Source of the DNA: Escherichia coli | GTDB taxonomy: Bacteria; Pseudomonadota; Gammaproteobacteria; Enterobacterales; Enterobacteriaceae | NCBI RefSeq assembly: GCF_045037415.1 | Contig: NZ_CP173438.1 | DNA: 64,000 nt | Strand: one strand, 5' to 3' | In this document: positions 1-64,000 of the stretch, piece after piece | Layout of the letters: every line of letters starts with the position of its first letter | How positions within the stretch are numbered: the first letter of the stretch is position 1 | Program-made: the position numbers and the translations under genes | Notes under the pieces: generated by a model | Told to the model about the DNA's origin: nothing | Databases searched by the model: none | Seen by the model: only the letters and a program-made list of their open reading frames with translations

Positions 1-539
1 CACGTTTCCAGAAAGAAGGCTTCCGCGTCGTGCCACCAGCGGCAGTGCGTCAGGGCGCGTTCATTGCCCGTAACACCGTGCTGATGCCGTCTTACGTCAA
101 CATCGGCGCATATGTTGATGAAGGCACCATGGTTGATACCTGGGCGACCGTCGGTTCCTGTGCGCAGATTGGTAAAAACGTCCACCTTTCCGGTGGCGTG
201 GGTATCGGCGGCGTGCTGGAGCCGCTGCAGGCTAACCCGACCATTATTGAAGATAACTGCTTCATCGGCGCACGCTCTGAAGTGGTTGAAGGGGTGATTG
301 TCGAAGAAGGTTCCGTCATCTCTATGGGCGTATACATTGGTCAGAGCACCCGTATTTATGACCGTGAAACCGGCGAAATCCACTACGGTCGCGTTCCGGC
401 AGGGTCTGTGGTTGTTTCAGGTAATCTGCCGTCGAAAGATGGCAAATACAGTCTCTACTGTGCAGTTATCGTTAAGAAAGTTGACGCGAAAACTCGCGGT
501 AAAGTTGGTATTAACGAACTGCTGCGTACCATCGACTAA
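1..539 (+). CDS. dapD: 2,3,4,5-tetrahydropyridine-2,6-dicarboxylate N-succinyltransferase, C-terminal part (gene begins upstream of window)
   Basis: ORF 30..539 translation matches the DapD hexapeptide-repeat C-terminus; frame stays open to the window edge, so M30 is an internal Met. Confidence 0.9.
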
Positions 540-550
540 AAGTATGTACA

Positions 551-571
551 CGGGCAGCACGACGCTGCCCG
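551..571 (+). terminator. stem-loop downstream of dapD (cgggcagc / gctgcccg)
   Basis: 8-bp perfect inverted repeat with 5-nt loop, 12 nt after the dapD stop; followed by ttgctttc. Confidence 0.45.
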
Positions 572-848
572 ATTGCTTTCTGGCTCAGAATAATTCGTCC
601 TACTCATTTTCCCCCTTTTTTAAATACGTTTTCATCTTGTTTCGGACTGTCATGTAATTCGCAAAATGAAGATAAATGTGCTAATCCATCCCATGGAATA
701 TCATCACAATAAAGCAGGTAATTTTTTGATTTTTACGCCATGATAGAAGTCTGGAAGAAAAAGGCTTTCTGCGATCACAGTCGAGCCGGGCGGGCCAGGC
801 CAAATGCTAAAATAAGCACAATTTACTGACTCATTTTGAGGTAACGCT

Positions 849-1235
849 ATGTACGACAATCTGAAAAGTCTGGGTATTACCAATCCTGAAGAAATTGATC
901 GTTACAGCCTCCGGCAGGAAGCCAACAACGATATTCTGAAAATCTATTTCCAGAAAGACAAAGGCGAGTTTTTCGCCAAGAGCGTGAAGTTTAAATATCC
1001 GCGTCAGCGTAAAACGGTTGTCGCTGATGGTGTGGGGCAGGGTTATAAAGAAGTCCAGGAAATCAGCCCGAATCTACGGTATATCATTGATGAGCTTGAT
1101 CAAATCTGCCAGCGTGACCGCAGCGAAGTTGATCTTAAGCGTAAGATCCTCGATGACTTACGTCACCTGGAGTCAGTAGTAACCAATAAGATCAGCGAGA
1201 TTGAAGCCGATCTGGAAAAACTGACGCGTAAATAA
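849..1235 (+). CDS. yaeH: UPF0325 family protein YaeH
   Basis: 128-aa ORF recognised as YaeH by translation; ATG at 849. Confidence 0.85.
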
Positions 1236-1248
1236 TGTCATTCTGTGG

Positions 1249-1270
1249 GCCGGGTAAAGTCTCACCCGGC
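1249..1270. terminator. hairpin between convergent yaeH and cdaR
   Basis: gccgggt ... acccggc inverted repeat followed by taattttg. Confidence 0.5.
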
Positions 1271-1288
1271 TGTAATTTTGTAATCGAC

Positions 1289-2446
1289 CTACCGCTCTTC
1301 ATCCAGTTGTAACGCCACATACAGCAGCAACCTGTCATCAAAATTGCCCAAATCAAGCCCGGTCAGTTCCGATATACGATTAAGCCGATATTCCAGAGTA
1401 TTACGATGAATAAACAACGCCTTTGACGTTGCCAGCGGTTGCACATTGTGGCGAAACCACGCCGCCAGAGTTCGCCGCAGCAAGCCGTTATTGTCCATCG
1501 CTTTCAGCCGCGCCAGCGGTCGCGCCAGTTCGTTGGCCTGCCAGTCGCCACGCAAACTGTCGAGTAACACAGGTAACATCAGATCCTGATAAAAATAGCA
1601 GCGACTTTCTGGCATCCGCTGTTTACCCACCACCATCGTCGTTTTCGCCGTACGATAGGATCGGGCAATACTGCCAGGACCGGTAAAATAGTTGCCCAGC
1701 GAAACGCGAAAACGCAGCTGGCCATACTCTTTCATGCGGGTAATCAGTTGTTCAACTCGCTTACGATGATCTTCTGCGTCCCAGCGCCCAAAAGAGTTCA
1801 ACGCCGGTTTCAACACCACCATTTCGGTTAGCGAGACAATCGCCACTAGATTATTACGCTCGGGCGTAGTCAGCGCATTTTGCAGTTGCTGTAACTCCGC
1901 CATTGCGCTGTCCACACCAAGCTGACCGCTGTCGACCTCAACAATAGCCACCACTCGCGGTTGATTGAGATCGATCCCCAGCCGTTGCGCCCATTCAGTA
2001 AGTGCGGGAGTATTCTCCTCAGCCTGAATCAGGTTCATCACCAGTTCTTCCCGCAAACGGCTATCCTGCGCCAACAGGTGCATCAACCGCGACTGTTCCA
2101 GCATCATTTCAGCCGTCATGCAGACCAGTTCGCCATATTTACGCAGATTCTCTGGTTCACCTGTCAGGCCAATTACGCCGACAATTTCACCTTCCAGCCG
2201 TAACGGTAGATTAATCCCCTGCCGCACACCGTGCAGATGACGTGCCACCGCGTCATCGATATCGACGACTCGTCCTTGTGAAAGTACCAGCAATGCTCCT
2301 TCGTGCAATTCACCAATACGCTCACGATCGCCGCTGCCGATAATTCGCCCGCGGGCATCCATTACGTTGATATTGGTATCGATGATGCGCATGGTACGTG
2401 CCACAATATCCTGCGCCATTTTGGTATCAAGATGCCAACCAGCCAT
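1289..2446 (-). CDS. cdaR: carbohydrate diacid regulator CdaR (SdaR)
   Basis: ORF 1289..2464 translation; start moved to the MAGWHLDTKMAQ Met (385 aa) in line with the known N-terminus. Confidence 0.85.
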   Translation of the reverse strand: MAGWHLDTKMAQDIVARTMRIIDTNINVMDARGRIIGSGDRERIGELHEGALLVLSQGRVVDIDDAVARHLHGVRQGINLPLRLEGEIVGVIGLTGEPENLRKYGELVCMTAEMMLEQSRLMHLLAQDSRLREELVMNLIQAEENTPALTEWAQRLGIDLNQPRVVAIVEVDSGQLGVDSAMAELQQLQNALTTPERNNLVAIVSLTEMVVLKPALNSFGRWDAEDHRKRVEQLITRMKEYGQLRFRVSLGNYFTGPGSIARSYRTAKTTMVVGKQRMPESRCYFYQDLMLPVLLDSLRGDWQANELARPLARLKAMDNNGLLRRTLAAWFRHNVQPLATSKALFIHRNTLEYRLNRISELTGLDLGNFDDRLLLYVALQLDEER

Positions 2447-2564
2447 AAGTCCTCCATTATGCACGGCTTAGCATAAGGAAGTACGTAACGTACGGCATTG
2501 TGCAAATGCCCAAAGGATGATGAAGATGTATGGAGTTGTGGTGAAGTTCACAGATTGTAAGGAG

Positions 2565-2592
2565 AACCCCTTCCCGTTTTCAGGAAGGGGTT
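2565..2592 (-). terminator. stem-loop downstream of degP
   Basis: aaccccttcc / ggaaggggtt 10-bp inverted repeat just 3' of the degP stop; no clear T-tract. Confidence 0.4.
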
Positions 2593-2600
2593 GAGGGAGA

Positions 2601-4025
2601 TTACTGCATTAACAGGTAGATAGTGCTGTCGCCGCGCTGAATGTTCAGTGCCAGCACAGACGGTTTGCTGTCGAGAACTTTACGCAGTTCAGCGATGTTT
2701 TTCACTGCCTGCTGGTTCGCGCCAATAATCACATCACCTTTCTTCAGGCCGATCTGCGCAGCCGGAGTCCCCGTTTTCACGTTGTTCACCACCACGCCCT
2801 GATCTTTGCCTTTGTTACTCATCTCAGCGCCTTCAATGCCGTTGAAGATGGTGCTGGAATCAACCTGATTCTGGCTGCTCTGCTGAAGTTCCAGGTTCAC
2901 GTTAACCTGCTTCCCGTCGCGCAGTAAGCCCAGGGTCAGTTTGCTACCTACCGGCATAGTGCCCACCTGAGCACGCAGTGCGGCAAAGCTGCTGATTGGC
3001 TTACCGTTCAGTGAGGTGATCACATCACCCGCTTTAATGCCCGCTTTCGCGGCGGAAGAATTCGGCAGAACCTGGCTTACGAAAGCACCGCGCTGAGCGT
3101 CAACTTTCATCGCTTTCGCCAGATCGGAGTTCAGCTCAGTGCCCATAATACCCAACTCACCACGTTTCACCTGGCCGTATTCCACCATCTGCGAGGTCAG
3201 GTTTTTCACCATGTTGCTCGGGATAGCAAAACCGATACCGATGTTTCCGCCGTCCGGTGCGAGGATCGCGGTGTTGATACCAATCAGTTCGCCGTTCAGG
3301 TTAACCAACGCACCACCTGAGTTACCCCGGTTGATCGCTGCATCGGTCTGGATGAAGTTTTCGTAGTTTTCAGCGTTCAGGCCGCTACGTCCCAGCGCAG
3401 AGACAATCCCGGAAGTTACTGTCTCGCCCAGGCCGAACGGGTTACCAATTGCTACGGTGTAATCACCCACGCGCAGCGCATCAGAATCCGCCATCTTAAT
3501 TGCGGTCAGGTTTTTCGGGTTCTGGATCTGGATCAACGCGATATCAGAGCGCGGATCTTTGCCAACCATCTTCGCGTCGAACTTACGACCATCGCTAAGC
3601 TGGACTTTAATCACCGTCGCGTTATCAACAACGTGGTTGTTGGTGACGACATAGCCTTTATCGGCATCAATGATGACGCCGGAACCCAGCGCCATGAATT
3701 TCTGTTGCTGGCCGCCGCCATTACCGCCCGGGCCCCCCTGGCAGAACGGAGAGCTCTGGAACGGAGAACCCTCCTGGCAGAACGGAGAATCATCACCGAA
3801 GAACTGCTGGAAATTACGCGGCATACGCGGCGTATTAACGGTTGTGCTACCTTCTACGTTAATGCTGACCACTGAAGGCATCACCTTTTCGAGCATCGGT
3901 GCAAGGCTTGGCATCTGCTGGGCTGTCGTTGCTGAAGAAGTCTCAGCCGCCGTTGCAGAGAGCGGAGATAACGCCAAACCTAAACTCAGAGCCAGTGCAC
4001 TCAGTGCTAATGTGGTTTTTTTCAT
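2601..4025 (-). CDS. degP: periplasmic serine endoprotease DegP/HtrA (trypsin domain + 2 PDZ)
   Basis: 474-aa translation with signal peptide, GNSGGAL serine protease motif, PDZ regions. Confidence 0.95.
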   Translation of the reverse strand: MKKTTLALSALALSLGLALSPLSATAAETSSATTAQQMPSLAPMLEKVMPSVVSINVEGSTTVNTPRMPRNFQQFFGDDSPFCQEGSPFQSSPFCQGGPGGNGGGQQQKFMALGSGVIIDADKGYVVTNNHVVDNATVIKVQLSDGRKFDAKMVGKDPRSDIALIQIQNPKNLTAIKMADSDALRVGDYTVAIGNPFGLGETVTSGIVSALGRSGLNAENYENFIQTDAAINRGNSGGALVNLNGELIGINTAILAPDGGNIGIGFAIPSNMVKNLTSQMVEYGQVKRGELGIMGTELNSDLAKAMKVDAQRGAFVSQVLPNSSAAKAGIKAGDVITSLNGKPISSFAALRAQVGTMPVGSKLTLGLLRDGKQVNVNLELQQSSQNQVDSSTIFNGIEGAEMSNKGKDQGVVVNNVKTGTPAAQIGLKKGDVIIGANQQAVKNIAELRKVLDSKPSVLALNIQRGDSTIYLLMQ

Positions 4026-4069
4026 GTATTTCAGTCTCGATTAACAGATAACGCAAAATTGCTGTGTTC

Positions 4070-4098
4070 TTCAGATTCGTTTTATAGCGCGAAGTTCC
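4070..4098 (-). promoter_or_regulatory. sigma-E type promoter of degP (-35 GGAACTT, 16-nt spacer, -10 TCTGA)
   Basis: Minus-strand sequence cggaacttcgcgctataaaacgaatctgaagaac read directly; matches the sigma-E consensus and the degP promoter as recalled. Confidence 0.6.
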
Positions 4099-4154
4099 GA
4101 ACTAAAGTTTCTGCAAAAGGTAAAAATTTATTGTTCGTCTTTACAAAAGCCTGG

Positions 4155-5672
4155 TTATTGTTCTACGGCCATCAGACGTCGGTATTCATCCCACGCATAG
4201 AGGTCGGTCATACCGCTGATATAATCCTGCAGCAGGCGGCAACGGTAATAATATTCCCATAGCGGAAACTCAGGAGAATCTGACGGTAATTTACTGACAG
4301 CCTCGACATAGGCCAGCCGATGGCGCGTCGAGAGTTTGTGGAATAAGCGCGTTTCAATAGGGAAACGTTTCACCCGTTCTTTTTCTACCAGTTCAGTAAA
4401 GTCTGATAACGGCAGGTTTAATAAAGGACGATAAATCTCTAATAATCCGCTAATGACCCGATAGCCCTGCAATTCAAGCTGCTCGACATCTGGATGGCTA
4501 AACACATGTTTTACAGCGACATTTTTATATAGCTTAAGAAGATCGCTGCATTCGCTGGCATCTTCCAATAATGCATGATTAAACGTTCCGGCGAAAATCG
4601 CAGGCAGATTATCAATAAATCGTTGTGCCGCGTAGGGTACCAGTTTATTTAGGGTGTTTACCCGTAAATACATAAAAAACTGATCTTCCGTACTGCGGCT
4701 TAAACTATTTGAGCGTGATTTTTCCCAGGCATTTTCAACCACCAGCGAAAAGAGCGAACCTTTCTCATGCTGGCCCCACGCCTCGTGCAAATGATGATAA
4801 AGCTGCTCAACGGTAAATATCCTTTTCTCTACCGCATCTTCAAGGTCTGCCACACAATAGGAGATGTCGTCGGCAGCTTCCATAATCCACGTTAACGGAA
4901 AACGACTGTAAAGCGCCAAATTAAGTTCTTTACGCAACCGGGCAATATAGGCTTCTTCGGAAAGATAATAGCCCGGCTTTTTCATTAAATAGTGATGTGT
5001 CTCAGGCGTTTCACCACGCCACCACGCCGGACGGGTATATTTTAAAATACCGCCAACCTGCGCCCAGGTGAGATTCATCCGCATCAATGTATGCACCAAA
5101 CGAATACCCTGTGCGTTACCTTCAAAATGACATAAGTCCTGACGAATCTTGCGCCGCAGCGCGTTAAGCGGTTCTTCCCCGTCCCGTAAACGTAGTGCCG
5201 CCACGCTGCAGCGATCGTCAGTCAGAGGCTGGCTTTCGGCATCTTCCGGGTACAAACGCTGGCGAAACCAGTCATTTATCGCCGCTTCGCCAAAATGACC
5301 AAACGGCGGATTGCCGATATCGTGCATCAGGCATGACATCTCAACAATGCTTTCAAAGGGCCCGGTCAGTTCATCGAGACCATACGTCTCCAGTAATTTA
5401 AGCTCTTTCAGGCGGCTTAAAATCTCTTTAGCGATATAACGCCCCACCTGCTGGACTTCCATCGAGTGGGTAAGACGCGTGCGCACGGCGGCATTGCGCT
5501 CCAGTGGAAAAACCTGGGTCTTTTGTTGCAGACGACGAATTGCCGGAGAGTTGATGATACGCCCGCGATCGCTCTCGAAGATCCGCAGAATCTCATGTTC
5601 GGTTTTAACGCCCTGCGGTGAACGGTAACGACGATGCCAGTTTATTTTTTTTCGGAAATCAATCTGTGCCAT
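4155..5672 (-). CDS. dgt: dGTP triphosphohydrolase
   Basis: 505-aa translation, HD-domain dGTPase, conserved position after degP. Confidence 0.95.
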
Positions 5673-5755
5673 GTCCTCTCCCGCGTGAGAAATACGCTTC
5701 CCCGTAAGCGCATGGTAAACTATGCCTTCAAATCGGGCTTATCGCGAGTAAATCT

Positions 5756-6454
5756 ATGAAAATCGGCATCATTGGTGCAATGGAAGAAGAAGTTACGCTG
5801 CTGCGTGACAAAATCGAAAACCGTCAAACTATCAGTCTGGGCGGTTGCGAAATCTATACCGGCCAACTGAATGGAACCGAGGTTGCGCTTCTGAAATCGG
5901 GCATCGGTAAAGTCGCTGCGGCGCTGGGTGCCACTTTGCTGTTGGAACACTGCAAGCCAGATGTGATTATTAACACCGGTTCTGCCGGTGGCCTGGCACC
6001 AACGCTGAAAGTGGGCGATATCGTTGTCTCGGACGAAGCGCGTTATCACGACGCGGATGTCACGGCATTTGGTTATGAATACGGTCAGTTACCAGGCTGC
6101 CCGGCAGGCTTCAAAGCTGACGATAAACTGATCGCTGCCGCTGAGGCCTGCATTGCCGAACTGAATCTTAACGCTGTACGTGGCCTGATTGTTAGCGGCG
6201 ACGCTTTCATCAACGGTTCTGTTGGTCTGGCGAAAATCCGCCACAACTTCCCACAGGCCATTGCTGTAGAGATGGAAGCGACGGCAATCGCCCATGTCTG
6301 CCACAATTTCAACGTCCCGTTTGTCGTAGTACGCGCCATCTCCGACGTGGCCGATCAACAGTCTCATCTTAGCTTCGATGAGTTCCTGGCTGTTGCCGCT
6401 AAACAGTCCAGCCTGATGGTTGAGTCACTGGTGCAGAAACTGGCACATGGCTAA
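5756..6454 (+). CDS. mtnN: 5'-methylthioadenosine/S-adenosylhomocysteine nucleosidase
   Basis: 232-aa translation ([12 protein letters not shown]...); known Pfs/MtnN. Confidence 0.95.
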
Positions 6455-7247
6455 GTCACTGTTCAGGGCGCTGGTCGCCCTGTCTTTTCTCGCGCCGCTG
6501 TGGCTCAATGCCGCGCCGCGCGTCATCACGCTTTCTCCCGCCAACACTGAACTTGCCTTTGCCGCCGGGATCACGCCGGTTGGGGTCAGCAGCTATTCCG
6601 ACTATCCTCCACAAGCGCAAAAGATTGAGCAGGTTTCCACCTGGCAGGGGATGAATCTGGAACGCATTGTCGCGCTGAAACCCGATCTGGTGATTGCCTG
6701 GCGTGGAGGTAATGCCGAGCGGCAGGTTGACCAGCTGGCTTCGCTGGGAATAAAAGTGATGTGGGTCGATGCGACAAGCATTGAACAAATTGCCAATGCG
6801 TTACGTCAACTGGCCCCCTGGAGTCCGCAACCGGATAAGGCCGAACAAGCCGCGCAATCCCTGCTGGATCAGTACGCGCAATTGAAAGCGCAATATGCTG
6901 ATAAACCTAAAAAACGTGTTTTTCTGCAATTCGGCATTAATCCGCCATTTACCAGTGGAAAAGAGTCGATTCAGAACCAGGTACTCGAAGTTTGTGGCGG
7001 AGAAAACATCTTTAAAGACAGCCGGGTTCCCTGGCCGCAAGTTAGCCGCGAACAGGTGTTAGCACGCTCGCCACAGGCGATTGTCATTACAGGCGGACCG
7101 GACCAAATTCCTAAAATCAAACAATACTGGGGTGAACAGCTCAAAATTCCCGTTATTCCTCTCACGAGTGACTGGTTTGAACGTGCAAGCCCACGTATTA
7201 TCCTCGCTGCACAACAGCTCTGTAATGCGCTTTCACAGGTAGATTAG
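6447..7247 (+). CDS. btuF: vitamin B12 periplasmic binding protein BtuF
   Basis: ORF 6420..7247; start placed at ATG 6447 (MAKSLFRAL... signal peptide, 266 aa), overlapping the mtnN stop. Confidence 0.9.
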
Positions 7248-7284
7248 TGCCTGACCTTTTCAGGTGCTCAGTGGGGATTGAACA

Positions 7285-7908
7285 ATGCTCGTCTATTGGC
7301 TGGATATAGTCGGCACAGCGGTATTTGCTATCTCTGGCGTTTTGTTAGCCGGAAAATTGCGTATGGACCCTTTTGGTGTTCTGGTATTGGGCGTGGTTAC
7401 CGCAGTAGGCGGCGGAACAATTCGCGACATGGCGCTGGATCACGGCCCGGTATTTTGGGTGAAAGATCCCACCGATCTGGTCGTTGCAATGGTCACCAGC
7501 ATGCTGACCATCGTGCTGGTGCGCCAGCCAAGACGCTTACCAAAATGGATGTTGCCGGTGCTGGACGCCGTTGGTCTGGCGGTGTTTGTCGGCATTGGCG
7601 TGAATAAAGCCTTTAATGCGGAAGCCGGTCCGTTAATCGCGGTTTGTATGGGCGTCATTACTGGCGTTGGCGGCGGAATCATTCGTGATGTACTGGCCCG
7701 CGAAATCCCCATGATTTTACGTACAGAAATCTACGCAACTGCCTGTATTATCGGCGGTATTGTCCACGCTACGGCTTATTACACATTTTCCGTACCACTG
7801 GAAACAGCCAGTATGATGGGCATGGTCGTGACGCTATTGATTCGGCTGGCGGCTATTCGTTGGCATCTTAAGCTACCGACGTTTGCGCTGGATGAGAATG
7901 GTCGTTGA
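7285..7908 (+). CDS. yadS: UPF0126 inner membrane protein YadS
   Basis: 207-aa hydrophobic translation with duplicated G-rich membrane motif. Confidence 0.85.
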   Translation: MLVYWLDIVGTAVFAISGVLLAGKLRMDPFGVLVLGVVTAVGGGTIRDMALDHGPVFWVKDPTDLVVAMVTSMLTIVLVRQPRRLPKWMLPVLDAVGLAVFVGIGVNKAFNAEAGPLIAVCMGVITGVGGGIIRDVLAREIPMILRTEIYATACIIGGIVHATAYYTFSVPLETASMMGMVVTLLIRLAAIRWHLKLPTFALDENGR

Positions 7909-7917
7909 AGAGAGGAG

Positions 7918-7944
7918 ATGTGCCGGATAGTTTATCCGGCACAT
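7918..7944. terminator. 12-bp perfect hairpin between convergent yadS and erpA
   Basis: atgtgccggata gtt tatccggcacat read directly. Confidence 0.45.
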
Positions 7945-7954
7945 GAACAGCAGA

Positions 7955-8299
7955 TTAGATACTAAAGGAAGAACCGCAACCGCAGGTGCTTTTCGCGTTC
8001 GGGTTGGTCACGATGAAACGAGAACCTTCCAGACCTTCGGTATAGTCAACGGAACCGCCGACCAGATATTGCAGGCTCATCGGATCAACCACCAGGCCAA
8101 CGCCCTGTTTTTCGATGGTCATATCGCCTTCGTTCACCTGATCATCAAAGGTGAAACCATACTGGAAGCCGCTGCAACCGCCACCGGTGATATACACGCG
8201 TAATTTCAGATTCGGGTTATCTTCGTCAGCGATCAGGCTTTTAACTTTGTTGGCTGCTGCGTCGGTAAACTCCAGCGGCAGTGCTACGTCATCACTCAT
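7955..8299 (-). CDS. erpA: iron-sulfur cluster insertion protein ErpA (A-type carrier)
   Basis: ORF 7955..8332; start moved to [11 protein letters not shown] (114 aa); C-terminal CGCGSSF cluster-binding motif. Confidence 0.9.
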
Positions 8300-8380
8300 A
8301 TTTTGCTCCAAACGACATCGGCAATTGGGCAAATTCTAACCCAATAATAATCGCCATTATCTAATACCCTGGTATTTCGT

Positions 8381-9820
<1,440 letters not shown>

Positions 9821-10026
9821 TCATACAAATAAGATGACGGCATTTTACTCGCACGTTCCATGAAAATCCTTTGCAAAGCGTAATGTTTCAAATGCACAAA
9901 ACTTTTATACTCTAAGAAATCAGGATTGCACCAGTACAAGCAGCCTGATGTTTGACGAGTATTTAACTTGTTATGAATAACATAGAATAGCAGCCATTCA
10001 CTTTTTCTACGAATCAGGAACCCTCC

Positions 10027-11307
10027 ATGAGTAAGTCTGAAAATCTTTACAGCGCAGCGCGCGAGCTGATCCCTGGCGGCGTGAACTCCCCTGTTCGCGC
10101 CTTTACTGGCGTGGGCGGCACTCCACTGTTTATCGAAAAAGCGGACGGCGCTTATCTGTACGATGTTGATGGCAAAGCCTATATCGATTATGTCGGTTCC
10201 TGGGGGCCGATGGTGCTGGGCCATAACCATCCGGCGATCCGCAATGCCGTGATTGAAGCCGCCGAGCGTGGTTTAAGCTTTGGTGCACCAACCGAAATGG
10301 AAGTGAAAATGGCGCAACTGGTGACCGAACTGGTCCCGACCATGGATATGGTGCGCATGGTGAACTCCGGCACCGAGGCGACGATGAGCGCCATCCGCCT
10401 GGCCCGTGGTTTTACCGGTCGCGACAAAATTATTAAATTTGAAGGTTGTTACCACGGTCACGCTGACTGCTTGCTGGTGAAAGCCGGTTCTGGCGCACTC
10501 ACGTTAGGCCAGCCAAATTCGCCGGGTGTTCCGGCAGATTTCGCCAAACATACCTTAACCTGTACTTATAACGATCTGGCCTCTGTACGCGCCGCGTTTG
10601 AGCAATACCCGCAAGAGATTGCCTGTATTATCGTCGAGCCGGTGGCAGGCAATATGAACTGCGTGCCACCGCTGCCAGAGTTCCTGCCAGGTCTGCGCGC
10701 GCTGTGCGACGAATTTGGCGCGTTGCTGATCATCGATGAAGTGATGACCGGTTTCCGCGTAGCGCTAGCTGGCGCACAGGATTATTACGGTGTGGAACCG
10801 GATCTCACCTGCCTCGGCAAAATCATCGGCGGTGGAATGCCGGTAGGCGCATTCGGTGGTCGTCGTGATGTAATGGATGCGCTGGCCCCGACCGGTCCGG
10901 TCTATCAGGCGGGTACGCTTTCCGGTAACCCGATTGCGATGGCTGCTGGTTTCGCCTGTCTGAATGAAGTCGCACAGCCGGGCGTTCACGAGACGCTGGA
11001 TGAGCTGACAACACGTCTGGCAGAAGGTCTGCGGGAAGCGGCAGAAGAAGCCGGAATTCCGCTGGTGGTAAACCACGTTGGCGGCATGTTCGGTATTTTC
11101 TTTACCGACGCCGAGTCCGTGACATGCTACCAGGATGTGATGTCCTGTGACGTGGAACGCTTTAAACGTTTCTTCCATATGATGCTGGACGAAGGTGTTT
11201 ATCTGGCACCGTCAGCGTTTGAAGCGGGCTTTATGTCTGTGGCGCACAGCATGGAAGATATCAATAACACCATCGATGCTGCACGTCGGGTGTTTGCGAA
11301 GTTGTGA
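10027..11307 (+). CDS. hemL: glutamate-1-semialdehyde 2,1-aminomutase
   Basis: 426-aa translation, class-III aminotransferase. Confidence 0.95.
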
Positions 11308-11313
11308 TGATTT

Positions 11314-11336
11314 TGCCTCGCCCACCGGGCGAGGCA
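11314..11336. terminator. hairpin between convergent hemL and fhuB
   Basis: tgcctcgccc acc gggcgaggca 10-bp inverted repeat. Confidence 0.45.
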
Positions 11337-11341
11337 TCCTA

Positions 11342-13324
11342 TTAACGGCTCTGCTTTCTCAACAAATAGATAAAATATGGCGCGCCGATAAAGGTCGACA
11401 GCAGCCCCGCTGGGATCTGGAATGGAAACAATACCATCCGCCCACACCAGTCAGCGAACACCAGCAGTAATCCTCCCACCAGCGCCGAAATTACGATGTG
11501 TGGCATCGTCCGTCGAAAGCCCATCATCCGCGCAATATGCGGTGCCATTAAACCAACAAAACTCAACGGACCAATGGTCATTGTCGCGGTCGCCGTCAGG
11601 CAAGCCGCTAACAGCAGCAGCGCAATTCGCGTCGGCGTCAGCGCCATCCCCACGGCTCGTGCGGTATCACCACCCAGCGGTAAAATGGTCAGCCAGCGGC
11701 GGCACAGCGGGGTAATCGCCAGCAAAATCACCATCACAATTCCAGTACGCCAGACCTGCGCATCGGTCGCGTTGTAGGTCGAACCGGAAATCCAGGTCAG
11801 AACTTGCGCCATTCGCGGGTCACCACTTGCCTGCAACATCATCAAAAGCATGGTGAACGCGGTACTTAACGCCATCCCCGCCAGTAACATGCGGTGTGGG
11901 GAAAATCCACCGCGTCCGGCGGCGATCATAATGATCAACAGCGTCACCGCCGCCCCGAGACTGCCTGTGGGTAACAGCCAGCCAAAGGCATTACCCGGCA
12001 CCAGAAACAGCATTAACACCACGCCAAACGCCGCGCCGGAGCTAATCCCCAGCACTTCCGGGCTTGCCATCGGGTTTCCGGTCAGCCGCTGAATAATACA
12101 GCCCGCCACCGCCAGCATGACACCCGCAAACAGCGCCGCCATAATTCGCGGCCAGCGCCAGGGCATCAAATCCTCGAGCAACGCCCCGCTCGCCCACGTC
12201 CAGCCGTGCGCATCACGACCAAACGACAGCGCCACCACCACAGCCATCAACAGCAGCACGCCGCCCGCGAGAGCAAACGCCAGCACGTGTTGGCGTTCAG
12301 TCGCGACACGATCGTTGACCTTCATATCCGGCGCGCTAATGCTGCGTAAACGCGGCAGCAGCCACAGTAGCAGCGGCGCACCGATCAACGCAGTGACCGA
12401 ACCGGTAGACACTTCCATCCACACGCGAGTCAGCCAGAGGATGATTTGATCAGAAAGCCACAGAATTAACGCACCAATCAGCGATGCCAGCATCAACCGT
12501 GGCAACAAACGCCGCGCCCCCAGCATTTTCGCCAGCAGTGGCGCGAACAAACCGATAAAGCCGATAATCCCCACCGCGTTCACCAGCAGCGCACTGATGA
12601 CAATCGCCAGCGACAACGCCGCCAGACGAGCGAGCGACAAGGCCAGCCCGAGATTGCGCGCCACGCCATCATCAAGCCCCATCAGAGTTAACGGGCGAAG
12701 TAGCAATAACGTCAGCATCACGCCGCCCAGCAGCTGCGGCCATAAACGCTCAACGCCGCCCCAGTCGGTTTGCGTCAGCGTTCCGGTGCTCCACAGGAAC
12801 ATGCTTTGCAGTTGGTCATGATGGAAGATAACCAGTAACTGATTGATTGCGCCGCAATAAAGGCTCACTACCAGCCCCGCGAGGATCAGCGTTACCGGCG
12901 AAAGCCGTTTCCCCCACGCGACGCCAAAGACGATTAAGCCAACAACACAAGCCCCTGCCAGCGCAGCAAACTGGCTCGCCATCGCGCCGGGGATCGCCCA
13001 GAGCGTGGTGACGGTAATCCCCAGTTGCGCGCCTGTTGCAACACCCAACGTCGTCGGTTCCGCCAGCGGGTTACGCAGCACTTGCTGAAACAGCACGCCC
13101 ACCATCCCCAGGCCCGCGCCCACCAGCAGCGAAATCGCCAGACGCGGCAACAAGCTGTAGTGAAAAATCATCTGCTCGATGACGTCAATATCCGGCGACC
13201 AGGCGGCCTGCGCCCACTGGCTGCGCGGCAGCGCCTGCGAGAAGTTCATCCAGGTCAACGCCGCAGCAGCAACCACCAGCAGCGCCAGCAATAACACCGG
13301 AAAAAGCGCAATTCGTTTACTCAC
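11342..13324 (-). CDS. fhuB: ferrichrome ABC transporter permease FhuB (duplicated permease)
   Basis: 660-aa translation, two FecCD-like halves. Confidence 0.95.
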   Translation of the reverse strand: MSKRIALFPVLLLALLVVAAAALTWMNFSQALPRSQWAQAAWSPDIDVIEQMIFHYSLLPRLAISLLVGAGLGMVGVLFQQVLRNPLAEPTTLGVATGAQLGITVTTLWAIPGAMASQFAALAGACVVGLIVFGVAWGKRLSPVTLILAGLVVSLYCGAINQLLVIFHHDQLQSMFLWSTGTLTQTDWGGVERLWPQLLGGVMLTLLLLRPLTLMGLDDGVARNLGLALSLARLAALSLAIVISALLVNAVGIIGFIGLFAPLLAKMLGARRLLPRLMLASLIGALILWLSDQIILWLTRVWMEVSTGSVTALIGAPLLLWLLPRLRSISAPDMKVNDRVATERQHVLAFALAGGVLLLMAVVVALSFGRDAHGWTWASGALLEDLMPWRWPRIMAALFAGVMLAVAGCIIQRLTGNPMASPEVLGISSGAAFGVVLMLFLVPGNAFGWLLPTGSLGAAVTLLIIMIAAGRGGFSPHRMLLAGMALSTAFTMLLMMLQASGDPRMAQVLTWISGSTYNATDAQVWRTGIVMVILLAITPLCRRWLTILPLGGDTARAVGMALTPTRIALLLLAACLTATATMTIGPLSFVGLMAPHIARMMGFRRTMPHIVISALVGGLLLVFADWCGRMVLFPFQIPAGLLSTFIGAPYFIYLLRKQSR

Positions 13325-14211
13325 GCTTTACCTCCGATGGCGTTATCCAGAATACGCACAAAGTGCATTGCAGAAAGCGTCGCACCATAGAACCAAACTG
13401 CAGGTACGCGCTGAAAGCGTCCGGCGCGGACAAACGGCATGGCCTGCCACAGCGGGGTTGCCATTAGCGCATCCATGTCTTTGCTGTTGTCGTGATCAAA
13501 ACAGAGCACATCAACGTCTTTATACGCTGCCAGACGATCGATACTGACGGCGGTACTGCCCCAGAAGTTGGTTTCCCCTTGCCAGGCATTTGGGATGCCG
13601 TACTCATCGAGAATTTCCTGGAACAAGCTGTTTGGACCGAAGACCAACATATGGCGCGGATCGATAAGCGTCGTCAGCAATAACGGGCGTGCACCACGCT
13701 TCACAAAGCGGGGTTTCATGCTGCGGATAAAGTCTTCATAGTGCGCTAAATGCGTTTCCGCTGCGCTTTGCAGGTTAAGTAAATCTGCCATTTCCGTCAG
13801 TGATTTACGCGCCATCGCCAGTGGCTGTTTGCCGTCGCTGAAGTTAAATCCGCGCCCCGGCGCAATACGTGCCAGCATTTCTGGTGAAGGGCCATATCCT
13901 GCAGACCAGACCATAAACGACGGTTTCATTTCGGTCAGCAGTTCAAGGTTGGGTTCTGTACGCAAACCAACGTCAATCACTGAGTCCGGCAATGGCGGTT
14001 CGCTGACCCACAGGCGATAGTTGATGGTGTCCGCCACGCCGTAAGGCACGATGCCGAGCGCCAGCAGTAACTCCACCGGCAACCACTCCAGTGCCACAAT
14101 ACGATTGGGATCAATAACCGCCGCGTGGGCGGTATTCATCTGCCATAACAACGGAGAAAGCGCCATCGCCGTTAACAGTCGGCGGCGCGAAATAAGAGGT
14201 AAGCCGCTCAT
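13321..14211 (-). CDS. fhuD: ferrichrome periplasmic binding protein FhuD
   Basis: ORF 13321..14214; ATG at 14209-14211 gives the 296-aa MSGLPLISRRRLL (Tat-like) N-terminus; overlaps fhuB start and fhuC stop. Confidence 0.9.
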   Translation of the reverse strand: MSGLPLISRRRLLTAMALSPLLWQMNTAHAAVIDPNRIVALEWLPVELLLALGIVPYGVADTINYRLWVSEPPLPDSVIDVGLRTEPNLELLTEMKPSFMVWSAGYGPSPEMLARIAPGRGFNFSDGKQPLAMARKSLTEMADLLNLQSAAETHLAHYEDFIRSMKPRFVKRGARPLLLTTLIDPRHMLVFGPNSLFQEILDEYGIPNAWQGETNFWGSTAVSIDRLAAYKDVDVLCFDHDNSKDMDALMATPLWQAMPFVRAGRFQRVPAVWFYGATLSAMHFVRILDNAIGGKA

Positions 14212-15008
14212 CAATAAACAAAACTCACAGGTGCAGCACCCGCCGGATGCGGCAGAATACCCATCGGGATGCCATAAATCATTTCGAGGGTTTCGCCGCG
14301 CATAATTTCCGCAGGCGTTCCCTGAGCAATCATTTCACCGCCGCGTAGGGCGACCAGATAATCACAGTAGCGCGCCGCCATATTGATATCGTGCAGCACG
14401 GCAATGACCGTCAGGCCACGCTCCTGACTTAAACGATGCACCAGCGCCAGTACATCAACCTGGTGGGCGATATCCAGCGCCGAAGTCGGTTCGTCGAGCA
14501 ACAGACAGCGGCTATCCTGCGCCACCAGCATGGCGATCCACGCCCGCTGACGTTCGCCGCCAGAAAGGCTATCGACCAGCCGATGCGCCAGCGGTTTTAA
14601 GCCAACCAGCGAGATAGCTTCCTCGACCTTTTCGCGATCTGCAACACCAAAGCGCCCCAGCGCGCCATGCCACGGGTAACGACCAATCGCCACCAGTTCA
14701 CGCACGGTCATCCCTTCTGCCGGAGGAAGCTGCTGCGGCAAATAAGCCACTTTGCGGGCAAACGCTTTGCTGCTCCAGCTTTCCAGCGGTTGGGCATCAA
14801 TAAGAATCTCCCCTTCCGACGGTGGCTGGTGACGACCAAGCATTTTGAGCAGAGTGGATTTACCAGAACCGTTGTGACCAATCAGACCGGTCACTTTCCC
14901 GGCAGGAAAGGTTAACGACAGCGGATGCAAAAGCGTGCGCCCGGGCACACGAAAGGAGATATTACGCAGTGCAAAAGTGGTATCGGAATGATTCGTGTAT
15001 TCCTGCAT
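14211..15008 (-). CDS. fhuC: ferrichrome ABC transporter ATP-binding protein FhuC
   Basis: ORF 14211..15050; start moved to MQEYTNHSDTTFAL (265 aa); Walker A GHNGSGKST. Confidence 0.9.
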   Translation of the reverse strand: MQEYTNHSDTTFALRNISFRVPGRTLLHPLSLTFPAGKVTGLIGHNGSGKSTLLKMLGRHQPPSEGEILIDAQPLESWSSKAFARKVAYLPQQLPPAEGMTVRELVAIGRYPWHGALGRFGVADREKVEEAISLVGLKPLAHRLVDSLSGGERQRAWIAMLVAQDSRCLLLDEPTSALDIAHQVDVLALVHRLSQERGLTVIAVLHDINMAARYCDYLVALRGGEMIAQGTPAEIMRGETLEMIYGIPMGILPHPAGAAPVSFVY

Positions 15009-15059
15009 AACAGCCAACTTGTGAAACGGGCACGGAAATCCGTGCCCCAAAAAGAGAAA

Positions 15060-17309
15060 TTAGAAACGGAAGGTTGCGGTTGCAACGACCTGACGTTCTG
15101 CGCCCCAGAAGCAACCATAAGTGTTAAAGCAGCTGGCGACGTATTCACGATCGAACAGGTTGTTGACATGCAGCGCCACGTTGGAGCCCGCCATGCCGAC
15201 TCGCGCCAGATCATAACGCACTAACGCATCCACGACCGTATAACTTCCCACTTTAAAGGAGTTAGCCGGATCACCATAGCTGGAGCCAGTATAACGACCA
15301 CCGGTGCCCAGCGTCAGACCTGAAAGCGGACCGTCAAAGAAGGTATAGTCAGCCCACAGCGAAGCCATGTGTTTTGGCACCTGTGCAGGCGTATTTCCTT
15401 TGTAGTTGGTGTCAGTGGTGTATTCCGCGTCAGTATAGGTGTAAGAACCAACCAAGTTAACACTCGCCGACAGTGCCGCTTTCGCTTCCAGCTCTACGCC
15501 ACGCGCACGAATCTCACCGCCTTCAACCGAGAACAGTGAACCGTTCGGATCCGCCATCAGGTTATTAGTTTTGGTAAGCTGATACAGTGCGCCAGTCACC
15601 ACAATTGGGCGATCTTCTGGCACATATTTCACGCCGACTTCATACTGTTTGCCTTTCGAAGGTGCAAACAGATCGCCGTTCGCATCAGTCTGTGAAGCGG
15701 GTTCAAATGATTCACTGTAGCTGAAGTAAGGCGTTACGCCGTTGTCGAACAGGTAGTTTACACCACCACGCCAGGTGAACTCTTTGTCGTCACGTTCAGA
15801 TTTATTACCGTAATCACGGTTGAAAGATGACTGATCGGCCCAGTCATAGCGACCGCCAAGCGTAACCAGCACTTTATCCCACTGCGCCTGATCCTGAACA
15901 TACAGGCCGGTTTGTTTCTGTTTCAGCAGAACGCGGTATGGACCAGACGGATTCGGGTGAGCGCCAAAATCAAAGTCACTACGGTCTAAATTATAGATAT
16001 CAGATGGTGCAACTGAACCGGCATAACCAAACCAGGAATCGATGTCATTACGCATACGCATAAAGTCAACGCCAGTCAGCAGAGTGTGATCCACTGAACC
16101 GGTTGCGAATTTGCTTTGCAACTGAGTATCAACAGAGAAGTTTTCTAACTTCTCATTATCGATAACGTACTGACGAGTCAGTGTATGGCCCCATTGAGAC
16201 TGCGGCACGTTAGCACATGGACTCGAAGAGGGGTTTGAAGAATAGAGCGGGTCTGAGCACATGCCGTAGCCATATACGCTCTTTTGCGAGACTTTATTTT
16301 GTGCAAAGCGCAGGTTCTGACGCACAGTAAAGGTGTCGTTAAATTCGTGGTCGAAGCTATAACCAATCATCTTCTCGTTACGAGAATAGGTGTTGTTCTT
16401 CGCGCCTTCGTTAAAGTCGGTCGGCAGACGCTTACCGTTTGGCAGCGGTTCGACAGTCCCCTCTTTCGGCAACCAGCCGTAATAACCGGTTTCCGGCTCG
16501 TTCTGGAAGTAAGAAAGGAAAGTGAAATTGGTTTTATCATTCGGACGCCAGGTAAACGCTGGAGCAATAGCATAACGCTGCTCTTCAGCCCCCTTCTGCT
16601 GGGCATTCGCAGAACGCGCAAGGCCGGTCAGGCGATAAGAGTAAACGCCGTCATCATCCAGCGCATCGCTGAAGTCAAAACCAGTCTGGAATAGGCTGTC
16701 AGTCCCGGCCTTAAACTGAACTTCTTTCAACGGTTCAGTGGTCGGGCGCTTGCTGACCATGTTCAACAGGCCGCCTGGGCTGCTTTTCCCATACAGCACG
16801 GAAACCGGGCCACGCATGATTTCAGCGCGCTCCAGCATATATGGGTCAATAACCGCATCGTTATAGAAGTTGCCCTGCATCTTCAGGCCATTCAGATAGT
16901 TGTTCTGGCTTTGGCCGTCTGCCGCAAATCCGCGGATGATCAGGTAATCATAAGTATTAGATGCGCCACGGGTTCCCACAGCAACGCCAGGGGTATAGCT
17001 AAGCGCTTCTTTCACCGACTTAGGCTGATGCAGTGCCATCTCTTCAGCGGTGACGACAGAAATAGATTGAGGTACTTTTTGAATCGGCGTATCAGTTTTA
17101 GTGCCGGTAGCGGACTGTCGCGCCGCAATAGTTGCAGCTGGCCCCCATGCGCTTTCTTGCGGCGCAGGTGCAGCGGTAACGGTGATAGTGTCTTCTTTCG
17201 GTTCAACCGCTGCCTGTGCATAAACAGACATGCCGCTAACCGCTGTGGCTACTACAACTGCGATTTTACGCAGTGAGTGTTTTGGCTGAGCAGTTTTGGA
17301 ACGCGCCAT
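15060..17309 (-). CDS. fhuA: TonB-dependent ferrichrome outer membrane receptor FhuA (phage T1/T5/phi80 and colicin M receptor)
   Basis: 749-aa translation with signal peptide, TonB box (DTITVTA), terminal ...ATATFRF beta-barrel motif. Confidence 0.95.
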   Translation of the reverse strand: MARSKTAQPKHSLRKIAVVVATAVSGMSVYAQAAVEPKEDTITVTAAPAPQESAWGPAATIAARQSATGTKTDTPIQKVPQSISVVTAEEMALHQPKSVKEALSYTPGVAVGTRGASNTYDYLIIRGFAADGQSQNNYLNGLKMQGNFYNDAVIDPYMLERAEIMRGPVSVLYGKSSPGGLLNMVSKRPTTEPLKEVQFKAGTDSLFQTGFDFSDALDDDGVYSYRLTGLARSANAQQKGAEEQRYAIAPAFTWRPNDKTNFTFLSYFQNEPETGYYGWLPKEGTVEPLPNGKRLPTDFNEGAKNNTYSRNEKMIGYSFDHEFNDTFTVRQNLRFAQNKVSQKSVYGYGMCSDPLYSSNPSSSPCANVPQSQWGHTLTRQYVIDNEKLENFSVDTQLQSKFATGSVDHTLLTGVDFMRMRNDIDSWFGYAGSVAPSDIYNLDRSDFDFGAHPNPSGPYRVLLKQKQTGLYVQDQAQWDKVLVTLGGRYDWADQSSFNRDYGNKSERDDKEFTWRGGVNYLFDNGVTPYFSYSESFEPASQTDANGDLFAPSKGKQYEVGVKYVPEDRPIVVTGALYQLTKTNNLMADPNGSLFSVEGGEIRARGVELEAKAALSASVNLVGSYTYTDAEYTTDTNYKGNTPAQVPKHMASLWADYTFFDGPLSGLTLGTGGRYTGSSYGDPANSFKVGSYTVVDALVRYDLARVGMAGSNVALHVNNLFDREYVASCFNTYGCFWGAERQVVATATFRF

Positions 17310-17330
17310 TGGTATATCTCTGATGAAAGT

Positions 17331-17360
17331 GAATGATAACGTAAACGAGAATGATTATTA
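17331..17360 (-). promoter_or_regulatory. Fur box (iron box) in fhuA promoter/leader
   Basis: Plus strand gaatgataacgtaaacgagaatgattatta; reverse complement contains GATAATCATTCTC...GTTATCATTC, close to the Fur consensus GATAATGATAATCATTATC; lies 22-51 nt upstream of the fhuA ATG. Confidence 0.55.
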
Positions 17361-17528
17361 TAAAGATGCGATAATATTCGAAACGCTGGCGGGTTCGCAA
17401 GTGATATACGCTCTGTGCGTCCATGAAGGGGCGAGAATCAATCAGATGAATCAAAAATGTTAATCTTTGCACCGTAAACCATAAAAATTCCATTACCAAA
17501 AATTAACATTTATGGCAAAGGGAAAAGC

Positions 17529-18539
17529 TTATCGGTAATACACTTCGAAGGTGGCAACAGAATTAACCCGACCACTTTTGACGCTACCCATTTTGATGTA
17601 GCGTGCTTTTAACGGAATAGTAACATTTTGATTTAACGTCGTTTTTTGAACAGGTGTATAGTCTGTATCAAATACCATCACATTGTTATTACTATCGAGG
17701 ATCTGCAGACCAACTCCTTCCGCCATTCCTGAACCAGACTCAATATTAAGAATATTATTACCCGTTACTCCAGTAGAACCTGATGAAGTAAAGCGGTAAT
17801 CAACTTTTACATCCTGAGAACATTTTTCAATCTGAATTTTAAACCGATCATCGGAAACTACAGGTGACACATTGTTAACATCAAAATCATCTGTGCCAAT
17901 ATCATTGAGTGGAACGGTAATATTTTTTTCTATAAGGTCGCATGTGCCCGGTTGAATATTGACCGGAACAGAACTAAAACGAAGCTCTCCAATAACACGA
18001 TTGTCATACTTCCAGTCAGCAACCAGTTTGCTGGTATCAATGGTCCCATTACCGACAGGTCCTGTGACAATAAACTGAATAGCTGCATGTATTGTAATCG
18101 GATAACCATATCCTTTAATCACTGTTGACGAGCCTTTATGCCAGGGCGTCATTAAATATCCGGCGGTGAGTTGCGCACTGGTGTTATTCGCCCACGCCGC
18201 GCGAAAACCGATTCCTGGCACATTAGTCTGAAACACATTGTTAAGTGGGTTATCAGTACGCATATCACCGTTTGTCAATACGGTATATCCTTGCCAGATC
18301 TCACCATTTGCCGTACAGGAAACTGAAATTGACGGACTGTTCGCATTTACTGTCGCAATAATCGTTCCAGGAACGGCATCGCTATTAACAACCAACGCAG
18401 GCACGGAGAATTGTACTGTTGCCGGATTTCCTCCATTTCCAGAAATGTTACAACCGGCGAAAACCTCAGGAATGACGCCCCAGCTAAGAAATATTATGGT
18501 CAATAATGTTCGTATATAAGAGACGAATCCTGGCTTCAT
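17529..18539 (-). CDS. fimbrial adhesin-like protein (two-domain tip subunit), last gene of accessory chaperone-usher operon
   Basis: 336-aa translation with signal peptide and pilin-type C-terminus ...ATFEVYYR; longer than a structural pilin, consistent with lectin + pilin domains. Confidence 0.75.
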   Translation of the reverse strand: MKPGFVSYIRTLLTIIFLSWGVIPEVFAGCNISGNGGNPATVQFSVPALVVNSDAVPGTIIATVNANSPSISVSCTANGEIWQGYTVLTNGDMRTDNPLNNVFQTNVPGIGFRAAWANNTSAQLTAGYLMTPWHKGSSTVIKGYGYPITIHAAIQFIVTGPVGNGTIDTSKLVADWKYDNRVIGELRFSSVPVNIQPGTCDLIEKNITVPLNDIGTDDFDVNNVSPVVSDDRFKIQIEKCSQDVKVDYRFTSSGSTGVTGNNILNIESGSGMAEGVGLQILDSNNNVMVFDTDYTPVQKTTLNQNVTIPLKARYIKMGSVKSGRVNSVATFEVYYR

Positions 18540-18560
18540 TATTTTTTCCTGTCTTATTTG

Positions 18561-21038
18561 TTATCGGCAATCCATTGTGGCTTTATAGATACCCGTGGTG
18601 TATTTTTCTGGCACTGTGACAACTCCTGTACATTGCTGGTTAATCTCTTTTCCCCACTGTACCGTAAATGTCATTGATTCTTGCACACCAGTAATATAAA
18701 CCTCCCCATCTTCACCAACAATCGCTGTACTATTCCCTAATGTCAGCAATGCCCCAAAGGGTACGCGTTCTTTATTATGGACTAATGTCAACAAGGCTCG
18801 TATTCCGCTACGTGCATCAAAATCGACACCAACAACAGCCCCTTTCGAAGGAATAACATCTTGTGTGGCATCAGAAATATCAAGACTATCGTGCCCCTGT
18901 GTATTCACAGTAATAGCGTTATGTCGATAATTCGTCATATTGGGAACAATCGCGTTTCCCCAATAATCAGTATAAACGCCTTGCGCATTTTGTACTTTTA
19001 CATTGGCACCCTCATTAATATGCACGATCGCGAATGAATCCTGCACTGATTGCCCCAATGTTACTCCATGAGCATGAGCAACCACCGCACCTTGCGCACT
19101 GTAATTCCACTGACGACTATTTTTATCATAGCTATATCCCAGACCGAATTCCCCCACTGAGCTACGATAACGTCCATTCATGCTGGCATCATAACCCACA
19201 TTATTATCAGTATAACTTTGCTGTAAATTATAACTCAGGTTGTTATCTTGCAGAGCAGTACCGCCAATTCCCAATTGATGTGATGTATTACTTTTATCGG
19301 AACGGTTTACGTTATACATCGCCCATGAATCTGGCAGCCAGCGAGAGAGAGGAATATTGAGTGTTAATGAAAATTGCTGCTCACCAGCCATTCCTGGCGT
19401 TTTCGTTAGTGTGTAATTAACAGACCAATTAATGTTACTCCAGGTCGTACTGTATCCCATTCCTATACTGCGTTCGGCCCCATGCATTCCCCAATAATCC
19501 TGTTGATAACCGTTAAGGTAGACCGAGCCCCAACGACCAATATTTTGTGAAAGATTAATTTGTAAACGATTACGCCGATTATTTGTCTGTCGATAACTGT
19601 AAATACCCTTGTCATCAGGTGTATCACGTTGATCAAGTGCTTCCTGGAAAGTGTAAAATTGTGATGTAGAATAACGATAACTTGCCAGAGTTACTGTCGT
19701 ATCAGTGTCTGGAAAATCTTTCGCATACTGTGCACGCCATGACAGTCCTGTAGCATCATCACGCCCATCATCAAACTTCGTTTCTGCTGCGGTGATATCA
19801 ACAGATACCGACCCCAGACGGCCTAAATCAGCGCCAATCCCTGTCACACCAGAATGATAAATTGAGGCACCAAGTATGCCGCCATAAATCGTTATTCCAT
19901 AGGGCAAGCCATATATCGCGGTTGCAACACCAAAAACAGGTGTCTCAGCATGATTATCGTTGTCACGGTATTTTCCAGTTGCAAGACTATATTTTAATGC
20001 GCCTTCTCGCTGTAGAATTGGAACCGTTGAACTGGCCTGAATAAAACTGTGTTCTTGCCCGTTGGTTTCTTTGATGGTGACTTCCAGATCGGCCCCCGCC
20101 GTTACCTGGCTTAAGTCTTTAATTTCAAATGGCCCTGCCGATACCCACGTTTGGTAAATAACATAGCCGTTTTGTTTAATCACAACTTGTGCATCGCTGT
20201 TGGCAATACCACGAACCACTGGCGCAAAGCCTTGTTCGCTGTCAGGCAGCATACTGGTGTCCGTTTCAAGCTTTATACCTGTCATCTGCACACTGTCAAA
20301 AAGATCGCCATTTGTGAACGTCTGCCCGACTTCCATCTGGCTTCTTAATGCTTTGATATCGCGTTGCAAACTGGTGCTGATCGACTCCCAACTGGAGTCA
20401 CTGTAAACGGTATTATTTCGTAGCCGCCATACGCCTAAATTAATCCCTGAATTTAAATTCAACCAATTTGAATTCAGGTTATCGCCATCACTGTTTTGCC
20501 GGGAACCACTGGCGTAATAACTTAACCAAACCGCACTCTCACCATCACTCCAGTATTTCGGTGAAATACTCCCTGCGGCCCGCGCATTCTGATAGATTTG
20601 CGGGATCCGCAGACACAGCGTTTGGCTGTCTAACTGGAAATCATAACGTGCGCCATCAATAATCTGAGCAATATCACCAAACTCAGTGTCATCATCCATT
20701 ACTTGTAACGCGGGAATGTCGTCAACTTTAAGACCGAACTCACGGAGATCCGCCTTTGTAAAACGAGGGATGAGCCTTTTTTTATCCGAAGACAGAATGA
20801 AGGTAATATTTCTCTTATCAAGATACTCTTGCCCCCACATAACAGAGGTAAGATATACTCCCGGAGTTAAGTTATTATTATTAACAAAATCCTCCAGCAC
20901 TTGTGTATTTTCAAGTGGGCTATCCAGCTCCAGGATACGAAGGTTAAATTCATCTCGTGCATAGCTCAATGAATACACTGCCGATAATGCAAATGTTATC
21001 CCAGTTAAGACAAATGTGCGATGCAATGGTAGCAGCAT
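18561..21038 (-). CDS. fimbrial outer membrane usher protein
   Basis: 825-aa translation with usher features (N-terminal signal, plug and barrel segments, C-terminal Cys pair). Confidence 0.85.
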   Translation of the reverse strand: MLLPLHRTFVLTGITFALSAVYSLSYARDEFNLRILELDSPLENTQVLEDFVNNNNLTPGVYLTSVMWGQEYLDKRNITFILSSDKKRLIPRFTKADLREFGLKVDDIPALQVMDDDTEFGDIAQIIDGARYDFQLDSQTLCLRIPQIYQNARAAGSISPKYWSDGESAVWLSYYASGSRQNSDGDNLNSNWLNLNSGINLGVWRLRNNTVYSDSSWESISTSLQRDIKALRSQMEVGQTFTNGDLFDSVQMTGIKLETDTSMLPDSEQGFAPVVRGIANSDAQVVIKQNGYVIYQTWVSAGPFEIKDLSQVTAGADLEVTIKETNGQEHSFIQASSTVPILQREGALKYSLATGKYRDNDNHAETPVFGVATAIYGLPYGITIYGGILGASIYHSGVTGIGADLGRLGSVSVDITAAETKFDDGRDDATGLSWRAQYAKDFPDTDTTVTLASYRYSTSQFYTFQEALDQRDTPDDKGIYSYRQTNNRRNRLQINLSQNIGRWGSVYLNGYQQDYWGMHGAERSIGMGYSTTWSNINWSVNYTLTKTPGMAGEQQFSLTLNIPLSRWLPDSWAMYNVNRSDKSNTSHQLGIGGTALQDNNLSYNLQQSYTDNNVGYDASMNGRYRSSVGEFGLGYSYDKNSRQWNYSAQGAVVAHAHGVTLGQSVQDSFAIVHINEGANVKVQNAQGVYTDYWGNAIVPNMTNYRHNAITVNTQGHDSLDISDATQDVIPSKGAVVGVDFDARSGIRALLTLVHNKERVPFGALLTLGNSTAIVGEDGEVYITGVQESMTFTVQWGKEINQQCTGVVTVPEKYTTGIYKATMDCR

Positions 21039-21104
21039 AAATTCCCTTGCGCCCGTAATATTATAAATACAGATCGGTTATTTATAGTAATACACTTCGG
21101 TGAT

Positions 21105-21821
21105 TTATAACTTTTGTTGTCGTTTCCCAGAACTTGAACCGTAGTCAGTTATCACCGACCATTCAACAATACTTCCCGCTCCGACAGGAAGACTAAACCG
21201 CTGCTCAGAAAATGGTCCTACCATCATCAATAATGCGCCAGGTTCAGATTTGCTCTCGGTGGGAACAATATTTTTTCCCGATACTGTCAGATCACTGAAT
21301 GAAATATAAAAAGGCGTTGGATTTTTTACTATGAGCTTCCCCGCTTCTTTATGGAACTTAAGTTTTTCCCATGCAGTGAGAGCATCACTATTATCCAAAG
21401 AAGCTGGCCGCCAAAATAATTTAAGCCGGGCTTTCATTGCAAATTGCAAGGTATTTCTATCTTTTAGTTCTTCTGGCATCGCAGAAACAGATTTTATGTT
21501 TGCCAGAAACAAACTTTCCCTATCCTGAGGAAGTTTGTTTTTATCACCTGTAAATACAATATGGAGTAATGTTTGCCGATTTTCTTCAAGTTTATAAACT
21601 GGAGGCGTAATGAGAAAGGGGGCTTTAGAGCCATCAATATTACTCACCCAGCTTTGCACCAAATAGCGTGCATATGCATCTTTATTTTTTAATGTGATTT
21701 GAACTTCATTTTGATTTGAAGGATAGATAATACGTGTACCGCCAAGAACAATACTTGCCTGAACTTGCAATGCCGTAAGAAGAAACGTAAAACCTAAACA
21801 AACTCGAGAAAAAACTGACAT
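21105..21821 (-). CDS. periplasmic fimbrial chaperone (PapD-like)
   Basis: ORF 21105..21854; start placed at ATG 21821 (MSVFSRVCLGF... signal peptide), preceded by ggaggg 8 nt upstream. Confidence 0.8.
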   Translation of the reverse strand: MSVFSRVCLGFTFLLTALQVQASIVLGGTRIIYPSNQNEVQITLKNKDAYARYLVQSWVSNIDGSKAPFLITPPVYKLEENRQTLLHIVFTGDKNKLPQDRESLFLANIKSVSAMPEELKDRNTLQFAMKARLKLFWRPASLDNSDALTAWEKLKFHKEAGKLIVKNPTPFYISFSDLTVSGKNIVPTESKSEPGALLMMVGPFSEQRFSLPVGAGSIVEWSVITDYGSSSGKRQQKL

Positions 21822-21866
21822 AAATAACCCTCCGTGGTCAAACAGTCCTTTCAAACACTATGAATA

Positions 21867-22433
21867 TTAGCGATAAAATACTTCGAACGTCGCAGATGAG
21901 GCATACTTACCCGCAGTCGGCGCGTTATTACCAACCTGAATAACATTGGCGGTGTAATTGAATATTGTTGGAGTAATGCTCCCGGCATTATCAACATCAG
22001 TGGATGCATCGGGAACTGAACCATCAAATTTCACATCGTTAGCACCGCCATTTTTATTTGTCACCGTAATACCCACATTTGTTGCACTGCCAGCCCCAGC
22101 TTCGCTATTTTCCAGACGCAGGAAACCTGCATCCGTTGTCGTTCCAGAAAATGTCAGGTTTAGTTTGTCCACCAACGGATCGCATTTTATTAATTCAATT
22201 TTAAAATCTTTTGACGTTCCAATACTACCGTCTCCAGAATAGTCCGCTGGGTAAGTATCTGCAAAAGTGACTGTCCCTGTTGTACTGGCAGACTCGTTTA
22301 CATTAATTTCGCAAGTATCGGCAACAATTTTACCGTTAAAGTTAACCACTCCGGTATCTGTAGCAAATACACTGGTACTTACTACAGCGATGAGACTTCC
22401 TGACACTAACAGAGAAAGCAATTTTTTATTCAT
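21867..22433 (-). CDS. major fimbrial subunit (type 1 pilin-like), first gene of accessory operon
   Basis: 188-aa translation, signal peptide, Cys pair, C-terminal ...SSATFEVFYR donor-strand motif. Confidence 0.85.
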   Translation of the reverse strand: MNKKLLSLLVSGSLIAVVSTSVFATDTGVVNFNGKIVADTCEINVNESASTTGTVTFADTYPADYSGDGSIGTSKDFKIELIKCDPLVDKLNLTFSGTTTDAGFLRLENSEAGAGSATNVGITVTNKNGGANDVKFDGSVPDASTDVDNAGSITPTIFNYTANVIQVGNNAPTAGKYASSATFEVFYR

Positions 22434-22734
22434 AAAAATCCCTTAATTATGAGGTAATACACATGATTCCATTCCAGAGCGACTGGTCAGGGCTTGATAA
22501 ATATTGATATTAGAAATATATCCACCAAATAATATTATTTTTAGATTAGAACAAAAAACACATAGCCTGTCTATACAAACTGCAGTAATAAAACAATAAC
22601 CACATGAATTTTAAAGTGTTGTTTTTATTTTAAGAGTTTAAGGTAATAAAATATAACATAAACCCAAAATATATATTAATGGTCGTATATTCATTAAATA
22701 AATATTTATTTGGTTTATCTAAATGATTTCATTA

Positions 22735-22758
22735 CGCTCTCCGCATAAGCGGAGAGCG
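22735..22758 (-). terminator. mrcB terminator hairpin
   Basis: cgctctccgc ataa gcggagagcg perfect 10-bp inverted repeat 10 nt 3' of the mrcB stop, AT-rich tail on minus strand. Confidence 0.55.
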
Positions 22759-22767
22759 ATTACGATA

Positions 22768-25293
22768 TTAATTACTACCAAACATCTCCTTGATCCAGCC
22801 AGCCACGCCGTCGCTGTCTTTTTGCTCCTGTTGAGCAGGTTGCTGTTGCTGCGGCTGAGAAGACTGATCAAACGGATTGCCTGACGGTTGCTGCTGCATC
22901 TCACTCTGCTGGCACAGCGATTGCGGATCGCTGGTCCAGACTGGCAAGACACGCATACCACCGCTGCAAACAAAGTTGCCGTCGTAGTCCACGCCCATAT
23001 CTGCAATATCTTCCGGCGGAACAAGATTCAGCGGTGTTGGCGTCTGGTTAGCCAGATAACGCTGATAAATCGACATTGCCCCGCTGGCACCATACAGTTT
23101 GGTCGGCTGGTTGTTATCACGGCCGACCCAGGTGATGGTCACCGTGCTCCCATCAATGCCCGCAAACCAGGTATCTACGTTATTGTTGGTAGTCCCTGTT
23201 TTCCCTGCCAGATGCAGGTTCGGGTATTTTGCCCCAAGCTGACGTCCCGTACCGCGTTGTACAACCTGCTGCATGGTCCATAGTGTCAGATACGCCGCCT
23301 GCGCCGGAACAGCGCGTTCTGCCTGCGGGAAGCTCTGATACAACACCTTGCCGTCTTCTGCGATGACTGAACGTAGCGCGGAAAGCGGAGCACGATTACC
23401 ACCGCTGGCGATAGTCTGGAAGGCCTGCGCCACTTCGATTGGCGTTAAGTTCAACGCCCCCAACAACATTGCTGGAACTGGATTCAGTTGATCTTTCGGC
23501 ACACCCAGTTTGATCCAGGTATCCGTAACCGCAGGCAGCCCCAACGCCATGCCCAGATTCACCGTTGGCACGTTCATCGAACGGGTCAACGCATCTACCA
23601 GCATCACCCTGCCACTTTCGCTATAACGACGATCATCGTTCTGCGGTGACCAGACCTGGCCATTCGGCTGACGCAGCGCGATTGGCGCATCGGCAATCCA
23701 CGTATTCAAACGATAGATTTTCGGCTGGCTTAAGGCCGTTAGATAAGTCGCTGGTTTTGCAAGGGAACCAATCGAACGACGCGCCTGCATCGCACGGTTG
23801 TAGCCCGCAAACTGCGGCTCAGAGCCACCGACCATCGCACGAACTTCACCGCTAAAGCGGTCAACAACCACAATCGCGGTTTCAAGATCGCTCAACTTAC
23901 GCTGTTTCTTCAGTGCCGGAATGCCTTCCACGGCGGCTTTTTCTGCCGCGTCCTGGGCCACCGAGTCAAAGGTAGTGAAGATCTTCACGCCGGAGAGATC
24001 TTTTACCTTATCGCCTAATTTCGCCTGCAGCTCCTGACGCACCAGCTGCATAAAGGCTGGCTGAGGAGAGATCACCCCACCGCGCGGCTGAACACCCAGC
24101 GGACGTGCACTCAACATGTCATAGAGTTCTTGATCAATAATTTGTTGCTGTTGCAGCAAACGTAGTACCAGGTTACGTCGCTCCAGCGCCAGTTTCGGGT
24201 TACGCCACGGGTTGTAGATGGACGCCCCTTTCACCATACCCACCAACAGCGCCTGCTGATCGAGGCTCAATTCTTCTACCGGGCGACCAAAGTAATACAA
24301 GCTCGCCAGCGGGAAGCCGCGGATTTCGTTGTCGCCGCTCTGACCGAGATACACCTCGTTCATATACAGCTCAAGAATACGGTCTTTGCTGTAACGCGCG
24401 TCCATGATCAGCGCCATGTAGGCTTCGTTCGCTTTACGCCAGTAAGAACGCTCGCTGGAGAGAAACAGGTTTTTAACCAACTGTTGCGTCAGCGTACTCG
24501 CCCCCTGCACCGTGCGTCCGGCAGTCAGGTTTGCCAGCACCGCACGTCCGATTGAGTAGAGACTGATCCCATCATGCTCGTAGAAATGACGGTCTTCTGT
24601 CGCCAGCAAAGTATCCACCAGCAAATCCGGGAAACCACTGCGCGGCACAAACAGACGCTGCTCACCGTTTGGCGAAGAGATCATGGTGATCAGGCGCGGA
24701 TCAAGACGGAAGAAACCGAACTGACGGTTGTTCTCCATATTGACTATCGTCGCCAGATGATCGCCATCAAAGGTCAGACGCGCGCGCACCTGCCCTTCTT
24801 TGCTGTCCGGGAAATCAAACGGACGGCGGATCATCTCAATGCTGTTGGCCTGTACGGTAAACTCACCAGGACGGGTCATTTTCGACACCTGGCGATACTG
24901 GGTCGCCTCCAGCAGCTTCACCATCTCGTTCTTGCTGATGGTCATGTCTGGCTCAAGGTTGACCATTCGACCATAAACTGCCGCGGGCAATTGCCAGACC
25001 TTGCCATCAATACGGCTGCGAATTTTTTGATCGAGATAAACGCCGTAAATGGCGATCAGCACGGCAAAAACGATAGCCAGTTTTAGCAGCAGCCATAGCC
25101 AGCCGCGTTTGCCACGAGGCTTACGCCCTTTGCCTTTGCCCTTACCTTTGCGCGGCATCGGTTCTTCATCCTCATAGTCATCATAATCGTCGTAATCATC
25201 GTCATCTTCGTAACGACGACGGCTTACCTTTTGTTTGACCGGACGCGTCGGTTTCCCTTTGCGTCCAATTGGCTCGCGGTCATTCCCGGCCAT
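22768..25293 (-). CDS. mrcB: penicillin-binding protein 1B (bifunctional glycosyltransferase/transpeptidase)
   Basis: ORF 22768..25308; start moved to [13 protein letters not shown]; acidic [15 protein letters not shown] tract and Gln-rich C-terminus. Confidence 0.9.
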
Positions 25294-25386
25294 GCTTTTT
25301 CTCCGCAATATTCAGGCGCAAAAGCCCGATTTTCTGTTCTTCTGTTGCAAGACAGAAGAAGATATCTCTCAAATTTGCTTTGGTCT

Positions 25387-27816
25387 TCACGAATACTTTT
25401 TCGTTCGTCGCGTCGGTGCGGTGTTTGCCGGGTCGTCCGGCCAGACATGTTTGGGATAACGCCCTTTCATCTCTTTTTGCACCTCACGGTACGCTCCTTT
25501 CCAGAAGGCGCTCAAATCACGCGTGATTTGCAGCGGCCTTTGGGCAGGGGAAAGCAACTCCAGCACCAACGGTACGCGCCCCTGGGCGATAGTCGGATTA
25601 GAGGCCTCACCAAACATCTCCTGCATTCTCACCGCCAGCGCGGGCGGGTTATCTTCATGGTAACGAATGGCGATCCGGCTTCCCGTCGGCACAGTGTAAT
25701 GCGCAGGCAATTCACTATCCAGACGTTGCTGCATTACCCAATCAAGTAATCCACGCAGTGCCTGATAAATATCGAGTGATTTCAGGCCGCGTAGCGAATG
25801 TACGCCTGTCATATGCGGCAGTAGCCACGTTTCCAGCGTCGCCAACAAACTTTCATCATCAACCGCTGGCCAGTCATATTCCGGCAACCACTTTGCGGCA
25901 CATAACAAACGCAAGCGTAGCTGTTCCGCTTCCGCCGTCCAGTTGAGCACGCTTAAACCTTTATCACGAATGCCGTTAAGCATCGCCTGATGCAACTCGT
26001 CTTCCGAGGGTTTCGCCAGCGGTTGCACTTTTACCGTCAACTGACCGATTTGCAGCCGACGCCAGGCTTTCAGCGTACCTTGCGCGTCATCCCACTCCAC
26101 GGTGTCAGACTGCTGTACCAGCTGCGGGCAGCGTTGTACTAACTCATCAATATCGACCGGCAGCGCCAGTAAAATCCGCGCATCCGGCGAAGAACTGCCC
26201 TGCAATAATAACGGCGCGATCAACCATTCGTGGCGGCTAAGCGCATCGTCGGCATCGAGCATCGCCCCCATGCCGTTCGCCAGTTGATAGCGTCCCTCTT
26301 GCCCACGGCGGCGAGCAATACGATCGGCATACGCTCCGGCAAGTCGCGGCGCGATAAGCGAACTGTCTGCCTCACCGCCGCGTACGTTTAAACGTTTTAA
26401 CAGTTGCTGACTACGTTGCTGCCAGGCGGGTTGATTGCGCAAAAACGCCACGCCCAGGTCACTATTGCCCATCCGTGGCGGCTCTTCGAGAATGGCGGCA
26501 ATTTTTGCCGCGGTAGCAGCTTCGTCGTCGTTCTTCGCGCTAACCAGCATTGCCGCTAAACGCGGATCGTTACCCAGCGCTGCCATTTTTTGCCCTTGCG
26601 CACTAAGCCGTTCACCGTCCAGCGCCCCCAGCATCCGTAACAGGCGTTTCGCGGCCAGTAGATTCACCGTTGGCGGTTGATCCAGCCAGCTCATCTGCGC
26701 CGGATCGCTGCATCCCCATTGCAGTAATTCCATCAGCAAACAGGAAAGATCGCTTTGTAATATTTCCGGTTCACTTTGCGCGGCAGCGCGTTCTGCTTGT
26801 TCTTTGGCGATTAAATGCAGGCAGATACCCGGCTCCAGACGCCCGGCACGCCCGGCACGTTGCGTCATCGACGCCTGACTAACACGTTGAGTAACCAGCC
26901 GCGTAAGCCCTGTACGCGGATCAAAACGCGCCACACGCTCCTGGGCACAATCCACCACCAGACGAATACCTTCGATGGTTAAACTGGTTTCAGCAATATT
27001 GGTCGCCAGCACCACTTTACGCATCCCTTGCGGTGCCGGGAGGATCGCTTTTCGCTGATCGTTCAGCGACAACGCGCCATACAGCGGGCAGAGCAACACA
27101 TCACTGCCGATGCGTGAAGTCAGTTGTTCCTGCACACGCTGAATTTCTCCGACGCCAGGTAAAAATAACAGTAATGATCCACTTTCCTGACGCAGCATTT
27201 CGGCGGTGGCAACCGCGACGGCTTCGTCAAAACGCTGATGAGCGGGCAGCGGCAAATAACGGCGTTCAACTGGAAACGAGCGCCCTTCTGAGATGACGAC
27301 GGGCGCTTCTGGCAGCATTTGCTGCAAGCGGTCGTTGTCCAGCGTAGCCGACATAATCAGCAGTTTAAGGTCATCACGCAGACCTTGTTGCACATCGAGT
27401 AACAGCGCCAACGCCAAATCCGCCTGCAAGCTGCGCTCATGAAATTCATCAAGGATCACCAATCCAACACCGCTCAGTTCCGGGTCACGCTGGATCATCC
27501 GCGTCAGCACGCCTTCGGTAACCACTTCCAGGCGGGTATTCGGCCCGACGCAGTTTTGCGCACGCATCCGGTAGCCAACGGTATCGCCTGGCTTTTCGTT
27601 AAGCAGCTCCGCCAGTCGTTGCGCAACGTTACGCGCCGCCAGACGACGCGGCTCCAGCAGGATAATTTTCCCGTTAATGCCGGGATGCGCCAGCAGTTGC
27701 AGCGGCAGCCAGGTTGATTTCCCGGCCCCGGTCGGCGCACTTAATAACACCTGCGATGCACCATCGAGGGCAGCAAGTAACTCAGGTAAGACGGCAGCAA
27801 CGGGCAACGACGACAC
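25387..27816 (-). CDS. hrpB: ATP-dependent RNA helicase HrpB (DEAH box)
   Basis: ORF 25387..27861; GAGKST Walker A and DEFH motif; start taken from the protein length I recall (about 809 aa), which puts it at a GTG 15 codons into the ORF. Confidence 0.8.
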   Translation of the reverse strand: MSSLPVAAVLPELLAALDGASQVLLSAPTGAGKSTWLPLQLLAHPGINGKIILLEPRRLAARNVAQRLAELLNEKPGDTVGYRMRAQNCVGPNTRLEVVTEGVLTRMIQRDPELSGVGLVILDEFHERSLQADLALALLLDVQQGLRDDLKLLIMSATLDNDRLQQMLPEAPVVISEGRSFPVERRYLPLPAHQRFDEAVAVATAEMLRQESGSLLLFLPGVGEIQRVQEQLTSRIGSDVLLCPLYGALSLNDQRKAILPAPQGMRKVVLATNIAETSLTIEGIRLVVDCAQERVARFDPRTGLTRLVTQRVSQASMTQRAGRAGRLEPGICLHLIAKEQAERAAAQSEPEILQSDLSCLLMELLQWGCSDPAQMSWLDQPPTVNLLAAKRLLRMLGALDGERLSAQGQKMAALGNDPRLAAMLVSAKNDDEAATAAKIAAILEEPPRMGNSDLGVAFLRNQPAWQQRSQQLLKRLNVRGGEADSSLIAPRLAGAYADRIARRRGQEGRYQLANGMGAMLDADDALSRHEWLIAPLLLQGSSSPDARILLALPVDIDELVQRCPQLVQQSDTVEWDDAQGTLKAWRRLQIGQLTVKVQPLAKPSEDELHQAMLNGIRDKGLSVLNWTAEAEQLRLRLLCAAKWLPEYDWPAVDDESLLATLETWLLPHMTGVHSLRGLKSLDIYQALRGLLDWVMQQRLDSELPAHYTVPTGSRIAIRYHEDNPPALAVRMQEMFGEASNPTIAQGRVPLVLELLSPAQRPLQITRDLSAFWKGAYREVQKEMKGRYPKHVWPDDPANTAPTRRTKKYS

Positions 27817-27889
27817 AAAACGCTCCAGAGGGTTAACATTCTTCGCGCCACATTGTAGCATCGCGGTAATTCATAACCGAGTGCCTCAC

Positions 27890-29139
<1,250 letters not shown>

Positions 29140-29316
29140 TAGAGTAAGTAACTGGTTAATTTACATTCTGGTCGCGTGCGCAAATACGCTTTTCCTCACA
29201 CAGTTGTCAAGTGTTACGTTTAGATAATTGCTATCCGGAAAAGCATCTGCTATTTATAGCGGCCTCATTTTTCCCCCGAACATGGGGATCGATAGTGCGT
29301 GTTAAGGAGAAGCAAC

Positions 29317-29772
29317 ATGCAAGAAGGGCAAAACCGTAAAACATCGTCCCTGAGTATTCTCGCCATCGCTGGGGTGGAACCATATCAGGAGAAGCCGGGC
29401 GAAGAGTATATGAATGAAGCCCAGCTGGCGCACTTCCGTCGTATTCTGGAAGCATGGCGTAATCAACTCAGGGATGAAGTCGATCGCACCGTTACACATA
29501 TGCAGGATGAAGCAGCCAACTTCCCGGACCCGGTAGACCGTGCAGCCCAGGAAGAAGAGTTCAGCCTCGAACTGCGTAACCGCGATCGCGAGCGTAAGCT
29601 GATCAAAAAGATCGAGAAGACGCTGAAAAAAGTGGAAGACGAAGATTTCGGCTACTGCGAATCCTGCGGTGTTGAAATTGGTATTCGCCGTCTGGAAGCG
29701 CGCCCGACAGCCGATCTATGCATCGACTGCAAGACGCTGGCTGAAATTCGCGAAAAACAGATGGCTGGCTAA
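29317..29772 (+). CDS. dksA: RNA polymerase-binding transcription factor DksA
   Basis: ORF 29299..29772; start moved to [11 protein letters not shown] (151 aa); C4 zinc finger CESCGVEI...CIDC. Confidence 0.95.
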
Positions 29773-29800
29773 TTACAGCCGTTCCATCATGTTTACCACA

Positions 29801-29831
29801 GGCGGGAAATGCTCCCGCCTTATTTTTTGTT
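29801..29831 (+). terminator. dksA rho-independent terminator immediately upstream of gluQ
   Basis: ggcggga aatgc tcccgcc hairpin followed by ttattttttgtt; lies inside the 5' end of the unrefined gluQ ORF. Confidence 0.65.
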
Positions 29832-29838
29832 CAAAGAG

Positions 29839-30735
29839 ATGACAGACACACACTATATTGGTCGCTTCGCCCCCTCTCCTTCCGGCGAGCTTCATTTTGG
29901 TTCTCTGATTGCTGCGCTTGGCAGCTATTTGCAGGCTCGCGCCCGGCAAGGTCGCTGGCTGGTACGCATTGAAGATATCGACCCGCCTCGTGAAGTTCCC
30001 GGTGCCGCAGAGACTATCCTGCGCCAGCTGGAACATTACGGCCTACACTGGGACGGCGACGTTCTCTGGCAATCGCAACGTCACCACGCCTATCGCGAAG
30101 CACTCGCCTGGTTACATGAGCAAGGACTAAGTTATTACTGCACCTGCACGCGTGCGCGTATTCAAAACATTGGCGGTATTTACGACGGTCATTGCCGGGA
30201 TTTGCATCATGGACCAGACAACGCCGCAGTACGTATCCGCCAGCAGCATCCAGTCACCCAGTTTACTGACCTGCTGCGAGGCATTATTCACGCCGACGAA
30301 AAACTGGCACGGGAAGATTTTATTATTCATCGCCGTGATGGTTTGTTTGCCTATAACCTGGCGGTGGTGGTGGATGATCACTTCCAGGGCGTGAGCGAAA
30401 TTGTCCGCGGGGCAGATTTGATCGAACCGACTGTGCGGCAAATCTCGCTGTACCAGCTTTTTGGCTGGAAAGTGCCAGATTACATCCATTTACCGCTGGC
30501 GCTTAATCCACAAGGCGCTAAACTTTCCAAGCAGAATCATGCGCCTGCGTTGCCGAAAGGCGATCCGCGCCCGGTGTTAATCGCGGCACTTCATTTTCTG
30601 GGTCAGCAGGTAGAAACACACTGGCAGGATTTCAGCGTCGAGCAAATCCTTCAGTCAGCCGTCAAAAACTGGCGGCTCACCGCAGTGCCTGAGTCGGCAA
30701 TTGTAAATTCAACATTCTCAAATGCGTCATGCTGA
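29839..30735 (+). CDS. gluQ: glutamyl-Q tRNA(Asp) synthetase
   Basis: ORF 29809..30735; start placed at ATG 29839 ([22 protein letters not shown], class I HIGH-like motif) because the upstream ORF extension overlaps the dksA terminator. Confidence 0.8.
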
Positions 30736-30794
30736 GCTATGATTAGCCGCTATTTTTTTGTCCTGAATGATGTTTGACACTACCGAGGTGTACT

Positions 30795-32192
30795 ATTTTT
30801 ACCCGAGTCGCTAATTTTTGCCGCAAGGTGCTAAGCCGCGAGGAAAGCGAGGCTGAACAGGCAGTCGCCCGTCCACAGGTGACGGTGATCCCGCGTGAGC
30901 AGCATGCTATTTCCCGCAAAGATATCAGTGAAAATGCCCTGAAGGTAATGTACAGGCTCAATAAAGCGGGATACGAAGCCTGGCTGGTTGGCGGCGGCGT
31001 GCGCGACCTGTTACTTGGCAAAAAGCCGAAAGATTTTGACGTAACCACTAACGCCACGCCTGAACAGGTACGTAAACTGTTCCGTAACTGCCGTCTGGTG
31101 GGTCGCCGTTTCCGTCTGGCTCATGTGATGTTTGGCCCGGAGATTATCGAAGTTGCGACCTTCCGTGGACATCACGAAGGTAACGTCAGCGACCGCACGA
31201 CCTCCCAACGCGGGCAAAACGGTATGTTGCTGCGCGACAACATTTTCGGCTCCATCGAAGAAGACGCCCAGCGCCGCGATTTCACTATCAACAGCCTGTA
31301 TTACAGCGTGGCAGATTTTACCGTCCGTGATTACGTTGGCGGCATGAAGGATCTGAAAGACGGCGTTATCCGTCTGATTGGTAACCCGGAAACGCGCTAC
31401 CGTGAAGATCCGGTACGTATGCTCCGCGCGGTTCGTTTTGCCGCCAAATTGGGCATGCGCATCAGCCCGGAAACCGCCGAGCCGATCCCACGCCTGGCAA
31501 CCTTACTGAACGATATCCCACCGGCACGTCTGTTTGAAGAATCGCTGAAACTGTTGCAAGCGGGCTACGGTTACGAAACCTATAAGCTGCTGTGTGAATA
31601 TCATCTGTTCCAGCCGCTGTTCCCGACCATTACCCGCTACTTCACGGAAAATGGCGACAGCCCGATGGAACGCATTATTGAGCAGGTACTGAAGAATACC
31701 GATACGCGTATCCATAACGATATGCGCGTGAACCCGGCGTTCCTGTTTGCCGCCATGTTCTGGTACCCATTGCTGGAGACGGCACAGAAAATTGCTCAGG
31801 AGAGCGGCCTGACCTATCACGACGCTTTCGCACTGGCGATGAACGACGTGCTGGACGAAGCCTGCCGTTCACTGGCGATCCCGAAACGTCTGACTACGCT
31901 AACTCGCGATATCTGGCAGTTGCAGTTGCGTATGTCCCGTCGTCAGGGTAAACGCGCATGGAAACTGCTGGAGCATCCTAAGTTCCGTGCGGCATACGAC
32001 CTGTTGGCCTTACGAGCCGAAGTTGAGCGTAACGCTGAACTGCAACGTCTGGTGAAATGGTGGGGTGAGTTCCAGGTTTCCGCGCCGCCAGACCAAAAAG
32101 GGATGCTTAACGAACTGGATGAAGAACCGTCACCGCGTCGTCGTACTCGTCGTCCACGCAAACGCGCACCGCGTCGTGAGGGTACTACATGA
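30795..32192 (+). CDS. pcnB: poly(A) polymerase I
   Basis: ORF 30774..32192; established PcnB N-terminus (M)[12 protein letters not shown] corresponds to an ATT codon at 30795-30797 (known non-canonical AUU start); basic C-terminal tail. Confidence 0.85.
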
Positions 32193-32668
32193 CAGTGGCG
32201 TATATTGCCATAGGCAGCAATCTGGCCTCTCCGCTGGAGCAGGTCAATGCTGCCCTGAAAGCATTAGGCGATATTCCAGAAAGCCGCATTCTTGCCGTTT
32301 CTTCGTTTTACCGCACCCCACCTCTGGGGCCGCAAGATCAACCCGATTACTTAAATGCCGCCGTCGCGCTGAAAACCACTCTTGCCCCTGAAGAGCTACT
32401 CAATCACACACAGCGTATCGAATTGCAGCAAGGTCGCGTCCGTAAAGCTGAACGCTGGGGACCGCGCACGCTGGATCTCGACATCATGCTGTTTGGTAAT
32501 GAAGTAATAAATACCGAACGTCTGACCGTTCCGCACTACGATATGAAAAATCGTGGCTTTATGCTGTGGCCACTGTTTGAAATTGCGCCGGAGCTGGTCT
32601 TTCCTGATGGAACGATATTAGAAAACTTATTAAGAAAAAATAAATTTCATGAATTAAATAAATGGTAA
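32189..32668 (+). CDS. folK: 2-amino-4-hydroxy-6-hydroxymethyldihydropteridine pyrophosphokinase
   Basis: 159-aa translation ([15 protein letters not shown]...). Confidence 0.95.
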
Positions 32669-33015
32669 TGTAACAGTAACGTGAATATAAATAAATTCCG
32701 AAAAATAACCTCACCCTATTGAAATTAATACACCCTCTCAGTTACAATCATAATTAATATTATTTTTTCGCCCCCCCACCCCATCTCACATACAATACTT
32801 TTCCCGCTGTGTATATTAACTTTTGCTTAAAAATGAATTAAGTGGATATTTAAATTTAAATGTGTACATTATTCTACTTAGTGATGAACAGATGTTAAAT
32901 TCAGTAAATCTTCACATTCATCATTAACAAACTAATCTCTTTTCCTCTATCGGGAATCCCTGCCTGAAAGGGCCCAATTGTAGTTAAACTCATGGAATAT
33001 GATTCAAGGATTTTT

Positions 33016-33600
33016 ATGTCTAAAAAATTAGGTTTTGCGCTCTCTGGTCTTATGCTGGCAATGGTTGCAGGTAGTGCTTCTGCAGATATGGACGGTGGTC
33101 AGTTAAATATCAGTGGTCTGGTTGTTGATAATACCTGTGAAACCCGCGTAGACGGCGGTAATAAAGATGGCCTGATCCTGCTGCAAACTGCAACCGTTGG
33201 AGAAATCTCTGAGGGTGTGCTGGACACTACCGTTGGTGCTAAGGCTAAACCATTCAGCATTACTGTTGACTGTAGTAAAGCTAATCCGGCACCAGGCAGC
33301 ACAGCAAAAATGACTTTTGGTTCAGTCTTCTTTGGTAACAGTAAAGGAACCCTGAATAATGACATGTCAATTAATACTCCATCTGACGGTGTTAATATTG
33401 CTCTGCACAATATTGAAGGTTCTACTATTAAGCAGGTTAAAATCAACAATCCTGGCGATATCTATTCCAAAGCACTGGATGCAACTTCCAAATCCGCAAC
33501 TTATGATTTTAAAGCGTCTTATGTTCGTGCAGATGCAAGTCTGGCAGCCACAGCAGGTTATGTAAAAACTAACACTGCATATACCGTTACTTATCAGTAA
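33016..33600 (+). CDS. yadN: fimbrial major subunit-like protein YadN
   Basis: ORF 32992..33600; start moved to [23 protein letters not shown] signal peptide; pilin C-terminus ...TYQ. Confidence 0.85.
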
Positions 33601-33696
33601 TCACTTCCATTCATATTCATAAATTGAATACATACAGGGAATAATATTGATACTCCATACTATTTCCTGTTTTTTTAACTCTACCAGGAATGGTTT

Positions 33697-34437
33697 ATGT
33701 TTTTCAACACTAAATATACAGCAGCATTATGCTTCGCAACCTGTGTAGCTTTTAGCTCGTCAGCTATAGCAGATATCGTAATTTCCGGTACACGCGTAAT
33801 CTATAAAAGCGACCAAAAAAGTGTCAACATTCGCCTGGAAAATAAAGGCAATAACCCATTACTTGTTCAGAGTTGGCTGGATACTGGTGATGACAATGCT
33901 GAGCCTGGCAGTATTACCGTCCCCTTTACTGCGACTCCGCCCGTATCACGCATTGATGCAAAACGCGGCCAAACCATCAAACTGATGTACACCGCCAGCA
34001 GCGTCCTGCCAAAAGACAGAGAAAGTGTGTTCTGGTTTAACGTACTAGAAGTTCCTCCAAAACCAGATGCCGCAACAGTTGCAAATCAAAGCCTGCTGCA
34101 ATTGGCATTTCGCACACGTATAAAACTGTTCTATCGCCCGGAAGCATTGAAGGGGAATCCCTCAGAAGCACCATTAGCCCTGAAATGGTCCTGGTCAGGT
34201 TCCGAGGGTAAAGCAGCATTACGAGTGGCCAATCCAACCCCTTACTACGTCTCTTTTAGCAGTGGTGATTTAGAAGCCAGCGGTAAACGCTTTCCGATTG
34301 ATGTGAAAATGATTGCACCATTCAGTGATGAAGTCATGAAAGTCACTGGCCTTAATGGCAAAGCAAATTCTGCAAAAGTGCATTTTTACGCCATTAATGA
34401 TTTTGGTGGTGCCATTGAAGGTAATGCCAGTCTGTAA
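33697..34437 (+). CDS. yadV: fimbrial periplasmic chaperone (EcpD/YadV)
   Basis: 246-aa translation, PapD-like chaperone. Confidence 0.85.
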   Translation: MFFNTKYTAALCFATCVAFSSSAIADIVISGTRVIYKSDQKSVNIRLENKGNNPLLVQSWLDTGDDNAEPGSITVPFTATPPVSRIDAKRGQTIKLMYTASSVLPKDRESVFWFNVLEVPPKPDAATVANQSLLQLAFRTRIKLFYRPEALKGNPSEAPLALKWSWSGSEGKAALRVANPTPYYVSFSSGDLEASGKRFPIDVKMIAPFSDEVMKVTGLNGKANSAKVHFYAINDFGGAIEGNASL

Positions 34438-34471
34438 TCAGGCAAGGATATAATTCCGCAGGAAGCATAAC

Positions 34472-37072
34472 GTGACTATAAAACCAACTAAAAATTATCA
34501 CAATCATCTGACCCGTATCGCCACGTTTTGCGCGCTGCTGTATTGCAATGGTGCTTTCTGTGCTGAACTTGTTGAATATGACCATACCTTCCTGATGGGG
34601 CAGAATGCCTCAAATATTGATCTCAGCCGGTATAGTGAAGGTAACCCCGCTATACCGGGTGTGTACGACGTTAGTGTTTATGTCAACGATCAACCTGTTA
34701 TTAACCAAAGCATTACATTTGTCGCAATTGAAGGAAAAAAGAACGCACAAGCCTGTATCACACTTAAAAATTTATTGCAGTTCCATATTAATTCTCCCGA
34801 TATAAACAGCGAAAAAGCCGTTCTGCTTGCCCGGGATGAAGCTCTCGGCAATTGCCTCAATTTGACGGAAATTATCCCTCAGGCTTCCGTTCGTTATGAC
34901 GTTAACGATCAACGTCTGGATATAGACGTTCCTCAGGCCTGGGTAATGAAAAATTACCAAAACTATGTTGATCCATCGTTATGGGAAAATGGCATTAATG
35001 CAGCCATGTTGTCATACAACCTCAACGGATATCATAGTGAAACCCCTGGTCGAAAAAATGACAGCATTTATGCTGCTTTTAACGGTGGGATGAATTTGGG
35101 TGCATGGCGGCTGCGTGCCTCAGGCAACTACAACTGGATGACCGATTCTGGCGGTAATTATGATTTTAAGAATCGGTATATACAGCGTGATATCGCCTCA
35201 CTACGCTCTCAATTCATTATTGGTGAGTCTTATACGACGGGCGAAACCTTTGATTCCGTCAGTATCCGAGGCATTCGCTTATACAGTGACAGCCGCATGT
35301 TGCCTCCGACATTAGCCAGCTTTGCGCCTATCATTCATGGCGTTGCCAATACCAACGCCAAAGTCACTATTACGCAAGGTGGCTATAAGATTTATGAAAC
35401 GACGGTGCCGCCAGGCGCTTTCGTCATTGATGATCTGAGTCCATCAGGGTACGGCAGTGATCTTATTGTTACCATCGAAGAATCCGATGGCTCAAAGCGG
35501 ACATTCTCGCAACCTTTTTCATCGGTCGTTCAAATGTTACGCCCTGGCGTTGGACGTTGGGATATTAGCGGCGGCCAGGTCTTAAAAGATGATATTCAGG
35601 ATGAGCCTAATTTATTTCAGGCCAGCTACTACTACGGTCTGAATAACTATCTGACGGGTTATACCGGTATTCAGATTACCGATAATAACTATACCGCTGG
35701 TTTGTTAGGTCTTGGTCTGAATACTTCGGTCGGTGCATTTTCTTTCGATGTGACTCACTCCAATGTTCGTATACCGGATGATAAAACATACCAGGGGCAA
35801 AGTTATCGTGTTTCCTGGAACAAGTTATTCGAAGAAACAAGTACTTCACTGAATATCGCGGCCTATCGCTATTCGACACAGAATTATCTTGGTCTTAATG
35901 ATGCACTAACTCTGATTGATGAAGTGAAACATCCAGAACAAGATCTTGAACCGAAATCCATGCGTAATTACTCGCGCATGAAAAATCAGGTTACAGTCAG
36001 TATTAACCAACCGTTGAAATTTGAAAAAAAAGATTACGGTTCTTTTTATCTTTCTGGTAGTTGGTCCGATTACTGGGCTTCCGGACAAAATCGTAGCAAT
36101 TACTCCATTGGCTACAGTAACAGTGCATCCTGGGGCAGCTACAGCATCAGTGCACAGCGTTCATGGAATGAGGACGGCGACGCTGATGATAGCGTTTATC
36201 TCAGTTTCACCATTCCTATTGAAAAATTACTTGGCACTGAACAACGTACTTCAGGTTTCCAGAGTATCGATACTCAAATGAGCAGTGACTTTAAGGGTAA
36301 TAACCAACTCAACGTCAGTAGCAGTGGCTATAGCGATAACGCTCGCGTCAGTTATAGCGTGAATACTGGCTATACGATGAATAAAGCCAGCAAAGATTTG
36401 AGTTATGTTGGGGGTTATGCCAGCTATGAATCACCGTGGGGAACTCTGGCAGGTTCAGTTTCTGCAAACAGCGATAACAGTCGTCAAGTTTCTCTCAGCA
36501 CCGACGGTGGTTTTGTATTGCATAGTGGCGGCCTGACCTTCAGTAATGACAGTTTTAGCGACTCCGATACACTGGCGGTAGTTCAGGCTCCAGGTGCTCA
36601 AGGAGCGCGAATAAATTATGGCAACAGTACTATCGATCGATGGGGTTATGGTGTCACCAGCGCTCTTTCTCCTTATCATGAAAACCGTATCGCGCTGGAT
36701 ATCAACGATCTTGAGAACGATGTTGAATTAAAAAGTACCAGTGCTGTAGCTGTGCCTCGTCAGGGTTCTGTCGTTTTTGCTGATTTTGAAACCGTGCAAG
36801 GGCAATCAGCCATTATGAACATCACACGTAGTGATGGCAAAAATATTCCATTTGCTGCAGATATTTATGATGACCAAGGCAATGTCATTGGTAATGTTGG
36901 ACAGGGTGGACAGGCTTTTGTTCGTGGTATTGAACAGCAAGGAAATATCAACATTAAATGGCTCGAAGAAAGTAAACCTGTAAGTTGTCTTGCGCATTAT
37001 CAACAAAGTTCAGAAGCAGAAAAAATAGCGCAATCTATTATTCTGAATGGAATTCGGTGTCAGATTCAGTAA
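34472..37072 (+). CDS. htrE: fimbrial outer membrane usher HtrE
   Basis: 866-aa translation; GTG start read at 34472. Confidence 0.9.
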   Translation: MTIKPTKNYHNHLTRIATFCALLYCNGAFCAELVEYDHTFLMGQNASNIDLSRYSEGNPAIPGVYDVSVYVNDQPVINQSITFVAIEGKKNAQACITLKNLLQFHINSPDINSEKAVLLARDEALGNCLNLTEIIPQASVRYDVNDQRLDIDVPQAWVMKNYQNYVDPSLWENGINAAMLSYNLNGYHSETPGRKNDSIYAAFNGGMNLGAWRLRASGNYNWMTDSGGNYDFKNRYIQRDIASLRSQFIIGESYTTGETFDSVSIRGIRLYSDSRMLPPTLASFAPIIHGVANTNAKVTITQGGYKIYETTVPPGAFVIDDLSPSGYGSDLIVTIEESDGSKRTFSQPFSSVVQMLRPGVGRWDISGGQVLKDDIQDEPNLFQASYYYGLNNYLTGYTGIQITDNNYTAGLLGLGLNTSVGAFSFDVTHSNVRIPDDKTYQGQSYRVSWNKLFEETSTSLNIAAYRYSTQNYLGLNDALTLIDEVKHPEQDLEPKSMRNYSRMKNQVTVSINQPLKFEKKDYGSFYLSGSWSDYWASGQNRSNYSIGYSNSASWGSYSISAQRSWNEDGDADDSVYLSFTIPIEKLLGTEQRTSGFQSIDTQMSSDFKGNNQLNVSSSGYSDNARVSYSVNTGYTMNKASKDLSYVGGYASYESPWGTLAGSVSANSDNSRQVSLSTDGGFVLHSGGLTFSNDSFSDSDTLAVVQAPGAQGARINYGNSTIDRWGYGVTSALSPYHENRIALDINDLENDVELKSTSAVAVPRQGSVVFADFETVQGQSAIMNITRSDGKNIPFAADIYDDQGNVIGNVGQGGQAFVRGIEQQGNINIKWLEESKPVSCLAHYQQSSEAEKIAQSIILNGIRCQIQ

Positions 37073-37091
37073 CTACAAGGGACGTCAAATG

Positions 37092-37661
37092 ATAAAAACA
37101 ACGCCACATAAAATAGCGATACTGATGGGAGTATTATTATCACCCTCAGTATTTGCAACGGATATTAATGTTGAGTTTACAGCCACTGTCAAAGCGACAA
37201 CCTGTAACATCACACTTACTGGTAATAATGTCACGAATGATGGCAATAATAACTACACTTTGAGAATCCCTAAGATGGGCCTGGATAAGATCACGAATAA
37301 AACGACAGAATCTCAGGCTGATTTTAAACTGGTTGCCAGTGGGTGCAGCAGTGGCATTAGCTGGATTGATACCACTCTGACCGGAAACGCATTATCAAGC
37401 TCATCCAAGCTTATTATACCGCTGTCTGGTGATTTATCTTCGACGACAAGTAATATCGGTATGGGTTTCAAAAAACGGACTACTGATGATGCCACTTTCC
37501 TTCAACCTAACAACAGTGCGGACAAGATACGCTGGAGCACAGAAGAAATGCAGCCCGATAAAGGTCTTGAAATGACTGTCGCGCTACGTGAAACCGCAGC
37601 AGGGCAAGGCGTGCCGGGGATTTTTCGCGCCCTGGCGACGTTTAATTTCATCTATCAATAA
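37092..37661 (+). CDS. yadM: fimbrial-like protein YadM
   Basis: ORF 37047..37661; start moved to MIKTTPHKIAILMGVLLS signal peptide (189 aa). Confidence 0.8.
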   Translation: MKTTPHKIAILMGVLLSPSVFATDINVEFTATVKATTCNITLTGNNVTNDGNNNYTLRIPKMGLDKITNKTTESQADFKLVASGCSSGISWIDTTLTGNALSSSSKLIIPLSGDLSSTTSNIGMGFKKRTTDDATFLQPNNSADKIRWSTEEMQPDKGLEMTVALRETAAGQGVPGIFRALATFNFIYQ

Positions 37662-37675
37662 GAAGGATAATTAAG

Positions 37676-38278
37676 ATGACATTTAAAAATTTACGTTATG
37701 GATTATCCAGCAGTGTCGTTTTGGCTGCCTCATTGTTCAGCGTACCCTCTTATGCGGCAACTGACAGCATTGGGCTGACCGTGATTACCACCGTAGAAAT
37801 GGGTACTTGTACCGCTACATTAGTAAATGACTCTGATCAGGACATTTCTGTTGTTGATTTTGGTGATGTATATATTTCTGAAATCAATGCCAAGACCAAA
37901 GTAAAAACATTCAAACTCAAATTCAAAGACTGTGCGGGTATCCCCAATAAAAAAGCGCAAATAAAATTAACCAAGCGAGCCACATGCGAGGGGACTGCTA
38001 ATGACGGTGCAGGGTTCGCAAATGGTTCCACAGCCACAGATAAAGCAAGTGCCGTCGCCGTTGAAGTCTGGAGCACCGAAACTCCGGCAACAGGGAGAGC
38101 AACACAATTTAGTTGTGTGACACCAGCATCTCAAGAGGTAACTATTTCCACTGCTGCCAATGCGGTTGTTTATTACCCGATGAGTGCTCGCCTGGTCGTT
38201 GAAAAAAATAAAACCGTAAGTAATGTCACTGCAGGTAAATTTTCTGCACCTGCCACATTTACAGTAACCTATAACTAA
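37676..38278 (+). CDS. yadL: fimbrial-like protein YadL
   Basis: 200-aa translation, signal peptide, pilin C-terminus ...ATFTVTYN. Confidence 0.8.
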   Translation: MTFKNLRYGLSSSVVLAASLFSVPSYAATDSIGLTVITTVEMGTCTATLVNDSDQDISVVDFGDVYISEINAKTKVKTFKLKFKDCAGIPNKKAQIKLTKRATCEGTANDGAGFANGSTATDKASAVAVEVWSTETPATGRATQFSCVTPASQEVTISTAANAVVYYPMSARLVVEKNKTVSNVTAGKFSAPATFTVTYN

Positions 38279-38304
38279 CAGACTGACAGATTCAGGAACT
38301 ATAT

Positions 38305-38901
38305 ATGCATCCCACTCAACGTAAGCTGATGAAGAGAATAATTCTGTTTCTGTCATTACTGTTTCCCATTACCTGTCCAGCGATCGCTGGACAGGATATT
38401 GACCTTGTTGCTAATGTAAAAAACAGCACTTGCAAAAGCGGAATCAGTAACCAGGGTAATATTGATCTTGGTGTCGTTGGGGTGGGATATTTTTCAGGTA
38501 ATGTTACTCCTGAAAGCTATCAACCAGGTGGAAAAGAGTTCACTGTCACTGTCTCAGACTGTGCATTACAGGGAACTGGCGATGTGCTAAATCAGTTACA
38601 TATTGATTTTAGAGCCCTTAGCGGTGTCATGGCTGCAGGCTCCAGGCAAATATTTGCCAATGAAGTGACAACCGGGGCTAAAAATGTCGGTGTCGTTCTC
38701 TTTTCCATTCAGGACCCGGCCAATATATTCAATGTTCTTAGTTCAGCGGGAAATTCTCGTTCAATCTATCCAGTAATGACTTCTGCCCTGAATAATTCGT
38801 CATGGAAATTTTATGCCAGAATGCAAAAAATCGATCCCGCGCTGGATGTCATATCTGGCCAGGTGATGAGTCATATATTAGTTGATGTGCACTACGAATA
38901 A
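38305..38901 (+). CDS. yadK: fimbrial-like protein YadK
   Basis: 198-aa translation, signal peptide, conserved order. Confidence 0.8.
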   Translation: MHPTQRKLMKRIILFLSLLFPITCPAIAGQDIDLVANVKNSTCKSGISNQGNIDLGVVGVGYFSGNVTPESYQPGGKEFTVTVSDCALQGTGDVLNQLHIDFRALSGVMAAGSRQIFANEVTTGAKNVGVVLFSIQDPANIFNVLSSAGNSRSIYPVMTSALNNSSWKFYARMQKIDPALDVISGQVMSHILVDVHYE

Positions 38902-38952
38902 TATATCAAAACAAACGACTGCTATTATGACAGCAGCGAATAGTGGGTAATC

Positions 38953-40206
38953 ATGAAGACATTCTTCAAATACTTTGTTTTTTTAGTACTATCCTGCTCT
39001 TGCTTTACAGCGATTAGTAAGGATACAAGTTTTCTTGTTGGTAACAATGCCGGGGTAGGCGATGGTAATTTCAACGGCCCGAGCACTGCGGCTCAGGTCA
39101 CTTTTAGATATGCATCAACAACCAATAATTTAGTTTTTTATAAACCTACTCAACTTGGCCCGACAGGTGTTAAATTACGCTGGGAACAATTAGATACAGC
39201 CAGCGGTGGCGGTTTTCTTTACTGTAATGCCTCTGACAGGGCAAATCCAGATGGACTAATGGATATTGAAAATGCCATGGCTGATTCTGGTAAAACCTAT
39301 GGTGGACATAAGTTATTTAAAACCTCTGTCCCAGGCTTGTATTACACTCTATTTATTGCAAAACTTTGGTCTGCATATTCAACAAAAACAACTATTAGCG
39401 ACTCTGGTTTATATATTGGAGATACCACACCACAAAAATTCCAGTGGATCATCACAGACCCTGATCTACAACATATCGGCTGCGATAACGCGATGCGGTA
39501 CGATAGATTCTGGGCCATCGGCGGTGTTGTACACGATCTTACGATTGAATTTTATACTGATACCGATTTTAACCCTACAACAAACCAGGACGTATCATTG
39601 TCCAGTAATTCGACATATCTTTATGCGTTTAAGGCCTACAGTCCCGGTTCTCGTGTTGTTGATCACAGCCATCACCTTTATATCGACTTTGATCTACTCA
39701 ATGTTAAATTAACTAACCCCACCTGCTTTACTGCTGTACTTACCGGAAAATCAGTAAGTGGTTCGACGGTAAAAATGGGAGAATATGCACCAGGGCAGAT
39801 TAAAAATGGTGCTACTCCGGTTCCTTTTGATATTTCTCTCCAGAACTGTGTTCGCGTTGGCGATATAGAGACAAAGCTATCTTCAGGGAAGCTGGGTACA
39901 GAAAATAAGCAACTCCTGGGTAACACTCTTACTGGAAGCGGCGCAGCAAAAGGCGTTGCGGTATTGATTGAAGGATTAGCAAACAGAAAAAGTGCCCTAA
40001 TGATACTGAAACCGAATGATTCAACTTCTGTTTATAAAGATAATACGGGTCAGGCTCAGGATCACGATTCAGATGCAATTTACCCAGAAGATCAAGGTAT
40101 AACATATCCACTTCATTTCCAGGCGACGTTAAAGCAAGACGGAAATATTGCTATCGAACCAGGAGAATTTAAAGCCACCAGTACTTTCCAGGTAACCTAT
40201 CCCTGA
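38953..40206 (+). CDS. yadC: fimbrial tip adhesin-like protein YadC
   Basis: 417-aa translation ending ...[10 protein letters not shown]; last gene of the yad operon. Confidence 0.8.
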
Positions 40207-40318
40207 TAACATTGTGGCACCGTCTGGTAATGGCGGTGCCACAATAGATAAATCATTGCCCCCACCAATGTGGCTGATAAAATGCCAGACAGCACGACAT
40301 TACTTATCAGGATACGTT

Positions 40319-41113
40319 ATGAAACCAACCACTATTGCTTCATTGCAAAAATGCAAACAAGAAAAAAAACGTTTCGCGACCATCACTGCTTACGATTATA
40401 GCTTCGCAAAACTGTTTGCCGAAGAAGGACTTAACGTCATGCTGGTCGGCGATTCTCTGGGCATGACGGTTCAGGGGCATGACTCCACGCTACCGGTTAC
40501 CGTTGCTGATATCGCCTACCACACTGCCGCCGTGCGTCGCGGCGCGCCAAACTGCCTTCTGTTAGCAGACCTGCCATTTATGGCGTATGCCACGCCGGAA
40601 CAAGCCTTTGAAAACGCCGCAACGGTAATGCGTGCCGGAGCCAACATGGTCAAAATTGAAGGCGGTGAGTGGCTGGTAGAAACCGTACAAATGCTGACCG
40701 AACGTGCCGTTCCAGTTTGTGGTCATTTAGGCCTAACCCCACAGTCAGTAAATATTTTCGGTGGCTACAAAGTCCAGGGGCGCGGCGATGAAGCGGCCGA
40801 TCGACTGCTCAGCGATGCATTAGCCTTAGAAGCTGCTGGGGCACAACTGCTGGTACTGGAGTGCGTGCCGGTTGAACTGGCGAAACGCATTACCGAAGCA
40901 CTGGCGATCCCGGTTATCGGTATTGGCGCAGGCAACGTCACTGACGGGCAAATCCTCGTGATGCACGACGCGTTCGGCATTACCGGCGGTCATATTCCTA
41001 AATTCGCCAAAAATTTCCTCGCCGAAACGGGCGACATCCGCGCGGCTGTGCGGCAGTATATGGCTGAAGTGGAGTCCGGCGTTTATCCGGGCGAAGAACA
41101 CAGTTTCCATTGA
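40319..41113 (+). CDS. panB: 3-methyl-2-oxobutanoate hydroxymethyltransferase
   Basis: ORF 40214..41113; start moved to [11 protein letters not shown] (264 aa). Confidence 0.95.
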
Positions 41114-41124
41114 GGAGTGACGTT

Positions 41125-41976
41125 GTGTTAATTATCGAAACCCTGCCGCTGCTGCGTCAGCAAATCCGCCGCCTGCGTATGGAAGGTAAGCGCGTGGCGC
41201 TGGTGCCCACCATGGGTAACCTGCACGACGGCCATATGAAGCTGGTCGACGAAGCCAAAGCCCGCGCCGATGTGGTCGTCGTCAGTATTTTCGTTAACCC
41301 AATGCAGTTTGACCGCCCGGAAGATCTGGCACGTTATCCACGGACCTTGCAAGAGGACTGCGAAAAGCTGAACAAACGTAAAGTGGATTTAGTTTTCGCG
41401 CCTTCGGTAAAAGAGATCTACCCGAACGGTACAGAAACCCACACCTATGTTGATGTTCCTGGTCTTTCCACCATGCTGGAAGGTGCCAGCCGTCCGGGAC
41501 ATTTTCGCGGCGTTTCGACTATTGTCAGCAAGCTGTTCAACCTGGTCCAGCCGGACATCGCTTGCTTCGGCGAAAAGGACTTTCAGCAACTGGCGCTGAT
41601 CCGCAAAATGGTTGCCGATATGGGCTTTGATATTGAGATTATCGGCGTACCGATTATGCGCGCCAAAGACGGTCTGGCGCTGAGTTCCCGTAACGGTTAT
41701 CTGACGGCGGAACAACGCAAAATTGCGCCCGGTCTGTACAAGGTTTTAAGTTCGATTGCCGACAAATTGCAGGCTGGCGAACGGGATCTCGATGAAATTA
41801 TTGCCATTGCCGGGCAAGAACTGAATGAAAAAGGCTTCCGCGCCGATGATATTCAGATTCGTGATGCCGACACATTGCTGGAAGTCTCTGAAAACAGCAA
41901 ACGCGCAGTGATTCTGGTAGCCGCCTGGCTTGGCGATGCTCGCCTGATCGACAACAAAATGGTCGAACTGGCGTAA
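41125..41976 (+). CDS. panC: pantothenate synthetase
   Basis: ORF 41110..41976; GTG at 41125 gives the known (M)[12 protein letters not shown]-terminus, 283 aa. Confidence 0.9.
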
Positions 41977-42057
41977 TGCTTAACTGGCGCTACGGCTGAT
42001 GGCGCCAGCTATTCATTGCCACGTTATCTGTAAGCGATTATTCATAACGCAGACAAC

Positions 42058-42255
42058 TTAGTTAATCATTTTATCAATCTCAGCAAGAGGTAAATTTGCC
42101 ATCTCTGCAACGTCTTCCCGAGACATTCCTTTACTCAGAAGACGCAGGGCCAGTCTTACCTTCTGGAGTCCCTCTTTATATCCCTTCTGAAATCCCTTCT
42201 CTTCAAACCACTGCGCCAACGTCTGCCTGGTTTCTCTCCGTGTCTTTATTTCCAT
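42058..42255 (-). CDS. 65-aa ORF paralogous to the C-terminal tail of the adjacent Rpn nuclease (possible free-standing Rpn tail / RpnS-like small protein)
   Basis: Translation ...TLAQWFEEKG...LALRLLSKGMSREDVAEMANLPLAEIDKMIN aligns with the last ~65 aa of the 306-aa RpnC-like protein; 78-nt DNA segment 42073..42150 matches 42339..42416 at 75/78. Confidence 0.4.
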   Translation of the reverse strand: MEIKTRRETRQTLAQWFEEKGFQKGYKEGLQKVRLALRLLSKGMSREDVAEMANLPLAEIDKMIN

Positions 42256-42323
42256 ATGTTCCCTTAATTATCTGGTCAGTTAACAATAACAATTATCTGG
42301 CTATAACTGATAATGCAGATAAC

Positions 42324-43244
42324 TTAGCTAATCAGCTTATCAACCTCAGCAAGAGGTAAATTTGCCATCTCTGCAACGTCTTCCCGAGACATCCCTTTAC
42401 TCAGAAAACGCAGGGCGAATTCCTGTCTTACTTCCTGTCTAACCTCTTGTATTACCTCCTGTCTTACCTCCTGTCTTACCTCCTGCCTTCCCCTCTCTTC
42501 AAACCACTGCGCCAGCGTCATCATAGACTCCCCTCCCGTTTCCCTGTCTCGCAACACACCATAAAACAAATCCGCTTGTTCAGTATGACCGCGTTGCAGC
42601 ATATAGTTTTGCATGGCAACTAACTGACTTCCGCTAGTGTACCCTTCGTCAATCAGCGTGACCAGTTGCTCCAGCAATAACATTAAGTCGCGCTGGCGAA
42701 TATGCTTTTGCAGTAGTTCGAGAATCGCAATCCGCCGGTGCTGCATGATTTCGTCATCCGGCGTGATGGTGATATCCACCAGCGGGAAAGGGTTGTTGTA
42801 AACGCGTCGCGCCAGCTCCGGCGAGTAAAACATATCAAACCAGCACATTGAGAGCGGATAAGGTGTGGCCTCGCCCTGATAAAACAGAATCGGCACCACC
42901 AGCGGCAGCTTATCGTGATCCGCCTCCAGATGCCGGTGCATGGCGGCAATGGCATAGCGCATCATGCGAAAGGTCATTTTCTTATCCGGCTTGCTTTGGT
43001 GTTCAATCACAACATGCAGATAACCCGTACTACCCTGCATCTGTACGGAATAGAGCACGTCAGTGCTGTGCCCTTTCAGGCTTTCTTCAATAAAACTCCC
43101 CGACTCAAGATGCAGCGTGTCGAGGTCACACAGTTCGCGTAGCTCCGCTGGCAAATGGATATCCAGAAAGTCGCGAGCCGTTTCCGCATGCATTAAAAAT
43201 TGTTTAAACACCGCATCATGCGGTGTGGTACTCGGTGCATCCAT
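42324..43244 (-). CDS. rpnC: recombination-promoting nuclease RpnC-like (YhgA/transposase_31 family, PD-(D/E)XK)
   Basis: 306-aa translation; position between panC and panD matches yadD/rpnC of K-12; C-terminal RQEV tandem repeats. Confidence 0.8.
   Translation of the reverse strand: MDAPSTTPHDAVFKQFLMHAETARDFLDIHLPAELRELCDLDTLHLESGSFIEESLKGHSTDVLYSVQMQGSTGYLHVVIEHQSKPDKKMTFRMMRYAIAAMHRHLEADHDKLPLVVPILFYQGEATPYPLSMCWFDMFYSPELARRVYNNPFPLVDITITPDDEIMQHRRIAILELLQKHIRQRDLMLLLEQLVTLIDEGYTSGSQLVAMQNYMLQRGHTEQADLFYGVLRDRETGGESMMTLAQWFEERGRQEVRQEVRQEVIQEVRQEVRQEFALRFLSKGMSREDVAEMANLPLAEVDKLIS
42421..42492 (-). repeat. six tandem 12-nt units (tcctgtcttacc-like) inside rpnC 3' region encoding (RQEV)n
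   Basis: Read directly: tcctgtcttact tcctgtctaacc tcttgtattacc tcctgtcttacc tcctgtcttacc tcctgccttccc. Confidence 0.85.
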
Positions 43245-43517
43245 CTCCCCTGCCTTCCGTGTTGTCTTGCGTGAAGGCAGTATCCAGTCAAGGTGTGCCG
43301 TCGTCAGCCGCCTCTTTAGTGTTTACCGAGCAGCGTTCAGATAAATTTCAATTGGTTACAGGCGTTACATGGCACGCTTCGGCACGGTACGCAAACTGCT
43401 GATGCAAATGCCGTCAGATGAGTAGACACTAAACAAAAATCGGGCAATACTGCGTGAGAATTTCCTCAAAGCAGGCATCGCCTGCTTCGTTAACGACAGG
43501 GTAGAAAGGTAGAAGTT

Positions 43518-43898
43518 ATGATTCGCACGATGCTGCAGGGCAAACTCCACCGCGTGAAAGTGACTCATGCGGACCTGCACTATGAAGGTTCTTGCGCCAT
43601 TGATCAGGATTTTCTTGACGCAGCCGGTATTCTCGAAAACGAAGCCATTGATATCTGGAATGTTACCAACGGCAAGCGTTTCTCCACCTATGCCATCGCG
43701 GCAGAACGCGGTTCGAGAATTATTTCTGTCAACGGTGCGGCGGCCCACTGCGCCAGCGTCGGCGATATTGTCATCATCGCCAGCTTCGTTACCATGCCAG
43801 ATGAAGAAGCTCGCACCTGGCGACCCAACGTCGCCTATTTTGAAGGCGACAACGAAATGAAACGTACCGCGAAAGCGATTCCGGTACAGGTTGCCTGA
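43518..43898 (+). CDS. panD: aspartate 1-decarboxylase proenzyme
   Basis: 126-aa translation ([29 protein letters not shown]...), pyruvoyl self-cleavage site G-S present. Confidence 0.95.
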
Positions 43899-43901
43899 TT
43901 G

Positions 43902-45131
43902 TTATCCCTGCGGCTGGTTACTCACCAGCCGCGACATCGTCTCCAGCGAATCTGTTCTTAAGATATAAAGTCGTTTTAGTAACAACGGATTATCCCCCGG
44001 TTTTACTTTGCCTTTCATGGTCGTCACAGCCAGGTGAAATCCGGCTTCTTTTGCTGCCTTCACGGCTTTGTCATTAAATCCGCCAAATGGATAAGAAAGA
44101 TACAAAACATGTGGATTAAATTGCGCCAGAGCGCGGCGTGAACGTGCAAAATCAAACAGAATATTGTGCTCACTACGGCTCAGCAATATAGGCCGCCGAT
44201 AACCATCTATCCGATGCAAAAAATGAGTATGTGACTGGAAATCAAATACATCGCGAATTTCGTTAAGTTCAGAAACGCTCATAAATTGCAGCGATTTTGG
44301 GTTCCATTTCTGCGGGTGACGTTTGATGCGCGAGGTAACAATAAACGCCGTCGCCTTCATGCCATATTGTTTCAACACAGGATACGCATAGCGGCTCACC
44401 GACTTGAGGCCATCATCAAAGGTAATCACCACCGCTCGCGCAGGGAGATTGATCTTATTCTTCACGTAACCTTCCAGCTGCGCCATGCTCAGTGTCGCGT
44501 ATCCCCTGTCGCGCAGCCAGGCCATCTGGTTATTGAAAGCGCGTACCGAGGTGGTCGTCGAAGTATGGCGAAAACGGGTGTTTTCTTCATCGCGCAAAAT
44601 ATGGTGATAGGTTAGCACCGGCAGGCCATTATCGGGTTGGGCATCCAGCGCGCTGATATAGGCCAGTCGATCGCCAATACGGATCTGATACCAGGTTTGA
44701 TTTAACCTGTCTTTCAGTTTATGCAAAATCGGGTAGCGCAAATTGTCCGCCAGTACTCCAAATGGCGCACTGCCCACACTCGGCGCGTTATAGACCTGCG
44801 TATCTTTCCAGGTAACTAAGTTCTGATTACTCAGCGGCTTGTTGAGGTCACCCAAACCGTCTTCAACTTTTTGTCGCCCCTGAACCGGCTCGAGATGCCC
44901 TTTATCGATAAACCCTTTGCCAAGGCCAAAATTAAATACGTAATAACTTGCGGCAGTGGGCTCCACGGCAATGATTTGTCCGGCCCGAATATTCCCCACC
45001 GTCACCATCTTGTCACCAATTTGCGCCCAGACCGCGGCATTTTCGATGGTTTGCATATAACGGGCAGGTAACGCGGCACTGACACTTGCGGTAAACAGCA
45101 TCAGCAGGAGAATAACAGCTTGTTTGTACAT
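43902..45131 (-). CDS. yadE: polysaccharide deacetylase family protein YadE
   Basis: 409-aa translation with signal peptide, NodB-type deacetylase region. Confidence 0.85.
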
Positions 45132-45194
45132 GAAAAAATAACCGAGGGTGAAACAACGCTTTTATTGTAGCAAAAGCGTCATCAGAATCGCGGG

Positions 45195-45635
45195 TTAATA
45201 CTCATACAAATTATGTTTGAGGACGAAAGGCGGATTTTTTTGTTGCTGGTGCCAAAGACTACTCACCTCCGGCGCACCCAGTTCGACAATACGCTCGCGA
45301 AACGCTGAACTGGTCATGGTTTCACGGCAAGCCATCATCTGTTCAATTAACGGTAACGTGACACCAGAAATCACTTCGCAACGGGAGTGTTTGTGGCTTA
45401 ATAATGAAGCCACGCGGTACGGTGGCGCTCCGGCTATATCGGTTAAGAAAATAACGCCTTCACCAGAGTCCGTTTCATGCAAGGCATCGCACATCATGCG
45501 GCTGAGCATATTAGAGCTTAATCCGCGCCAGAAATTCACGGCCCGGCACTGAAGAAGTGCCCCATGTTTTTTCTCCAGCGCATCCAGTATCTCTTGCGCC
45601 CGGTCATCGTGACAGGTAATTACCCAACCTAACAT
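45195..45635 (-). CDS. yadI: PTS EIIA (mannose family)-like protein YadI
   Basis: 146-aa translation (MLGWVITCHDDRAQE...). Confidence 0.85.
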   Translation of the reverse strand: MLGWVITCHDDRAQEILDALEKKHGALLQCRAVNFWRGLSSNMLSRMMCDALHETDSGEGVIFLTDIAGAPPYRVASLLSHKHSRCEVISGVTLPLIEQMMACRETMTSSAFRERIVELGAPEVSSLWHQQQKNPPFVLKHNLYEY

Positions 45636-45739
45636 CGCCTTCCTCCTTAGCCGAAAATCAGTCTACCCTGACCATTGTTGATAAAGGGTGATAGCCGTCA
45701 AAACTCCTCTCCCCCAAATCCAGAGGAGAGGAAATAGCC

Positions 45740-46510
45740 TTAGCTACGCAAACCACGTCCACGTTGGATCAGCGACCAACAGATCAAATAAAACGCCACA
45801 ATAAAGACCACCAGTACGCCAAAGGTAGTGACCAGCGGAACATCATTGATACCGAGGAAGCCGTAGCGGAAACCACTGATCATATAAACGATTGGGTTCA
45901 GGTGCGACAGCCCTTGCCAGAACGGCGGCAACAAAGTCAGGGAGTAAAACACCCCGCCCAAATACGTGAGTGGCGTTAACACAAAGGTTGGCACCAGGCT
46001 GATGTCATCGAACGTTTTAGCAAACACGCCGTTCAGCAAACCCGCAAGGGAGAATAGCACCGCAGTGAGCACCAGGGTTAAGGCAACGAATACCCACGAA
46101 TGCACCTGAAACGGCACAAAAAACAGTGAAATTGCCGTCACCAGAATACCAACAAACAGACCACGCGCCACGCCACCACCGACATATCCGGCAATAATGA
46201 CATGAGTCGGAACCGGCGCTACCAGCAGCTCTTCAATATTACGCTGGAACTTGGCACCAAAAAATGATGACGCGACGTTAGCGTAGGCGTTGGTGATCAC
46301 CGACATCATGATCAGCCCCGGTACGATGAACTGCATGTAGCTGAAGCCATGCATATCGCCAATACGCGAACCAATCAGGTTACCGAAGATAATAAAGTAA
46401 AGGGTCATGGTGATGACTGGCGGCACCAGCGTCTGCACCCAGATACGCATAAAGCGATGGATCTCTTTCGCCCAGATGCTTTTTAGCGCCACCCAGTAAA
46501 GATGCATCAT
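45740..46510 (-). CDS. yadH: ABC-2 type transporter permease YadH
   Basis: 256-aa hydrophobic translation; overlaps the yadG stop. Confidence 0.9.
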   Translation of the reverse strand: MMHLYWVALKSIWAKEIHRFMRIWVQTLVPPVITMTLYFIIFGNLIGSRIGDMHGFSYMQFIVPGLIMMSVITNAYANVASSFFGAKFQRNIEELLVAPVPTHVIIAGYVGGGVARGLFVGILVTAISLFFVPFQVHSWVFVALTLVLTAVLFSLAGLLNGVFAKTFDDISLVPTFVLTPLTYLGGVFYSLTLLPPFWQGLSHLNPIVYMISGFRYGFLGINDVPLVTTFGVLVVFIVAFYLICWSLIQRGRGLRS

Positions 46511-47433
46511 GTGCGATCTCCTTGTTTTTCATTAACCAGTGAAACAAACAGCTCTTCCAGACGGTTAGCTTTGTTACGCATACTTAATACCTGAATGCCC
46601 TGCTCACTTAACTGCGTAAATACGCTGTTGATGCCCTGCTCACGCAGCACTTCAACTTCCAGCGTGGCGGTATCTACCAGTCGATACTGATAGCCATCGA
46701 GCTTCGGTAACGGACTTTTCGGTGCGAGATCGAGAATAAAGGTTTCTGATTTCAGCTTCGCCAGCAGCGCCTTCATCGAAGTATTTTCCACCAACTCACC
46801 GTGTTGAATAATGCCGATATTGCGGCACAGCATTTCTGCTTCTTCCAGGTAGTGTGTGGTGAGAATGATGGTGGTGCCTTTGTCGTTTAAATCCTTCAAA
46901 AAGCCCCACATTGAGCGGCGAAGTTCAATATCCACGCCTGCGGTCGGTTCGTCGAGAATCAGTAGTTTAGGTTCATGCATTAACGCACGGGCAATCATTA
47001 AACGGCGCTTCATCCCGCCAGATAACATACGCGCACGTTCGTTGCGTTTTCCCCATAGATCGAGTTGTTTAAGATACTTTTCGCTGCGAATGTACGCTTC
47101 TTTGCGCTCCACACCGTAGTACCCTGCCTGATTCACCACAATTTGCTGCACGGTTTCAAACGGGTTGAAGTTAAATTCCTGTGGCACCAGACCCAACTGA
47201 CGTTTAGCGTTTACGACATCTTTCTCGAGATCGTAACCAAATACGCTGACCCGCCCGGAGGTTTTATTTACCAGAGAGCTGATAATACCGATAGTGGTCG
47301 ATTTTCCGGCCCCGTTCGGCCCGAGAAGCGCATAAAAATCACCCGCTTCGACCTGCAAATCGATTCCACGAAGCGCCTGAACGCCGCCTGGATAGGTTTT
47401 TTTAAGCTGTTGAAGTTCCAGTGCAATGGTCAT
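46507..47433 (-). CDS. yadG: ABC transporter ATP-binding protein YadG
   Basis: 308-aa translation, Walker A GPNGAGKST, signature LSGGMKRR. Confidence 0.9.
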   Translation of the reverse strand: MTIALELQQLKKTYPGGVQALRGIDLQVEAGDFYALLGPNGAGKSTTIGIISSLVNKTSGRVSVFGYDLEKDVVNAKRQLGLVPQEFNFNPFETVQQIVVNQAGYYGVERKEAYIRSEKYLKQLDLWGKRNERARMLSGGMKRRLMIARALMHEPKLLILDEPTAGVDIELRRSMWGFLKDLNDKGTTIILTTHYLEEAEMLCRNIGIIQHGELVENTSMKALLAKLKSETFILDLAPKSPLPKLDGYQYRLVDTATLEVEVLREQGINSVFTQLSEQGIQVLSMRNKANRLEELFVSLVNEKQGDRT

Positions 47434-47541
47434 AAATTTTTACTTACCTTACGTTCTTACACTTTATCTGTGGTTTAAATCGTCCCGGAGTTGCCCTATA
47501 TTAGCCAAACGTAATTATTTGGTTACAGGTCGTTAACCTCC

Positions 47542-48204
47542 ATGAAAGACATAGATACACTCATCAGCAACAATGCACTATGGTCAAAAATGCTGGTGGA
47601 AGAGGATCCCGGGTTTTTTGAGAAACTGGCACAAGCGCAAAAACCGCGCTTTCTATGGATTGGATGTTCCGACAGTCGCGTTCCTGCAGAACGTTTAACC
47701 GGTCTTGAGCCGGGCGAACTCTTTGTTCACCGTAATGTTGCTAACCTGGTCATTCACACCGACCTGAACTGCCTTTCCGTGGTTCAGTATGCAGTGGATG
47801 TACTCGAAGTTGAACACATTATTATCTGTGGCCACTACGGTTGCGGCGGCGTACAAGCCGCAGTTGAAAACCCGGAACTGGGGCTTATCAACAACTGGCT
47901 GCTGCATATCCGCGATATCTGGTTCAAACATAGCTCATTGCTCGGCGAAATGCCGCAAGAGCGCCGTCTGGATACCTTGTGTGAACTGAACGTCATGGAA
48001 CAGGTGTATAACCTGGGCCACTCCACCATTATGCAATCAGCGTGGAAACGCGGGCAGAAAGTTACCATTCACGGCTGGGCCTACGGCATTCACGACGGCT
48101 TGCTGCGTGATCTGGATGTCACAGCGACTAACCGCGAAACCCTTGAGCAACGTTACCGTCACGGGATCTCCAACCTCAAGCTGAAACACGCCAACCACAA
48201 ATAA
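47542..48204 (+). CDS. can: beta-class carbonic anhydrase 2
   Basis: 220-aa translation with CSDSR and HxxCG zinc ligand motifs. Confidence 0.95.
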
Positions 48205-48213
48205 AAATGCCAT

Positions 48214-48234
48214 GCCGGATGCAACACATCCGGC
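48214..48234. terminator. hairpin between convergent can and hpt
   Basis: gccggatg caaca catccggc inverted repeat. Confidence 0.45.
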
Positions 48235-48244
48235 AACTTCACAC

Positions 48245-48781
48245 TTACTCGTCCAGCAGAATCACTTTGCCGATATACGGCAGATGACGGTAACGCTGTG
48301 CGTAATCAATGCCGTAACCCACCACAAACTCATCCGGGATCGAGAAACCGATAAATTCTACCGGGACGTTCACTTCACGACGGGACGGTTTATCCAGCAG
48401 CGTACAAATCGCCAACGACTTCGGTTCGCGCAGGCTTAAGATCTCACGCACTTTCGACAGTGTATTCCCCGAGTCGATGATATCTTCAACAATCAGCACG
48501 TCCTTGCCACGGATATCTTCATCCAGATCTTTGAGGATTTTCACATCACGGGTGGTGGACATGCCGCTACCGTAGCTGGAGGCGGTCATAAAGTCGACTT
48601 CATGAGATACCTGAACTTCACGGCACAGGTCCGCCATAAACATAAATGAGCCACGCAGCAGACCCACCAGCACCATATCGCTGCCGCTGTCTTTGTAACG
48701 CTCAGTAATCTGACGACCCAGTTCGGCGATACGCGCTTTAATCTCCGCTTCGGGGATCATTACTTCTACAGTATGTTTCAT
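48245..48781 (-). CDS. hpt: hypoxanthine phosphoribosyltransferase
   Basis: ORF 48245..48856; start moved to [15 protein letters not shown] (178 aa); PRPP-binding [13 protein letters not shown]. Confidence 0.95.
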
Positions 48782-48986
48782 ATCTATAACCATATGATTT
48801 AAAAACAAATCACTTCGCACGGGCAGGTTTTGGCACCGCAACAAAGCGCAAGACACGCAGTATACCAGTAAAACTATTCATTCGCGGAATCTGTTAATAA
48901 AGCTCGAATTGTGATGACGATCACACATGTTAAAACCTATAATTAATTGCTACTAAAATATTAATGAATTGAAATGGTGTCTCTTT

Positions 48987-51377
48987 ATGGCAATTAACAA
49001 TACCGGCTCGCGGCGATTACTCGTCACGCTAACAGCCCTTTTTGCAGCGCTTTGCGGGCTGTATCTACTCATTGGCGGAGGCTGGCTGGTCGCGATTGGC
49101 GGCTCCTGGTACTACCCTATCGCTGGCCTTGTGATGCTCAGCGTCGCCTGGATGCTGTGGCGCAGTAAACGCGCCGCGCTTTGGCTGTACGCAGCCCTGC
49201 TGCTCGGCACTATGATTTGGGGCGTCTGGGAAGTTGGTTTCGACTTCTGGGCGCTGACTCCGCGCAGCGACATTCTGGTCTTCTTCGGCATCTGGCTGAT
49301 CCTGCCGTTTGTCTGGCGTCGCCTGGTCATTCCTGCCAGCGGCGCAGTTGCCGCACTGGTGGTCGCACTGCTGATTAGCGGTGGTATCCTGACCTGGGCC
49401 GGATTTAACGATCCGCAGGAAATCAGCGGCACCTTAAGCGCCGATACCACGCCAGCAGAAGCCATCTCCCCCGTTGCCGATCAGGACTGGCCTGCCTATG
49501 GTCGCAATCAGGAAGGTCAACGCTTTTCACCTCTGAAACAAATTAACGCTGATAACGTCCACAAGCTGAAAGAAGCCTGGGTGTTCCGTACTGGCGATGT
49601 GAAGCAGCCGAACGATCCGGGCGAAATCACCAATGAAGTGACGCCAATTAAAGTGGGCGACACCCTTTACCTGTGTACCGCGCACCAACGTCTGTTTGCG
49701 CTGGATGCCGCCAGCGGTAAAGAGAAATGGCATTACGATCCTGAGCTGAAAACCAACGAGTCCTTCCAGCATGTAACCTGCCGTGGCGTCTCTTATCATG
49801 AAGCCAAAGCAGAAACTGCTTCGCCGGAAGTGATGGCGGATTGCCCGCGTCGTATCATTCTTCCGGTCAATGATGGTCGTCTGATTGCAATTAACGCTGA
49901 AAACGGCAAGCTGTGCGAAACCTTCGCCAATAAAGGCGTGCTCAATCTGCAAAGCAATATGCCGGACACCAAACCGGGTCTGTATGAGCCGACTTCGCCG
50001 CCGATTATCACCGATAAAACCATCGTGATGGCCGGTTCAGTCACCGATAACTTCTCAACCCGTGAAACATCTGGCGTGATCCGTGGTTTTGATGTCAACA
50101 CCGGGGAGCTGCTGTGGGCTTTTGATCCGGGCGCGAAAGATCCGAATGCGATCCCGTCTGACGAACATACCTTTACCTTTAACTCACCAAACTCGTGGGC
50201 ACCAGCGGCCTATGACGCGAAGCTGGATCTGGTCTATCTGCCGATGGGCGTCACCACGCCAGATATTTGGGGTGGTAACCGCACACCGGAACAGGAACGT
50301 TATGCCAGCTCGATTCTGGCGCTGAATGCCACTACCGGGAAACTGGCGTGGAGCTACCAGACCGTTCACCACGACCTGTGGGATATGGATCTTCCGGCAC
50401 AGCCGACGCTGGCGGACATCACCGTTAATGGTCAGAAAGTGCCGATTATTTACGCTCCGGCGAAAACCGGCAACATTTTTGTGCTCGATCGTCGTAATGG
50501 TGAACTGGTGGTTCCGGCCCCGGAAAAACCGGTTCCCCAAGGTGCTGCCAAAGGCGATTACGTGACCCCTACTCAACCCTTCTCGGAACTGAGCTTCCGT
50601 CCGACGAAAGATTTGAGCGGTGCGGATATGTGGGGTGCCACCATGTTTGACCAGTTGGTGTGCCGCGTGATGTTCCACCAGATGCGCTATGAAGGCATTT
50701 TTACGCCGCCATCTGAACAGGGTACGCTGGTCTTCCCGGGTAACCTGGGGATGTTCGAATGGGGCGGGATTTCCGTTGATCCGAATCGTGAAGTGGCGAT
50801 TGCCAACCCAATGGCACTGCCGTTTGTTTCGAAACTGATCCCACGCGGTCCAGGCAACCCGATGGAACAGCCGAAAGATGCCAAAGGCACGGGTACGGAA
50901 TCCGGCATCCAGCCACAGTACGGTGTACCGTATGGTGTCACGCTCAACCCGTTCCTCTCACCGTTTGGTCTGCCATGTAAACAGCCAGCATGGGGCTATA
51001 TCTCAGCATTGGATCTGAAAACCAATGAAGTGGTGTGGAAAAAACGTATTGGTACGCCGCAGGACAGTATGCCATTCCCGATGCCTGTACCGGTGCCGTT
51101 CAATATGGGTATGCCGATGCTTGGCGGGCCAATCTCCACGGCGGGTAACGTGCTGTTTATCGCCGCTACGGCAGATAACTACCTGCGCGCTTACAACATG
51201 AGCAACGGTGAAAAACTGTGGCAGGGTCGTTTACCAGCGGGTGGTCAGGCTACGCCAATGACCTATGAAGTGAATGGCAAGCAGTATGTGGTGATCTCCG
51301 CAGGCGGTCACGGTTCATTTGGTACGAAGATGGGCGACTATATTGTGGCTTATGCGCTGCCGGATGATGTGAAGTAA
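48987..51377 (+). CDS. gcd: PQQ-dependent membrane glucose dehydrogenase
   Basis: ORF 48969..51377; start moved to MAINNTGSRRLL (796 aa); N-terminal TM helices and PQQ beta-propeller. Confidence 0.95.
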   Translation: MAINNTGSRRLLVTLTALFAALCGLYLLIGGGWLVAIGGSWYYPIAGLVMLSVAWMLWRSKRAALWLYAALLLGTMIWGVWEVGFDFWALTPRSDILVFFGIWLILPFVWRRLVIPASGAVAALVVALLISGGILTWAGFNDPQEISGTLSADTTPAEAISPVADQDWPAYGRNQEGQRFSPLKQINADNVHKLKEAWVFRTGDVKQPNDPGEITNEVTPIKVGDTLYLCTAHQRLFALDAASGKEKWHYDPELKTNESFQHVTCRGVSYHEAKAETASPEVMADCPRRIILPVNDGRLIAINAENGKLCETFANKGVLNLQSNMPDTKPGLYEPTSPPIITDKTIVMAGSVTDNFSTRETSGVIRGFDVNTGELLWAFDPGAKDPNAIPSDEHTFTFNSPNSWAPAAYDAKLDLVYLPMGVTTPDIWGGNRTPEQERYASSILALNATTGKLAWSYQTVHHDLWDMDLPAQPTLADITVNGQKVPIIYAPAKTGNIFVLDRRNGELVVPAPEKPVPQGAAKGDYVTPTQPFSELSFRPTKDLSGADMWGATMFDQLVCRVMFHQMRYEGIFTPPSEQGTLVFPGNLGMFEWGGISVDPNREVAIANPMALPFVSKLIPRGPGNPMEQPKDAKGTGTESGIQPQYGVPYGVTLNPFLSPFGLPCKQPAWGYISALDLKTNEVVWKKRIGTPQDSMPFPMPVPVPFNMGMPMLGGPISTAGNVLFIAATADNYLRAYNMSNGEKLWQGRLPAGGQATPMTYEVNGKQYVVISAGGHGSFGTKMGDYIVAYALPDDVK

Positions 51378-51382
51378 CCATA

Positions 51383-51404
51383 ATGCCCGGAGAGATCCGG
51401 GCAT
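51383..51404 (+). terminator. hairpin downstream of gcd (between convergent gcd and cueO)
   Basis: atgcccgg agagat ccgggcat followed by atttcc. Confidence 0.45.
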
Positions 51405-51423
51405 ATTTCCGAATACGGTCTTT

Positions 51424-52974
51424 TTATACCGTAAACCCTAACATCATCCCCGTATCTTCATGCTCCAGCAGATGGCAGTGCGCCATATAAGCATGTTCTT
51501 TCGGTGCATCGTGATTAAACTTCACCAGCACTTCGCTGACATTACCTTCTACCTTAACGGTATCTTTCCAGCCTGCGCGATGCGTCGCTGGCGGTTTGCC
51601 ATTTTCTGACAAGATACGGAACTGCGTACCGTGGATATGGAACGGATGCAGCATCATGTCGCCCACGCCAGAGATAACCCAACGTTCGTACTGCCCTTTC
51701 GCCGCCGCAAACATCGGCTTATTCATATCAAACGCCTGACCGTTGATTTTGTTGGCATGGTGGAAATCGAACTTCCCGCTGTGGTTCATATGATTCATAT
51801 TGCCGTGCCCCATATGGCCCATCATCTGGCTGTGATCCATCCCGGCCATGGCCTGATCGCCATATTTCTCCATCAGCATCTGCATCCCCATCATATCGAG
51901 CATTGGGTCCATAGAAAGTTGCAGATTGCGTACCGTCAGCCCTTCCAGCGAAGGTAACGCAGGCAGGCTACTTAATGTGTCTGGCAAAGCACCAGAGGCA
52001 CTAATGGCAATCGGCTGAATCCGCATTACCGGATGCGGCTTGTCAAACGGCGCAATCGCCATCCCCATCTGGCTGACCGGCAGCGTCACCAGGTCAAAGG
52101 GTTTGTTATCGTTAACCTCCACCAGCACTTCAAAACGCTCGCCCATCAGCACTGGCAGCTCGTTCACCTTCACCGGTTCAGGTAGCAGACCGCCGTCGCT
52201 GGCAATCACATAAAGCGGGCGATTGTCGCTGGTGGCGAAATTGAGCGAGCGGGCATTACAGCCATTGAGCAAACGCAGGCGCAGCCAGCCACGCGGGGCA
52301 GCGTGTTGCGGGTAGATTGCACCGTTGGTCAGCAACGTATCGCCAAACCAACCCACAGCGGCGGTCATCACATCCAGTTGATAATCAATCTGCCCGTCTG
52401 CGTTAAATTTTTTATCCTGAACAATCACCGGGACATCATCAATACCCCACTGTTTTGGCAGCATTAATTTCAGGATCTCGTCATCTTCAATCACCACCAA
52501 ACCAGCCAGCCCCATCGCCACCTGACGTCCGGTCTTGCCATGTTGATGTGGATGGAACCAGCAGGTAGCGGCAGGTTGATCAACGTTCAACGTCACCGAG
52601 CGCTTGCCACCTGGCGGAATAATTCCCTGCGGGCCGCCGTCCACTTCACCCGGTACTTCCAGCCCGTGCCAGTGCAACGTCGTCTCTTCCGTCAGTTGGT
52701 TGTAGATATCAACCGTTACCGCTTTGCCGCGCTGTAATTTCACCGCCGGCCCCAGCAGATTGCCGTTATAGCCCCAGGTAGTTGCGGTTTTCCCGCCAAA
52801 GGTGGACTGACCTGCGCCAATAGTTAACTGAATGCGATTACGGGCATCGGTCGTGAGCAAATCAGGGATTGGTAACGTTGGGCGTTCCGCCGCAAATACT
52901 GCGCGGCTCCACAGCGGCAAGGCTGAAGCCACCCCCAGCGCGACGGAATATTTCAAGAAATCACGACGTTGCAT
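51424..52974 (-). CDS. cueO: multicopper oxidase CueO (Tat-exported cuprous oxidase)
   Basis: ORF 51424..53013; start moved to [14 protein letters not shown] twin-arginine signal (516 aa); HWHG and [13 protein letters not shown] copper sites; Met-rich insert. Confidence 0.95.
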
Positions 52975-53139
52975 AGTTATTTCCTTATTCTTAAGCAGGC
53001 GAAACAAAATCAAACGTTGAGCATAGTCCTTCCCCTTACGGGAAGGTCAAGCCGCAGACACAATTTAATCGACAATAATGGTCGTCGCCTCGCTCGCAGT
53101 GTGCTAACGTTTATCTTCTTTAAGCCCCTGGTAGAAGCA

Positions 53140-53487
53140 ATGAAGACGTTTTTCAGAACAGTGTTATTCGGCAGCCTGATGGCCGTTTGCGCAAACAGTT
53201 ACGCGCTCAGCGAGTCTGAAGCCGAAGATATGGCCGATTTAACGGCAGTTTTTGTTTTTCTGAAGAACGATTGTGGTTACCAGAACTTACCTAACGGGCA
53301 AATTCGTCGCGCGCTGGTCTTTTTCGCCCAGCAAAACCAGTGGGATCTCAGTAATTACGACACCTTCGACATGAAAGCCCTCGGTGAAGACAGCTACCGC
53401 GATCTCAGTGGCATTGGCATTCCCGTCGCTAAAAAGTGCAAAGCCCTGGCCCGCGATTCCTTAAGCCTGCTTGCCTACGTCAAATAA
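53140..53487 (+). CDS. yacC: uncharacterized periplasmic protein YacC
   Basis: ORF 52969..53487; start moved to MKTFFRTVLFGSLMAVCANSYA signal peptide (115 aa). Confidence 0.8.
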   Translation: MKTFFRTVLFGSLMAVCANSYALSESEAEDMADLTAVFVFLKNDCGYQNLPNGQIRRALVFFAQQNQWDLSNYDTFDMKALGEDSYRDLSGIGIPVAKKCKALARDSLSLLAYVK

Positions 53488-53592
53488 TCCCTGATACCTT
53501 TTTGTAGAAATATTGACCGTGCATCCGCGGTCAATGTTAGCTATTATGTTGCGCCATTTTTTTACGGGTGTTAACAAAGGAGGTATCAACCC

Positions 53593-54459
53593 ATGGCCGA
53601 AAAAAAACAGTGGCATGAAACGCTACACGACCAGTTTGGGCAGTACTTTGCGGTAGATAACGTTCTGTATCATGAAAAGACCGATCACCAGGATCTGATC
53701 ATTTTTGAGAACGCCGCATTTGGTCGCGTAATGGCGCTGGATGGCGTAGTACAAACCACCGAGCGCGACGAGTTTATCTATCATGAGATGATGACCCATG
53801 TTCCGCTACTGGCCCACGGTCACGCGAAACATGTGCTGATTATCGGCGGCGGCGACGGTGCCATGCTGCGTGAAGTAACCCGACATAAAAACGTTGAGTC
53901 AATCACGATGGTGGAAATCGATGCGGGTGTCGTGTCGTTCTGCCGTCAGTATCTTCCCAACCATAACGCCGGTAGTTACGACGATCCGCGCTTTAAGCTG
54001 GTGATCGACGATGGCGTCAATTTCGTTAATCAAACCAGCCAGACCTTTGATGTCATTATCTCCGACTGCACCGATCCTATCGGTCCCGGCGAAAGTCTGT
54101 TCACTTCGGCATTTTATGAAGGCTGCAAACGTTGCCTGAATCCTGGCGGTATTTTCGTTGCGCAGAACGGCGTCTGCTTTTTACAGCAGGAAGAGGCCAT
54201 CGACAGTCATCGCAAACTCAGCCATTACTTCAGCGATGTTGGCTTTTATCAGGCGGCGATCCCGACCTATTACGGCGGCATCATGACCTTTGCATGGGCG
54301 ACAGATAACGACGCCTTACGCCATCTTTCAACCGAAATTATTCAGGCGCGTTTTCTCGCTTCTGGCCTGAAATGCCGTTATTACAATCCGGCAGTCCATA
54401 CGGCAGCTTTTGCCTTACCCCAGTATCTGCAAGATGCACTGGCTTCACAGCCGTCCTAA
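53593..54459 (+). CDS. speE: spermidine synthase
   Basis: 288-aa translation ([11 protein letters not shown] motif). Confidence 0.95.
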
Positions 54460-54474
54460 GGAGAAGATAAGAAA

Positions 54475-55269
54475 TTGAAAAAACTGAAACTGCATGGCTT
54501 TAATAATCTGACCAAAAGTCTGAGTTTTTGTATTTACGATATCTGCTACGCCAAAACTACCGAAGAGCGCGACGGTTATATTGCTTATATCGATGAACTC
54601 TATAATGCCAACCGTCTGACCGAAATCCTGTCAGAAACCTGTTCCATTATCGGGGCCAATATTCTTAACATCGCCCGCCAGGATTACGAACCACAAGGTG
54701 CCAGCGTCACTATTCTGGTGAGTGAAGAACCGGTCGACCCGAAACTTATCGACAAAACAGAACACCCCGGCCCACTGCCAGAAACGGTCGTTGCCCATCT
54801 CGATAAAAGTCATATTTGCGTACATACCTACCCGGAAAGTCATCCTGAAGGCGGTTTATGTACCTTCCGCGCCGATATTGAAGTCTCTACCTGCGGCGTG
54901 ATTTCTCCGCTGAAGGCGCTGAATTACCTGATCCACCAGCTTGAGTCCGATATTGTGACTATTGATTATCGCGTGCGCGGTTTTACTCGCGACATTAACG
55001 GTATGAAGCACTTTATCGACCATGAGATTAATTCGATTCAGAACTTTATGTCTGACGATATGAAGGCGCTGTATGACATGGTGGATGTGAACGTCTATCA
55101 GGAGAATATCTTCCATACCAAGATGTTGCTTAAAGAGTTCGACCTTAAGCACTACATGTTCCACACCAAACCGGAAGATTTAACCGACAGCGAGCGCCAG
55201 GAAATTACCGCTGCGCTGTGGAAAGAAATGCGCGAGATTTATTACGGGCGCAATATGCCCGCTGTTTAA
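54475..55269 (+). CDS. speD: S-adenosylmethionine decarboxylase proenzyme
   Basis: 264-aa translation; TTG start read at 54475. Confidence 0.9.
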
Positions 55270-55273
55270 CGTC

Positions 55274-55301
55274 TCAGGCGGAGCACGGAGGCTCCGCCTG
55301 A
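55274..55301. terminator. hairpin between convergent speD and yacL
   Basis: tcaggcggagc acggag gctccgcctga followed by tttactt. Confidence 0.5.
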
Positions 55302-55306
55302 TTTAC

Positions 55307-55669
55307 TTACTTCTGCTGCACGAAATTACGGTAAGCCGCCACCACCTGAAGAAAATCCTCAACGCCACACAGTGACAAGCTCTCTTCATCGTAGTAGTTC
55401 ATCCCCTCTTCCATTTCATCGCCAGCGAATTCCAGTTGATTGGCGCGAACCATCACCTCTTCACCATCCATCCATAGCGTGTATTCATGCCCTGCCCGTT
55501 GCCAGGAACGTTCGCTACCTTTCAATGCGTGCGCCGCTTGTTCCACTTCATCAAGCAAGGCCAGGTTTTCTTTCACCTCTTCATTAAACCAGTGCCCGAC
55601 CACTTCATGCCCCATGGACATGCGCACCTTTACCACTCCGGTAATATCGCGCAGAAATTCGTAATCCAT
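55307..55669 (-). CDS. yacL: UPF0231 family protein YacL
   Basis: ORF 55307..55717; start moved to [13 protein letters not shown] (120 aa). Confidence 0.85.
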
Positions 55670-55773
55670 AGTGTGTTCCTCTGCTCCCGGCAATGCGCCG
55701 AAATCGCATTGCGCCATTGATGTAATTATCGCAGTCTTACCGGAGAAAAACAGCGGAACGGCGATGGTTTAGA

Positions 55774-55810
55774 AATAAAAAATGCCCGGGAATCTCATTC
55801 ACCGGGCATT
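55774..55810 (-). terminator. acnB rho-independent terminator
   Basis: aatgcccgg ... ccgggcatt inverted repeat; A-run on plus strand gives a T-tract after the stem on the minus strand, 34 nt 3' of the acnB stop. Confidence 0.55.
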
Positions 55811-55843
55811 GTGTCGTTTATGCGCAGCGCGTGCGCTTACTTA

Positions 55844-64000: not shown

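Follow-up and report, generated by a model that had tools for sequence, protein, structure and literature searches.

Does the absence of yaeI between dapD and yaeH in this Escherichia coli chromosome reflect a deletion peculiar to the strain, or is yaeI an insertion peculiar to K-12? The original prediction offered both readings. Here, we demonstrate that the window, by which we mean the whole stretch of 64,000 nucleotides analysed (contig NZ_CP173438.1 of assembly GCF_045037415.1), carries the commoner of two alternative alleles of one site, and we consider it probable that an ancestral dapD-yaeI-orfX-yaeH arrangement was reduced twice independently, giving the two E. coli alleles, which were later shuffled by recombination. 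The name orfX is our own and stands for an uncharacterised gene between yaeI and yaeH.

The dapD-yaeH interval in the window and in K-12

The window opens within dapD (tetrahydrodipicolinate N-succinyltransferase), whose 3' part occupies positions 1-539 on the plus strand and ends in a TAA stop codon at 537-539, as seen in the open reading frame list, in the RefSeq annotation of strain SK1144 and by tblastn with K-12 DapD, of which residues 97-274 match at 100%. On the same strand, yaeH (849-1235; open reading frame list and RefSeq annotation) encodes a 128-residue DUF3461 family protein (Pfam PF11944, E=2.4e-55); cdaR (1289-2464) and degP (2601-4025) come next, both on the minus strand. The gap between dapD and yaeH is 309 bp, and neither the open reading frame list nor permissive tblastn revealed a phosphoesterase-like reading frame in it. 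K-12 YaeI used as a tblastn query had no match within the first 6 kb of the window, permissive tblastn of 540-848 returned only chance-level matches to YaeI, and nucleotide alignment of 540-848 against six yaeI-bearing dapD-yaeH intervals did not exceed z = 1.4. The window strain is without YaeI, and it has kept both the dapD terminator stem and the conserved region upstream of yaeH. The original prediction had therefore placed the end of dapD, the start of yaeH and the missing gene correctly, and it was also right about K-12: the two genes lie 1,027 bp apart in MG1655, with no spacer similar to that of the window, and the gap contains yaeI (813 bp, annotated as 'phosphodiesterase YaeI'). The K-12 protein matches the calcineurin-like metallophosphoesterase family PF00149 with 50.2 bits (cut-off 21.5) and, weakly, the TAT_signal model.

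The MG1655 locus (NZ_LR881938.1, 183.7-185.9 kb) has the same gene order as the window, namely glnD, dapD, yaeH, cdaR, degP, and shares with it the dapD terminator stem and about 150 bp upstream of yaeH. In a colinear comparison, positions 575-698 of the window (124 bp) occupy the place of 842 bp in K-12, which consist of yaeI and a short residue of orfX of which only the last ~10 codons are clearly recognisable. The difference from K-12 is thus a replacement and not a simple deletion. What both E. coli alleles have in common is a left flank of 35 bp (540-574), which includes the terminator stem at 551-571, and a nearly invariant right flank of ~150 bp (699-848).

The putative terminator hairpin of dapD (551-571, plus strand) has an 8-bp GC-rich stem, recognised by terminator scan, folding and comparison of the left junction; it folds at -20.4 kcal/mol (z=-3.8), and its stem is common to all Escherichia alleles. 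The T-run that follows the stem is interrupted in the window (ATTGCTTTCT) and uninterrupted in the yaeI-bearing alleles, K-12 included (ATTTTTTT). Among the yaeI-less alleles, the 35 bp around the terminator (540-574) come in two diverged haplotypes which differ at 7-9 of 35 positions, as between the window and O103:H2; the stem is kept while the loop and flanks change, and the adjacent 575-848 differs by only a few percent. On the other side of the gap, the right flank (699-848) presumably carries the promoter and leader of yaeH. Within it, positions 730-848 on the plus strand form a conserved region, common to both E. coli alleles, that putatively holds the promoter, 5' UTR and ribosome-binding site; the yaeI-less alleles, including that of the separate lineage E1V33, show 0-2 differences in these 119 nt, and K-12 is identical or nearly so. 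Work on K-12 has located a constitutive RpoD (sigma-70) promoter between yaeI and yaeH (PMC3946193). Our search of window positions 400-1400 found no promoter-like sites.

The window differs from K-12 at other places as well. At five intergenic spots (1237-1286, 11309-11340, 25378-25384, 51378-51380 and 62084-62113) K-12 has 85-158 bp where the window has only 3-50 bp, and these length differences probably represent the presence or absence of REP/BIME-type repeats. The yad fimbrial region (32979-42223) and the fhuACDB region (11341-17450) are locally divergent alleles, with 89.1% and 92.4% identity to K-12, respectively, against 96-98% in the rest. Between fhuA and mrcB, where K-12 has 67 bp, the window contains a 5.3-kb segment absent from K-12 (17451-22756) that consists of a four-gene chaperone-usher fimbrial operon on the minus strand, encoding a major subunit (21867-22433), a PapD-like chaperone (21105-21854), an usher (18561-21038) and a MrkD-like adhesin (17529-18539).

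Two alternative alleles of one site

How widespread is the yaeI-less state? We surveyed 5,426 complete RefSeq E. coli genomes, 5,424 of which matched the dapD-yaeH region (window 1-1300). yaeI was carried by 2,084 genomes (at a median of one place) and the window-specific spacer segment by 3,338, in a single copy each; the collection is clinically biased, so the corresponding 38% and 61.5% are not population frequencies. Since the carriers of one or the other add up to 5,422 of the 5,426 genomes, yaeI and the segment that stands in its place are two alternative, essentially mutually exclusive alleles of one site. At least 80% of the window spacer is present in 3,337 complete E. coli genomes, several of them at 100%. 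It follows that the original prediction of a strain-specific deletion holds as to the missing gene and fails as to its being specific to the strain, and that the notion of a K-12-specific insertion has to be abandoned, given that 2,084 E. coli genomes carry yaeI and that several other taxa have it at this position too.

The yaeI-less allele is held by O157:H7 Sakai, O103:H2, Nissle 1917, ATCC 25922 and SK1144, the last being 100% identical to window 1-1300 and listed as phylogroup B2 (PMC12366417). The spacers of Sakai, Nissle 1917, O103:H2 and SK1144 are of the window's allele type, measuring 309-314 bp with the orphan segment and orfX remnant described below, and they depart from the window only by single-nucleotide differences, homopolymer length and the two haplotypes around the terminator. 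yaeI is held by K-12, BL21 and strains of O111:H8 and O145:H28, and a pan-genome study placed it among the orthologous groups enriched in phylogroup A (PMC5422975). One genome, E. coli BS-04 (H160, NZ_CP172819.1, 182469-182506), matches the 126-bp window-specific segment over no more than 38 nt (segment positions 55-92), and this may be a further-deleted variant of the yaeI-less allele. In all loci glnD-dapD and yaeH-cdaR-degP flank the site, as in an accessory-gene dimorphism. The absence of yaeI is thus an ordinary presence/absence variant of an accessory gene at a fixed core-genome site, and it is the majority state, found in about 6 in 10 complete genomes. The dimorphism itself is already known, being visible in public annotations and noted in the literature.

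There is no sign of a mobile element at the site. No integrase, transposase or insertion sequence is annotated in or next to the variable segment in K-12, LR-28, GF43 or SK1144, and a search for direct or inverted repeats bracketing it found only short chance-level repeats, none of them at the junctions; these results speak against the insertion of a mobile element or genomic island. The site bears a likeness to the 'K-islands' and 'O-islands', the lineage-specific segments that Perna et al. reportedly defined in 2001 in the first comparison of O157:H7 with K-12, in that a short K-12-only segment faces a shorter non-K-12 segment at a fixed backbone position without mobility genes. Two secondary events were seen in yaeI-bearing strains. 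In E. coli EC0026B (L004, 3593-5528) an element with an integrase-domain gene and a DUF3644 gene has inserted into yaeI and cut it short at ~178 codons; the element apparently uses yaeI as its integration target, and yaeH does not lie within 3 kb; in E. coli strain 1506 (H81, NZ_CP059288.1) yaeI is interrupted by IS1X2.

Beyond E. coli, a YaeH query against species-representative genomes gave 80 Enterobacteriaceae loci. In about 70 non-Escherichia species, among them members of Citrobacter, Klebsiella, Enterobacter, Raoultella, Kosakonia, Cedecea and other genera, dapD and yaeH are separated by a spacer of ~107-121 bp with a different terminator and without yaeI. The left flank of 35 bp and the right flank of ~150 bp, common to both Escherichia alleles, differ from the ~110-bp spacer of the other genera. 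At two Enterobacter loci without yaeI the gap is longer than ~110 bp, namely 2,587 bp in E. wuhouensis (L057) and 646 bp in Enterobacter sp. BIGb0383 (L065), and these represent other inserts at the same dapD-yaeH site. Within Escherichia, yaeI is present in the type strain of E. albertii, in E. whittamii, in MOD1-EC7003 and in the GTDB 'E. coli' representative, with 83-89% amino acid identity to K-12. A yaeI-less spacer of 310 bp resembling that of the window occurs in Escherichia sp. E1V33, whose lineage is a separate one, with a dapD dS of 0.34 to the window against ~0.13 within E. coli.

In protein searches YaeI proved to be all but restricted to Escherichia (81-100% identity). The nearest relatives of the protein are few and comprise proteins of Superficieibacter electus (65%), of a metagenomic Enterobacteriaceae contig (64%) and of Verrucomicrobiota type (44-59%). 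In Superficieibacter and the metagenomic contig, yaeI likewise lies between dapD and yaeH, and the Superficieibacter yaeI-yaeH spacer is homologous to the right flank of Escherichia, unlike the spacer of the yaeI-less genera. At the S. electus locus (L090, 5619-8579) and at a second one (L091, 5711-8671) yaeH and cdaR are separated by the gene for a 986-residue M60 peptidase with a mucin-binding domain, which is absent from Escherichia.

The orfX remnant and the origin of the alleles

What argues for a common two-gene ancestor is the DNA directly upstream of the yaeH leader. In Escherichia sp. MOD1-EC7003 the dapD-yaeH interval measures 1,707 bp, and orfX lies between yaeI and yaeH. The gene encodes 235-245 residues without a Pfam domain, and its family comprises only 19 clusters in a database of 5.8 billion sequences. 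The cassette of yaeI and orfX was found at this same site in MOD1-EC7003, E. coli GF43 (one of the 5,426 genomes), some E. albertii, Pseudocitrobacter cyperus and L093; Enterobacter sp. kpr-6 has orfX without yaeI. In GF43, MOD1-EC7003, some E. albertii and P. cyperus the insertion site and flanks are as in the window, and both genes are intact in a gap of ~1.7 kb, whereas the window has neither gene. The GF43 cassette (L096, 1688-3225) is itself a mosaic: its orfX-to-yaeH segment is 95% identical to that of MOD1-EC7003, the yaeI dS between the two is ~1.0, and its dapD, cdaR and degP products are ordinary E. coli proteins. L093 (GCA_033043295.1, a TPA record labelled Salmonella enterica) combines an Escherichia-type yaeI (84% to K-12), orfX and yaeH with an IS110-family transposase between yaeH and cdaR; its species label is doubtful, and the locus looks like Escherichia.

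Six intact orfX genes, located directly upstream of the same yaeH leader, end in ...CEPVPWGIA(R/K/T)IKQVIF*. In the window, positions 679-729 (plus strand) read C*SIPWNIITIKQVIF*, with an in-frame TAA at 682-684. Frame and distance from yaeH are those of the orfX 3' end, and the stretch corresponds to the final 17 codons of the gene (tblastn E=4e-4). We interpret this stretch, which at 51 nt is short, as a decayed orfX pseudogene remnant that is colinear and in frame and from which the 5' ~93% of the gene is missing. Positions 699-729 of it are common to K-12 and the window, and 679-698 are kept only in the yaeI-less allele; K-12 retains only ...ITRIKQVIF* (~10 codons), after an apparent orfX start region. 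Over the 30 nt left of the shared anchor (708), ungapped matches to orfX number 20-23 of 30 in the yaeI-less alleles, against ~11-15 of 30 in the yaeI-only alleles of E. coli and E. whittamii and 7 of 30 in those of E. albertii. Most matches of the yaeI-only alleles fall within the 10 nt nearest the anchor; homology reaches ~30 nt in the yaeI-less alleles (binomial p 4e-5 to 2e-7) versus ~10 nt in the yaeI-only ones. Because the window has kept ~20 nt of orfX that are lost from K-12, its allele is not a deletion derivative of the K-12 allele; the K-12 allele cannot derive from that of the window either, which points to independent descent from a dapD-yaeI-orfX-yaeH ancestor.

We infer the following ancestral state and order of events. 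The Escherichia ancestor would have carried a two-gene insert at the site, with yaeI, encoding a predicted Tat-exported calcineurin-like phosphodiesterase, followed by orfX. In the K-12-type allele, orfX would have been almost wholly deleted, a few start-proximal codons being joined to the last ~10, and yaeI kept. The window-type allele would have lost yaeI and ~93% of orfX, leaving the last 17 codons, now interrupted by a stop; the 104 bp in front of them (575-678) are untraceable. Through recombination in the conserved flanks, both alleles would then have spread between E. coli backgrounds and reached one or more further lineages of Escherichia. Since both alleles would be relics of an older two-gene insert, they cannot be aligned as a simple indel. 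The 104-bp segment speaks against this scheme: a simple deletion should leave no novel sequence, and the scheme therefore needs one further event or more, be it the gain of filler DNA, a replacement or decay past recognition. Moreover, the ancestral state was read from few Escherichia lineages, with E. fergusonii, Salmonella and Shigella outside the sample, and from a patchy cassette, and transfer between lineages could mislead parsimony here.

The 104-bp orphan segment (575-678, without strand assignment) occurs in the yaeI-less allele only, where it stands unaligned to K-12 in place of yaeI and most of orfX. On neither strand did it resemble any of the yaeI or orfX alleles. A decayed yaeI was rejected as the source of the 126-bp unique segment, with local alignments on both strands against the six yaeI-bearing intervals at z <= 1.4 and permissive tblastn at chance level. 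An origin from the yaeI leader, from the 5' part of orfX or from the Enterobacter inserts of L057 and L065 was rejected too, as blastn at word size 7 found shared flanks only. An anchored extension to the left of 679 was not significant (88 of 1,000 shuffles reached the observed score). Against E. albertii the left flank might continue weakly as far as ~594, but this involves only ~9 nt and was not accepted. The segment has no phage match, and its matches in a plasmid collection were limited to seven very large (0.4-4.9 Mb), non-mobilizable E. coli records that are probably chromosomal sequence filed as plasmids; a mobile origin was rejected on this evidence. No Rfam family exceeded its threshold over the orphan or the spacer, and a known RNA family was discounted, all matches scoring far too low, as did sroE over the terminator hairpin with 22.7 bits against a threshold of 51. 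Folding revealed nothing unusual in the orphan (z -0.13 and +0.74).

Within the orphan, the only small minus-strand reading frame, of 39-40 residues, is intact in Sakai, Nissle, O103:H2 and strain 103605. A T4-C5-T6 homopolymer tract (607-621) varies in length between yaeI-less alleles in an alignment of seven spacers, and because these changes split the frame in three of the seven (the window, FMU073332 and E1V33), we regard it as non-coding and a small minus-strand protein as unlikely. Compared with the window, other E. coli show 3-4 differences in the 104 sites of the orphan and E1V33 shows 7, and its core (622-678) is nearly invariant among the seven alleles, E1V33 included. Intergenic DNA of E. 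coli is commonly conserved to this degree, and since it is normal we do not read it as a sign of function.

Among the other explanations of the locus, a simple deletion of yaeI from a K-12-like dapD-yaeI-yaeH allele, whether strain-specific or clonal, seems very unlikely to us. K-12 has yaeI exactly where the window has its gap, and both flanks are common, as such a deletion would require; yet it would account neither for the 124 bp of the window without a K-12 counterpart nor for the orfX 3' end at 679-698, and the allele is shared by 3,338 genomes as well as by an Escherichia lineage distinct from E. coli. Equally improbable is that yaeI was acquired horizontally by K-12 or phylogroup A and that the window shows the original empty site. 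The reported enrichment in phylogroup A (PMC5422975) fits that idea, and the metagenomic or Verrucomicrobiota-type character of the closest YaeI relatives outside the Enterobacteriaceae (44-59%) is compatible with an old horizontal acquisition. However, E. albertii, E. whittamii, cryptic Escherichia, Superficieibacter and Pseudocitrobacter have yaeI here as well, the variable segment has neither integrase nor insertion sequence nor bracketing repeats, and the window spacer, with its cassette-associated right flank and orfX remnant, is distinct from the ~110-bp empty site that other genera show. The explanation that we favour still includes an acquisition of yaeI by the Escherichia ancestor or earlier; the specificity of the gene to K-12 is contradicted.

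Somewhat less remote, but still improbable, is a function of 575-729 in yaeI-less strains, be it as a small RNA, a small protein or an extended regulatory region of yaeH, that would maintain the allele. The near-invariance of 622-678, the mere 3-7 differences in 104 sites of the orphan against a dapD synonymous divergence of 0.13-0.34, and the minus-strand frame intact in four alleles favour it, but that frame is split in three others, the searches for a promoter-like site, an Rfam family and unusual structure were negative, and a younger coalescence of the allele would equally explain the conservation. We hold a related proposal to be just as doubtful, namely that the site is an old trans-species polymorphism under selection, with YaeI and orfX forming a two-gene module and the 57-nt orphan core (622-678) a regulatory or RNA element. 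An assembly or sequencing artefact in the window is hardly conceivable, as identical or near-identical spacers occur in thousands of independently finished genomes.

Probable recombination at the site, selection on yaeI, and significance

It seems that the alleles have moved independently of their surroundings. Single-nucleotide differences at the 3' end of dapD and in yaeH do not segregate with allele state: the yaeI-less Sakai has K-12-like flanks and the yaeI-bearing LR-28 window-like ones. Between K-12 and LR-28 the dS of yaeI is 0.016 as against 0.115 for dapD, and this indicates that a K-12-type yaeI was imported into a window-like background in LR-28. The vehicle was likely homologous recombination in the very conserved flanks. 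Elsewhere, the dS of yaeI is 1.3-5 times (mostly 2-3 times) that of the flanks, its nucleotide identity falls to 87% within 'E. coli', where divergent classes of ~94% and ~87% identity stand beside the K-12 type, and its dN/dS is ~0.1-0.15. On these sequence comparisons, yaeI is under purifying selection where it is present and highly diverged among alleles, and the low dN/dS shows it to be functional there.

With regard to what the site means, K-12 is unsafe as a reference for E. coli gene order between dapD and yaeH, and both the 'intergenic' region between yaeI and yaeH in K-12 and the spacer of the window hold relics of a second, lost gene. To the known dimorphism our study makes a modest addition, that both E. 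coli alleles would be independent relics of an older two-gene insert. The site offers a compact and well-sampled case of differential gene loss followed by recombinational shuffling, and it might serve as a population-genomic marker; yaeI is a dispensable accessory gene, and for biology in general its absence here is of very little consequence.

Follow-up and report, generated by a model that had tools for sequence, protein, structure and literature searches.

The sigma-E promoter region of degP in the dgt-degP spacer of Escherichia coli, with its upstream CpxR sites and a fourU-type leader

The sequence GGAACTT-N16-TCTGA upstream of degP (htrA) in Escherichia coli is almost certainly the sigma-E promoter region of this gene, with CpxR input upstream and a thermometer leader; for the sigma-E dependence, the CpxR binding and the temperature response, we rely on the literature or infer them. 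DegP acts in the periplasm as the principal protease and chaperone of misfolded envelope proteins. The sigma-E promoter of its gene is real, strongly conserved, ordinary and already known. The preliminary description of this DNA had likewise regarded it as a conserved core feature and not as a novelty, and the same promoter has indeed been described in K-12. Three inputs, all of them known already, are stacked on degP within about 120 bases: sigma-E, CpxR and an RNA thermometer. The locus serves mainly as a positive control, where the reading of a textbook alternative-sigma promoter from the raw sequence agrees with every independent check.

Promoter elements and transcription start site in the dgt-degP spacer

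The window, i.e., the whole stretch of 64,000 nucleotides analyzed here, comes from Escherichia coli, and what is the plus strand in K-12 is the minus strand here. The degP and dgt reading frames both match equivalog models of NCBIfam far over the cut-off (Table 1). Since the degP frame begins at 4025 and the dgt frame, including the stop codon, ends at 4155, positions 4026-4154 represent exactly the dgt-degP spacer of 129 bases. A generic scan found no terminator after dgt. With a 401-base query around the spacer, we obtained matches in 5,424 of 5,426 complete E. coli genomes, at 99% identity or above in all but two of them, and the flanking genes of the matched loci are annotated as dgt and degP (dgt in over 5,400 genomes).

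Table 1. Features at the degP locus, in window coordinates.
Feature	Position	Strand	Evidence or remark
cdaR	1289-2464	-	Next gene after degP
degP (htrA) coding sequence	2601-4025	-	Open reading frame; NCBIfam NF008189, 935 bits (cut-off 720); gene driven by the sigma-E promoter
degP 5' leader with two codons, HtrA fourU RNA thermometer family	4020-4065	-	Rfam RF02700, 77 bits (gathering score 52)
degP start site, A	4065	-	40 nt before the ATG; K-12 180844 carried over the gap-free alignment
Sigma-E -10, TCTGA (-10 to -6)	4071-4075	-	Same element in K-12
Promoter spacer, 16 nt	4076-4091	-	Holds the 2-nt polymorphism (4090-4089) and the conserved GCTATAAA (4088-4081)
Sigma-E -35, GGAACTT (-33 to -27)	4092-4098	-	Exact match to the published consensus
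Proximal CpxR region, GTAAA-N15-TTTAC (-79 to -55)	4120-4144	-	Holds the catalogued "degP1", GTAAAGACGAACAAT, at 4144-4130
dgt (dGTPase) coding sequence, upstream neighbor	4155-5672	-	Open reading frame; NCBIfam NF003429, 895 bits (cut-off 405)
Distal CpxR box, GTAAATTACCGTCAG	4280-4294	-	Named "degP2" in De Wulf 2002; within the dgt 3' end; listed in PMC9600279

The preliminary description had recognized a sigma-E-type -35 GGAACTT and a -10 TCTGA with 16-nt spacing within the string cggaacttcgcgctataaaacgaatctgaagaac. This string is present on the minus strand at 4099-4066, and both elements and their spacing were found at the place given for them in the gap between dgt and degP. According to Rhodius et al., sigma-E promoters are defined by a -35 GGAACTT and a -10 TCAAA at a spacing of 15-19 nt, of which 16 nt is strongly preferred, together with a discriminator of 5 or 6 nt, a distance of 26 or 27 nt from the -35 element to +1, and an A/T-rich region upstream; the same authors place DegP in the conserved core sigma-E regulon. 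Besides the perfect -35 element, the -10 TCTGA agrees with TCAAA at only three of five positions and lies within 15-19 nt of the -35 element. The region upstream of the -35 element is A/T-rich and UP-like, with 19 A/T among the 27 positions from 4125 to 4099 (counted by hand). The promoter has the correct orientation for degP, the end of the -10 element being 45 nt away from the ATG. RNA polymerase with sigma-E (RpoE) would thus be expected to recognize GGAACTT (4098-4092) and TCTGA (4075-4071), separated by 16 nt on the minus strand, and the sigma-E holoenzyme would begin transcription at the A at 4065. We encountered no evidence contradicting the sigma-E reading in this analysis. A full-text literature search with the promoter sequence string returned no matches. 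The original in vitro work on sigma-E transcription of degP is reportedly that of Erickson and Gross from 1989.

On both strands of the window, the pattern GGAACTT-N15-17-TCNNA matched twice, compared with 0.29 matches expected from shuffled sequences. The other match, GGAACTTTCTGCCGAAGGCATGGCTCTTA at 29085-29113 on the plus strand, resides inside sfsA on the coding strand and has a 17-nt spacer with TCTTA as the -10 element. It is probably a chance match, given its weak -10 element, its 17-nt spacing, its location within a coding sequence and the 0.29 matches expected by chance. It would presumably point towards dksA, if we take the K-12 gene order to apply here.

The start site of degP in K-12 has been located at 180844 on the plus strand, with the ATG at 180884, in two independent genome-wide datasets (Kim et al., 2012; Cappable-seq). 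Kim et al. (2012) printed the sequence upstream of 180844, which ends with GGAACTTCAGGCTATAAAACGAATCTGAAGAACA, and in the Cappable-seq data 180844, with a score of 41.6, far exceeds all other starts nearby. The alignment with the K-12 degP promoter, suggested in the preliminary description as a check, covers 211 nt of MG1655 without gaps and shows only 2 differing nt, both in the promoter spacer. Carried over this alignment, 180844 falls on the A at 4065, so that the discriminator following TCTGA measures 5 nt and the distance from GGAACTT to +1 amounts to 26 nt, both within the ranges given by Rhodius et al. A sigma-E promoter is expected to start at an A or G located 5-6 nt after the -10 element and 25-28 nt after the -35 element, and the A at 4065 agrees with this. 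A mapped start inconsistent with the -10 element had been named as the finding that would overturn its assignment; the K-12 start fits TCTGA, and the assignment stands.

Conservation across Enterobacterales and the spacer polymorphism

For the comparison across Enterobacterales, we chose upstream regions by a degenerate pattern over the first 29 bases of degP only, with one genome per species, and the promoter was no part of this selection. The scan yielded 120 loci, which come from over 30 genera of the families Enterobacteriaceae and Erwiniaceae and represent 118 distinct upstream regions. All 118 regions contain NGAACTN followed, after 15-17 nt, by TCNNN, so that the promoter is conserved upstream of every degP orthologue in this set. 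The exact GGAACTT occurs in 82 of the 118 regions, and GGAACTA and TGAACTT in 17 and 16, respectively. TCTGA is the -10 element in 97 regions, and the spacer is 16 nt long in 109. The mean identity to the window is 0.955 for the -35 element and 0.949 for the -10 element, as compared with 0.478 for the discriminator, 0.628 for the linker upstream of the -35 element and 0.515 for the bases following the dgt stop codon. Both the -35 and the -10 elements stand out as a clear phylogenetic footprint. Two other segments show high mean identities, the proximal CpxR block GTAAA-N15-TTTAC (0.911) and GCTATAAA in the promoter spacer (0.867); the conservation of the latter goes beyond what sigma-E recognition alone explains.

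The contig CACSKA010000010.1, labeled as Chryseobacterium sp. 18061, also carries a dgt-degP spacer of the usual enterobacterial kind, including GTAAAG...TTTAC and GGAACTT, which suggests that this assembly is contaminated or mislabeled.

The two nucleotides that distinguish the window from K-12 are located at 4090-4089 (-25 and -24), just after the -35 element. The window contains CTTCGCGCT where K-12 has CTTCAGGCT, corresponding to GC and AG on the degP strand, respectively. A 71-base query centered on this polymorphism was found with 100% identity in 4,020 of 5,424 genomes and with one to three mismatches in the other 1,404, among which the K-12 allele was confirmed in the two genomes inspected. 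The GC allele of the window is common to E. albertii and Salmonella. Because of the identity in 4,020 of 5,424 genomes and the sharing with E. albertii and Salmonella, we consider the allele of the window to be the majority and ancestral form and the K-12 allele to be a derived minority.

CpxR sites and the fourU leader

Phosphorylated CpxR bound upstream of the promoter would provide a second, Cpx-dependent input, with the proximal site at -79 to -55 and the second box inside dgt. Table S1 of PMC9600279 lists two degP sites, GTAAAGACGAACAAT and GTAAATTACCGTCAG, as known CpxR sites and credits De Wulf et al. (2002) with both; Table 1 of the same article reports a 26-32 fold induction of degP by Cpx activation. 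The preliminary description had proposed to look for CpxR sites of the form GTAAA-N5-GTAAA upstream of degP. In this form the expectation failed, as no match with two or fewer mismatches is present inside 4026-4154. With the same tolerance, the whole window contains 68 matches, none of them in the spacer, as against 54 expected. Since searching with the plain consensus is thus uninformative here, we turned to a position-specific scoring matrix (PSSM), built from the 39 other known sites in Table S1 of PMC9600279, for which the median score of the known sites is 13.7 bits.

With this matrix, the proximal site GTAAAGACGAACAAT scored 6.1 bits (rank 186 of the 127,972 positions in the window), and the distal box at 4294-4280, which has two mismatches to the consensus, scored 12.0 bits (rank 4 of 127,972). 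Matrix score and conservation are opposed at the two sites. The weak proximal site is near-invariant, with GTAAA-N15-TTTAC present in 117 of the 118 upstream regions at a fixed distance of 20-21 nt from the -35 element, whereas the strong distal box is confined to Escherichia and a small number of close relatives (11 of 117 regions at two or fewer mismatches). The highest CpxR score of the window, 16.1 bits, belongs to GTAAATCTATGAAAA at 5748-5762 on the plus strand, in the divergent region between mtn and dgt and not at degP; this site is given as a dgt/mtn/btuF candidate in the supplement of PMC9600279. Neither the MarA 2025 paper, nor Shimada 2017, nor the paper on the dual regulation of psd mentions degP.

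Further upstream, inside dgt, there is a weak K-12 Cappable-seq start at 180669, corresponding to 4240 on the minus strand of the window. Its leader of 215 nt has the same length as that of Salmonella htrAp1, and a TATTAT hexamer (4253-4248) is located 7 nt upstream of it. The conservation of this hexamer says little because it lies within coding sequence (Glu-Tyr-Tyr-Tyr).

Judged from the aligned sequences, the conserved upstream unit reads as two inverted GTAAA pentamers around a central ACAAT and not as a canonical direct repeat. The inverted pair extends into the region in which an UP element would be expected. The distal box, the one CpxR box here that looks canonical, may serve the start at 4240 and not the sigma-E promoter, since it is centered about 47 nt upstream of 4240. 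The regulation of degP might accordingly be more composite, in that the inverted GTAAA-N15-TTTAC would be a site for CpxR bound head-to-head, or for CpxR together with an UP element, and the distal box would belong to an upstream promoter in dgt. We consider this arrangement possible but rather unlikely, and prefer to read the region as a sigma-E promoter with CpxR input upstream.

The transcript starting at 4065 begins with a leader that was absent from the preliminary description. RF02700 is the sole Rfam family matched in the whole window, and the match is full length (model positions 1-46 of 46), with model position 1 coinciding with the start site at 4065. The fourU pairing accompanies the match to the covariance model: UUUU at 4058-4055 is opposite to the Shine-Dalgarno GAGA at 4038-4035, upstream of the ATG at 4025-4023. 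SHAPE and reporter assays have demonstrated how the htrA leader of Salmonella is folded and that it melts between 30 and 42 degrees C. By analogy with this orthologue, the E. coli leader may also sense temperature. The 40-nt leader would form a weak fourU hairpin occluding the ribosome-binding site at low temperature, thereby placing translation under heat control. The predicted fold of the E. coli leader is very weak (-3 kcal/mol, z = 0.8), no more stable than that of shuffled sequence, and shifts the closing helix relative to RF02700. Among 20 other species tested, the threshold of RF02700 was passed by four, Salmonella and three Citrobacter species only, so the promoter is much more widely conserved than the leader model.

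Overlapping promoter, chance match and known systems

The main promoter of degP could alternatively be of the sigma-70 type, with TATAAA/TAAAAC inside the sigma-E spacer as its -10 element. Such a promoter would be CpxR-dependent, have no -35 element, and be the counterpart of Salmonella htrAp2, with a start about 7 nt upstream of 4065 at the G of TCTGA. The conservation of GCTATAAA beyond the need of a sigma-E spacer would fit this explanation, as would the second start in Salmonella, which has a 47-nt leader and falls on the G of TCTGA, and the Klebsiella pneumoniae start at 207608, which lies on the same G; in both Salmonella and Klebsiella, a TAAAAT hexamer is found 6 nt upstream of that G. 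In K-12, however, both start-site datasets give 180844 and none gives a start at 180851 or 180852. Moreover, the E. coli hexamer TAAAAC ends in C where a sigma-70 -10 element would have T, an acceptable -35 hexamer is absent, and a consensus scan found no sigma-70-like site on the degP strand. It is thus very improbable that a sigma-70-type promoter is the main one; an overlapping promoter of this type would be at most minor in E. coli.

At 4079-4086 on the minus strand, the spacer reads TATAAAAC in E. coli and TATAAAAT in Salmonella and Klebsiella. The latter sequence and the second start in these two genera are consistent with an overlapping sigma-70 -10 element TAAAAT. Across species, the two forms of the hexamer are about evenly distributed, with TAAAAC in 29 and TAAAAT in 27 of 117 regions.

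Short two-block motifs do arise by chance, as the second, looser match inside sfsA illustrates, but that GGAACTT-N16-TCTGA bears only a fortuitous resemblance to a promoter, and has no promoter function, is excluded for practical purposes by position, start site and conservation: even the looser pattern is expected just 0.29 times in the window, the motif is correctly oriented and ends 45 nt before the degP ATG, the mapped start sits at the predicted distance from it, and both blocks are about 95% conserved over more than 30 genera, as opposed to about 50-60% for the neighboring bases.

The sigma-E promoter region of degP and its accessory sites can be compared with four known systems. With the canonical CpxR box, as in cpxP, ppiA, psd and yccA, the site degP1 shares a perfect first half-site GTAAA and is catalogued as known; it differs in its second half-site, ACAAT, with three mismatches in all. 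With RF02700, a family of the fourU type defined on Salmonella, the E. coli leader has in common the full-length match and the pairing of the fourU stretch with the Shine-Dalgarno sequence. At model position 32, E. coli has a C (4034) where Salmonella has a U, which introduces an A-C mismatch into the lower stem in E. coli.

Salmonella enterica htrAp3 shares GGAACTT, the 16-nt spacer, TCTGA, the 5-nt discriminator and the 40-nt leader at homologous positions. In the first mapping study of Salmonella htrA, the transcript with the 40-nt leader was seen only under stress. The spacer of Salmonella contains TAAAAT and goes along with a documented second start (47-nt leader), whereas that of E. coli contains TAAAAC, with no such start in the two K-12 datasets. 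Finally, degPp of K-12, which is sigma-E dependent and CpxR activated, occupies the same locus and is identical in the -35 and -10 elements, their spacing, the start site, the leader and the CpxR sites, differing from the promoter in the window only in the two adjacent spacer bases at -25/-24.

Follow-up and report, generated by a model that had tools for sequence, protein, structure and literature searches.

The fhuA gene in the 64,000-nt stretch of Escherichia coli DNA that we analysed (hereafter the window) is a mosaic that arose by intragenic homologous recombination. The best explanation, to which we assign a probability of roughly three in four, is that it belongs to an old and divergent allele class, E2, in which recombination has produced a mosaic and balancing selection has kept the loop sets. 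According to this explanation, the two ends of the gene (codons 1–77 and 641–749) would be ordinary E. coli DNA, and the block between them, codons 78–640, would encode an alternative, internally conserved loop set consisting of L4–L7 with small changes in L8 and L9. Homologous recombination would move such loop cassettes between backgrounds, and the sets most likely persist through balancing, frequency-dependent selection by FhuA-dependent phages and colicin M. The import by recombination of an old and strongly diverged gene segment, and not recent mutation, would then account for the loop differences from K-12. The gene and the remainder of its operon lie as follows.

15060..17309, minus strand: fhuA coding sequence, 749 codons and a stop (open reading frame, PDB, NCBIfam and SK1144 DNA match)
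11342..15008, minus strand: fhuC, fhuD and fhuB, which complete the fhuACDB operon and show normal E. coli divergence (SK1144 annotation)
14211..15008, minus strand: fhuC (annotation of the identical SK1144 locus)
13321..14211, minus strand: fhuD (annotation of the identical SK1144 locus)
11342..13324, minus strand: fhuB (annotation of the identical SK1144 locus)

The fhuA product is predicted to be an intact ferrichrome outer-membrane transporter. The listed open reading frame has no internal stops, residues 34–749 match the solved E. coli FhuA structures in a PDB chain search (1465 bits), and the FhuA equivalog model NCBIfam NF007465 scores 1450.4 bits against its cut-off of 803. A TonB box and plug are followed by a 22-strand barrel, as seen in the alignment and in an AlphaFold model, which is the domain arrangement of FhuA. 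At the DNA level, the whole gene is 100% identical to fhuA as annotated in E. coli SK1144, whose protein, WP_000124398.1 (ferrichrome porin FhuA), is the same allele. The order fhuA-fhuC-fhuD-fhuB, evident from the open reading frames and the SK1144 annotation, is the expected genomic context, and sliding identity to K-12 is mostly 94–100% across fhuC, fhuD and fhuB.

An earlier note on this DNA had described a 749-residue FhuA that is mostly identical to the K-12 protein, with its substitutions grouped in blocks. Alignment with FhuA of K-12/MC4100 bore this out, 671 of the 750 aligned columns being identical (89.5%); it also showed that the K-12 sequence given in the note is right, that the protein contains each of the four peptide blocks quoted there, and that residues 350–385 had been rightly placed at nt 16155..16262 for a minus-strand gene. 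The 79 differing positions comprise 75 substitutions, a three-residue insertion (LYS) in L4 and a one-residue deletion in L5. They range from mature K-12 residue 77 to residue 600; mature residues 1–76, including the TonB box DTITV, and 601–714 are the same in both proteins. For the barrel topology we used the AlphaFold model, built from a 52-sequence alignment, assuming 10-residue membrane segments beside each periplasmic turn. The model has 22 strands and a TM-score of 0.74–0.84 to solved FhuA; its mean pLDDT of 61 (about 70–89 in the barrel, with the cork not modelled) gives loop boundaries of medium confidence, which fit the published EL7 (Glu501–Ser516) and EL8 (Thr546–Glu564).

With this topology, 64 of the differences are extracellular; the cork holds 4, a periplasmic turn 1, and the membrane strand segments the remaining 10, for the most part V/I/L exchanges (Fisher odds ratio for extracellular enrichment 8.4, p = 5e-16). 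The clustering in loops is real and far beyond chance, yet the differences are not strictly confined to loops. The earlier reading, which placed them mainly in surface loops, L4 included, is supported. The segments concerned are the following.

17178..17192, minus strand: TonB box DTITV, mature residues 7–11 (precursor 40–44), identical to K-12
16131..16301, minus strand: extracellular part of L4 (hairpin 4, the 'gating loop'), residues 337–393; 25 of 57 positions differ
15909..16064, minus strand: extracellular part of L5 (hairpin 5), residues 416–467; 20 of 53 positions differ, with the one-residue deletion
15783..15842, minus strand: L6, residues 490–509; 8 of 20 positions differ
15654..15707, minus strand: L7, residues 535–552; 7 of 18 positions differ, D509N (mature K-12 numbering) among them
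15504..15575, minus strand: L8, residues 579–602; 2 of 24 positions differ (E554N and F557L)

L4 carries the LYS insertion and Y325S, and keeps both cysteines of its disulfide, between which it is three residues longer than in K-12. L2 and L9 differ at single positions (1/15 and 1/20, respectively), and L1, L3, L10 and L11 at none. The window protein has the same fold and falls in the same length class as K-12 FhuA (UniProt P06971; PDB 1BY3, 2FCP and 8A8C), and the two are alike in the cork apices, in L1, L3, L10 and L11 and in the fhuACDB operon. The TonB box and the barrel strands had both been called conserved in the earlier reading; the box is identical, and the strands are conserved at the protein level only.

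The allele class, the location of its differences in loops and its recombinational origin are already known from published work, and annotations of the allele exist for hundreds of genomes. Wang, Chen, Zhu, White and Koster 2018 (bioRxiv 10.1101/320069; Infect Immun 86:e00573-18) divided FhuA into clusters E1–E4, with K-12 in E1 and with E2 set apart from E1/S1 by an L4 insertion (Indel 3), and placed the variable regions at the apexes of L4, L5, L6 and L7. Chen X et al. 2022 (bioRxiv 10.1101/2021.09.21.461324; PMC12175518) described the 'mosaic evolution' of outer-membrane protein genes. In these two studies the cork and TonB box are conserved, the clusters are common to several genera, and recombination is local. 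The window protein shows the E2 indel pattern, that is, the LYS insertion in L4 and a full-length L5 (Indel 4), and has neither the L3/L10 insertions of E4 nor the L4/L5 truncations or L6/L7 extensions of E3. It therefore appears to correspond to E2, a label assigned from the published description, and nothing essential differs between that cluster and the window allele. All four E. coli classes were recovered among the six alleles that we compared: E2 is represented by the window, Nissle and SCAID alleles, E3 by that of CT265, in which L4/L5 are short and L6/L7 long, and E4 by that of 23CRST031, which has insertions in L3 and L10. What our analysis would add to the published work is that the E1/E2 split is as deep as those between genera and that the sample shows no recent donor from another genus; apart from this refinement, the allele, which is common and borne by the ST131 clone, brings no new biology.

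The mosaic structure of the gene is summarized below.

17079..17309, minus strand: 5′ end, codons 1–77, a 'native' E. coli segment with 99–100% nucleotide identity to K-12
15390..17078, minus strand: divergent block, codons 78–640, about 1.7 kb, which defines the E2-type allele (maximum chi-square breakpoints)
15390..16256, minus strand: most divergent sub-block, codons 352–640, which holds L4–L9; synonymous sites saturated relative to K-12
15060..15389, minus strand: 3′ end, codons 641–749 and the stop, including L10 and L11; protein equal to that of K-12, DNA about 98% identical

Synonymous differences from K-12 change in density at codons 78 and 640 (maximum chi-square 55.3 versus a permutation maximum of 24.0, n = 100), and an inner breakpoint lies near codon 352 (chi-square 15.8 versus a 99th percentile of 13.3). 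Where a codon specifies the same amino acid in both genes, it differs in 34% of cases within codons 78–640 and in 6% outside them. Sliding nucleotide identity to K-12 is 57–95% in the divergent block and 96–99% in the 3′ end, where the proportion of synonymous differences (pS) is 0.09 and that of nonsynonymous differences (pN) is 0. Codons 1–63 have a pS of 0.02, and four of the six compared alleles, which span all four classes, share the same first 63 residues. The segments of a related allele, that of Nissle 1917, differ in their nearest relative: it equals the window allele at codons 390–602 (99–100% nucleotide identity), is K-12-like at codons 123–271 and 603–652, and has an L4 tip of its own. 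The picture drawn earlier, of an otherwise identical gene with added loop substitutions, is not supported, as codons 78–640 have diverged at synonymous sites too. Co-transfer of the neighbouring fimbrial island with the divergent fhuA block was also considered and rejected; about 230 nt of K-12-identical fhuA 5′ sequence separates them.

We used fhuC as a baseline for the age of the block. Its pS is 0.08 between the window and K-12, 0.04–0.13 within E. coli, 0.17–0.22 to other Escherichia species and 0.50–0.69 to other genera. The pS of the window fhuA relative to K-12 is 0.37 for codons 64–330 and 0.62 for codons 331–640 (pN 0.138 in the latter), and divergence at fhuA is six- to eight-fold above that of the flanking gene. 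In other Escherichia species, same-type alleles have a central pS of 0.30 (E1V33) and 0.27 (E. whittamii). These values suggest that the lineage of the central block and that of K-12 parted no later than the enterobacterial genera did.

The depth of this divergence bears on the proposal that diversifying selection acted in situ, with phages or colicins favouring point mutations in the loops of an otherwise unchanged E. coli gene. The concentration of substitutions in loops is what such selection would produce; Chen 2006 and Petersen 2007 reported positive selection on fhuA in E. coli, as related in the papers that cite them, and the mosaic-evolution literature claims a measure of positive selection inside loop types. 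We nevertheless consider an origin of this kind very unlikely, since the synonymous divergence is at the between-genus level (pS 0.62 against the baseline of 0.08), the synonymous-site breakpoints are sharp, the same loop set is present in many other genera, and dN/dS does not exceed 0.37. A point-mutational origin of the E1/E2 difference is largely refuted by the synonymous sites of codons 78–640, which are not K-12-like. Pairwise Nei-Gojobori dN/dS between the window and K-12 alleles, calculated in 30-codon windows, was never above 1, and its maximum, 0.37, was in L4. The loop tips have a pN of 0.37–0.39 with saturated pS; dN/dS is uninformative for the loops because of this saturation. With no value above 1, the window/K-12 pair does not demonstrate positive selection. 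Selection by phages and colicins on the FhuA loops, the reading offered by the earlier note, is the accepted explanation in the literature, but dN/dS below 1, the divergent DNA block and the occurrence of the same loops in other genera stand against its diversifying form.

Comparisons within a loop type point to constraint. For the window and Nissle alleles, both in the E2 group, pN/pS is 0.28 over the extracellular parts of L4–L7 and approximately 0.39 for L4 alone. Between the window and Citrobacter sedlakii, L4 has 8.2 nonsynonymous differences over 134.7 sites and 30.8 synonymous differences over 36.3 sites, and within one loop type the L4 pN is about 0.05–0.06 and the pS about 0.8. Each loop type is thus under purifying selection.

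Outside E. coli, we sampled one genome per species. L4 and L5 of the window type were found in Citrobacter, Enterobacter vonholyi, a Leclercia MAG, Silvania, Lelliottia, Kosakonia, Phytobacter ursingii, Atlantibacter, Buttiauxella warmboldiae and Klebsiella indica. K-12-type loops were found in E. whittamii, S. enterica arizonae, Enterobacter asburiae, Citrobacter sp. NCU1, Leclercia adecarboxylata, Phytobacter massiliensis and Buttiauxella massiliensis. Citrobacter, Enterobacter, Leclercia, Phytobacter, Buttiauxella and Lelliottia each contain both types, as does Escherichia, and the L4 and L5 types change together from genus to genus. The window L4 is 95% identical to those of Citrobacter sedlakii and Enterobacter vonholyi, versus 43–46% to that of K-12.

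This distribution could reflect a recent horizontal import, in which the central block came from another enterobacterial genus, for example Citrobacter, into a resident fhuA. The window protein is up to 92.5% identical to Citrobacter FhuA, versus 89.5% to that of K-12, and is closer to it in the loops; the conserved gene ends would supply homology for recombination, and Wang et al. 2018 argued for inter-genus exchange after speciation, inferring recent exchange from short branches in protein trees. At the DNA level, however, we found no recent donor among the one-per-species genomes: the best identity of the centre to other genera is approximately 80%, with a pS of 0.61–0.76, no lower than the between-genus baseline of fhuC. 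The E2 type is also present in Escherichia sp. E1V33, at the pS of 0.30 given above. Among species representatives, the 24 pairs with the lowest pS, which include all those with a pS up to 0.45, are within-genus, and the lowest between-genus value is 0.46. A recent Citrobacter donor was rejected on these grounds for the genomes sampled, and recent import in general seems improbable to us. FhuA of C. sedlakii, C. amalonaticus and E. vonholyi resembles the window protein closely (L4 92–95%, L5 83–86%, overall 90–92.5% identical), but the central DNA of these genes is only about 78–80% identical, their synonymous sites are saturated and their signal peptides differ. They are orthologues with the same loop type and not donors.

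The types show a trans-species pattern, the central pS of 0.62 between E1 and E2 within E. coli going together with types that are common to several genera. A wider proposition, which we regard as an even call, is that the K-12-type and window-type loop sets, each with L4–L7 linked, are discrete receptor 'morphs' that are older than the enterobacterial genera and have been kept together in many of them by frequency-dependent selection, with each set under purifying selection, and that they did not result from recent inter-genus exchange as proposed in the literature. If this is true, ST131-type FhuA would be refractory to K-12-adapted T1, T5, phi80 and colicin M, and a distinct phage guild specific for the window-type loops would exist across Citrobacter, Enterobacter and E. 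coli.

Balancing selection could be dispensed with if the loops were weakly constrained and fast-evolving and the deep allele split reflected chance deep coalescence. Such a neutral history is compatible with a dN/dS below 1 throughout, and the functional difference between the alleles is only predicted. We give it an outside chance at best: loops of one type change little from genus to genus even though their synonymous sites are saturated, which marks them as constrained; discrete types, two and in fact four, are found side by side in E. coli and in several other genera; and a divergence six- to eight-fold above the flanking gene is seen inside one recombining species.

We then compared the residues related to transport. 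The TonB box lies at its established position in FhuA. Ten residues that presumably contact ferrichrome, a list that goes back in part to the Ferguson 1998 and Locher 1998 structures, are unchanged (R81, G99, Q100, Y116, Y244, W246, Y313, Y315, F391 and F693), and both disulfides, C318/C329 and C692/C698, are kept. Published work confirms Y244 and W246 as contact residues. Since the cork, the TonB box, the ferrichrome pocket and L3, L10 and L11 are kept, TonB-dependent ferrichrome uptake should work as in K-12. The earlier statement that ferrichrome uptake has been retained is thus upheld as regards the contact residues, the TonB box and the disulfides; for transport itself it is a prediction from sequence.

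The same residues weigh on the idea that the loop sets tune the uptake of different hydroxamate siderophores or antibiotics instead of serving evasion of phages and colicins. Purifying selection within each loop type does imply a specific role for the loops, and L5 and L8 have been reported to contribute to ferrichrome binding or uptake. Substrate specialisation is highly improbable, however, given that all of the checked pocket residues are unchanged, that L3 and L11, whose deletion is reported to abolish growth on ferrichrome, are also unchanged, and that the variable positions coincide with the loops of the phage pb5 interface.

Many phages, colicin M, microcin J25 and albomycin use FhuA as their receptor. 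The T5 protein pb5 contacts EL4–EL11, with EL4, EL5 and EL8 sharing most of the hydrogen bonds; in the cryo-EM complex with FhuA, the 334–339 peptide lies outside the pb5 interface, and among loop deletions only that of EL8 strongly affects T5. The designation of L4 as the T5 contact site, repeated in the earlier note, is therefore dated. Relative to K-12, Y325S, D509N, E554N and F557L of the window protein sit at residues implicated in T5 or Llp effects. Two of these substituted residues, Y325 and F557, are known to shift when T5 binds. Interface differences are reportedly tolerated in T5 binding. A search of the literature on natural FhuA variants for functional tests found none on the E2 type. 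We infer that phages and colicins adapted to K-12 loops should recognise the window allele differently or not at all, and that this allele should be a receptor for another set of phages. Because FhuA is a receptor for phages, bacteriocins and albomycin, the loop set matters for phage therapy and for bacteriocin or sideromycin targeting, especially for the ST131 clone, which bears exactly this allele.

Finally, we surveyed 5,424 complete E. coli genomes for the window fhuA. It was at least 99% identical in 566 of them; 314 fell at 95–99%, 286 at 90–95%, 3,695 at 80–90%, the band that holds the K-12-type alleles, and 563 at 60–80%. The exact protein, WP_000124398.1, is present on at least 1,000 contigs, including those of genomes labelled O25b:H4-ST131.

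The window carries an open reading frame whose product is an intact FhuA.

15060..17309, minus strand: fhuA, 749 codons (ORF call)

Its DNA showed no difference from the fhuA annotated in E. coli SK1144 (protein WP_000124398.1; 100% identity), and the encoded protein exceeded the cut-off of the NCBIfam FhuA equivalog (1450 versus 803 bits) and aligned with solved structures of E. coli FhuA from residue 34 to 749 (1465 bits). The window ORFs for fhuC, fhuD and fhuB come after fhuA on the same strand.

As a reference for the protein alignment, we used the K-12 (MC4100) fhuA locus. The two proteins were identical in 671 of 750 columns, the differences being 75 substitutions, a three-residue insertion (LYS) in L4 and a one-residue deletion in L5, all within mature K-12 residues 77-600. 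The K-12 sequence that the earlier note had used, and all the blocks it quoted, proved correct in this alignment, as did its nucleotide range for L4. Topology was taken from an AlphaFold model with 52 FhuA sequences as input, which had 22 strands, a barrel pLDDT of ~70-89 and no cork, and a TM-score of 0.74-0.84 to solved FhuA. Loop boundaries were set by assuming that 10 residues on each side of every periplasmic turn are membrane-embedded; the resulting L7 and L8 boundaries matched the published EL7 (Glu501-Ser516) and EL8 (Thr546-Glu564). In this model-based topology, 64 of the 79 differences were extracellular (odds ratio 8.4, p = 5e-16), in agreement with the surface-loop clustering that the note had proposed. 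The remainder fell in membrane segments (10, mostly V/I/L exchanges), the cork (4) and a periplasmic turn (1).

Positions of FhuA differing from K-12, by extracellular loop
L4: 25 of 57
L5: 20 of 53
L6: 8 of 20
L7: 7 of 18
L8: 2 of 24
L9: 1 of 20
L2: 1 of 15
L1, L3, L10, L11: 0

The TonB box, which the note had called conserved, was identical to that of K-12, as were the ten ferrichrome-pocket residues and both disulfides. L3 and L11, deletion of either of which abolishes growth on ferrichrome, were invariant between the two proteins. Window FhuA is intact, its energy-coupling and ligand-binding core is unchanged, and it is predicted to work as a transporter.

At the nucleotide level, fhuA was 86% identical to K-12 and its flanks 96-98%. 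Sliding windows revealed a mosaic, with identities of about 99% in the first ~200 nt, about 90-92% as far as nt ~950, 57-88% between nt ~1000 and ~1900 and about 98% in the last ~330 nt.

Nei-Gojobori estimates, window fhuA versus K-12
Codons 1-63: pS 0.02, pN 0
Codons 64-330: pS 0.37, pN 0.013
Codons 331-640: pS 0.62, pN 0.138
Codons 641-749: pS 0.09, pN 0

The adjoining fhuC served as a baseline: its pS came to 0.04-0.13 for comparisons inside E. coli, 0.17-0.22 against other Escherichia species and 0.50-0.69 against other genera. A max-chi-square test limited to codons with an unchanged amino acid placed breakpoints at codons 78 and 640 (difference rate 0.34 inside, 0.06 outside; chi2 55.3 versus a highest value of 24.0 among 100 permutations), with a third, inner breakpoint near codon 352. 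These results show that the window fhuA is a recombination mosaic with a divergence of between-genus depth.

The earlier note had suggested diversifying selection by phages or colicins as the source of the loop differences. In the dN/dS sense this found no support, as the ratio never exceeded 1 and surpassed 0.37 in no 30-codon window of the comparison with K-12; in the loop tips, pN was 0.37-0.39 and pS was saturated. The strong mid-gene synonymous divergence, together with the low dN/dS, indicates that the mid-gene strands are kept by purifying selection on old, divergent sequence, and rules out recent loop mutations as the origin of the allele (pS 0.62 in codons 331-640, dN/dS <=0.37). Thus, the barrel strands are conserved in the protein, as the note had stated, but their mid-gene DNA is old and divergent (pS 0.37 and 0.62). 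The loop clustering and a likely phage or colicin pressure stand, whereas diversification in situ gives way to old allelic divergence and recombination.

A cross-species scan with one genome per species found 66 fhuA loci. The window-type L4 (GMCSDPLYSSNP..SPCA.VPQSQWGHTLTRQYVID), which travels with a partner L5, occurred in several Citrobacter species, Enterobacter vonholyi, a Leclercia MAG, Silvania, Lelliottia, Kosakonia, Phytobacter ursingii, Atlantibacter, Buttiauxella warmboldiae and Klebsiella indica. K-12-type L4/L5 occurred in E. whittamii, S. enterica arizonae, Enterobacter asburiae, Citrobacter sp. NCU1, Leclercia adecarboxylata, Phytobacter massiliensis, Buttiauxella massiliensis and others, so that in this sample both types were present in at least six genera besides Escherichia. 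Inside one type the loops were strongly conserved although synonymous sites were saturated; for L4 of the window and C. sedlakii, 8.2 of 134.7 nonsynonymous and 30.8 of 36.3 synonymous sites differed. Window FhuA bears a conserved surface-loop set that is an alternative to that of K-12.

A recent import of the allele does not fit these data. Among the one genome per species, no other-genus locus exceeded 80% DNA identity to the allele centre (pS 0.61-0.76), and same-type alleles elsewhere in Escherichia stood at species-level pS (E1V33, 0.30; E. whittamii, 0.27). The 24 lowest-pS pairs of the sample, comprising all with pS up to 0.45, each joined members of one genus, the between-genus minimum being 0.46. 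The species-level values and the lack of a close other-genus match fit old classes with vertical descent and local reshuffling.

The finding itself is already known. Wang et al. 2018 (bioRxiv 10.1101/320069) described clusters E1-E4, with K-12 in E1 and an L4 insertion marking E2, variable regions located at loop apexes (L3-L7 and L10), a conserved cork and TonB box, and clusters common to Salmonella and other genera, with recombination as the preferred cause; the window fhuA presents the same picture. Later papers extended the pattern to outer-membrane protein genes as 'mosaic evolution' (Chen X et al. 2022, bioRxiv 10.1101/2021.09.21.461324; PMC12175518), and, as cited there, earlier genome scans named fhuA as positively selected. 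Our additions are only the synonymous-site depth and that no recent inter-genus donor was seen among one genome per species. Because of these two, we lean towards an old trans-genus polymorphism over the recent exchange that Wang et al. proposed on the basis of protein trees.

Balancing selection by agents that dock on the loops would keep both loop sets. The T5 protein pb5 touches EL4-EL11, with EL4, EL5 and EL8 taking most hydrogen bonds; T5 binding shifts Y325 (L4) and F557 (L8), and EL7/EL8 movement blocks T5, phi80 and colicin M. The older claim of an L4 peptide, 334-339, as the T5 site is unsupported by the complex structure, and the same paper reports that binding tolerates some interface changes. 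In window FhuA, Y325 is S, F557 is L, and D509 (L7) and E554 (L8) are both N. Altered phage or colicin sensitivity is therefore plausible but unproven.

Among the genomes representing species, apparent disruptions of fhuA were seen in Escherichia sp. MOD1-EC7003 (stop after codon 593), Intestinirhabdus alba (stop after codon 117) and E. coli E69 (match to FhuA residues 1-277 only). Possibly sequencing errors, they are consistent with FhuA loss as a second escape route from FhuA-dependent agents.

Representative E. coli alleles fell into four classes, matching those of Wang et al.

E1: K-12
E2: window, Nissle 1917 and SCAID alleles, with differing L4 tips
E3: CT265, with short L4/L5 and long L6/L7
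E4: 23CRST031, with insertions in L3 and L10

Residues 1-63 were identical in four of six alleles compared, all four classes being represented; the exceptions were R3P in Nissle and one K-12 column shifted by alignment. The Nissle fhuA is also mosaic: it matches the window allele over codons 390-602, resembles K-12 over codons 123-271 and 603-652, and has an L4 of its own. At the E2 L4 tip, Nissle (codons ~355-370), SCAID and Escherichia sp. E1V33 have an extra three-residue insertion (…TKDQEALKASPC…) similar to the tips of Kosakonia sp. S29 (…PTEPDALKTHPC…) and Enterobacteriaceae UBA3516 (…TKDAASLEKSPC…), so that loop-tip variants, too, look common to several genera.

Among 5,424 complete E. 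coli genomes with a match to the window allele, identity was >=99% in 566, 95-99% in 314, 90-95% in 286, 80-90% in 3,695 (the band including K-12-type alleles) and 60-80% in 563. The exact allele is common and tied to one clone; proteins near-identical to it carry the label O25b:H4-ST131. Between mrcB and fhuA lies a four-gene chaperone-usher fimbrial operon (17529..22433, minus strand).

22768..25308: mrcB
21867..22433, minus strand: fimbrial major subunit
21105..21854, minus strand: fimbrial chaperone
18561..21038, minus strand: fimbrial usher, LpfC-like, below the family cut-off
17529..18539, minus strand: tip or adhesin-like subunit, 336 aa

The operon was absent from this site in K-12, Nissle, SCAID, CT265 and 23CRST031. 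It was found in 574 of 5,426 complete E. coli genomes, with >=99% identity in 566. The exact fhuA allele has an equal count, and both therefore appear to mark one clone. On the other side of fhuA, two fhuB stretches (~13216..13365 and ~12391..12615, minus strand) were 90-93% identical to K-12, the rest of fhuCDB being 94-99%, and may be small recombination tracts. The fhuB-hemL intergenic region (~11309..11341) is without about 115 bases found in K-12 (13963..14112 of its locus, L001), which may be a repetitive extragenic element.

Follow-up and report, generated by a model that had tools for sequence, protein, structure and literature searches.

To judge from its sequence, the 19-bp inverted repeat at positions 17344-17362 is the Fur operator of the fhuACDB promoter, present in unchanged form in this strain, and is as such already known biology. 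The window (the whole stretch of 64,000 nucleotides that was analysed, 64 kb in what follows) is E. coli chromosome, and the stretch tested is 100% identical to strain SK1144 and to many other isolates. We consider it very probable that the complete arrangement is that of a Fur operator at the fhuACDB promoter, with transcription starting at about 17364, a HypT sequence adjoining the operator and a fimbrial island upstream. As the Fur site, Fur binding and the K-12 transcription start site (TSS) have all been published, the finding has little importance beyond correct annotation. What is added here is a set of precise coordinates in the window, and the recognition that a previously described 30-nt element combines a Fur operator with a HypT-footprint sequence.

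The minus strand of the window carries, in order, hrpB, mrcB, a four-gene chaperone-usher fimbrial operon, fhuA, fhuC, fhuD and fhuB. The genes of the fimbrial operon encode a major subunit, a chaperone, an usher (18561-21038) and an adhesin-like protein (17529-18539). Positions 17310-17528 coincide exactly with the 219 nt that separate the adhesin-like ORF, at its stop codon, from the fhuA ATG at 17309, and this intergenic region has a G+C content of 37%. The initial annotation had put the end of the fimbrial operon just 220 bp from fhuA on the same strand; this is correct, and both genes lie on the minus strand, which it had left unstated. In K-12, mrcB lies directly upstream of fhuA, with a spacer that is likewise 219 nt long, and in the window the fimbrial island takes the place of mrcB as the upstream neighbour of fhuA. 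FhuA is the receptor for ferrichrome, albomycin, colicin M, microcin J25 and phages T1, T5 and phi80. The features of the region, with the basis for each, are as follows.

15060-17309, minus strand: fhuA coding sequence, 749 codons, ATG at 17309-17307 (ORF list; ferrichrome porin FhuA annotation in the 100%-identical SK1144).
17317-17321, minus strand: Shine-Dalgarno-like AGAGA, 7 nt before the fhuA ATG (read from the sequence; block invariant in the alignment).
17330-17344, minus strand: TTACGTTATCATTCA, proximal HypT footprint sequence, forming the 3′ part of the previously described 30-nt element (identical to the Salmonella fhuA footprint).
17344-17362, no strand assigned: predicted Fur operator, 19-bp 9-1-9 inverted repeat TATAATAATCATTCTCGTT, centre 17353, 35-53 nt upstream of the fhuA ATG.
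17357-17362, minus strand: TATAAT hexamer inside the Fur site, alternative -10 for a TSS at 17350 (back-calculated from the numbering of Jo 2019).
17364, minus strand: probable fhuA TSS, giving a 55-nt leader (homology to K-12 TSS 167428, via alignment and the K-12 sequence).
17368-17369, minus strand: lineage-specific GC (TT in K-12) at -5/-4, in the discriminator (alignment and matrix scores).
17371-17376, minus strand: -10 hexamer TATTAT (consensus scanner; conserved in 7/7 aligned sequences; ends 7 nt before the mapped TSS).
17395-17400, minus strand: -35 hexamer TTGCGA, with an 18-nt spacer (consensus scanner; TTGC.A conserved across a variable spacer).
17447-17461, minus strand: AACATTTTTGATTCA, distal HypT footprint position, at the right edge of the fimbrial island (AACCCTTCCTTTTCA in Salmonella, AACCCTTTCTTTTCA in K-12).
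17483-17524, minus strand: weak terminator-like element, 5 nt past the fimbrial stop codon (relaxed search; not called by the consensus scanner).
17529-18539, minus strand: last gene of the four-gene chaperone-usher fimbrial island, adhesin-like, 336 aa (ORF list and annotation).

When matches to the Fur consensus GATAATGATAATCATTATC were simply counted, 14 of 19 positions agreed at 17347-17365, and 15 windows in the 64 kb were equal or better. The bare count therefore does not discriminate, and for this reason a symmetric weight matrix was built from proven sites. It comprised 16 footprinted or gel-shifted K-12 sites, with fhuA left out; Table 4 of Chen et al. 2007 (PMC2189734) supplied the site centres, and the K-12 record supplied their sequences. 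Scanning with a Fur matrix, a check proposed in the initial annotation, placed the maximum for the 64-kb window at 17344-17362, where the minus-strand sequence TATAATAATCATTCTCGTT scored 20.0 bits and ranked first of about 64,000 positions. This score falls within the leave-one-out range of the 16 proven sites, 17.0-28.2 bits. Under an iid model 0.006 matches of at least 20 bits are expected by chance per 64 kb, and 1.7% of Markov-1 simulated windows reached 20 bits. The fhuA Fur box stands out by the matrix, not by the bare consensus.

Fur control of fhuA is textbook knowledge. In K-12 the fhuA cluster at 167439 (-45) was assigned 19.5 bits and three walkers over 31 bp, and was gel-shifted by purified Fur (Chen et al. 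2007, PMC2189734). The 19-mer of the window is identical to the K-12 site, and position 167439 is the central C of that 19-mer in the extracted K-12 sequence. A fhuA promoter-lacZ fusion was repressed by Fur in K-12 (Beauchene et al. 2015, PMC4676285), and a nine-strain ChIP-exo study assigns fhuA to the Fur-2 iModulon (PMC10164565). The literature thus supplies both the binding and the repression by Fur for the identical K-12 sequence, as well as the K-12 TSS, while the sequence match, its statistics and its conservation were established by computation here. A match of only 14/19 to the consensus, in an intergenic region of 37% G+C, could also be read as a chance product of AT-rich DNA with no regulatory role. 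However, the matrix score is expected so rarely per window, the identical K-12 sequence binds Fur in vitro, and neither E. coli nor related genera show variation in the block. We assign a chance match a negligible probability; the gel shift and the Fur-dependent reporter results in the literature already refute it.

The site resembles those of the fepA-fes, cirA, fecA and fiu promoters, in which a 9-1-9 Fur site of 17-21 bits likewise overlaps or abuts the promoter of an iron-uptake gene. Those promoters often carry three or four strong overlapping walkers and have longer footprints, whereas fhuA in the window has one strong walker and weak neighbours, the secondary walkers at its promoter scoring at most 2.5 bits. 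The replacement of TT by GC at 17368-17369 lowers a secondary walker from 6.0 to 2.5 bits. Binding of more than one Fur dimer accordingly appears less clear in the window than in K-12, where the secondary walker has 6.0 bits.

The initial annotation had described a 30-nt iron box 22-51 nt upstream of the fhuA ATG (17331-17360). A Fur site is indeed present there, and 17 of its 19 bp overlap the proposed element, but the extent was wrong. The correct site is about 19 bp long and lies at -53 to -35, rather than being 30 bp long at -51 to -22; the earlier element extended 13 nt too far downstream. Its 3′ part (17331-17343) reached no more than 0.4 bits with the Fur matrix, and matches a HypT footprint (PMC6397515). 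HypT (YjiE) is a HOCl-sensing regulator of the LysR type whose DNase I footprints at the fhuA promoter of Salmonella were reported by Jo et al. 2019 (PMC6397515). Since 17344-17330 has the sequence that HypT footprints in Salmonella and is not a second Fur box, the 30-nt element would be a composite of two operators.

In Salmonella Typhimurium two HypT operators flank the Fur box of fhuA, the second footprint, AACCCTTCCTTTTCA, beginning 117 nt upstream of the point where the proximal one begins (PMC6397515). The window has the identical proximal sequence TTACGTTATCATTCA and preserves the 117-nt spacing. At the distal position it has AACATTTTTGATTCA in place of the Salmonella Typhimurium sequence, and differs from K-12 (AACCCTTTCTTTTCA) at 5 of 15 bases. 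Six of the seven positions common to both Salmonella footprints are retained in AACATTTTTGATTCA, which we regard as a putative site only. It is here, at 17461-17447, that homology with K-12 begins to decay and the island ends.

A consensus scanner found TTGCGA/TATTAT as the only promoter-like match on the minus strand of the spacer between the fimbrial operon and fhuA. Cappable-seq of MG1655 in minimal medium yielded a plus-strand TSS cluster at 167428, with a relative read score of 31.4 and a log2 enrichment of 3.2 (Ettwiller et al. 2016, PMC4782308). Weaker clusters lie at 167477 (1.96) and 167494 (4.08) (PMC4782308, supplementary file 1), and the same table contains no TSS in 1670xx-1673xx and none at 167442. 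The supplements of SMRT-Cappable-seq mention neither fhuA nor mrcB. K-12 position 167428 corresponds to 17364 in the window, exactly 7 nt after TATTAT; the +1 base is T, which is unusual. With the TSS at 17364 the Fur 19-mer extends from +3 to +21 and so falls in the early leader, within the footprint of RNA polymerase. In the open complex the polymerase occupies these positions. The suggestion in the initial annotation that bound Fur would overlap the core promoter or early leader thus holds when the published K-12 TSS is used. Mapping of the start to another place, which had been named there as grounds for abandoning the proposal, is not what the published K-12 Cappable-seq data show.

A different start point is implied by Jo et al. 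2019 (PMC6397515), whose HypT footprints are numbered from +7 to +21 and from -111 to -97, which puts +1 at 17350, 14 nt downstream of 17364. The operator would then be the same, but the -10 element would be TATAAT at 17362-17357, and Fur would occlude both the -10 element and the start, covering -12 to +7. This hexamer is a perfect -10 sequence and lies within the invariant block. However, there is no -35-like hexamer 16-18 nt upstream of it (CGTTTC, GTTTCG, GCGTTT), and the consensus scanner did not call the promoter. No Cappable-seq cluster was found at the equivalent K-12 position, 167442, the sole strong one being that at 167428. The hexamer is CATAAT in Pseudenterobacter, in which TATTAT is kept. 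The TSS used by Jo et al. belongs to a curated annotation derived from Huerta and Collado-Vides 2003, and did not come from a mapping experiment on fhuA (PMC6397515); direct TSS data were therefore sought. Published mapping at single-base resolution speaks for TTGCGA/TATTAT as the promoter rather than for the TATAAT that lies within the Fur box, and we consider a start at 17350 unlikely. Under either start point the Fur site overlaps the promoter or the early leader.

The Fur site and its surroundings are highly conserved. Of 5426 complete E. coli genomes, 5376 carry an identical copy of the 41-nt block around it (17366-17326), and 5420 contain the proximal 91 nt before the fhuA ATG. Conservation of the site exceeds that of its flanks, as the promoter-distal 128 nt of the spacer were found at 99% identity or more in only 563 of the 5426 genomes, with a further five at 60-80%. 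Loci from other species were collected with an exact 24-base pattern, using one genome per species. This yielded only five loci (two other E. coli, Escherichia sp. E1V33, E. whittamii and Pseudenterobacter timonensis) and missed Salmonella, and the cross-species footprint is therefore thin and ascertained. In an alignment of seven sequences the stretch from ATAATAATC to the fhuA ATG was invariant, in part by ascertainment; the 24 pattern positions are invariant by construction, and therefore only the flanks carry weight. TTGC.A and TATTAT are conserved, although the sequence separating them is variable in Escherichia sp. E1V33 and Pseudenterobacter.

In the model that we propose, transcription of fhuACDB would start at about 17364 on the minus strand, from a sigma-70 promoter with TTGCGA at 17400-17395, an 18-nt spacer and TATTAT at 17376-17371. 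The Fur site, 17362-17344, would begin two bases past the start point and span +3 to +21. In iron-sufficient cells, Fe2+-Fur would occupy this site, within the footprint of RNA polymerase, and block either formation of the open complex or escape from the promoter. Under iron limitation Fur would depart and fhuACDB would be transcribed with a 55-nt leader. The adjoining 17344-17330 would be the HypT-footprinted sequence of Salmonella rather than a further Fur box. Here we infer repression by steric exclusion, and carry the start point and the mechanism of repression over from K-12 to this strain. K-12 shares the Fur 19-mer, -35 hexamer, spacer, -10 hexamer, leader and start codon context with the window, and there are only three differing positions in the 91 nt that precede the ATG. 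From 17400 to the fhuA ATG the window departs from K-12 only in having GC for TT at 17369-17368 and in lacking one nucleotide between 17326 and 17325. Upstream of -36 the window diverges, its neighbour being the fimbrial island where K-12 has mrcB and its hairpin. The island would have replaced the mrcB-proximal part of the K-12 spacer and left the promoter, Fur site and leader intact.

The initial annotation had reported no convincing terminator in 17310-17528. No canonical one is present, since the consensus scanner found no minus-strand terminator in the spacer between the fimbrial operon and fhuA, but a marginal candidate exists. This is an interrupted, AU-rich hairpin at 17524-17488, of about -11 kcal/mol and with four G-C pairs, and a UUUUU run comes after it at 17487-17483. 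When the spacer was shuffled 400 times with its dinucleotides preserved, only 2.5% of the shuffles contained a hairpin and U5 tract as good. Folding of the spacer showed no unusual structure (z = -0.83). In a second variant of the island (L018), a U7 tract occupies the corresponding position. The hairpin and U5 at 17524-17483 may thus be a plausible but weak terminator of the operon.

With only this weak element between the two operons, the caution about read-through expressed in the initial annotation stands. In island-carrying strains a substantial share of fhuA transcripts could come from the fimbrial operon and partly escape control by Fur at the promoter. This would fit with the lack of a canonical intrinsic terminator on the minus strand between 17528 and 17400, and with the AU-rich, interrupted character of the sole candidate in a spacer of unremarkable folding. 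On the other hand, the hairpin and U5 sit 5 nt past the stop codon, the expected place for an operon terminator, few shuffles match them, and the related island variant has its U7 tract there. In addition, the island has 38-46% G+C against 50-57% in its flanks, and such islands are probably, as a rule, silenced by H-NS. Fur bound at 17362-17344 would also be in the way of a read-through polymerase. We therefore think it improbable that read-through contributes substantially to fhuA expression.

Within the same spacer a perfect 10-bp inverted repeat was noted, AAATGTTAAT (17511-17502) and ATTAACATTT (17463-17454), with its arms 38 nt apart. One arm lies in the terminator-like hairpin and the other at the junction between island and K-12 sequence. 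The repeat is absent from the minimum-free-energy fold and has Fur-like scores of only 4-7 bits, and no function was found for it. Downstream of mrcB there are hairpins of -21 kcal/mol, unrelated in sequence, in both the present strain (L001, 3925-3965) and K-12 (L002, 3275-3310). Neither is followed by a U tract, and mrcB therefore has no canonical intrinsic terminator in either arrangement. Pseudenterobacter has a canonical terminator after mrcB.

The AT-rich island extends over approximately 17465-22770. Its junction with the fimbrial gene was covered in 571 of 5426 complete E. coli genomes, about a tenth, and five genomes, including an O127:H6 strain, carry a distal spacer that is 74% identical. 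In the adhesin-like protein only the C-terminal pilin domain matches solved structures (FimA and FimF), and residues 1-205 gave no match to solved structures. When the major subunit, chaperone and adhesin-like protein were scanned, none reached an NCBIfam equivalog cut-off. An assignment of the island as a Ucl/F17-like operon was rejected, as no lectin domain of the UclD/F17G type was found in the adhesin and there is no NCBIfam equivalog. We found no published name for the operon; Wurpel 2013 mentions neither mrcB nor fhuA.

Four states of the mrcB-fhuA spacer were seen: the K-12 type, the fimbrial island, the second island variant with a spacer of its own (L018) and, in E. coli E69 (L019), upstream sequence that is unrelated. 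Across all four, homology resumes at or just before an ATTAAC motif. The spacer thus looks like a recurrent insertion point.

The features specific to this lineage, namely the island, the altered distal HypT position, the GC discriminator and the weak terminator, are the only openings for novelty, and nothing here shows that they have an effect. Control of fhuA might be subtly rewired in the approximately 10% of sequenced E. coli that carry the island, through loss of the spacer on the mrcB side, the distal HypT change, the arrival of a weakly terminated operon less than 220 nt from the promoter and the GC discriminator with its weakened secondary Fur walker, although we hold this to be quite doubtful. 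If it were so, the basal level of fhuA or the response to HOCl could differ, or some expression could occur by Fur-independent read-through. As FhuA is the receptor for the ligands and phages named above, lineage-specific changes in its expression would be of some practical interest; none is demonstrated here.

Other Fur-like matches were seen elsewhere in the window. The second-best match to the matrix, AATCATAATTAATATTATT (32746-32764, 18.1 bits), falls in the spacer between folK and yadN, with the Yad fimbrial operon starting about 260 nt downstream of it. The 131 nt around it are lineage-restricted, being found by megablast in 553 of 5426 genomes, and a 2026 paper on yad regulation mentions H-NS and does not mention Fur. 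The best match to the plain consensus, 16/19, with a matrix score of 14.2 bits, falls at 59720-59762 in GAT/CAT codon repeats of a DUF3300 (yacH-like) gene, and is probably an artefact of the coding repeat. A 13-bit match at 62149-62167, in the aceF-lpdA spacer upstream of lpdA, is of marginal significance, as matches of at least 14 bits occurred in about a third of simulated windows. A search of 17150-17700 against Rfam gave no match, even at E ≤ 1. In the whole window a single Rfam family matched at its gathering threshold, the HtrA 5′ UTR thermometer RF02700, which was found at full length on the minus strand at 4020-4065 with 77 bits against a gathering score of 52.

Follow-up and report, generated by a model that had tools for sequence, protein, structure and literature searches.

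A four-gene fimbrial operon between mrcB and fhuA

The window (the whole 64-kb stretch of Escherichia coli DNA analysed here) contains a real and intact chaperone-usher fimbrial operon of four genes, encoded between mrcB and fhuA on the minus strand, the strand for which all features below are given. An earlier note on this DNA had described a complete operon of pilin, chaperone, usher and adhesin, and the ORF list and Pfam searches recover all four genes with the same sizes and positions. Pfam fimbrial domains are present in all four products, so the ORFs do not reflect chance. Each is unbroken in the window, and each is annotated as intact in SK1144 and SE15, the carriers with annotation that we examined. 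The genes are spaced by 21–66 bp, with a ribosome-binding site before each.

The major pilin UshA (188 aa; 21867..22433) carries a signal peptide, matches the Pfam Fimbrial domain (E = 7e-19), contains the cysteine pair Cys41/Cys84 and has ATFEVFYR as its C-terminal motif; the cysteine columns of the pilin subunits are invariant across 46 homologs. The periplasmic chaperone UshB (238 aa; 21105..21821) matches PapD_N (E = 1e-33) and PapD_C (E = 1e-14). Its ORF extends over 21105-21854, and the 238-residue form, which agrees with the RefSeq annotation, starts from the ATG at 21821 with a GGAGG ribosome-binding site. UshB contains the motifs GGTR (in GGTRIIY) and RLKLFWRP, which presumably correspond to Arg8 and Lys112 of PapD and FimC, the pair that anchors the subunit. 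The outer-membrane usher UshC (825 aa; 18561..21038) consists of PapC_N (residues 30-177), Usher (193-740; E = 8.5e-180) and PapC_C (749-810) domains. A three-domain usher, a two-domain PapD-like chaperone and pilins that combine a Fimbrial domain, a disulfide pair and a C-terminal strand are features of a classical chaperone-usher system, and all are found here.

The fourth gene, ushD (17529..18539), encodes a 336-residue tip adhesin, and the two-domain architecture that had been proposed for it is confirmed: an MrkD-like receptor-binding domain (approximately residues 29-198, with Cys30-Cys75) is followed by a pilin domain (approximately 200-336, with Cys200-Cys240) that belongs to the Fimbrial family, matches FimA and FimF and ends in the strand ATFEVYYR. 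Modelled at full length, UshD lines up with the two-domain tip adhesins FimH, FocH and LpfD. For the receptor-binding domain itself, the nearest folds are those of Abp1D and MrkD (sequence identity only 17%) and not that of FimH.

The operon has already been catalogued and is a known member of a well-understood class of systems. In the searchable text of the two relevant papers, it appears as the ECSF_0165 fimbrial type of Wurpel et al. 2013 (PMC3559732) and as ushABCD, with the usher UshC, in Stubenrauch et al. 2017 (PMC5717340); this literature gives ECSF_0165 as the usher gene in an operon of four, ushA-B-C-D, that ST131 and E2348/69 carry. In SE15, from which the type takes its name, the same four genes lie in the same order between mrcB and fhuA (NC_013654.1, 180813-185717). 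RefSeq now lists the SE15 usher under ECSF_RS00850 and does not display the old tag. The published four-gene description fits the mrcB–fhuA locus and not yad, which has seven genes and is the one further usher locus within the 25 kb of SE15 that we examined. In a three-way alignment across the operon, the window differs from SE15 and SK1144 in a single substitution and a 6-bp indel, and the ushers of SE15 and SK1144 are one RefSeq protein.

Boundaries and spacers of the segment

Breakpoints from blastn against K-12 and Nissle delimit a variable segment of 5,298 bp (17470..22767). Homology to K-12 ends at window position 22764 and restarts at 17464, and the Nissle breakpoints fall at 22768 and 17469. 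The segment stands where Nissle has 57 bp and K-12 has 59 bp, in both cases containing the native mrcB terminator. The entire mrcB–fhuA spacer of these two strains is 219 bp and lacks the operon, as the earlier note had stated for K-12 (about 0.2 kb).

The mrcB terminator had been named as one boundary, which is correct only in that a strong hairpin follows the mrcB stop. The native K-12/Nissle hairpin is absent and a different, G+C-rich one, CGCUCUCCGC-UUAU-GCGGAGAGCG (22735..22758), lies immediately after the stop codon. It folds at -22.9 kcal/mol (z = -6.3), a value that none of 200 shuffles equalled, and is probably a terminator differing from the one at that place in K-12 and Nissle.

The roughly 330-bp, extremely AT-rich upstream region that had been described is likewise real: the full spacer (22434-22767) measures 334 bp at 27.2% GC. 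Its part between the hairpin and ushA (22434..22734) is the presumed promoter region and H-NS target. This part contains no GATC sites and has no adjacent recombinase gene, and sigma-70-like sites are no more frequent in it than in shuffled sequence. It includes a hexamer tandem tract (22608..22626; plus strand GTTTTT, with a TTGTTT indel in the three-way alignment) of which SK1144 and SE15 have two copies and the window one. The resulting 6-bp deletion is private to the window, while the genes themselves are as in SE15.

Downstream of the ushD stop, an AT-rich inverted repeat (17452..17514; 18-nt arms, 89% complementary) spans the right-hand junction and makes a weak candidate for a terminator: its fold (-17 kcal/mol, z = -1.4) is not significant, and no significant terminator was found after ushD. 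Outside the operon, the fhuA promoter region (17310..17469) is kept intact as a conserved boundary, and its alignment extends to a common ATTAACCC motif in K-12, in Nissle and in every ush-positive genus. The right-hand junction has an identical position in all ush-positive genera.

The segment contains only the four fimbrial ORFs, with no integrase, transposase or IS element, and no tRNA gene occurs in the 64-kb window. Searches for flanking direct repeats or a target-site duplication of the segment found none, nor did we find a true plasmid or phage copy of the operon. On these grounds the segment was rejected as an integrative genomic island, which would be expected to have an integrase or transposase, a tRNA gene or other site of attachment, and direct repeats at its flanks.

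Distribution, alleles and composition

A query restricted to the island matched 574 of 5,426 E. coli genomes, always on the chromosome, and the operon is carried by 570 of the 5,426 complete genomes (~10%). The carriers are largely ST131, judged by strain name, and 566 of them share at least 99% identity; the ~90% without the operon include K-12 and the B2 strain Nissle. This distribution agrees with the ST131 and E2348/69 carriers of the literature. The carrier lineages of the ST131-type allele hold an intact copy, with IS1, IS5 and IS903B insertions and one truncation among individual carriers. At least three deeply diverged E. coli alleles occupy the mrcB–fhuA slot, and in both of the other alleles examined, those of E2348/69 and strain SCPM-O-B-8794, the chaperone gene is frameshifted. 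Because of these frameshifts and IS interruptions, the operon is judged dispensable and may be decaying.

Synonymous divergence between E. coli ush alleles (dS 0.16-0.45) is 4-10 times that of mrcB (0.042). Over the same comparisons dN/dS is 0.09-0.19, which indicates long-term purifying selection. Divergence from Nissle climbs to 6% in the tract that abuts the island (16000-17469).

Homologous pilin-chaperone-usher-adhesin operons fill the mrcB-fhuA slot in two Citrobacter species, two Enterobacter species, Kluyvera and Salmonella. Between genera the Ush proteins are ~60% identical and the flanking proteins 87-94%. The relationships are uneven: the two Enterobacter species share 95% identity in MrcB but only 57% in UshC; Citrobacter and Kluyvera share 90% in MrcB and 82-83% in UshC; within Citrobacter, On2M and FP75 are 83.5% identical in UshC but only 44% in UshD. 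In the searchable text of PMC3559732 and PMC5717340, neither this cross-genus synteny nor independent shuffling of pilin and adhesin is mentioned.

As the earlier note had observed, the block is more AT-rich than the core genes around it, with GC of 0.39-0.44 (GC3 0.29-0.37) in the ush genes and 0.51-0.60 (GC3 0.53-0.70) in the flanking genes. However, yad, a core-associated operon that also lies in the window, equals ush in GC and GC3, and its upstream spacer has 0.29 GC, compared with 0.27 for ush. Low GC is thus no evidence of acquisition here.

Discussion

We consider it probable that the segment is the intact ST131-type allele of ushABCD (ECSF_0165-type), a fibre operon at an old locus that has been subject to loss and to exchange via its flanks. 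Related operons in the same slot of other gut-bacterial genera argue for an old variable locus and not a fresh insertion. The mismatched identities of MrcB, UshC and UshD, the excess of ush over mrcB synonymous divergence and the diverged tract next to the island point to exchange rather than simple vertical descent. The mrcB-fhuA slot would then be an old fimbrial locus common to Enterobacteriaceae and not a self-mobile island, at which whole operons and single modules (pilin, adhesin) have been lost or swapped by homologous recombination through the conserved flanks. The data favour such a long-standing locus, shaped by loss and by exchange of alleles, and two histories may fit the seven ush-positive loci examined outside the window: ancestral presence followed by loss, or repeated capture at a favoured site.

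A view along the lines of the earlier note, that a foreign low-GC islet was recently inserted into an empty mrcB-fhuA spacer in an ancestor of ST131, draws on the absence of the operon from most E. coli genomes, the near-identity of its carriers and the low GC of its genes, and lateral transfer of ush between lineages is argued in the searchable text of PMC5717340. We nevertheless regard it as distinctly improbable: the composition does not discriminate, given yad; the same slot is filled in four other genera; at least three E. coli alleles long predate the point at which the core genomes of their carrier strains diverged; and integrase, tRNA gene, IS element, target-site duplication and a plasmid or phage vehicle were all absent from our searches. 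The word 'inserted' thus presumes a direction of change that is not established. Import from another Escherichia lineage by homologous recombination is possible, but would be allele exchange at an existing locus and not a new insertion. It is also unlikely that the operon is a cryptic, decaying remnant whose genes are intact only for want of time and which neither produces fimbriae nor plays any role in the strain. The broken chaperone genes of the other alleles and the IS-interrupted copies fit such decay, as do the lack of a dedicated regulator in the operon and of ush expression data in our literature search, and 'remnants of ancient clusters' are one possibility raised in the searchable text of Wurpel et al. 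(PMC3559732). Against this, the four ORFs are intact in the window, SK1144 and SE15, the ribosome-binding sites and hallmark motifs are kept, dN/dS indicates sustained constraint, and many of the 'cryptic' fimbriae of K-12 work when H-NS no longer represses them (Korea et al. 2010, cited in PMC13245861).

Fibre assembly would most likely follow the course familiar from this family. The Sec system would export UshA and UshD, UshB would cap both by donor-strand complementation, and UshC would receive the subunits and polymerize a UshA fibre with UshD at its tip; the operon encodes no separate adaptor subunits. Transcription probably begins within the 27%-GC upstream region. That this region is an H-NS target, and that H-NS keeps ush expression low, is plausible by analogy with the neighbouring yad operon, which H-NS represses in EC958 (PMC13245861). 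As far as the searchable literature goes, the sole experiment on the ush operon concerns the TAM-dependent folding of its usher (PMC5717340).

A close K-12 counterpart is Yra (yraHIJK), which shares the four-gene pilin-chaperone-usher-adhesin layout and whose usher YraJ and chaperone YraI are 40% and 34% identical to UshC and UshB; the adhesins YraK and UshD have no detectable similarity and the loci lie apart on the K-12 map (3.29 Mb versus 0.167 Mb). The searchable text of PMC5717340 places UshC and YraJ together in the 'Gamma*' usher subfamily. The top NCBIfam usher and chaperone profiles for ush are LpfC, FimD, LpfB and FimC, with LpfC the best for UshC, and UshA has only sub-threshold matches to LpfA/FimA-type pilins. 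Identity with Lpf was rejected, as scores fall below the equivalog cut-offs for LpfC (679.5 bits versus 1271), LpfB (151.8 versus 360) and LpfA (38.2 versus 221). With type 3 (Mrk) fimbriae of Klebsiella the operon shares the MrkD-type receptor-binding domain but otherwise appears not to be Mrk-like, lacking for example a fifth, mrkF-type gene. Yad (Sta in Salmonella) is likewise an AT-rich fimbrial operon whose chromosomal slot is fixed and whose alleles differ strongly from strain to strain, but it has seven genes, occurs in nearly all E. coli and has another protein, YadC, as tip adhesin.

MrkD binds collagen, and the Abp adhesins of Acinetobacter (Abp1D and Abp2D) bind fibrinogen and collagen. 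Because UshD belongs to this fold class, a host matrix protein of the collagen or fibrinogen type seems a likelier ligand than mannose, a proposal that we make with low confidence; at 17% identity the Abp1D/MrkD binding site is not transferable and the ligand cannot be reliably read from the comparison. A bolder scenario, to which we give little credence, would make mrcB-fhuA an ancient Enterobacteriaceae cassette site beside the hypervariable phage receptor gene fhuA, in which the usher-chaperone backbone, pilin and adhesin are swapped independently between genera. ST131 would be the sole major E. coli lineage with an intact copy, and binding of fibrinogen or collagen by UshD would aid the success of the clone, for example on catheters or in damaged tissue.

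Irrespective of that scenario, ush belongs to the small set of adhesin loci by which pandemic, multidrug-resistant ST131 differs from most other E. coli, and the MrkD/Abp1D class of its receptor-binding domain offers a concrete starting point for binding assays. The comparison with yad shows that, for fimbrial operons, recent transfer should not be deduced from low GC. Finally, the cross-genus synteny bears on the question posed by Wurpel et al. (2013) of whether this operon was acquired recently or is a remnant of ancient date.

An intact ush operon of a catalogued type

Four minus-strand ORFs lie between mrcB and fhuA, exactly at the coordinates that the earlier note had given, in the order hrpB, mrcB, the four ush ORFs, fhuA, fhuC, fhuD and fhuB, with every gene on that strand. 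The claim of a complete chaperone-usher operon also held, with usher, chaperone, pilin and adhesin-type domains all matched in a profile search, and this domain content leaves no doubt about the identity of the four ORFs as chaperone-usher components. ushA (21867-22433) encodes a 188-aa pilin with a Fimbrial domain. ushB (ORF 21105-21854) encodes a chaperone with PapD_N and PapD_C domains; its 238-aa form starts at the ATG at 21821, which has GGAGG directly before it and is the start used in the RefSeq annotation. ushC (18561-21038) encodes an 825-aa usher with PapC_N, Usher (E 8.5e-180) and PapC_C domains, and ushD (17529-18539) a 336-aa protein with an N-terminal MrkD-like receptor-binding domain and, after it, a Fimbrial domain. 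All four ORFs are intact and each is preceded by a ribosome-binding site; signal peptides were found, and the operon encodes a full set of assembly components. The pilin domains contain disulfide pairs and a conserved C-terminal strand common to UshA and UshD, and UshB has what we take, by reference to PapD and FimC, to be the Arg/Lys anchoring motifs.

The finding of the earlier note is both real and well described, but the operon is a known one and belongs to a class of system that is very well understood. The locus tag ECSF_0165 appears in three papers. In Wurpel et al. 2013 (PMC3559732) it is among 38 E. coli chaperone-usher types and is termed 'sporadic', and in the UPEC comparison of Ren et al. 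2016 it was restricted to the EC958/NA114 (ST131) group. Stubenrauch et al. 2017 (PMC5717340) use the names ushA (subunit), ushB (chaperone), ushC (usher) and ushD (subunit), assign UshC and YraJ to a 'Gamma*' subfamily and record the operon in ST131 and the EPEC E2348/69 lineage; the sole experiment on ush in the available text of that paper is one showing that TAM is needed for usher folding. We found no literature on the expression, assembly or binding of Ush fimbriae. SE15, the strain with ECSF_ tags, carries these four genes too, likewise between mrcB and fhuA, and across the operon the window differs from it by one substitution and a 6-bp indel. The SE15 RefSeq record lacks the old locus tag ECSF_0165, and the last link between the tag and this usher depends on agreement with the published four-gene description; the 25 kb of SE15 sequence inspected contain just one other usher, that of the seven-gene yad operon. 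A hexamer tract in the ush upstream region at 22608-22626 (GTTTTT on the plus strand, TTGTTT indel) has one copy in the window and two in SK1144 and SE15, and strains 23366 and 23779, which match at 100% identity, probably share the single-copy form.

Boundaries and distribution of the island

The mrcB-fhuA spacer of K-12 MG1655 is 219 bp, so the earlier note was correct that K-12 has a short spacer without the operon. Homology between the window and K-12 stops at 22764, four bases past the mrcB stop, and restarts at 17464; with Nissle 1917, a B2 strain that also has an empty slot, the corresponding positions are 22768 and 17469. The native mrcB terminator hairpin lies within 57-59 bp exclusive to the empty sites of K-12 and Nissle. 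In the window, a strong hairpin unlike the native one stands 3' of mrcB (22735-22758; -22.9 kcal/mol, z -6.3), and about 160 bp of sequence ahead of fhuA are intact and conserved.

Nothing suggests that the segment is a mobile element: a repeat search found no direct repeats at its junctions and no flanking inverted repeats, a tRNA search found no tRNA genes anywhere in the 64-kb window, and no integrase or transposase was among the ORFs called in the segment. A plasmid or phage vehicle was considered and rejected, as only one match was full-length (CP054241.1) and the rest were short usher fragments at 66-70% identity. That PLSDB entry, of 834 kb and given as an E. coli plasmid, includes the whole operon at 99.7% identity (159562-164849) and is most likely a mislabelled chromosomal fragment.

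With the island sequence alone as query, matches were obtained in 574 of 5,426 complete E. coli genomes, all chromosomal and single in nearly every genome; the match covered 80% or more of the query in 570 genomes and reached 99% identity or more in 566. Judged by strain names, there are many ST131 isolates among the carriers. In some ST131-type carriers the operon is interrupted by IS1, IS5 or IS903B, and in BLSE177-2012 only 59% of it is left, adjoining a gene whose annotation is TonB-dependent receptor domain protein (these carriers are among matches H1-H6, H56 and H70).

The same slot in other genera

We searched one genome per species with UshC peptides and also inspected contigs encoding UshD homologs. 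The UshC search returned loci in two Citrobacter species and one Enterobacter MAG in which pilin, chaperone, usher and adhesin genes lie between mrcB and fhuA, and the Salmonella enterica, Kluyvera ascorbata and Enterobacter soli contigs with UshD homologs have the same arrangement. All of these loci have 212-222 bp between ushD and fhuA, and their right-hand junctions coincide at one conserved motif. Yersinia aldovae has a more distant relative without mrcB and fhuA flanks. The available text of PMC3559732 gives six types as common with Salmonella, ECSF_0165 not among them, and we found no mention of the cross-genus mrcB-fhuA synteny in the available text of that paper or of PMC5717340. One S. 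enterica locus (L013, GCA_008732795.1) has two small ORFs between mrcB and the pilin gene (1711-2636), one with an IS4 N-terminal domain; a second Salmonella locus, L014, lacks them and is otherwise identical.

The E. coli chaperone and usher are 56-65% identical to those of the other genera, as against 84-94% for MrcB, FhuC and FhuB. The ush identity pattern across genera is at odds with that of the core proteins and speaks against purely vertical descent. The Enterobacter MAG and E. soli share 95% identity in MrcB and 57% in UshC, Citrobacter and Kluyvera 90% and 82-83%, and Citrobacter On2M and FP75 97.7% and 83.5%, with UshD at 44%. Two deep lineages are seen for the pilin and usher, with yet another grouping for the adhesin.

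Probable allele exchange within E. coli

E2348/69 and SCPM-O-B-8794 carry distinct ush alleles in the same slot, with UshC 95% and 93% identical to that of the window. The E2348/69 island differs from the window by 2-16% of nucleotides in a mosaic pattern, against 0.4-1.4% in the flanks, and dS between E. coli alleles is 0.16-0.45 for the ush genes versus 0.042 for mrcB. Comparing ushD of the window with that of E2348/69, the receptor-binding half has dS 0.054 (dN/dS 0.41) and the pilin half dS 0.353 (dN/dS 0.07), a gap that points to recombination within the gene.

The flanks were compared with Nissle. Divergence is 0.8% up to the mrcB junction and about 6% over 16000-17469, adjoining the island, against a background of 0.2-1.3%; this tract of about 1.5 kb, which takes in the fhuA promoter and the 5' half of the gene, looks like a recombination tract ending inside fhuA. 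Further divergence from Nissle is found at 26001-27000 (hrpB, 3.5%), 31001-33000 (pcnB/folK, 2.6-6%) and 42001-43000 (rpnC-like, 9%), and the whole neighbourhood appears from these alignments to be a mosaic of such tracts. At about 574-699, yaeI (K-12 b0164) is absent and little sequence separates dapD from yaeH, an arrangement also found in Nissle and E2348/69.

fhuA itself (15060-17309) is hypervariable, with 86% nucleotide and 89.5% protein identity between the window and K-12, where fhuC is at 97.6%. Window FhuA resembles Citrobacter FhuA (90.9%) as closely as it does that of K-12, and matches E2348/69 at only 63% and SCPM-O-B-8794 at 73%. The window allele of fhuA is present at 99% identity or more in 566 genomes, exactly the ush-island count. 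Co-transfer of a large segment together with a divergent fhuA was rejected because divergence from K-12 is limited to fhuA (fhuC 97.6%, mrcB 95.5%).

Function and regulation

Values of dN/dS between ush alleles (0.09-0.19) indicate long-term purifying selection. The copies in E2348/69 and SCPM-O-B-8794 are probably non-functional because ushB is frameshifted in both (locus L019, 13926-14643, and locus L007, 788-1500, respectively), in agreement with a remark in PMC5717340 on chaperone pseudogenes; among the three E. coli alleles examined, only the ST131-type allele is complete. Following the established chaperone-usher pathway, UshB would cap subunits by donor-strand complementation and UshC would polymerize UshA beneath a UshD tip; with no adaptor subunits encoded in the operon, the link between UshD and the UshA rod would be direct.

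A PDB sequence search with UshD matched the pilin domain only, so sequence gives no clue to the ligand. In fold, the comparison list for the UshD receptor-binding domain is headed by Abp1D (15.0) and MrkD1P (13.3), followed by AtfE (10.7), LpfD (9.9), GafD (9.3), UclD (9.2), CupB6 (8.0) and FimH (4.5). MrkD binds collagen, and Abp adhesins bind fibrinogen and collagen. As these ligands are matrix proteins, a matrix protein is the best guess for UshD, albeit a weak one at 17% sequence identity to Abp1D and MrkD.

The operon includes no regulator gene. A Pap-type Dam/Lrp switch is unlikely since the ush upstream region has no GATC sites; no recombinase gene lies nearby. A phase-variation switch through the AT-rich inverted repeats I3 and I4 was also rejected, these being judged chance occurrences in 27%-GC DNA. 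Neither promoter-like nor terminator-like sites were commoner than in shuffled sequence, and we therefore claim no ush promoter; the fold 3' of ushD was not significant as a terminator (z -1.4), and an Rfam scan gave no match in or near the operon. The single Rfam match in the window is a known element, the HtrA 5' UTR thermometer upstream of degP (4020-4065, minus strand; 77 bits, gathering score 52). In a CFT073 hns mutant, de-repression of the yad promoter exceeds 100-fold, and the promoter is de-repressed in EC958 too (PMC13245861); because that promoter is equally AT-rich, H-NS repression of ush is plausible.

Discussion

The AT-richness on which the earlier note based its case for horizontal acquisition is real: the region of about 330 bp ahead of the pilin gene measures 334 bp at 27.2% GC, and the four ush genes have GC of 0.39-0.44 against 0.51-0.60 in flanking genes. 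As a sign of acquisition it fails. The yad operon (33016-40206), described in PMC3559732 as core-associated and common to E. coli and Salmonella, is equally AT-rich in the same window: its GC is 0.41-0.45, its GC3 0.32-0.43 (six genes, leaving out yadL) and its upstream spacer GC 0.29, alongside a GC3 of 0.29-0.37 and a spacer GC of 0.27 for ush. Composition thus cannot tell old fimbrial loci from new ones here. The yad operon, usher included, differs by 17-32% of nucleotides between the window and Nissle, both of phylogroup B2, and against K-12 the usher gene htrE is 95% identical and yadC only 72%; by these alignments, yad is a second fixed fimbrial locus of the window that shows allele replacement.

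We read ush as an old locus that undergoes loss, as well as exchange of alleles and modules by homologous recombination through its flanks, although operons of this type may instead have been captured repeatedly at a favoured mrcB-fhuA site. To an operon type already catalogued, our analysis adds its synteny across genera, the modular mosaicism of its pilin, usher and adhesin, the yad control for GC content and an adhesin fold of the MrkD/Abp1D class.

Follow-up and report, generated by a model that had tools for sequence, protein, structure and literature searches.

Does transcription of dksA continue into gluQ, the gene that lies 66 nt downstream on the same strand, or does each gene have an mRNA of its own, and from which codon is gluQ translated? 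DksA is a global regulator of the stringent response, and GluQRS, the product of gluQ, is a tRNA-Asp modification enzyme. We examined the junction of their genes in the window, a 64-kb stretch of Escherichia coli chromosome, and among members of the Enterobacteriaceae, and conclude that it very probably carries a leaky Rho-independent terminator inside a dksA-gluQ transcription unit. Our own analysis contributes the anatomy and conservation of the element, the evidence that it stands out statistically, the argument on the start codon and the absence of a consensus promoter. For termination in vivo, co-transcription, the protein N-terminus and the lack of a second promoter we rely on the literature, in which the experimental support comes from Shigella flexneri and E. 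coli K-12.

The gene order in the window is thpR-sfsA-dksA-gluQ-pcnB-folK, and the annotation of an identical genome names hrpB, thpR, sfsA, dksA, gluQRS, pcnB and folK, all on the plus strand except hrpB. The identity of the two proteins that flank the junction is secure: DksA passes NF008045 (346 bits against a cut-off of 289), and GluQRS, a truncated GluRS catalytic domain, passes both NF004312 (618 against 453 bits) and TIGR03838 (378 against 277 bits) and matches PDB 1NZJ with E = 4e-201 across 298 aa. Read from the dksA stop, the gap consists of TTACAGCCGTTCCATCATGTTTACCAC-AGGCGGGA-AATGC-TCCCGCCT-TATTTTTTGT-TCAAAGAG, followed by ATG. The locus is nearly universal in the species. Among 5426 complete E. 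coli genomes, a query spanning 29300..30740 matches 5424 (2 are without a match), with at least 99% identity in 754, and a 116-nt query restricted to the junction (29760..29875) reaches at least 95% identity in 5423 of the 5424 matching genomes. Three matches of the dksA-gluQ query lie on plasmid-labelled records, and one genome has two copies. K-12 is colinear with the window; the two differ at 61 places in 1419 nt, none of them in the hairpin or the T-tract.

Anatomy and conservation of the intergenic hairpin

On the coding strand, 27 nt past the dksA TAA, a stem with six G-C pairs among its eight is followed directly by a T-tract that ends 8 nt from the gluQ ATG (Table 1). The initial annotation had placed hairpin and T-tract at 29801..29831; both are there, offset by 1 nt, at 29800..29830. 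Folded in isolation, the hairpin has a free energy of -15.1 kcal/mol (z = -3.9 against dinucleotide shuffles, which give -6.4 +/- 2.2), none of 200 shuffles being as stable, and it is kept in context folds of 69, 131 and 201 nt. The whole 88-nt region (29773-29860) is less distinctive (z = -2.1, with 4 of 200 shuffles as stable). In the fold of this larger region the U-tract pairs with AGAGAUGA to form a weak second hairpin, which is worth about 3 kcal/mol and has an Escherichia-specific sequence; we rejected it as a conserved element.

Table 1. Features of the dksA-gluQ junction and its surroundings, in window coordinates
Feature	Coordinates	Strand	Basis or remark
dksA CDS, 151 aa	29317..29772	+	RefSeq annotation of identical genome; NCBIfam equivalog NF008045
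dksA stop TAA	29770..29772	+	
Spacer, 27 nt, dksA stop to hairpin	29773..29799	+	Poorly conserved; length differs between genera
Terminator hairpin, 8-bp stem AGGCGGGA/TCCCGCCT, 5-nt loop AATGC	29800..29820	+	Fold, strict scan, conservation
Hairpin 5' arm AGGCGGGA	29800..29807	+	
Hairpin loop AATGC	29808..29812	+	
Loop ATG that opens the longest ORF (308 aa); rejected as start codon	29809..29811	+	ORF list, comparison, Shigella N-terminus
Hairpin 3' arm TCCCGCCT	29813..29820	+	
T-tract TATTTTTTGT (terminator U-tract), 8/10 T	29821..29830	+	Begins at base next to stem
Leader TCAAAGAG, 8 nt, ahead of gluQ ATG	29831..29838	+	No usable Shine-Dalgarno
gluQ ATG, real start	29839..29841	+	RefSeq/PGAP start in identical genome
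gluQ (gluQRS, yadB) CDS, 298 aa, tRNA glutamyl-Q(34) synthetase	29839..30735	+	PGAP, NF004312, PDB
Promoter-like TTCTCA-17-TATGAT in gluQ 3' end, likely pcnB-folK promoter	30715..30743	+	Sigma-70-like scan

Since a loose terminator scan does not discriminate when used alone (5 sites in 3 kb, where 4.2 would be expected), we applied a strict scan to the whole window. It demanded a perfect stem of 7 bp or more with no fewer than 5 G-C pairs, a dG no higher than -12, and 7 or more T among the 10 nt that follow the stem. Across both strands (128 kb) the dksA-gluQ hairpin is the only site, returned as two stem/loop parses of one and the same site; first-order Markov resamples lead one to expect 0.17 sites per window. 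Inspection of the opposite strand reveals no T-tract after the hairpin stem. A weak terminator-like site on the minus strand at 29763..29780, in which GGCTGTAATTAGCCAGCC is followed by ATCTGTTTTT, has five pairs and overlaps the dksA stop; it is probably due to chance.

A one-genome-per-species scan returned 80 Enterobacteriaceae loci encoding GluQRS (76-95% identity). One of these, which ends 41 nt upstream of gluQ, was dropped, and the other 79 form the comparison set together with the window (n = 80). In all 79 evaluable other loci, dksA lies directly upstream of gluQ on the same strand and ends 51-172 nt from it. Of the 80 sequences, 74 have the core of the stem, GGCGGGA..TCCCGCC, intact; the hairpin is weakened in Phytobacter, two other relatives, Kosakonia cowanii and one metagenome-assembled genome. 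The terminator that had been claimed to separate the two genes is thus canonical in its anatomy and widely kept in its core. It unites several features of an intrinsic terminator: a G+C-rich stem-loop, an adjoining U-tract, a position after a stop codon and a structure kept in relatives.

Outside the core, both the loop, of 3-6 nt, and the spacer that follows dksA vary freely, and the flanks diverge. The distance from the dksA stop to the stem ranges from 16 to 106 nt, and that from the hairpin to the gluQ ATG is held within 10-27 nt (n = 80 in both cases). Some Citrobacter have REP-like insertions in the spacer (loci L014, L016 and L021), and some Kosakonia and relatives have an extra GC-rich hairpin there (L044, L052, L055 and L072); these spacer insertions always lie upstream of the conserved hairpin, and none falls between the hairpin and the gluQ ATG.

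When the alignment is fitted to an 11-pair model, paired cells make up 85.7% of the total; sliding the 3' partner columns by 1-3 positions leaves no more than 58%. Compensatory changes occur only at the edges, where top pairs change from A-U to G-C and from G-C to A-U and the bottom A-U changes to C-G or U-A. The covariation score (0.094) barely exceeds that of shuffled data (0.082), and RNAalifold, which mis-registered one pair, returns a covariation term of -0.21. Covariation support is weak because the core of the stem, with its six central pairs, hardly varies. We read the conservation as that of a strongly kept, structure-forming sequence, and not as proof by covariation.

The T-tract is less uniform than the stem. 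At least 6 of 10 positions are T in 48 of the 80 sequences (median, 6 of 10), and the tract is canonical in Escherichia, Citrobacter, Salmonella and Kluyvera, where 6-9 of the 10 positions are T. The stem of the Enterobacter clade stops only 10-12 nt short of the ATG, and the tract there is degenerate, with 3-5 T in 10; termination in this clade may therefore be weak or differ in mode.

The gluQ start codon and its translation signals

The longest gluQ open reading frame begins inside the hairpin, at an ATG in the loop, as the initial annotation had pointed out in arguing for the shorter start. The comparison comes down on the same side: the loop ATG owes its existence to the chance sequence of the Escherichia loop and does not serve as a start codon. 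It is limited to some Escherichia and is elsewhere absent or out of frame; the loop reads AATAC in E. whittamii and AATTAC in a divergent E. coli, and one Escherichia species has an ATG out of frame. In several genera the stretch from the hairpin to the conserved ATG is interrupted by in-frame stops. In all 80 sequences, by contrast with the loop ATG, an ATG aligns to 29839, at a fixed 6-8 codons ahead of the invariant GRFAPSPSG motif. Every PGAP-annotated genome examined gives gluQ 298 aa, and the crystallized E. coli YadB (PDB 1NZJ/4A91) is a 298-residue chain that starts with MTDTQYIG and aligns to residues 11-308 of the long frame. N-terminal sequencing of Shigella GluQRS, made from a construct with the whole intergenic region, yielded TDTQYIGRFAP and hence the second ATG (Caballero 2012, PMC3542578).

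The longer frame nevertheless lives on in annotation. The K-12 record NC_000913.3 still describes gluQ as a gene of 927 nt and 308 aa that starts at the terminator-loop ATG (687..1613 of our locus L082, corresponding to 29809..30735 of the window). The 298-aa protein leaves 8 N-terminal positions of NF004312 unfilled, and these may derive from long-form sequences in its seed. The practical consequence concerns annotation only, the 308-aa start in K-12 standing against comparative, structural and N-terminal evidence for 298 aa.

In the window, the best anti-Shine-Dalgarno duplex within 20 nt upstream of the gluQ ATG has -1.7 kcal/mol; the 80 sequences have a median of 0.0, weaker than that of random 20-mers from the window (-2.4), and by this measure none of the 80 Enterobacteriaceae sequences has a Shine-Dalgarno element at the gluQ ATG. 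The dksA start has a strong one, TAAGGAG, with a duplex of -9.2 kcal/mol in 80 of 80. An earlier remark that Shigella gluQ-rs has no obvious Shine-Dalgarno (Caballero 2012, PMC3542578) is extended by these predicted duplexes to the whole family.

A single change distinguishes the spacer of the window from that of K-12, a C to T at 29790. It converts ACG to ATG and thereby creates a 17-codon upstream open reading frame (29789..29842, plus strand) that crosses the terminator hairpin and whose TGA overlaps the gluQ start (ATGA). This small frame has no Shine-Dalgarno, and its ATG is absent from other Escherichia species.

To the published description the present analysis adds the conservation of the core in 74 of 80 sequences, the confinement of the loop ATG to Escherichia, the absence of a gluQ Shine-Dalgarno throughout the family and the 308-aa annotation in K-12.

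Read-through as the probable source of gluQ mRNA

We propose that transcripts begin at the dksA promoters and that, past the dksA stop, the RNA folds into the GGCGGGA/TCCCGCC hairpin beside the U-tract. Most polymerases would be released there, leaving an abundant monocistronic dksA mRNA, and a minority would read through to make a scarce dksA-gluQ mRNA. Because gluQ apparently lacks a promoter of its own, read-through would be the only source of its mRNA. On the read-through transcripts gluQ would be translated from the second ATG (29839); that start lacks a Shine-Dalgarno, so expression should be low at the level of translation too, the missing signal presumably lowering GluQRS output further.

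The statement of the initial annotation that terminator-controlled co-transcription of gluQ with dksA has been reported in Shigella and E. coli is accurate, and the experiments that it proposed, RT-PCR across the junction and terminator-deletion reporters, have already been published for S. flexneri, with co-transcription and a raised reporter as their outcome (Caballero 2012, PMC3542578, BMC Microbiol 12:226). There, one RT-PCR product spans dksA and gluQ-rs, and a gluQ-rs fusion without the dksA promoters gives baseline beta-galactosidase activity, as befits a gene without its own promoter. Removal of the intergenic region raises a lacZ reporter 10-fold, and mutations in the stem raise it more than 2-fold; the difference between the two suggests that the hairpin may not explain the whole drop. 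The same study notes that E. coli and some Pseudomonas share the dksA/gluQ-rs arrangement, and Vibrio and Pseudomonas are included in a published survey.

In E. coli K-12, RNA-seq defined an operon ligT-sfsA-dksA-yadB-pcnB-folK with a whole-operon transcript, a dksA-specific transcript that is delimited by a promoter and a terminator inside the operon, and a transcript of pcnB-folK that has S-159171 as its promoter (Conway 2014, PMC4161252, mBio 5:e01442-14). The internal terminator of K-12 lies at the same locus as ours, where hairpin and T-tract are identical, and from its position we infer that it is exactly this hairpin. In Pseudomonas aeruginosa, a 3'-end map locates the main end of the dksA transcript in the 3' UTR. 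Our search of the literature found no later mechanistic study on gluQ-rs, and two Term-seq papers that mention dksA contain nothing on this site in E. coli.

Promoter scans of the window are in line with the fusion data from S. flexneri, within the limits of consensus-based searches, in which absence of a match cannot prove absence of a promoter. From the start of dksA to the gluQ ATG, no sigma-70-like site on the plus strand is placed to serve gluQ. The only match there, TTCAAA-18-TATATT at 29830..29859, has its -10 element downstream of the gluQ ATG; transcription would begin downstream of that ATG, and we rejected it as a gluQ promoter. A sigmaE-like scan found no site between the dksA ATG and the gluQ ATG. 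A sigmaE-type motif, GGAACTT-N17-TCTTA (29085..29113, plus strand), does occur inside sfsA, in its 3' end and some 230 nt ahead of the dksA ATG, and is kept, often with TCTGA, in 66 of the 80 Enterobacteriaceae sequences despite varying codons between its elements. This motif may be the sigma-24 site that RegulonDB, according to Caballero 2012, assigns to gluQ. A second exact sigmaE-like match, GGAACTTCGCGCTATAAAACGAATCTGA, lies elsewhere in the window (4071..4098, minus strand).

At the other end of gluQ, the promoter-like site in Table 1 implies a transcription start near 30750, which equals K-12 coordinate 159171 and thus S-159171 of Conway 2014. This promoter likely marks the downstream limit of dependence on read-through alone. 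The annotated start of pcnB is a non-canonical ATT at 30795.

How read-through is set is a further matter. In a regulated attenuator, growth phase or stress would switch read-through by means of a trans-acting protein, a small RNA or a ligand that acts on the stem or on an alternative fold. Such a device would accord with the stem GGCGGGA(G)/(C)TCCCGCC, which is almost free of substitution across genera whose flanks cannot be aligned, and with the behaviour of S. flexneri in stationary phase, when the junction RT-PCR product rises about 20-fold and the dksA and gluQ amplicons change about 1.3-fold (Caballero 2012, PMC3542578). The authors of that study raised a riboswitch-like or protein-binding mechanism themselves; their own riboswitch search was negative, however, and end-point RT-PCR is only semi-quantitative. 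Nor does the window offer the parts of a switch. Between 29100 and 30900 no Rfam family is found at E up to 10, bar a spurious archaeal snoRNA match inside dksA; the roughly 300 nt upstream contain no further copy of either arm; and all context folds keep the hairpin as it is. Since an Rfam match and an upstream pairing partner are both missing and the context folds are stable, the sequence suggests no classic antiterminator/terminator switch. The 27-nt upstream spacer is moreover unconserved and tolerates insertions. We therefore consider regulated attenuation unlikely here.

A related and rather speculative idea, which we doubt, is that the stem GGCGGGAG/CTCCCGCC could act as a factor recognition site that sets read-through under stress, and the U-rich tract as a Shine-Dalgarno-independent ribosome landing site for gluQ. 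It is suggested by a stem that is near-invariant, lies 10-27 nt from a start without a Shine-Dalgarno in all 80 sequences and persists despite decay of the U-tract. If it were true, the same 40 nt would encode termination as well as the start of translation for the distal gene.

The hairpin could also serve mainly in RNA stability or processing, by protecting the 3' end of cleaved dksA mRNA against exonucleases or by structuring the gluQ start, with termination as a secondary matter. Its retention in the Enterobacter clade despite a degenerate T-tract would fit such a role, as would its tightly held distance to the gluQ ATG while the distance to the dksA stop varies widely. The canonical U-tract of Escherichia, Citrobacter, Salmonella and Kluyvera speaks against it, however, and the reporter results agree with loss of a transcription block; as the principal function of the element we regard it as highly improbable. 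It is not an exclusive reading in any case, because terminator hairpins stabilize 3' ends too.

Hardly credible at all is a full-stop dksA terminator followed by a separate gluQ promoter, with co-linearity a mere matter of gene order: although the hairpin and U-tract look strong and, according to Caballero 2012 (PMC3542578), RegulonDB has a sigma-24 site on record for gluQ, the promoterless dksA-to-gluQ fusion stays at baseline and RT-PCR spans both genes (PMC3542578), the K-12 RNA-seq transcript covers the whole operon (PMC4161252), no sigma-70-like or sigmaE-like site usable for gluQ lies between the two ATGs, the only sigmaE-like site being upstream of dksA, and the T-tract stands only 8 nt from the gluQ ATG.

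Comparable systems and consequences for DksA and GluQRS

The leaky terminator of the window closely resembles the S. flexneri dksA/gluQ-rs terminator, with which it shares the genes, their order, the AUG in the loop, the in-frame second AUG and the lack of an obvious Shine-Dalgarno. The predicted stabilities agree as well, at -14.7 for Shigella as published and -15.1 for the window, Shigella being compared through its published description. The two differ in the protein, which begins with MTDTHYIG in the window and with MTDTQYIG in S. flexneri. More distant analogues, cited and discussed by Caballero 2012 (PMC3542578), are rpsU-dnaG and recA-recX of E. coli, in which an intrinsic terminator likewise directly precedes a weakly expressed distal gene that is reached by read-through only; read-through into recX is about 10%, and dnaG has an unusual ribosome-binding site. 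In these pairs the genes differ from ours and the hairpin sequences are unrelated, and the comparison is drawn from that discussion.

The leaky dksA-gluQ terminator is real, functional and ordinary, and has been known since 2012-2014. It explains how much DksA and yet little GluQRS can come from one promoter region, and it ties the expression of gluQ to the regulation of dksA.

What the first reader, a model, noticed from the sequence alone, without database searches (positions are those of the whole stretch)
30795..30797. pcnB uses a non-AUG (AUU) initiation codon
The established PcnB N-terminus (M)[10 protein letters not shown] aligns with an ATT codon at 30795; the only upstream in-frame alternative is a TTG at 30774 that adds 7 residues. 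AUU initiation of pcnB is documented in E. coli and limits poly(A) polymerase levels. ORF callers restricted to canonical starts will misplace it.
Basis: established knowledge. Interest (0 to 1): 0.3.

Follow-up and report, generated by a model that had tools for sequence, protein, structure and literature searches.

The report
pcnB starts at an AUU codon

Summary
Window 30795-30797 is ATT, in frame with a 465-codon PcnB ORF ending at 32192. The only canonical in-frame start upstream is TTG at 30774, just after an in-frame TGA at 30768.

- RefSeq starts pcnB at this ATT, and the curated PcnB model aligns from residue 1.
- A GAGGTG Shine-Dalgarno sequence lies 4 nt upstream (-7.2 kcal/mol). The TTG (+0.4) and the next downstream GTG (+1.9) have none.
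- In 80 Enterobacteriaceae species the codon is ATT in 80/80 and GAGGTG is invariant. In 43/80 there is no canonical in-frame start upstream.
- Residues 2-13 are invariant, with synonymous changes only.
- ATT is also at the homologous codon in Erwinia, Plesiomonas, Aeromonas and Colwellia.

The likely mechanism comes from the literature and was not tested here. AUU is a poor start codon that IF3 discriminates against, which keeps toxic PAP I scarce. This is the Binns & Masters 2002 result, so it is already known.

Two small additions:
- Public databases carry the same protein as 465, 472 and 454 aa versions.
- A 29-nt block starting exactly at ATT has almost no synonymous variation, unlike neighbouring genes.

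The parts
30795..30797 (+). ATT (AUU) initiation codon of pcnB
   Evidence: sequence. (RefSeq CDS starts here). (ATT in 80/80 Enterobacteriaceae species). (ATT in Erwinia, Plesiomonas, Aeromonas, Colwellia and 5 unnamed contigs; ATC in one). (the only invariant-Ile column with a single codon).
30785..30790 (+). Shine-Dalgarno sequence GAGGTG, 4 nt before ATT (6 nt after the GAGG core)
   Evidence: invariant in 80/80 at fixed spacing. (duplex with the 16S 3' tail -7.2 kcal/mol, top 1.35% of window positions). (retained in Aeromonas, Plesiomonas and Erwinia).
30795..32192 (+). pcnB coding sequence: 465 codons plus stop, poly(A) polymerase I
   Evidence: translation. (NF008634, 996.9 bits against a cutoff of 702). 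(PDB 3AQK/L/M/N poly(A) polymerase, E about 1e-284). (RefSeq annotation; gene order gluQRS-pcnB-folK).
30795..30823 (+). 29-nt block at least 95% conserved in 80 species, starting exactly at ATT; synonymous variation almost absent in codons 2-9
   Evidence: the longest conserved run in the -100..+200 interval. (normalised synonymous entropy 0.115 against a gene mean of 0.576, sd 0.10; lowest of 459 windows). (7 of the gene's 13 single-codon columns lie in codons 1-12). (no such trough in gluQ or folK in the same loci).
30774..30776 (+). TTG: the rival canonical in-frame start (472-aa version), judged not used
   Evidence: (no SD, +0.4 kcal/mol). (TTG at -21 in only 26/80 species; 43/80 have no canonical in-frame start upstream; an in-frame stop within 21 nt in 5). 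(indels and non-synonymous changes upstream of the SD).
30828..30830 (+). GTG at codon 12: the rival downstream start (454-aa version), judged not used
   Evidence: first downstream canonical start in 80/80. (no SD, +1.9 kcal/mol). (residues 2-11 invariant, synonymous changes only). (codon 12 is GTT, GTA or ATA in Erwinia, Colwellia and three unnamed contigs, P0035, P0043 and P0054).
30715..30743 (+). Candidate sigma-70 promoter TTCTCA-17 nt-TATGAT overlapping the gluQRS stop codon. It sits where upstream pcnB promoters are reported, but its identity with pB, p1 or p2 is not verified.
   Evidence: the only promoter-like site in 30600-31000; shuffles give a mean of 0.3. (a TATGAT/TATCAT element followed by a G+C-rich stretch recurs in Aeromonas, Erwinia and several unnamed contigs). 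PMC2939334 reports promoters upstream of the AUU, but its figure is not available.

Best explanation
This is the E. coli pcnB gene for poly(A) polymerase I. Its translation starts at the AUU codon at 30795. A strong GAGGUG Shine-Dalgarno sequence 4 nt upstream, set in a poorly structured initiation region, positions the 30S subunit there, and initiator tRNA decodes AUU as fMet.

AUU is a near-cognate start that initiation factor IF3 discriminates against. Initiation is therefore inefficient, about 1-2% of AUG in reporter measurements. PAP I stays at a few dozen molecules per cell, and overproduction is toxic.

Shown here:
- the anatomy of the start site;
- the match to curated annotation;
- that the coding signature begins exactly at ATT;
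- that ATT and the SD are conserved, and no canonical codon replaces ATT, in the 80 Enterobacteriaceae species sampled and, outside that family, in four named genera from three orders of Gammaproteobacteria.

Taken from the literature: experimental use of AUU, limitation of expression, and toxicity.

Inferred: that IF3 is the discriminating agent for pcnB as it is for infC, and that selection keeps the codon weak.
For: Sequence and annotation:
- ATT, its frame and the upstream stop.
- RefSeq CDS starts at ATT in three genomes checked.
- NF008634 aligns from residue 1.
- The 465-aa form is Swiss-Prot PCNB_ECOLI.

Initiation signals:
- SD -7.2 kcal/mol for ATT, against +0.4 (TTG) and +1.9 (GTG +33).
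- The initiation-region RNA folds less well than its shuffles (z = +1.41; 190 of 200 shuffles fold at least as well).

Comparative evidence in 80 species:
- ATT in 80/80 and GAGGTG in 80/80.
- 43/80 have no in-frame canonical start upstream.
- The codon before ATT varies among T, I, N, A and P, and indels occur further upstream.
- Residues 1-13 are invariant with only synonymous changes.

Deeper phylogeny:
- ATT in Erwinia, Plesiomonas, Aeromonas veronii, Colwellia and five unnamed contigs, ATC in one, and never ATG, GTG or TTG.
- The N-terminal motif is retained in frame as [FI]-x-[RQSNY]-[VI]-x-x-[FL]-[CY]-[RK]-[KQ].

Within E. coli: the 70-nt region is identical in 5416 of 5424 genomes, and one variant examined keeps ATT.

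Literature:
- The AUU start and translational limitation (Binns & Masters 2002) are cited in PMC2939334, PMC3561954, PMC4447247 and PMC9764084.
- AUU gives 1-2% of AUG, and infC and pcnB are the only confirmed E. coli AUU genes (bioRxiv 10.1101/063800).
- PAP I is present at about 30-50 molecules per cell and is toxic when raised (PMC3561954).
Against: - No experimental start-site mapping could be examined. The primary paper is not held. I found no ribosome-profiling or N-terminal proteomics statement about pcnB.
- PMC3561954 is internally inconsistent: its introduction says UUG and its discussion says AUU.
- Several papers call the ribosome-binding site 'poor'. By duplex energy it looks as good as those of neighbouring genes. 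The limitation may therefore rest on the codon alone, or my energy measure misses something.
- Comparative data show that coding starts at or before ATT and that no canonical codon is available in most species. They cannot by themselves prove which codon the ribosome uses in this strain, which does have the TTG.
Confidence: 0.95

Rival explanations
1. Translation starts at the canonical UUG at 30774, giving a 472-aa protein. On this reading the ATT is just an internal isoleucine codon.
For: - It is the only canonical in-frame start upstream.
- It is what a mechanical ORF list reports.
- The 472-aa version is widespread in public databases (fragments P0003 and P0031).
- The introduction of PMC3561954 names UUG as the initiation codon.
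Against: - No SD: the 17 nt upstream give +0.4 kcal/mol.
- TTG at -21 is present in only 26/80 species, and 43/80 have no canonical in-frame start upstream at all.
- In 5 species an in-frame stop lies within 21 nt of ATT.
- The seven 'codons' between TTG and ATT show non-synonymous changes, and there are indels upstream of the SD. The conserved part of that interval is the SD itself.
- RefSeq and Swiss-Prot use ATT.
Confidence: 0.03
2. Translation starts at the GUG at 30828 (codon 12), giving a 454-aa protein. On this reading the 11 codons upstream are untranslated leader.
For: - It is the first canonical in-frame start downstream of the upstream stop in species that lack the TTG, and it is GTG in 80/80 Enterobacteriaceae.
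- The 454-aa version is common in databases (P0006, P0007 and P0010).
Against: - No SD (+1.9 kcal/mol).
- Residues 2-11 are invariant in 80 species with only third-position synonymous changes.
- They remain a recognisable in-frame peptide in Aeromonas, Plesiomonas and Colwellia.
- Codon 12 is GTT, GTA or ATA, none of them canonical starts, in Erwinia, Colwellia, P0043, P0035 and P0054.
Confidence: 0.02
3. In addition to the AUU start, a shorter PAP I is made from the internal AUG at 30948 (Met51) on a transcript from the internal sigma-S promoter pS1. The locus would then encode two isoforms.
For: - PMC2939334 reports that the Liu & Parkinson promoter downstream of the AUU is active with sigma-S. 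It notes two anti-PAP I bands on westerns and raises this possibility itself.
- A 14-nt block (30915-30928) and two 5-nt blocks just upstream (30891-30895 and 30900-30904) are at least 95% conserved at synonymous sites, 20-57 nt before the ATG.
Against: - A weak SD by my measure (+0.2 kcal/mol), although the -20..-4 scoring window cuts part of GAAGG.
- The product would lack residues 28-50, which are conserved across Gammaproteobacteria and present in the crystallised construct.
- The authors themselves call the idea unproven.
- The promoter scan finds no consensus-like site there.
Confidence: 0.12

Closest known systems
E. coli K-12 pcnB AUU start (Binns & Masters 2002, Mol Microbiol 44:1287)
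   Same: It is the same gene. The protein differs from the K-12/DH1 protein at one residue (A465T). The 36 nt compared across the TTG-SD-ATT region are identical to DH1, and the 70-nt region 30762-30831 is identical in a K-12 record (H29) and in 5416 of 5424 E. coli genomes. RefSeq annotates the same ATT.
   Different: Nothing of substance differs. The strain is not K-12: the window is 100% identical to strain SK1144 over the 501-base query and about 98% to K-12.
infC (IF3) AUU start codon with IF3 autoregulation
   Same: An ATT start annotated by RefSeq, preceded by a strong SD (GGAGG...ATT), read directly in DH1. The literature pairs infC with pcnB as the only two confirmed AUU-initiated E. 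coli genes.
   Different: For infC, the protein that discriminates against AUU is the gene's own product, which forms a feedback loop. PAP I has no known role in start-codon selection, so in pcnB the AUU acts as an attenuator and at most as a passive reader of IF3 activity. IF3 dependence of pcnB was not tested here.
Enterococcus faecalis ebpA ATT start
   Same: A rare ATT start that attenuates expression, and that annotation had placed at a different, canonical codon (PMC4447247).
   Different: An unrelated gene (pilus tip protein) in a Gram-positive organism. There the mis-annotated canonical start was 120 bp downstream.

Membership tests
PcnB / poly(A) polymerase I (NCBIfam NF008634 equivalog) | Whole-protein score above the curated cutoff of the equivalog model | tested here: met
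   996.9 bits against a cutoff of 702. Residues 1-464 align to profile positions 1-468 of 469. The CCA-adding enzyme models all score below their cutoffs.
PcnB / poly(A) polymerase I (NCBIfam NF008634 equivalog) | Identity to the structurally characterised E. coli enzyme and the conserved gluQRS-pcnB-folK gene order | tested here: met
   PDB 3AQK/3AQL/3AQM 'Poly(A) polymerase', E about 1e-284, residue-for-residue match to 3AQM; gene order; a tRNA-synt_1c (gluQRS-type) gene lies upstream in seven of the eleven distant loci.
Genes initiated at AUU (infC/pcnB class of non-canonical, IF3-discriminated starts) | ATT at the codon where the conserved coding sequence begins, with no canonical start able to account for the conserved N-terminal residues | tested here: met
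   ATT in 80/80; 43/80 have no in-frame ATG, GTG or TTG upstream; residues 2-11 invariant with synonymous-only changes; the next canonical start is at codon 12. ATT in four named genera outside Enterobacteriaceae.
Genes initiated at AUU (infC/pcnB class of non-canonical, IF3-discriminated starts) | A Shine-Dalgarno sequence at functional spacing from the AUU | tested here: met
   GAGGUG, -7.2 kcal/mol, 4 nt (6 nt from the GAGG core) before AUU; invariant at fixed spacing in 80/80.
Genes initiated at AUU (infC/pcnB class of non-canonical, IF3-discriminated starts) | Experimental demonstration that the ribosome initiates at the AUU (N-terminal sequence or mutagenesis) | not testable with these tools
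   Known only through citations of Binns & Masters 2002. The paper itself is not held. No ribosome-profiling statement on pcnB was found.
Genes initiated at AUU (infC/pcnB class of non-canonical, IF3-discriminated starts) | Expression rises when AUU is replaced by AUG, or when IF3 discrimination is relaxed | not testable with these tools
   Limitation by the AUU is stated in secondary sources. IF3 dependence specifically for pcnB was not found in the texts I could read. The indirect support obtained here is that no canonical codon occurs at this position in 90 loci.

The most novel reading that the evidence does not exclude
The stretch from the SD through ATT to +29 (30784-30823) may be more than a weak start site. 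In Enterobacteriaceae it is conserved at the nucleotide level and synonymous variation is almost abolished, which is not seen at the 5' ends of the neighbouring gluQ and folK genes. It could therefore be a dedicated regulatory element. For example, it could bind an sRNA or protein, or be a context tuned so that AUU initiation tracks IF3 activity and growth rate. On that reading PAP I synthesis would be actively regulated at initiation rather than merely damped.
Probability: 0.15. Interest if true: 0.45.

Novelty: already known. Interest (0 to 1): 0.12.

Why it matters
PAP I tags RNAs for decay and is toxic when overproduced. The weak AUU start is one of the ways the cell keeps it at a few dozen copies.

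For genome annotation, pcnB is a standard trap. The same protein circulates in public databases with three different N-termini (465, 472 and 454 aa). Any pipeline limited to ATG, GTG and TTG will misplace the start.

Nothing here changes current understanding. The analysis re-derives a 2002 result from comparative data alone, in a sample of 80 Enterobacteriaceae species and ten loci from outside that family.

Tried and rejected
- **Primary paper.** Binns & Masters 2002 is not held. A guessed PMC id for the Ribo-RET paper failed. Its bioRxiv version does not mention pcnB or infC. So I have no direct experimental start mapping.
- **PDB structures.** The constructs start at residue 28 and say nothing about the N-terminus.
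- **Structured RNA element at the start.** No Rfam match at E <= 1. The region folds less well than shuffles. A weak GGUG/UACC hairpin around the AUU is not kept in Aeromonas. Rejected.
- **Out-of-frame upstream ORF** (ATGATG at 30767, 15 codons, overlapping the AUU). The ATGs are absent outside Escherichia and there is no SD. Judged chance.
- **Perfect TTGACA at 30774-30779 as a -35 box.** The nearest -10-like hexamers are 11-14 nt away, and the scan reports no promoter there. The hexamer is not conserved in Enterobacter-type sequences. Not pursued.
- **Protein search returned fragments.** The search for homologous proteins with a 111-aa N-terminal query listed only short and partial proteins among its best 120 hits. 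This was still useful for seeing N-terminal variants.
- **Taxonomic reach.** The single genome-contig scan kept only Enterobacteriaceae. Wider taxa had to be reached through 11 exact-protein look-ups. Six of those contigs remain taxonomically unnamed.

Full report
**What is in the sequence.** Window 30795-30797 is ATT. It is followed by TTT ACC CGA GTC GCT AAT TTT TGC CGC AAG, which encodes [10 protein letters not shown], and the frame stays open for 465 codons to a stop ending at 32192. Upstream in frame there are only eight codons before a TGA at 30768. The only canonical start among them is TTG at 30774. A mechanical ORF list duly reports the ORF as 30774..32192, 472 aa.

**What the gene is.**
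- The window is E. coli. The 501 bases around the site match 5424 of 5426 complete E. coli genomes and are 100% identical to strain SK1144.
- The gene order is sfsA-dksA-gluQRS-pcnB-folK-yadN.
- The protein scores 996.9 bits on the NCBIfam PcnB equivalog NF008634 (cutoff 702), with residues 1-464 aligned to profile positions 1-468.
- It matches the crystallised E. coli poly(A) polymerase, although those constructs begin at residue 28 and say nothing about the N-terminus.
- It differs from the K-12/DH1 protein only at the last residue.

**Annotation.**
- RefSeq starts the pcnB CDS exactly at this ATT in SK1144, DH1 and a third strain.
- An exact-sequence look-up found the K-12 protein in public collections in three N-terminal versions: 465 aa (ATT; the Swiss-Prot PCNB_ECOLI sequence), 472 aa (TTG) and 454 aa (GTG at codon 12). 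Each occurs on at least 1000 contigs.
- Fragments with each kind of N-terminus also turned up in the homology search.
Current NCBI annotation gets it right, and also calls ATT in Plesiomonas and Colwellia.

**Initiation signals.**
- GAGGTG at 30785-30790 lies 4 nt before ATT. Its duplex with the 16S 3' tail is -7.2 kcal/mol, and only 1.35% of window positions reach that value. It is comparable to dksA (-9.2), folK (-6.2) and sfsA (-5.2).
- The TTG (+0.4), the GTG at codon 12 (+1.9) and the internal ATG at 30948 (+0.2) have essentially no SD.
- The RNA from 30750 to 30860 folds less stably than its shuffles (z = +1.41), so the site is accessible.
- There is no Rfam match.
- Several papers describe the pcnB ribosome-binding site as 'poor'. 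By this simple measure it is not, and I leave that discrepancy open.

**Comparative test within Enterobacteriaceae.** I used one genome per species for 80 species, with PcnB 86-99% identical.
- The homologous codon is ATT in 80/80, and GAGGTG is invariant at the same spacing in 80/80.
- 43 of 80 species have no in-frame ATG, GTG or TTG between the upstream stop and ATT. The TTG at -21 exists in only 26. In five species an in-frame stop lies within 21 nt.
- Upstream of the SD the sequences show indels. The triplet just before ATT encodes T, I, N, A or P in different species.
- From ATT onward the first 13 residues are invariant and every nucleotide change is synonymous.
- The coding signature therefore begins exactly at ATT.
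- Of 14 invariant-Ile columns in the protein, this is the only one that uses a single codon. The others mix ATT, ATC and ATA.

**Beyond the family.** I recovered DNA for eleven more distant homologues by exact-protein look-up.
- ATT with GAGGTG 4 nt upstream is retained in Erwinia, Plesiomonas shigelloides, Aeromonas veronii and one unnamed contig.
- ATT with a different SD occurs in Colwellia and four unnamed contigs.
- One unnamed contig has ATC at the homologous position.
- The N-terminal peptide stays in frame and recognisable: IFSQIANFCRKV, IIKRVIDLCKKV and similar.
- Codon 12 is GTT, GTA or ATA in five of these, which rules out the 454-aa start there.
- Vibrio cholerae, as called, lacks the motif and starts at an ATG.
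- A canonical codon never occupies the position in the 90 loci that have the motif, although ATT to ATG is a single transversion. That argues for selection to keep the start weak.
- PMC3561954 says Binns & Masters already reported phylogenetic evidence for AUU in many Proteobacteria, so this analysis repeats their point in a separate sample rather than discovering anything.

**Mechanism.** The steps below come from the literature, not from tests here.
- pcnB translation starts at AUU and is thereby limited (Binns & Masters 2002, as cited).
- infC and pcnB are the only confirmed AUU-initiated E. coli genes.
- AUU initiates at about 1-2% of AUG in reporters.
- PAP I is present at about 30-50 molecules per cell and is toxic when raised.

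That IF3 is the discriminator for pcnB, as it is for infC, is an inference from general knowledge of IF3. I checked the infC comparison directly. In DH1, RefSeq starts infC at ATT behind GGAGG. The difference is that infC closes a feedback loop through its own product, whereas pcnB does not.

**Rivals.**
- The TTG start (confidence 0.03) and the GTG start (0.02) are disfavoured by the SD and conservation data above.
- A third idea is additive rather than exclusive. PMC2939334 proposes that an internal sigma-S promoter (pS1) and the AUG at 30948 could give a shorter PAP I.
- I see short blocks at 30891-30895, 30900-30904 and 30915-30928 that are conserved at synonymous sites just upstream of that AUG. 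I cannot tie them to pS1 without the paper's figure, and the short protein would lack conserved residues. I give it 0.12.

**An extra observation.**
- The longest conserved run in the -100..+200 interval is a 29-nt block that starts exactly at ATT (30795-30823).
- Normalised synonymous entropy for codons 2-12 is 0.115, against a gene mean of 0.576 (sd 0.10). This is the lowest of 459 windows.
- Seven of the gene's 13 single-codon columns lie in the first 12 codons, including an invariant rare CGA at codon 4.
- gluQ and folK in the same loci show no such 5' trough.
- In Plesiomonas the same residues are encoded with many synonymous differences, so the nucleotide constraint appears specific to Enterobacteriaceae.
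- The simplest reading is selection on the initiation region of a gene that depends on a marginal start codon. A dedicated regulatory site is not excluded.

**Verdict.** The feature has been known since 2002 and is in the reference annotation. Interest is low (0.12).

Noticed in passing
window 30795-30823 (with the SD at 30784-30790): A 29-nt block at least 95% conserved in 80 Enterobacteriaceae species starts exactly at the ATT. Synonymous variation in codons 2-12 is the lowest in the gene (0.115 against a mean of 0.576), and the rare Arg codon CGA at codon 4 is invariant. The neighbouring genes gluQ and folK show no such 5' trough. Plesiomonas encodes the same residues with many synonymous differences.
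   Followed up: partly
window 30891-30895, 30900-30904 and 30915-30928: A second trough of synonymous variation (codons 36-46; CGCAAAGATATCAG is nearly invariant) lies 20-57 nt upstream of the internal ATG at 30948. It may correspond to the sigma-S promoter pS1 or the alternative start discussed in PMC2939334. The figure giving its position was not available.
   Followed up: no
window 30774 / 30795 / 30828 (public protein collections): The identical K-12 PcnB exists in databases as 472-aa (TTG), 465-aa (ATT) and 454-aa (GTG) versions, each on at least 1000 contigs and all within one 90% cluster of 6191 members.
   Followed up: yes
window 30767-30814: An out-of-frame ATGATG opens a 15-codon ORF ([15 protein letters not shown]) that overlaps the SD and the ATT. 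It has no SD and the ATGs are absent outside Escherichia, so it is probably chance. Database protein P0001 ([17 protein letters not shown]...) fuses this frame to pcnB. That fusion requires extra T's in the T-run after ATT, and P0001 is truncated further on, so it looks like a homopolymer sequencing error.
   Followed up: partly
window 30715-30743: This is the only sigma-70-like site in 30600-31000: TTCTCA, 17 nt, TATGAT. It overlaps the gluQRS stop codon and is followed by a G+C-rich stretch (TAGCCGC) and a T-run. The TATGAT/TATCAT plus G+C-rich arrangement recurs in Aeromonas, Erwinia and unnamed contigs. V. cholerae has GCTATTATTAGCGCC at the same place. This would fit the reported ppGpp/DksA sensitivity of pcnB promoters, but I did not verify its identity with pB.
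   Followed up: partly
L084 601-620 (unnamed 558-kb contig, protein P0043): The codon homologous to the E. coli ATT is ATC (tgaGGTGtatt ATC TTT AAT CGA GTC), with an ATT 3 nt upstream and an in-frame ATG 12 nt upstream that overlaps the SD. This could be an AUC-initiated pcnB, but which codon is used is ambiguous.
   Followed up: partly
L093 511-700 (Vibrio cholerae): The Vibrio pcnB genes as called start at ATG and lack the [14 protein letters not shown] N-terminal motif (V. cholerae MNNNDFEPS...; V. parahaemolyticus MHMNTNDYTPS...). Both the AUU start and the N-terminal peptide appear to be absent in this lineage.
   Followed up: partly
L087 601 (Erwinia sp. MAG, protein P0021): The NCBI annotation of this MAG starts pcnB at an ATA codon eight codons upstream of the conserved SD and ATT. 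This is a different non-canonical call from the one used for E. coli, Plesiomonas and Colwellia.
   Followed up: no
window 29299/29317 (dksA), 29809/29839 (gluQRS), 32992/33016 (yadN): For three neighbouring genes the longest-ORF start in the ORF listing lies upstream of the RefSeq start: dksA GTG 29299 against ATG 29317, gluQRS ATG 29809 against ATG 29839, and yadN 32992 against 33016. The RefSeq gluQRS start has no SD by duplex energy (+1.5 kcal/mol).
   Followed up: no
window 30743-31057, minus strand: A 104-aa GTG-initiated ORF runs antisense to the pcnB 5' end, including the conserved block. I treated it as a by-product of the coding strand and did not examine it.
   Followed up: no
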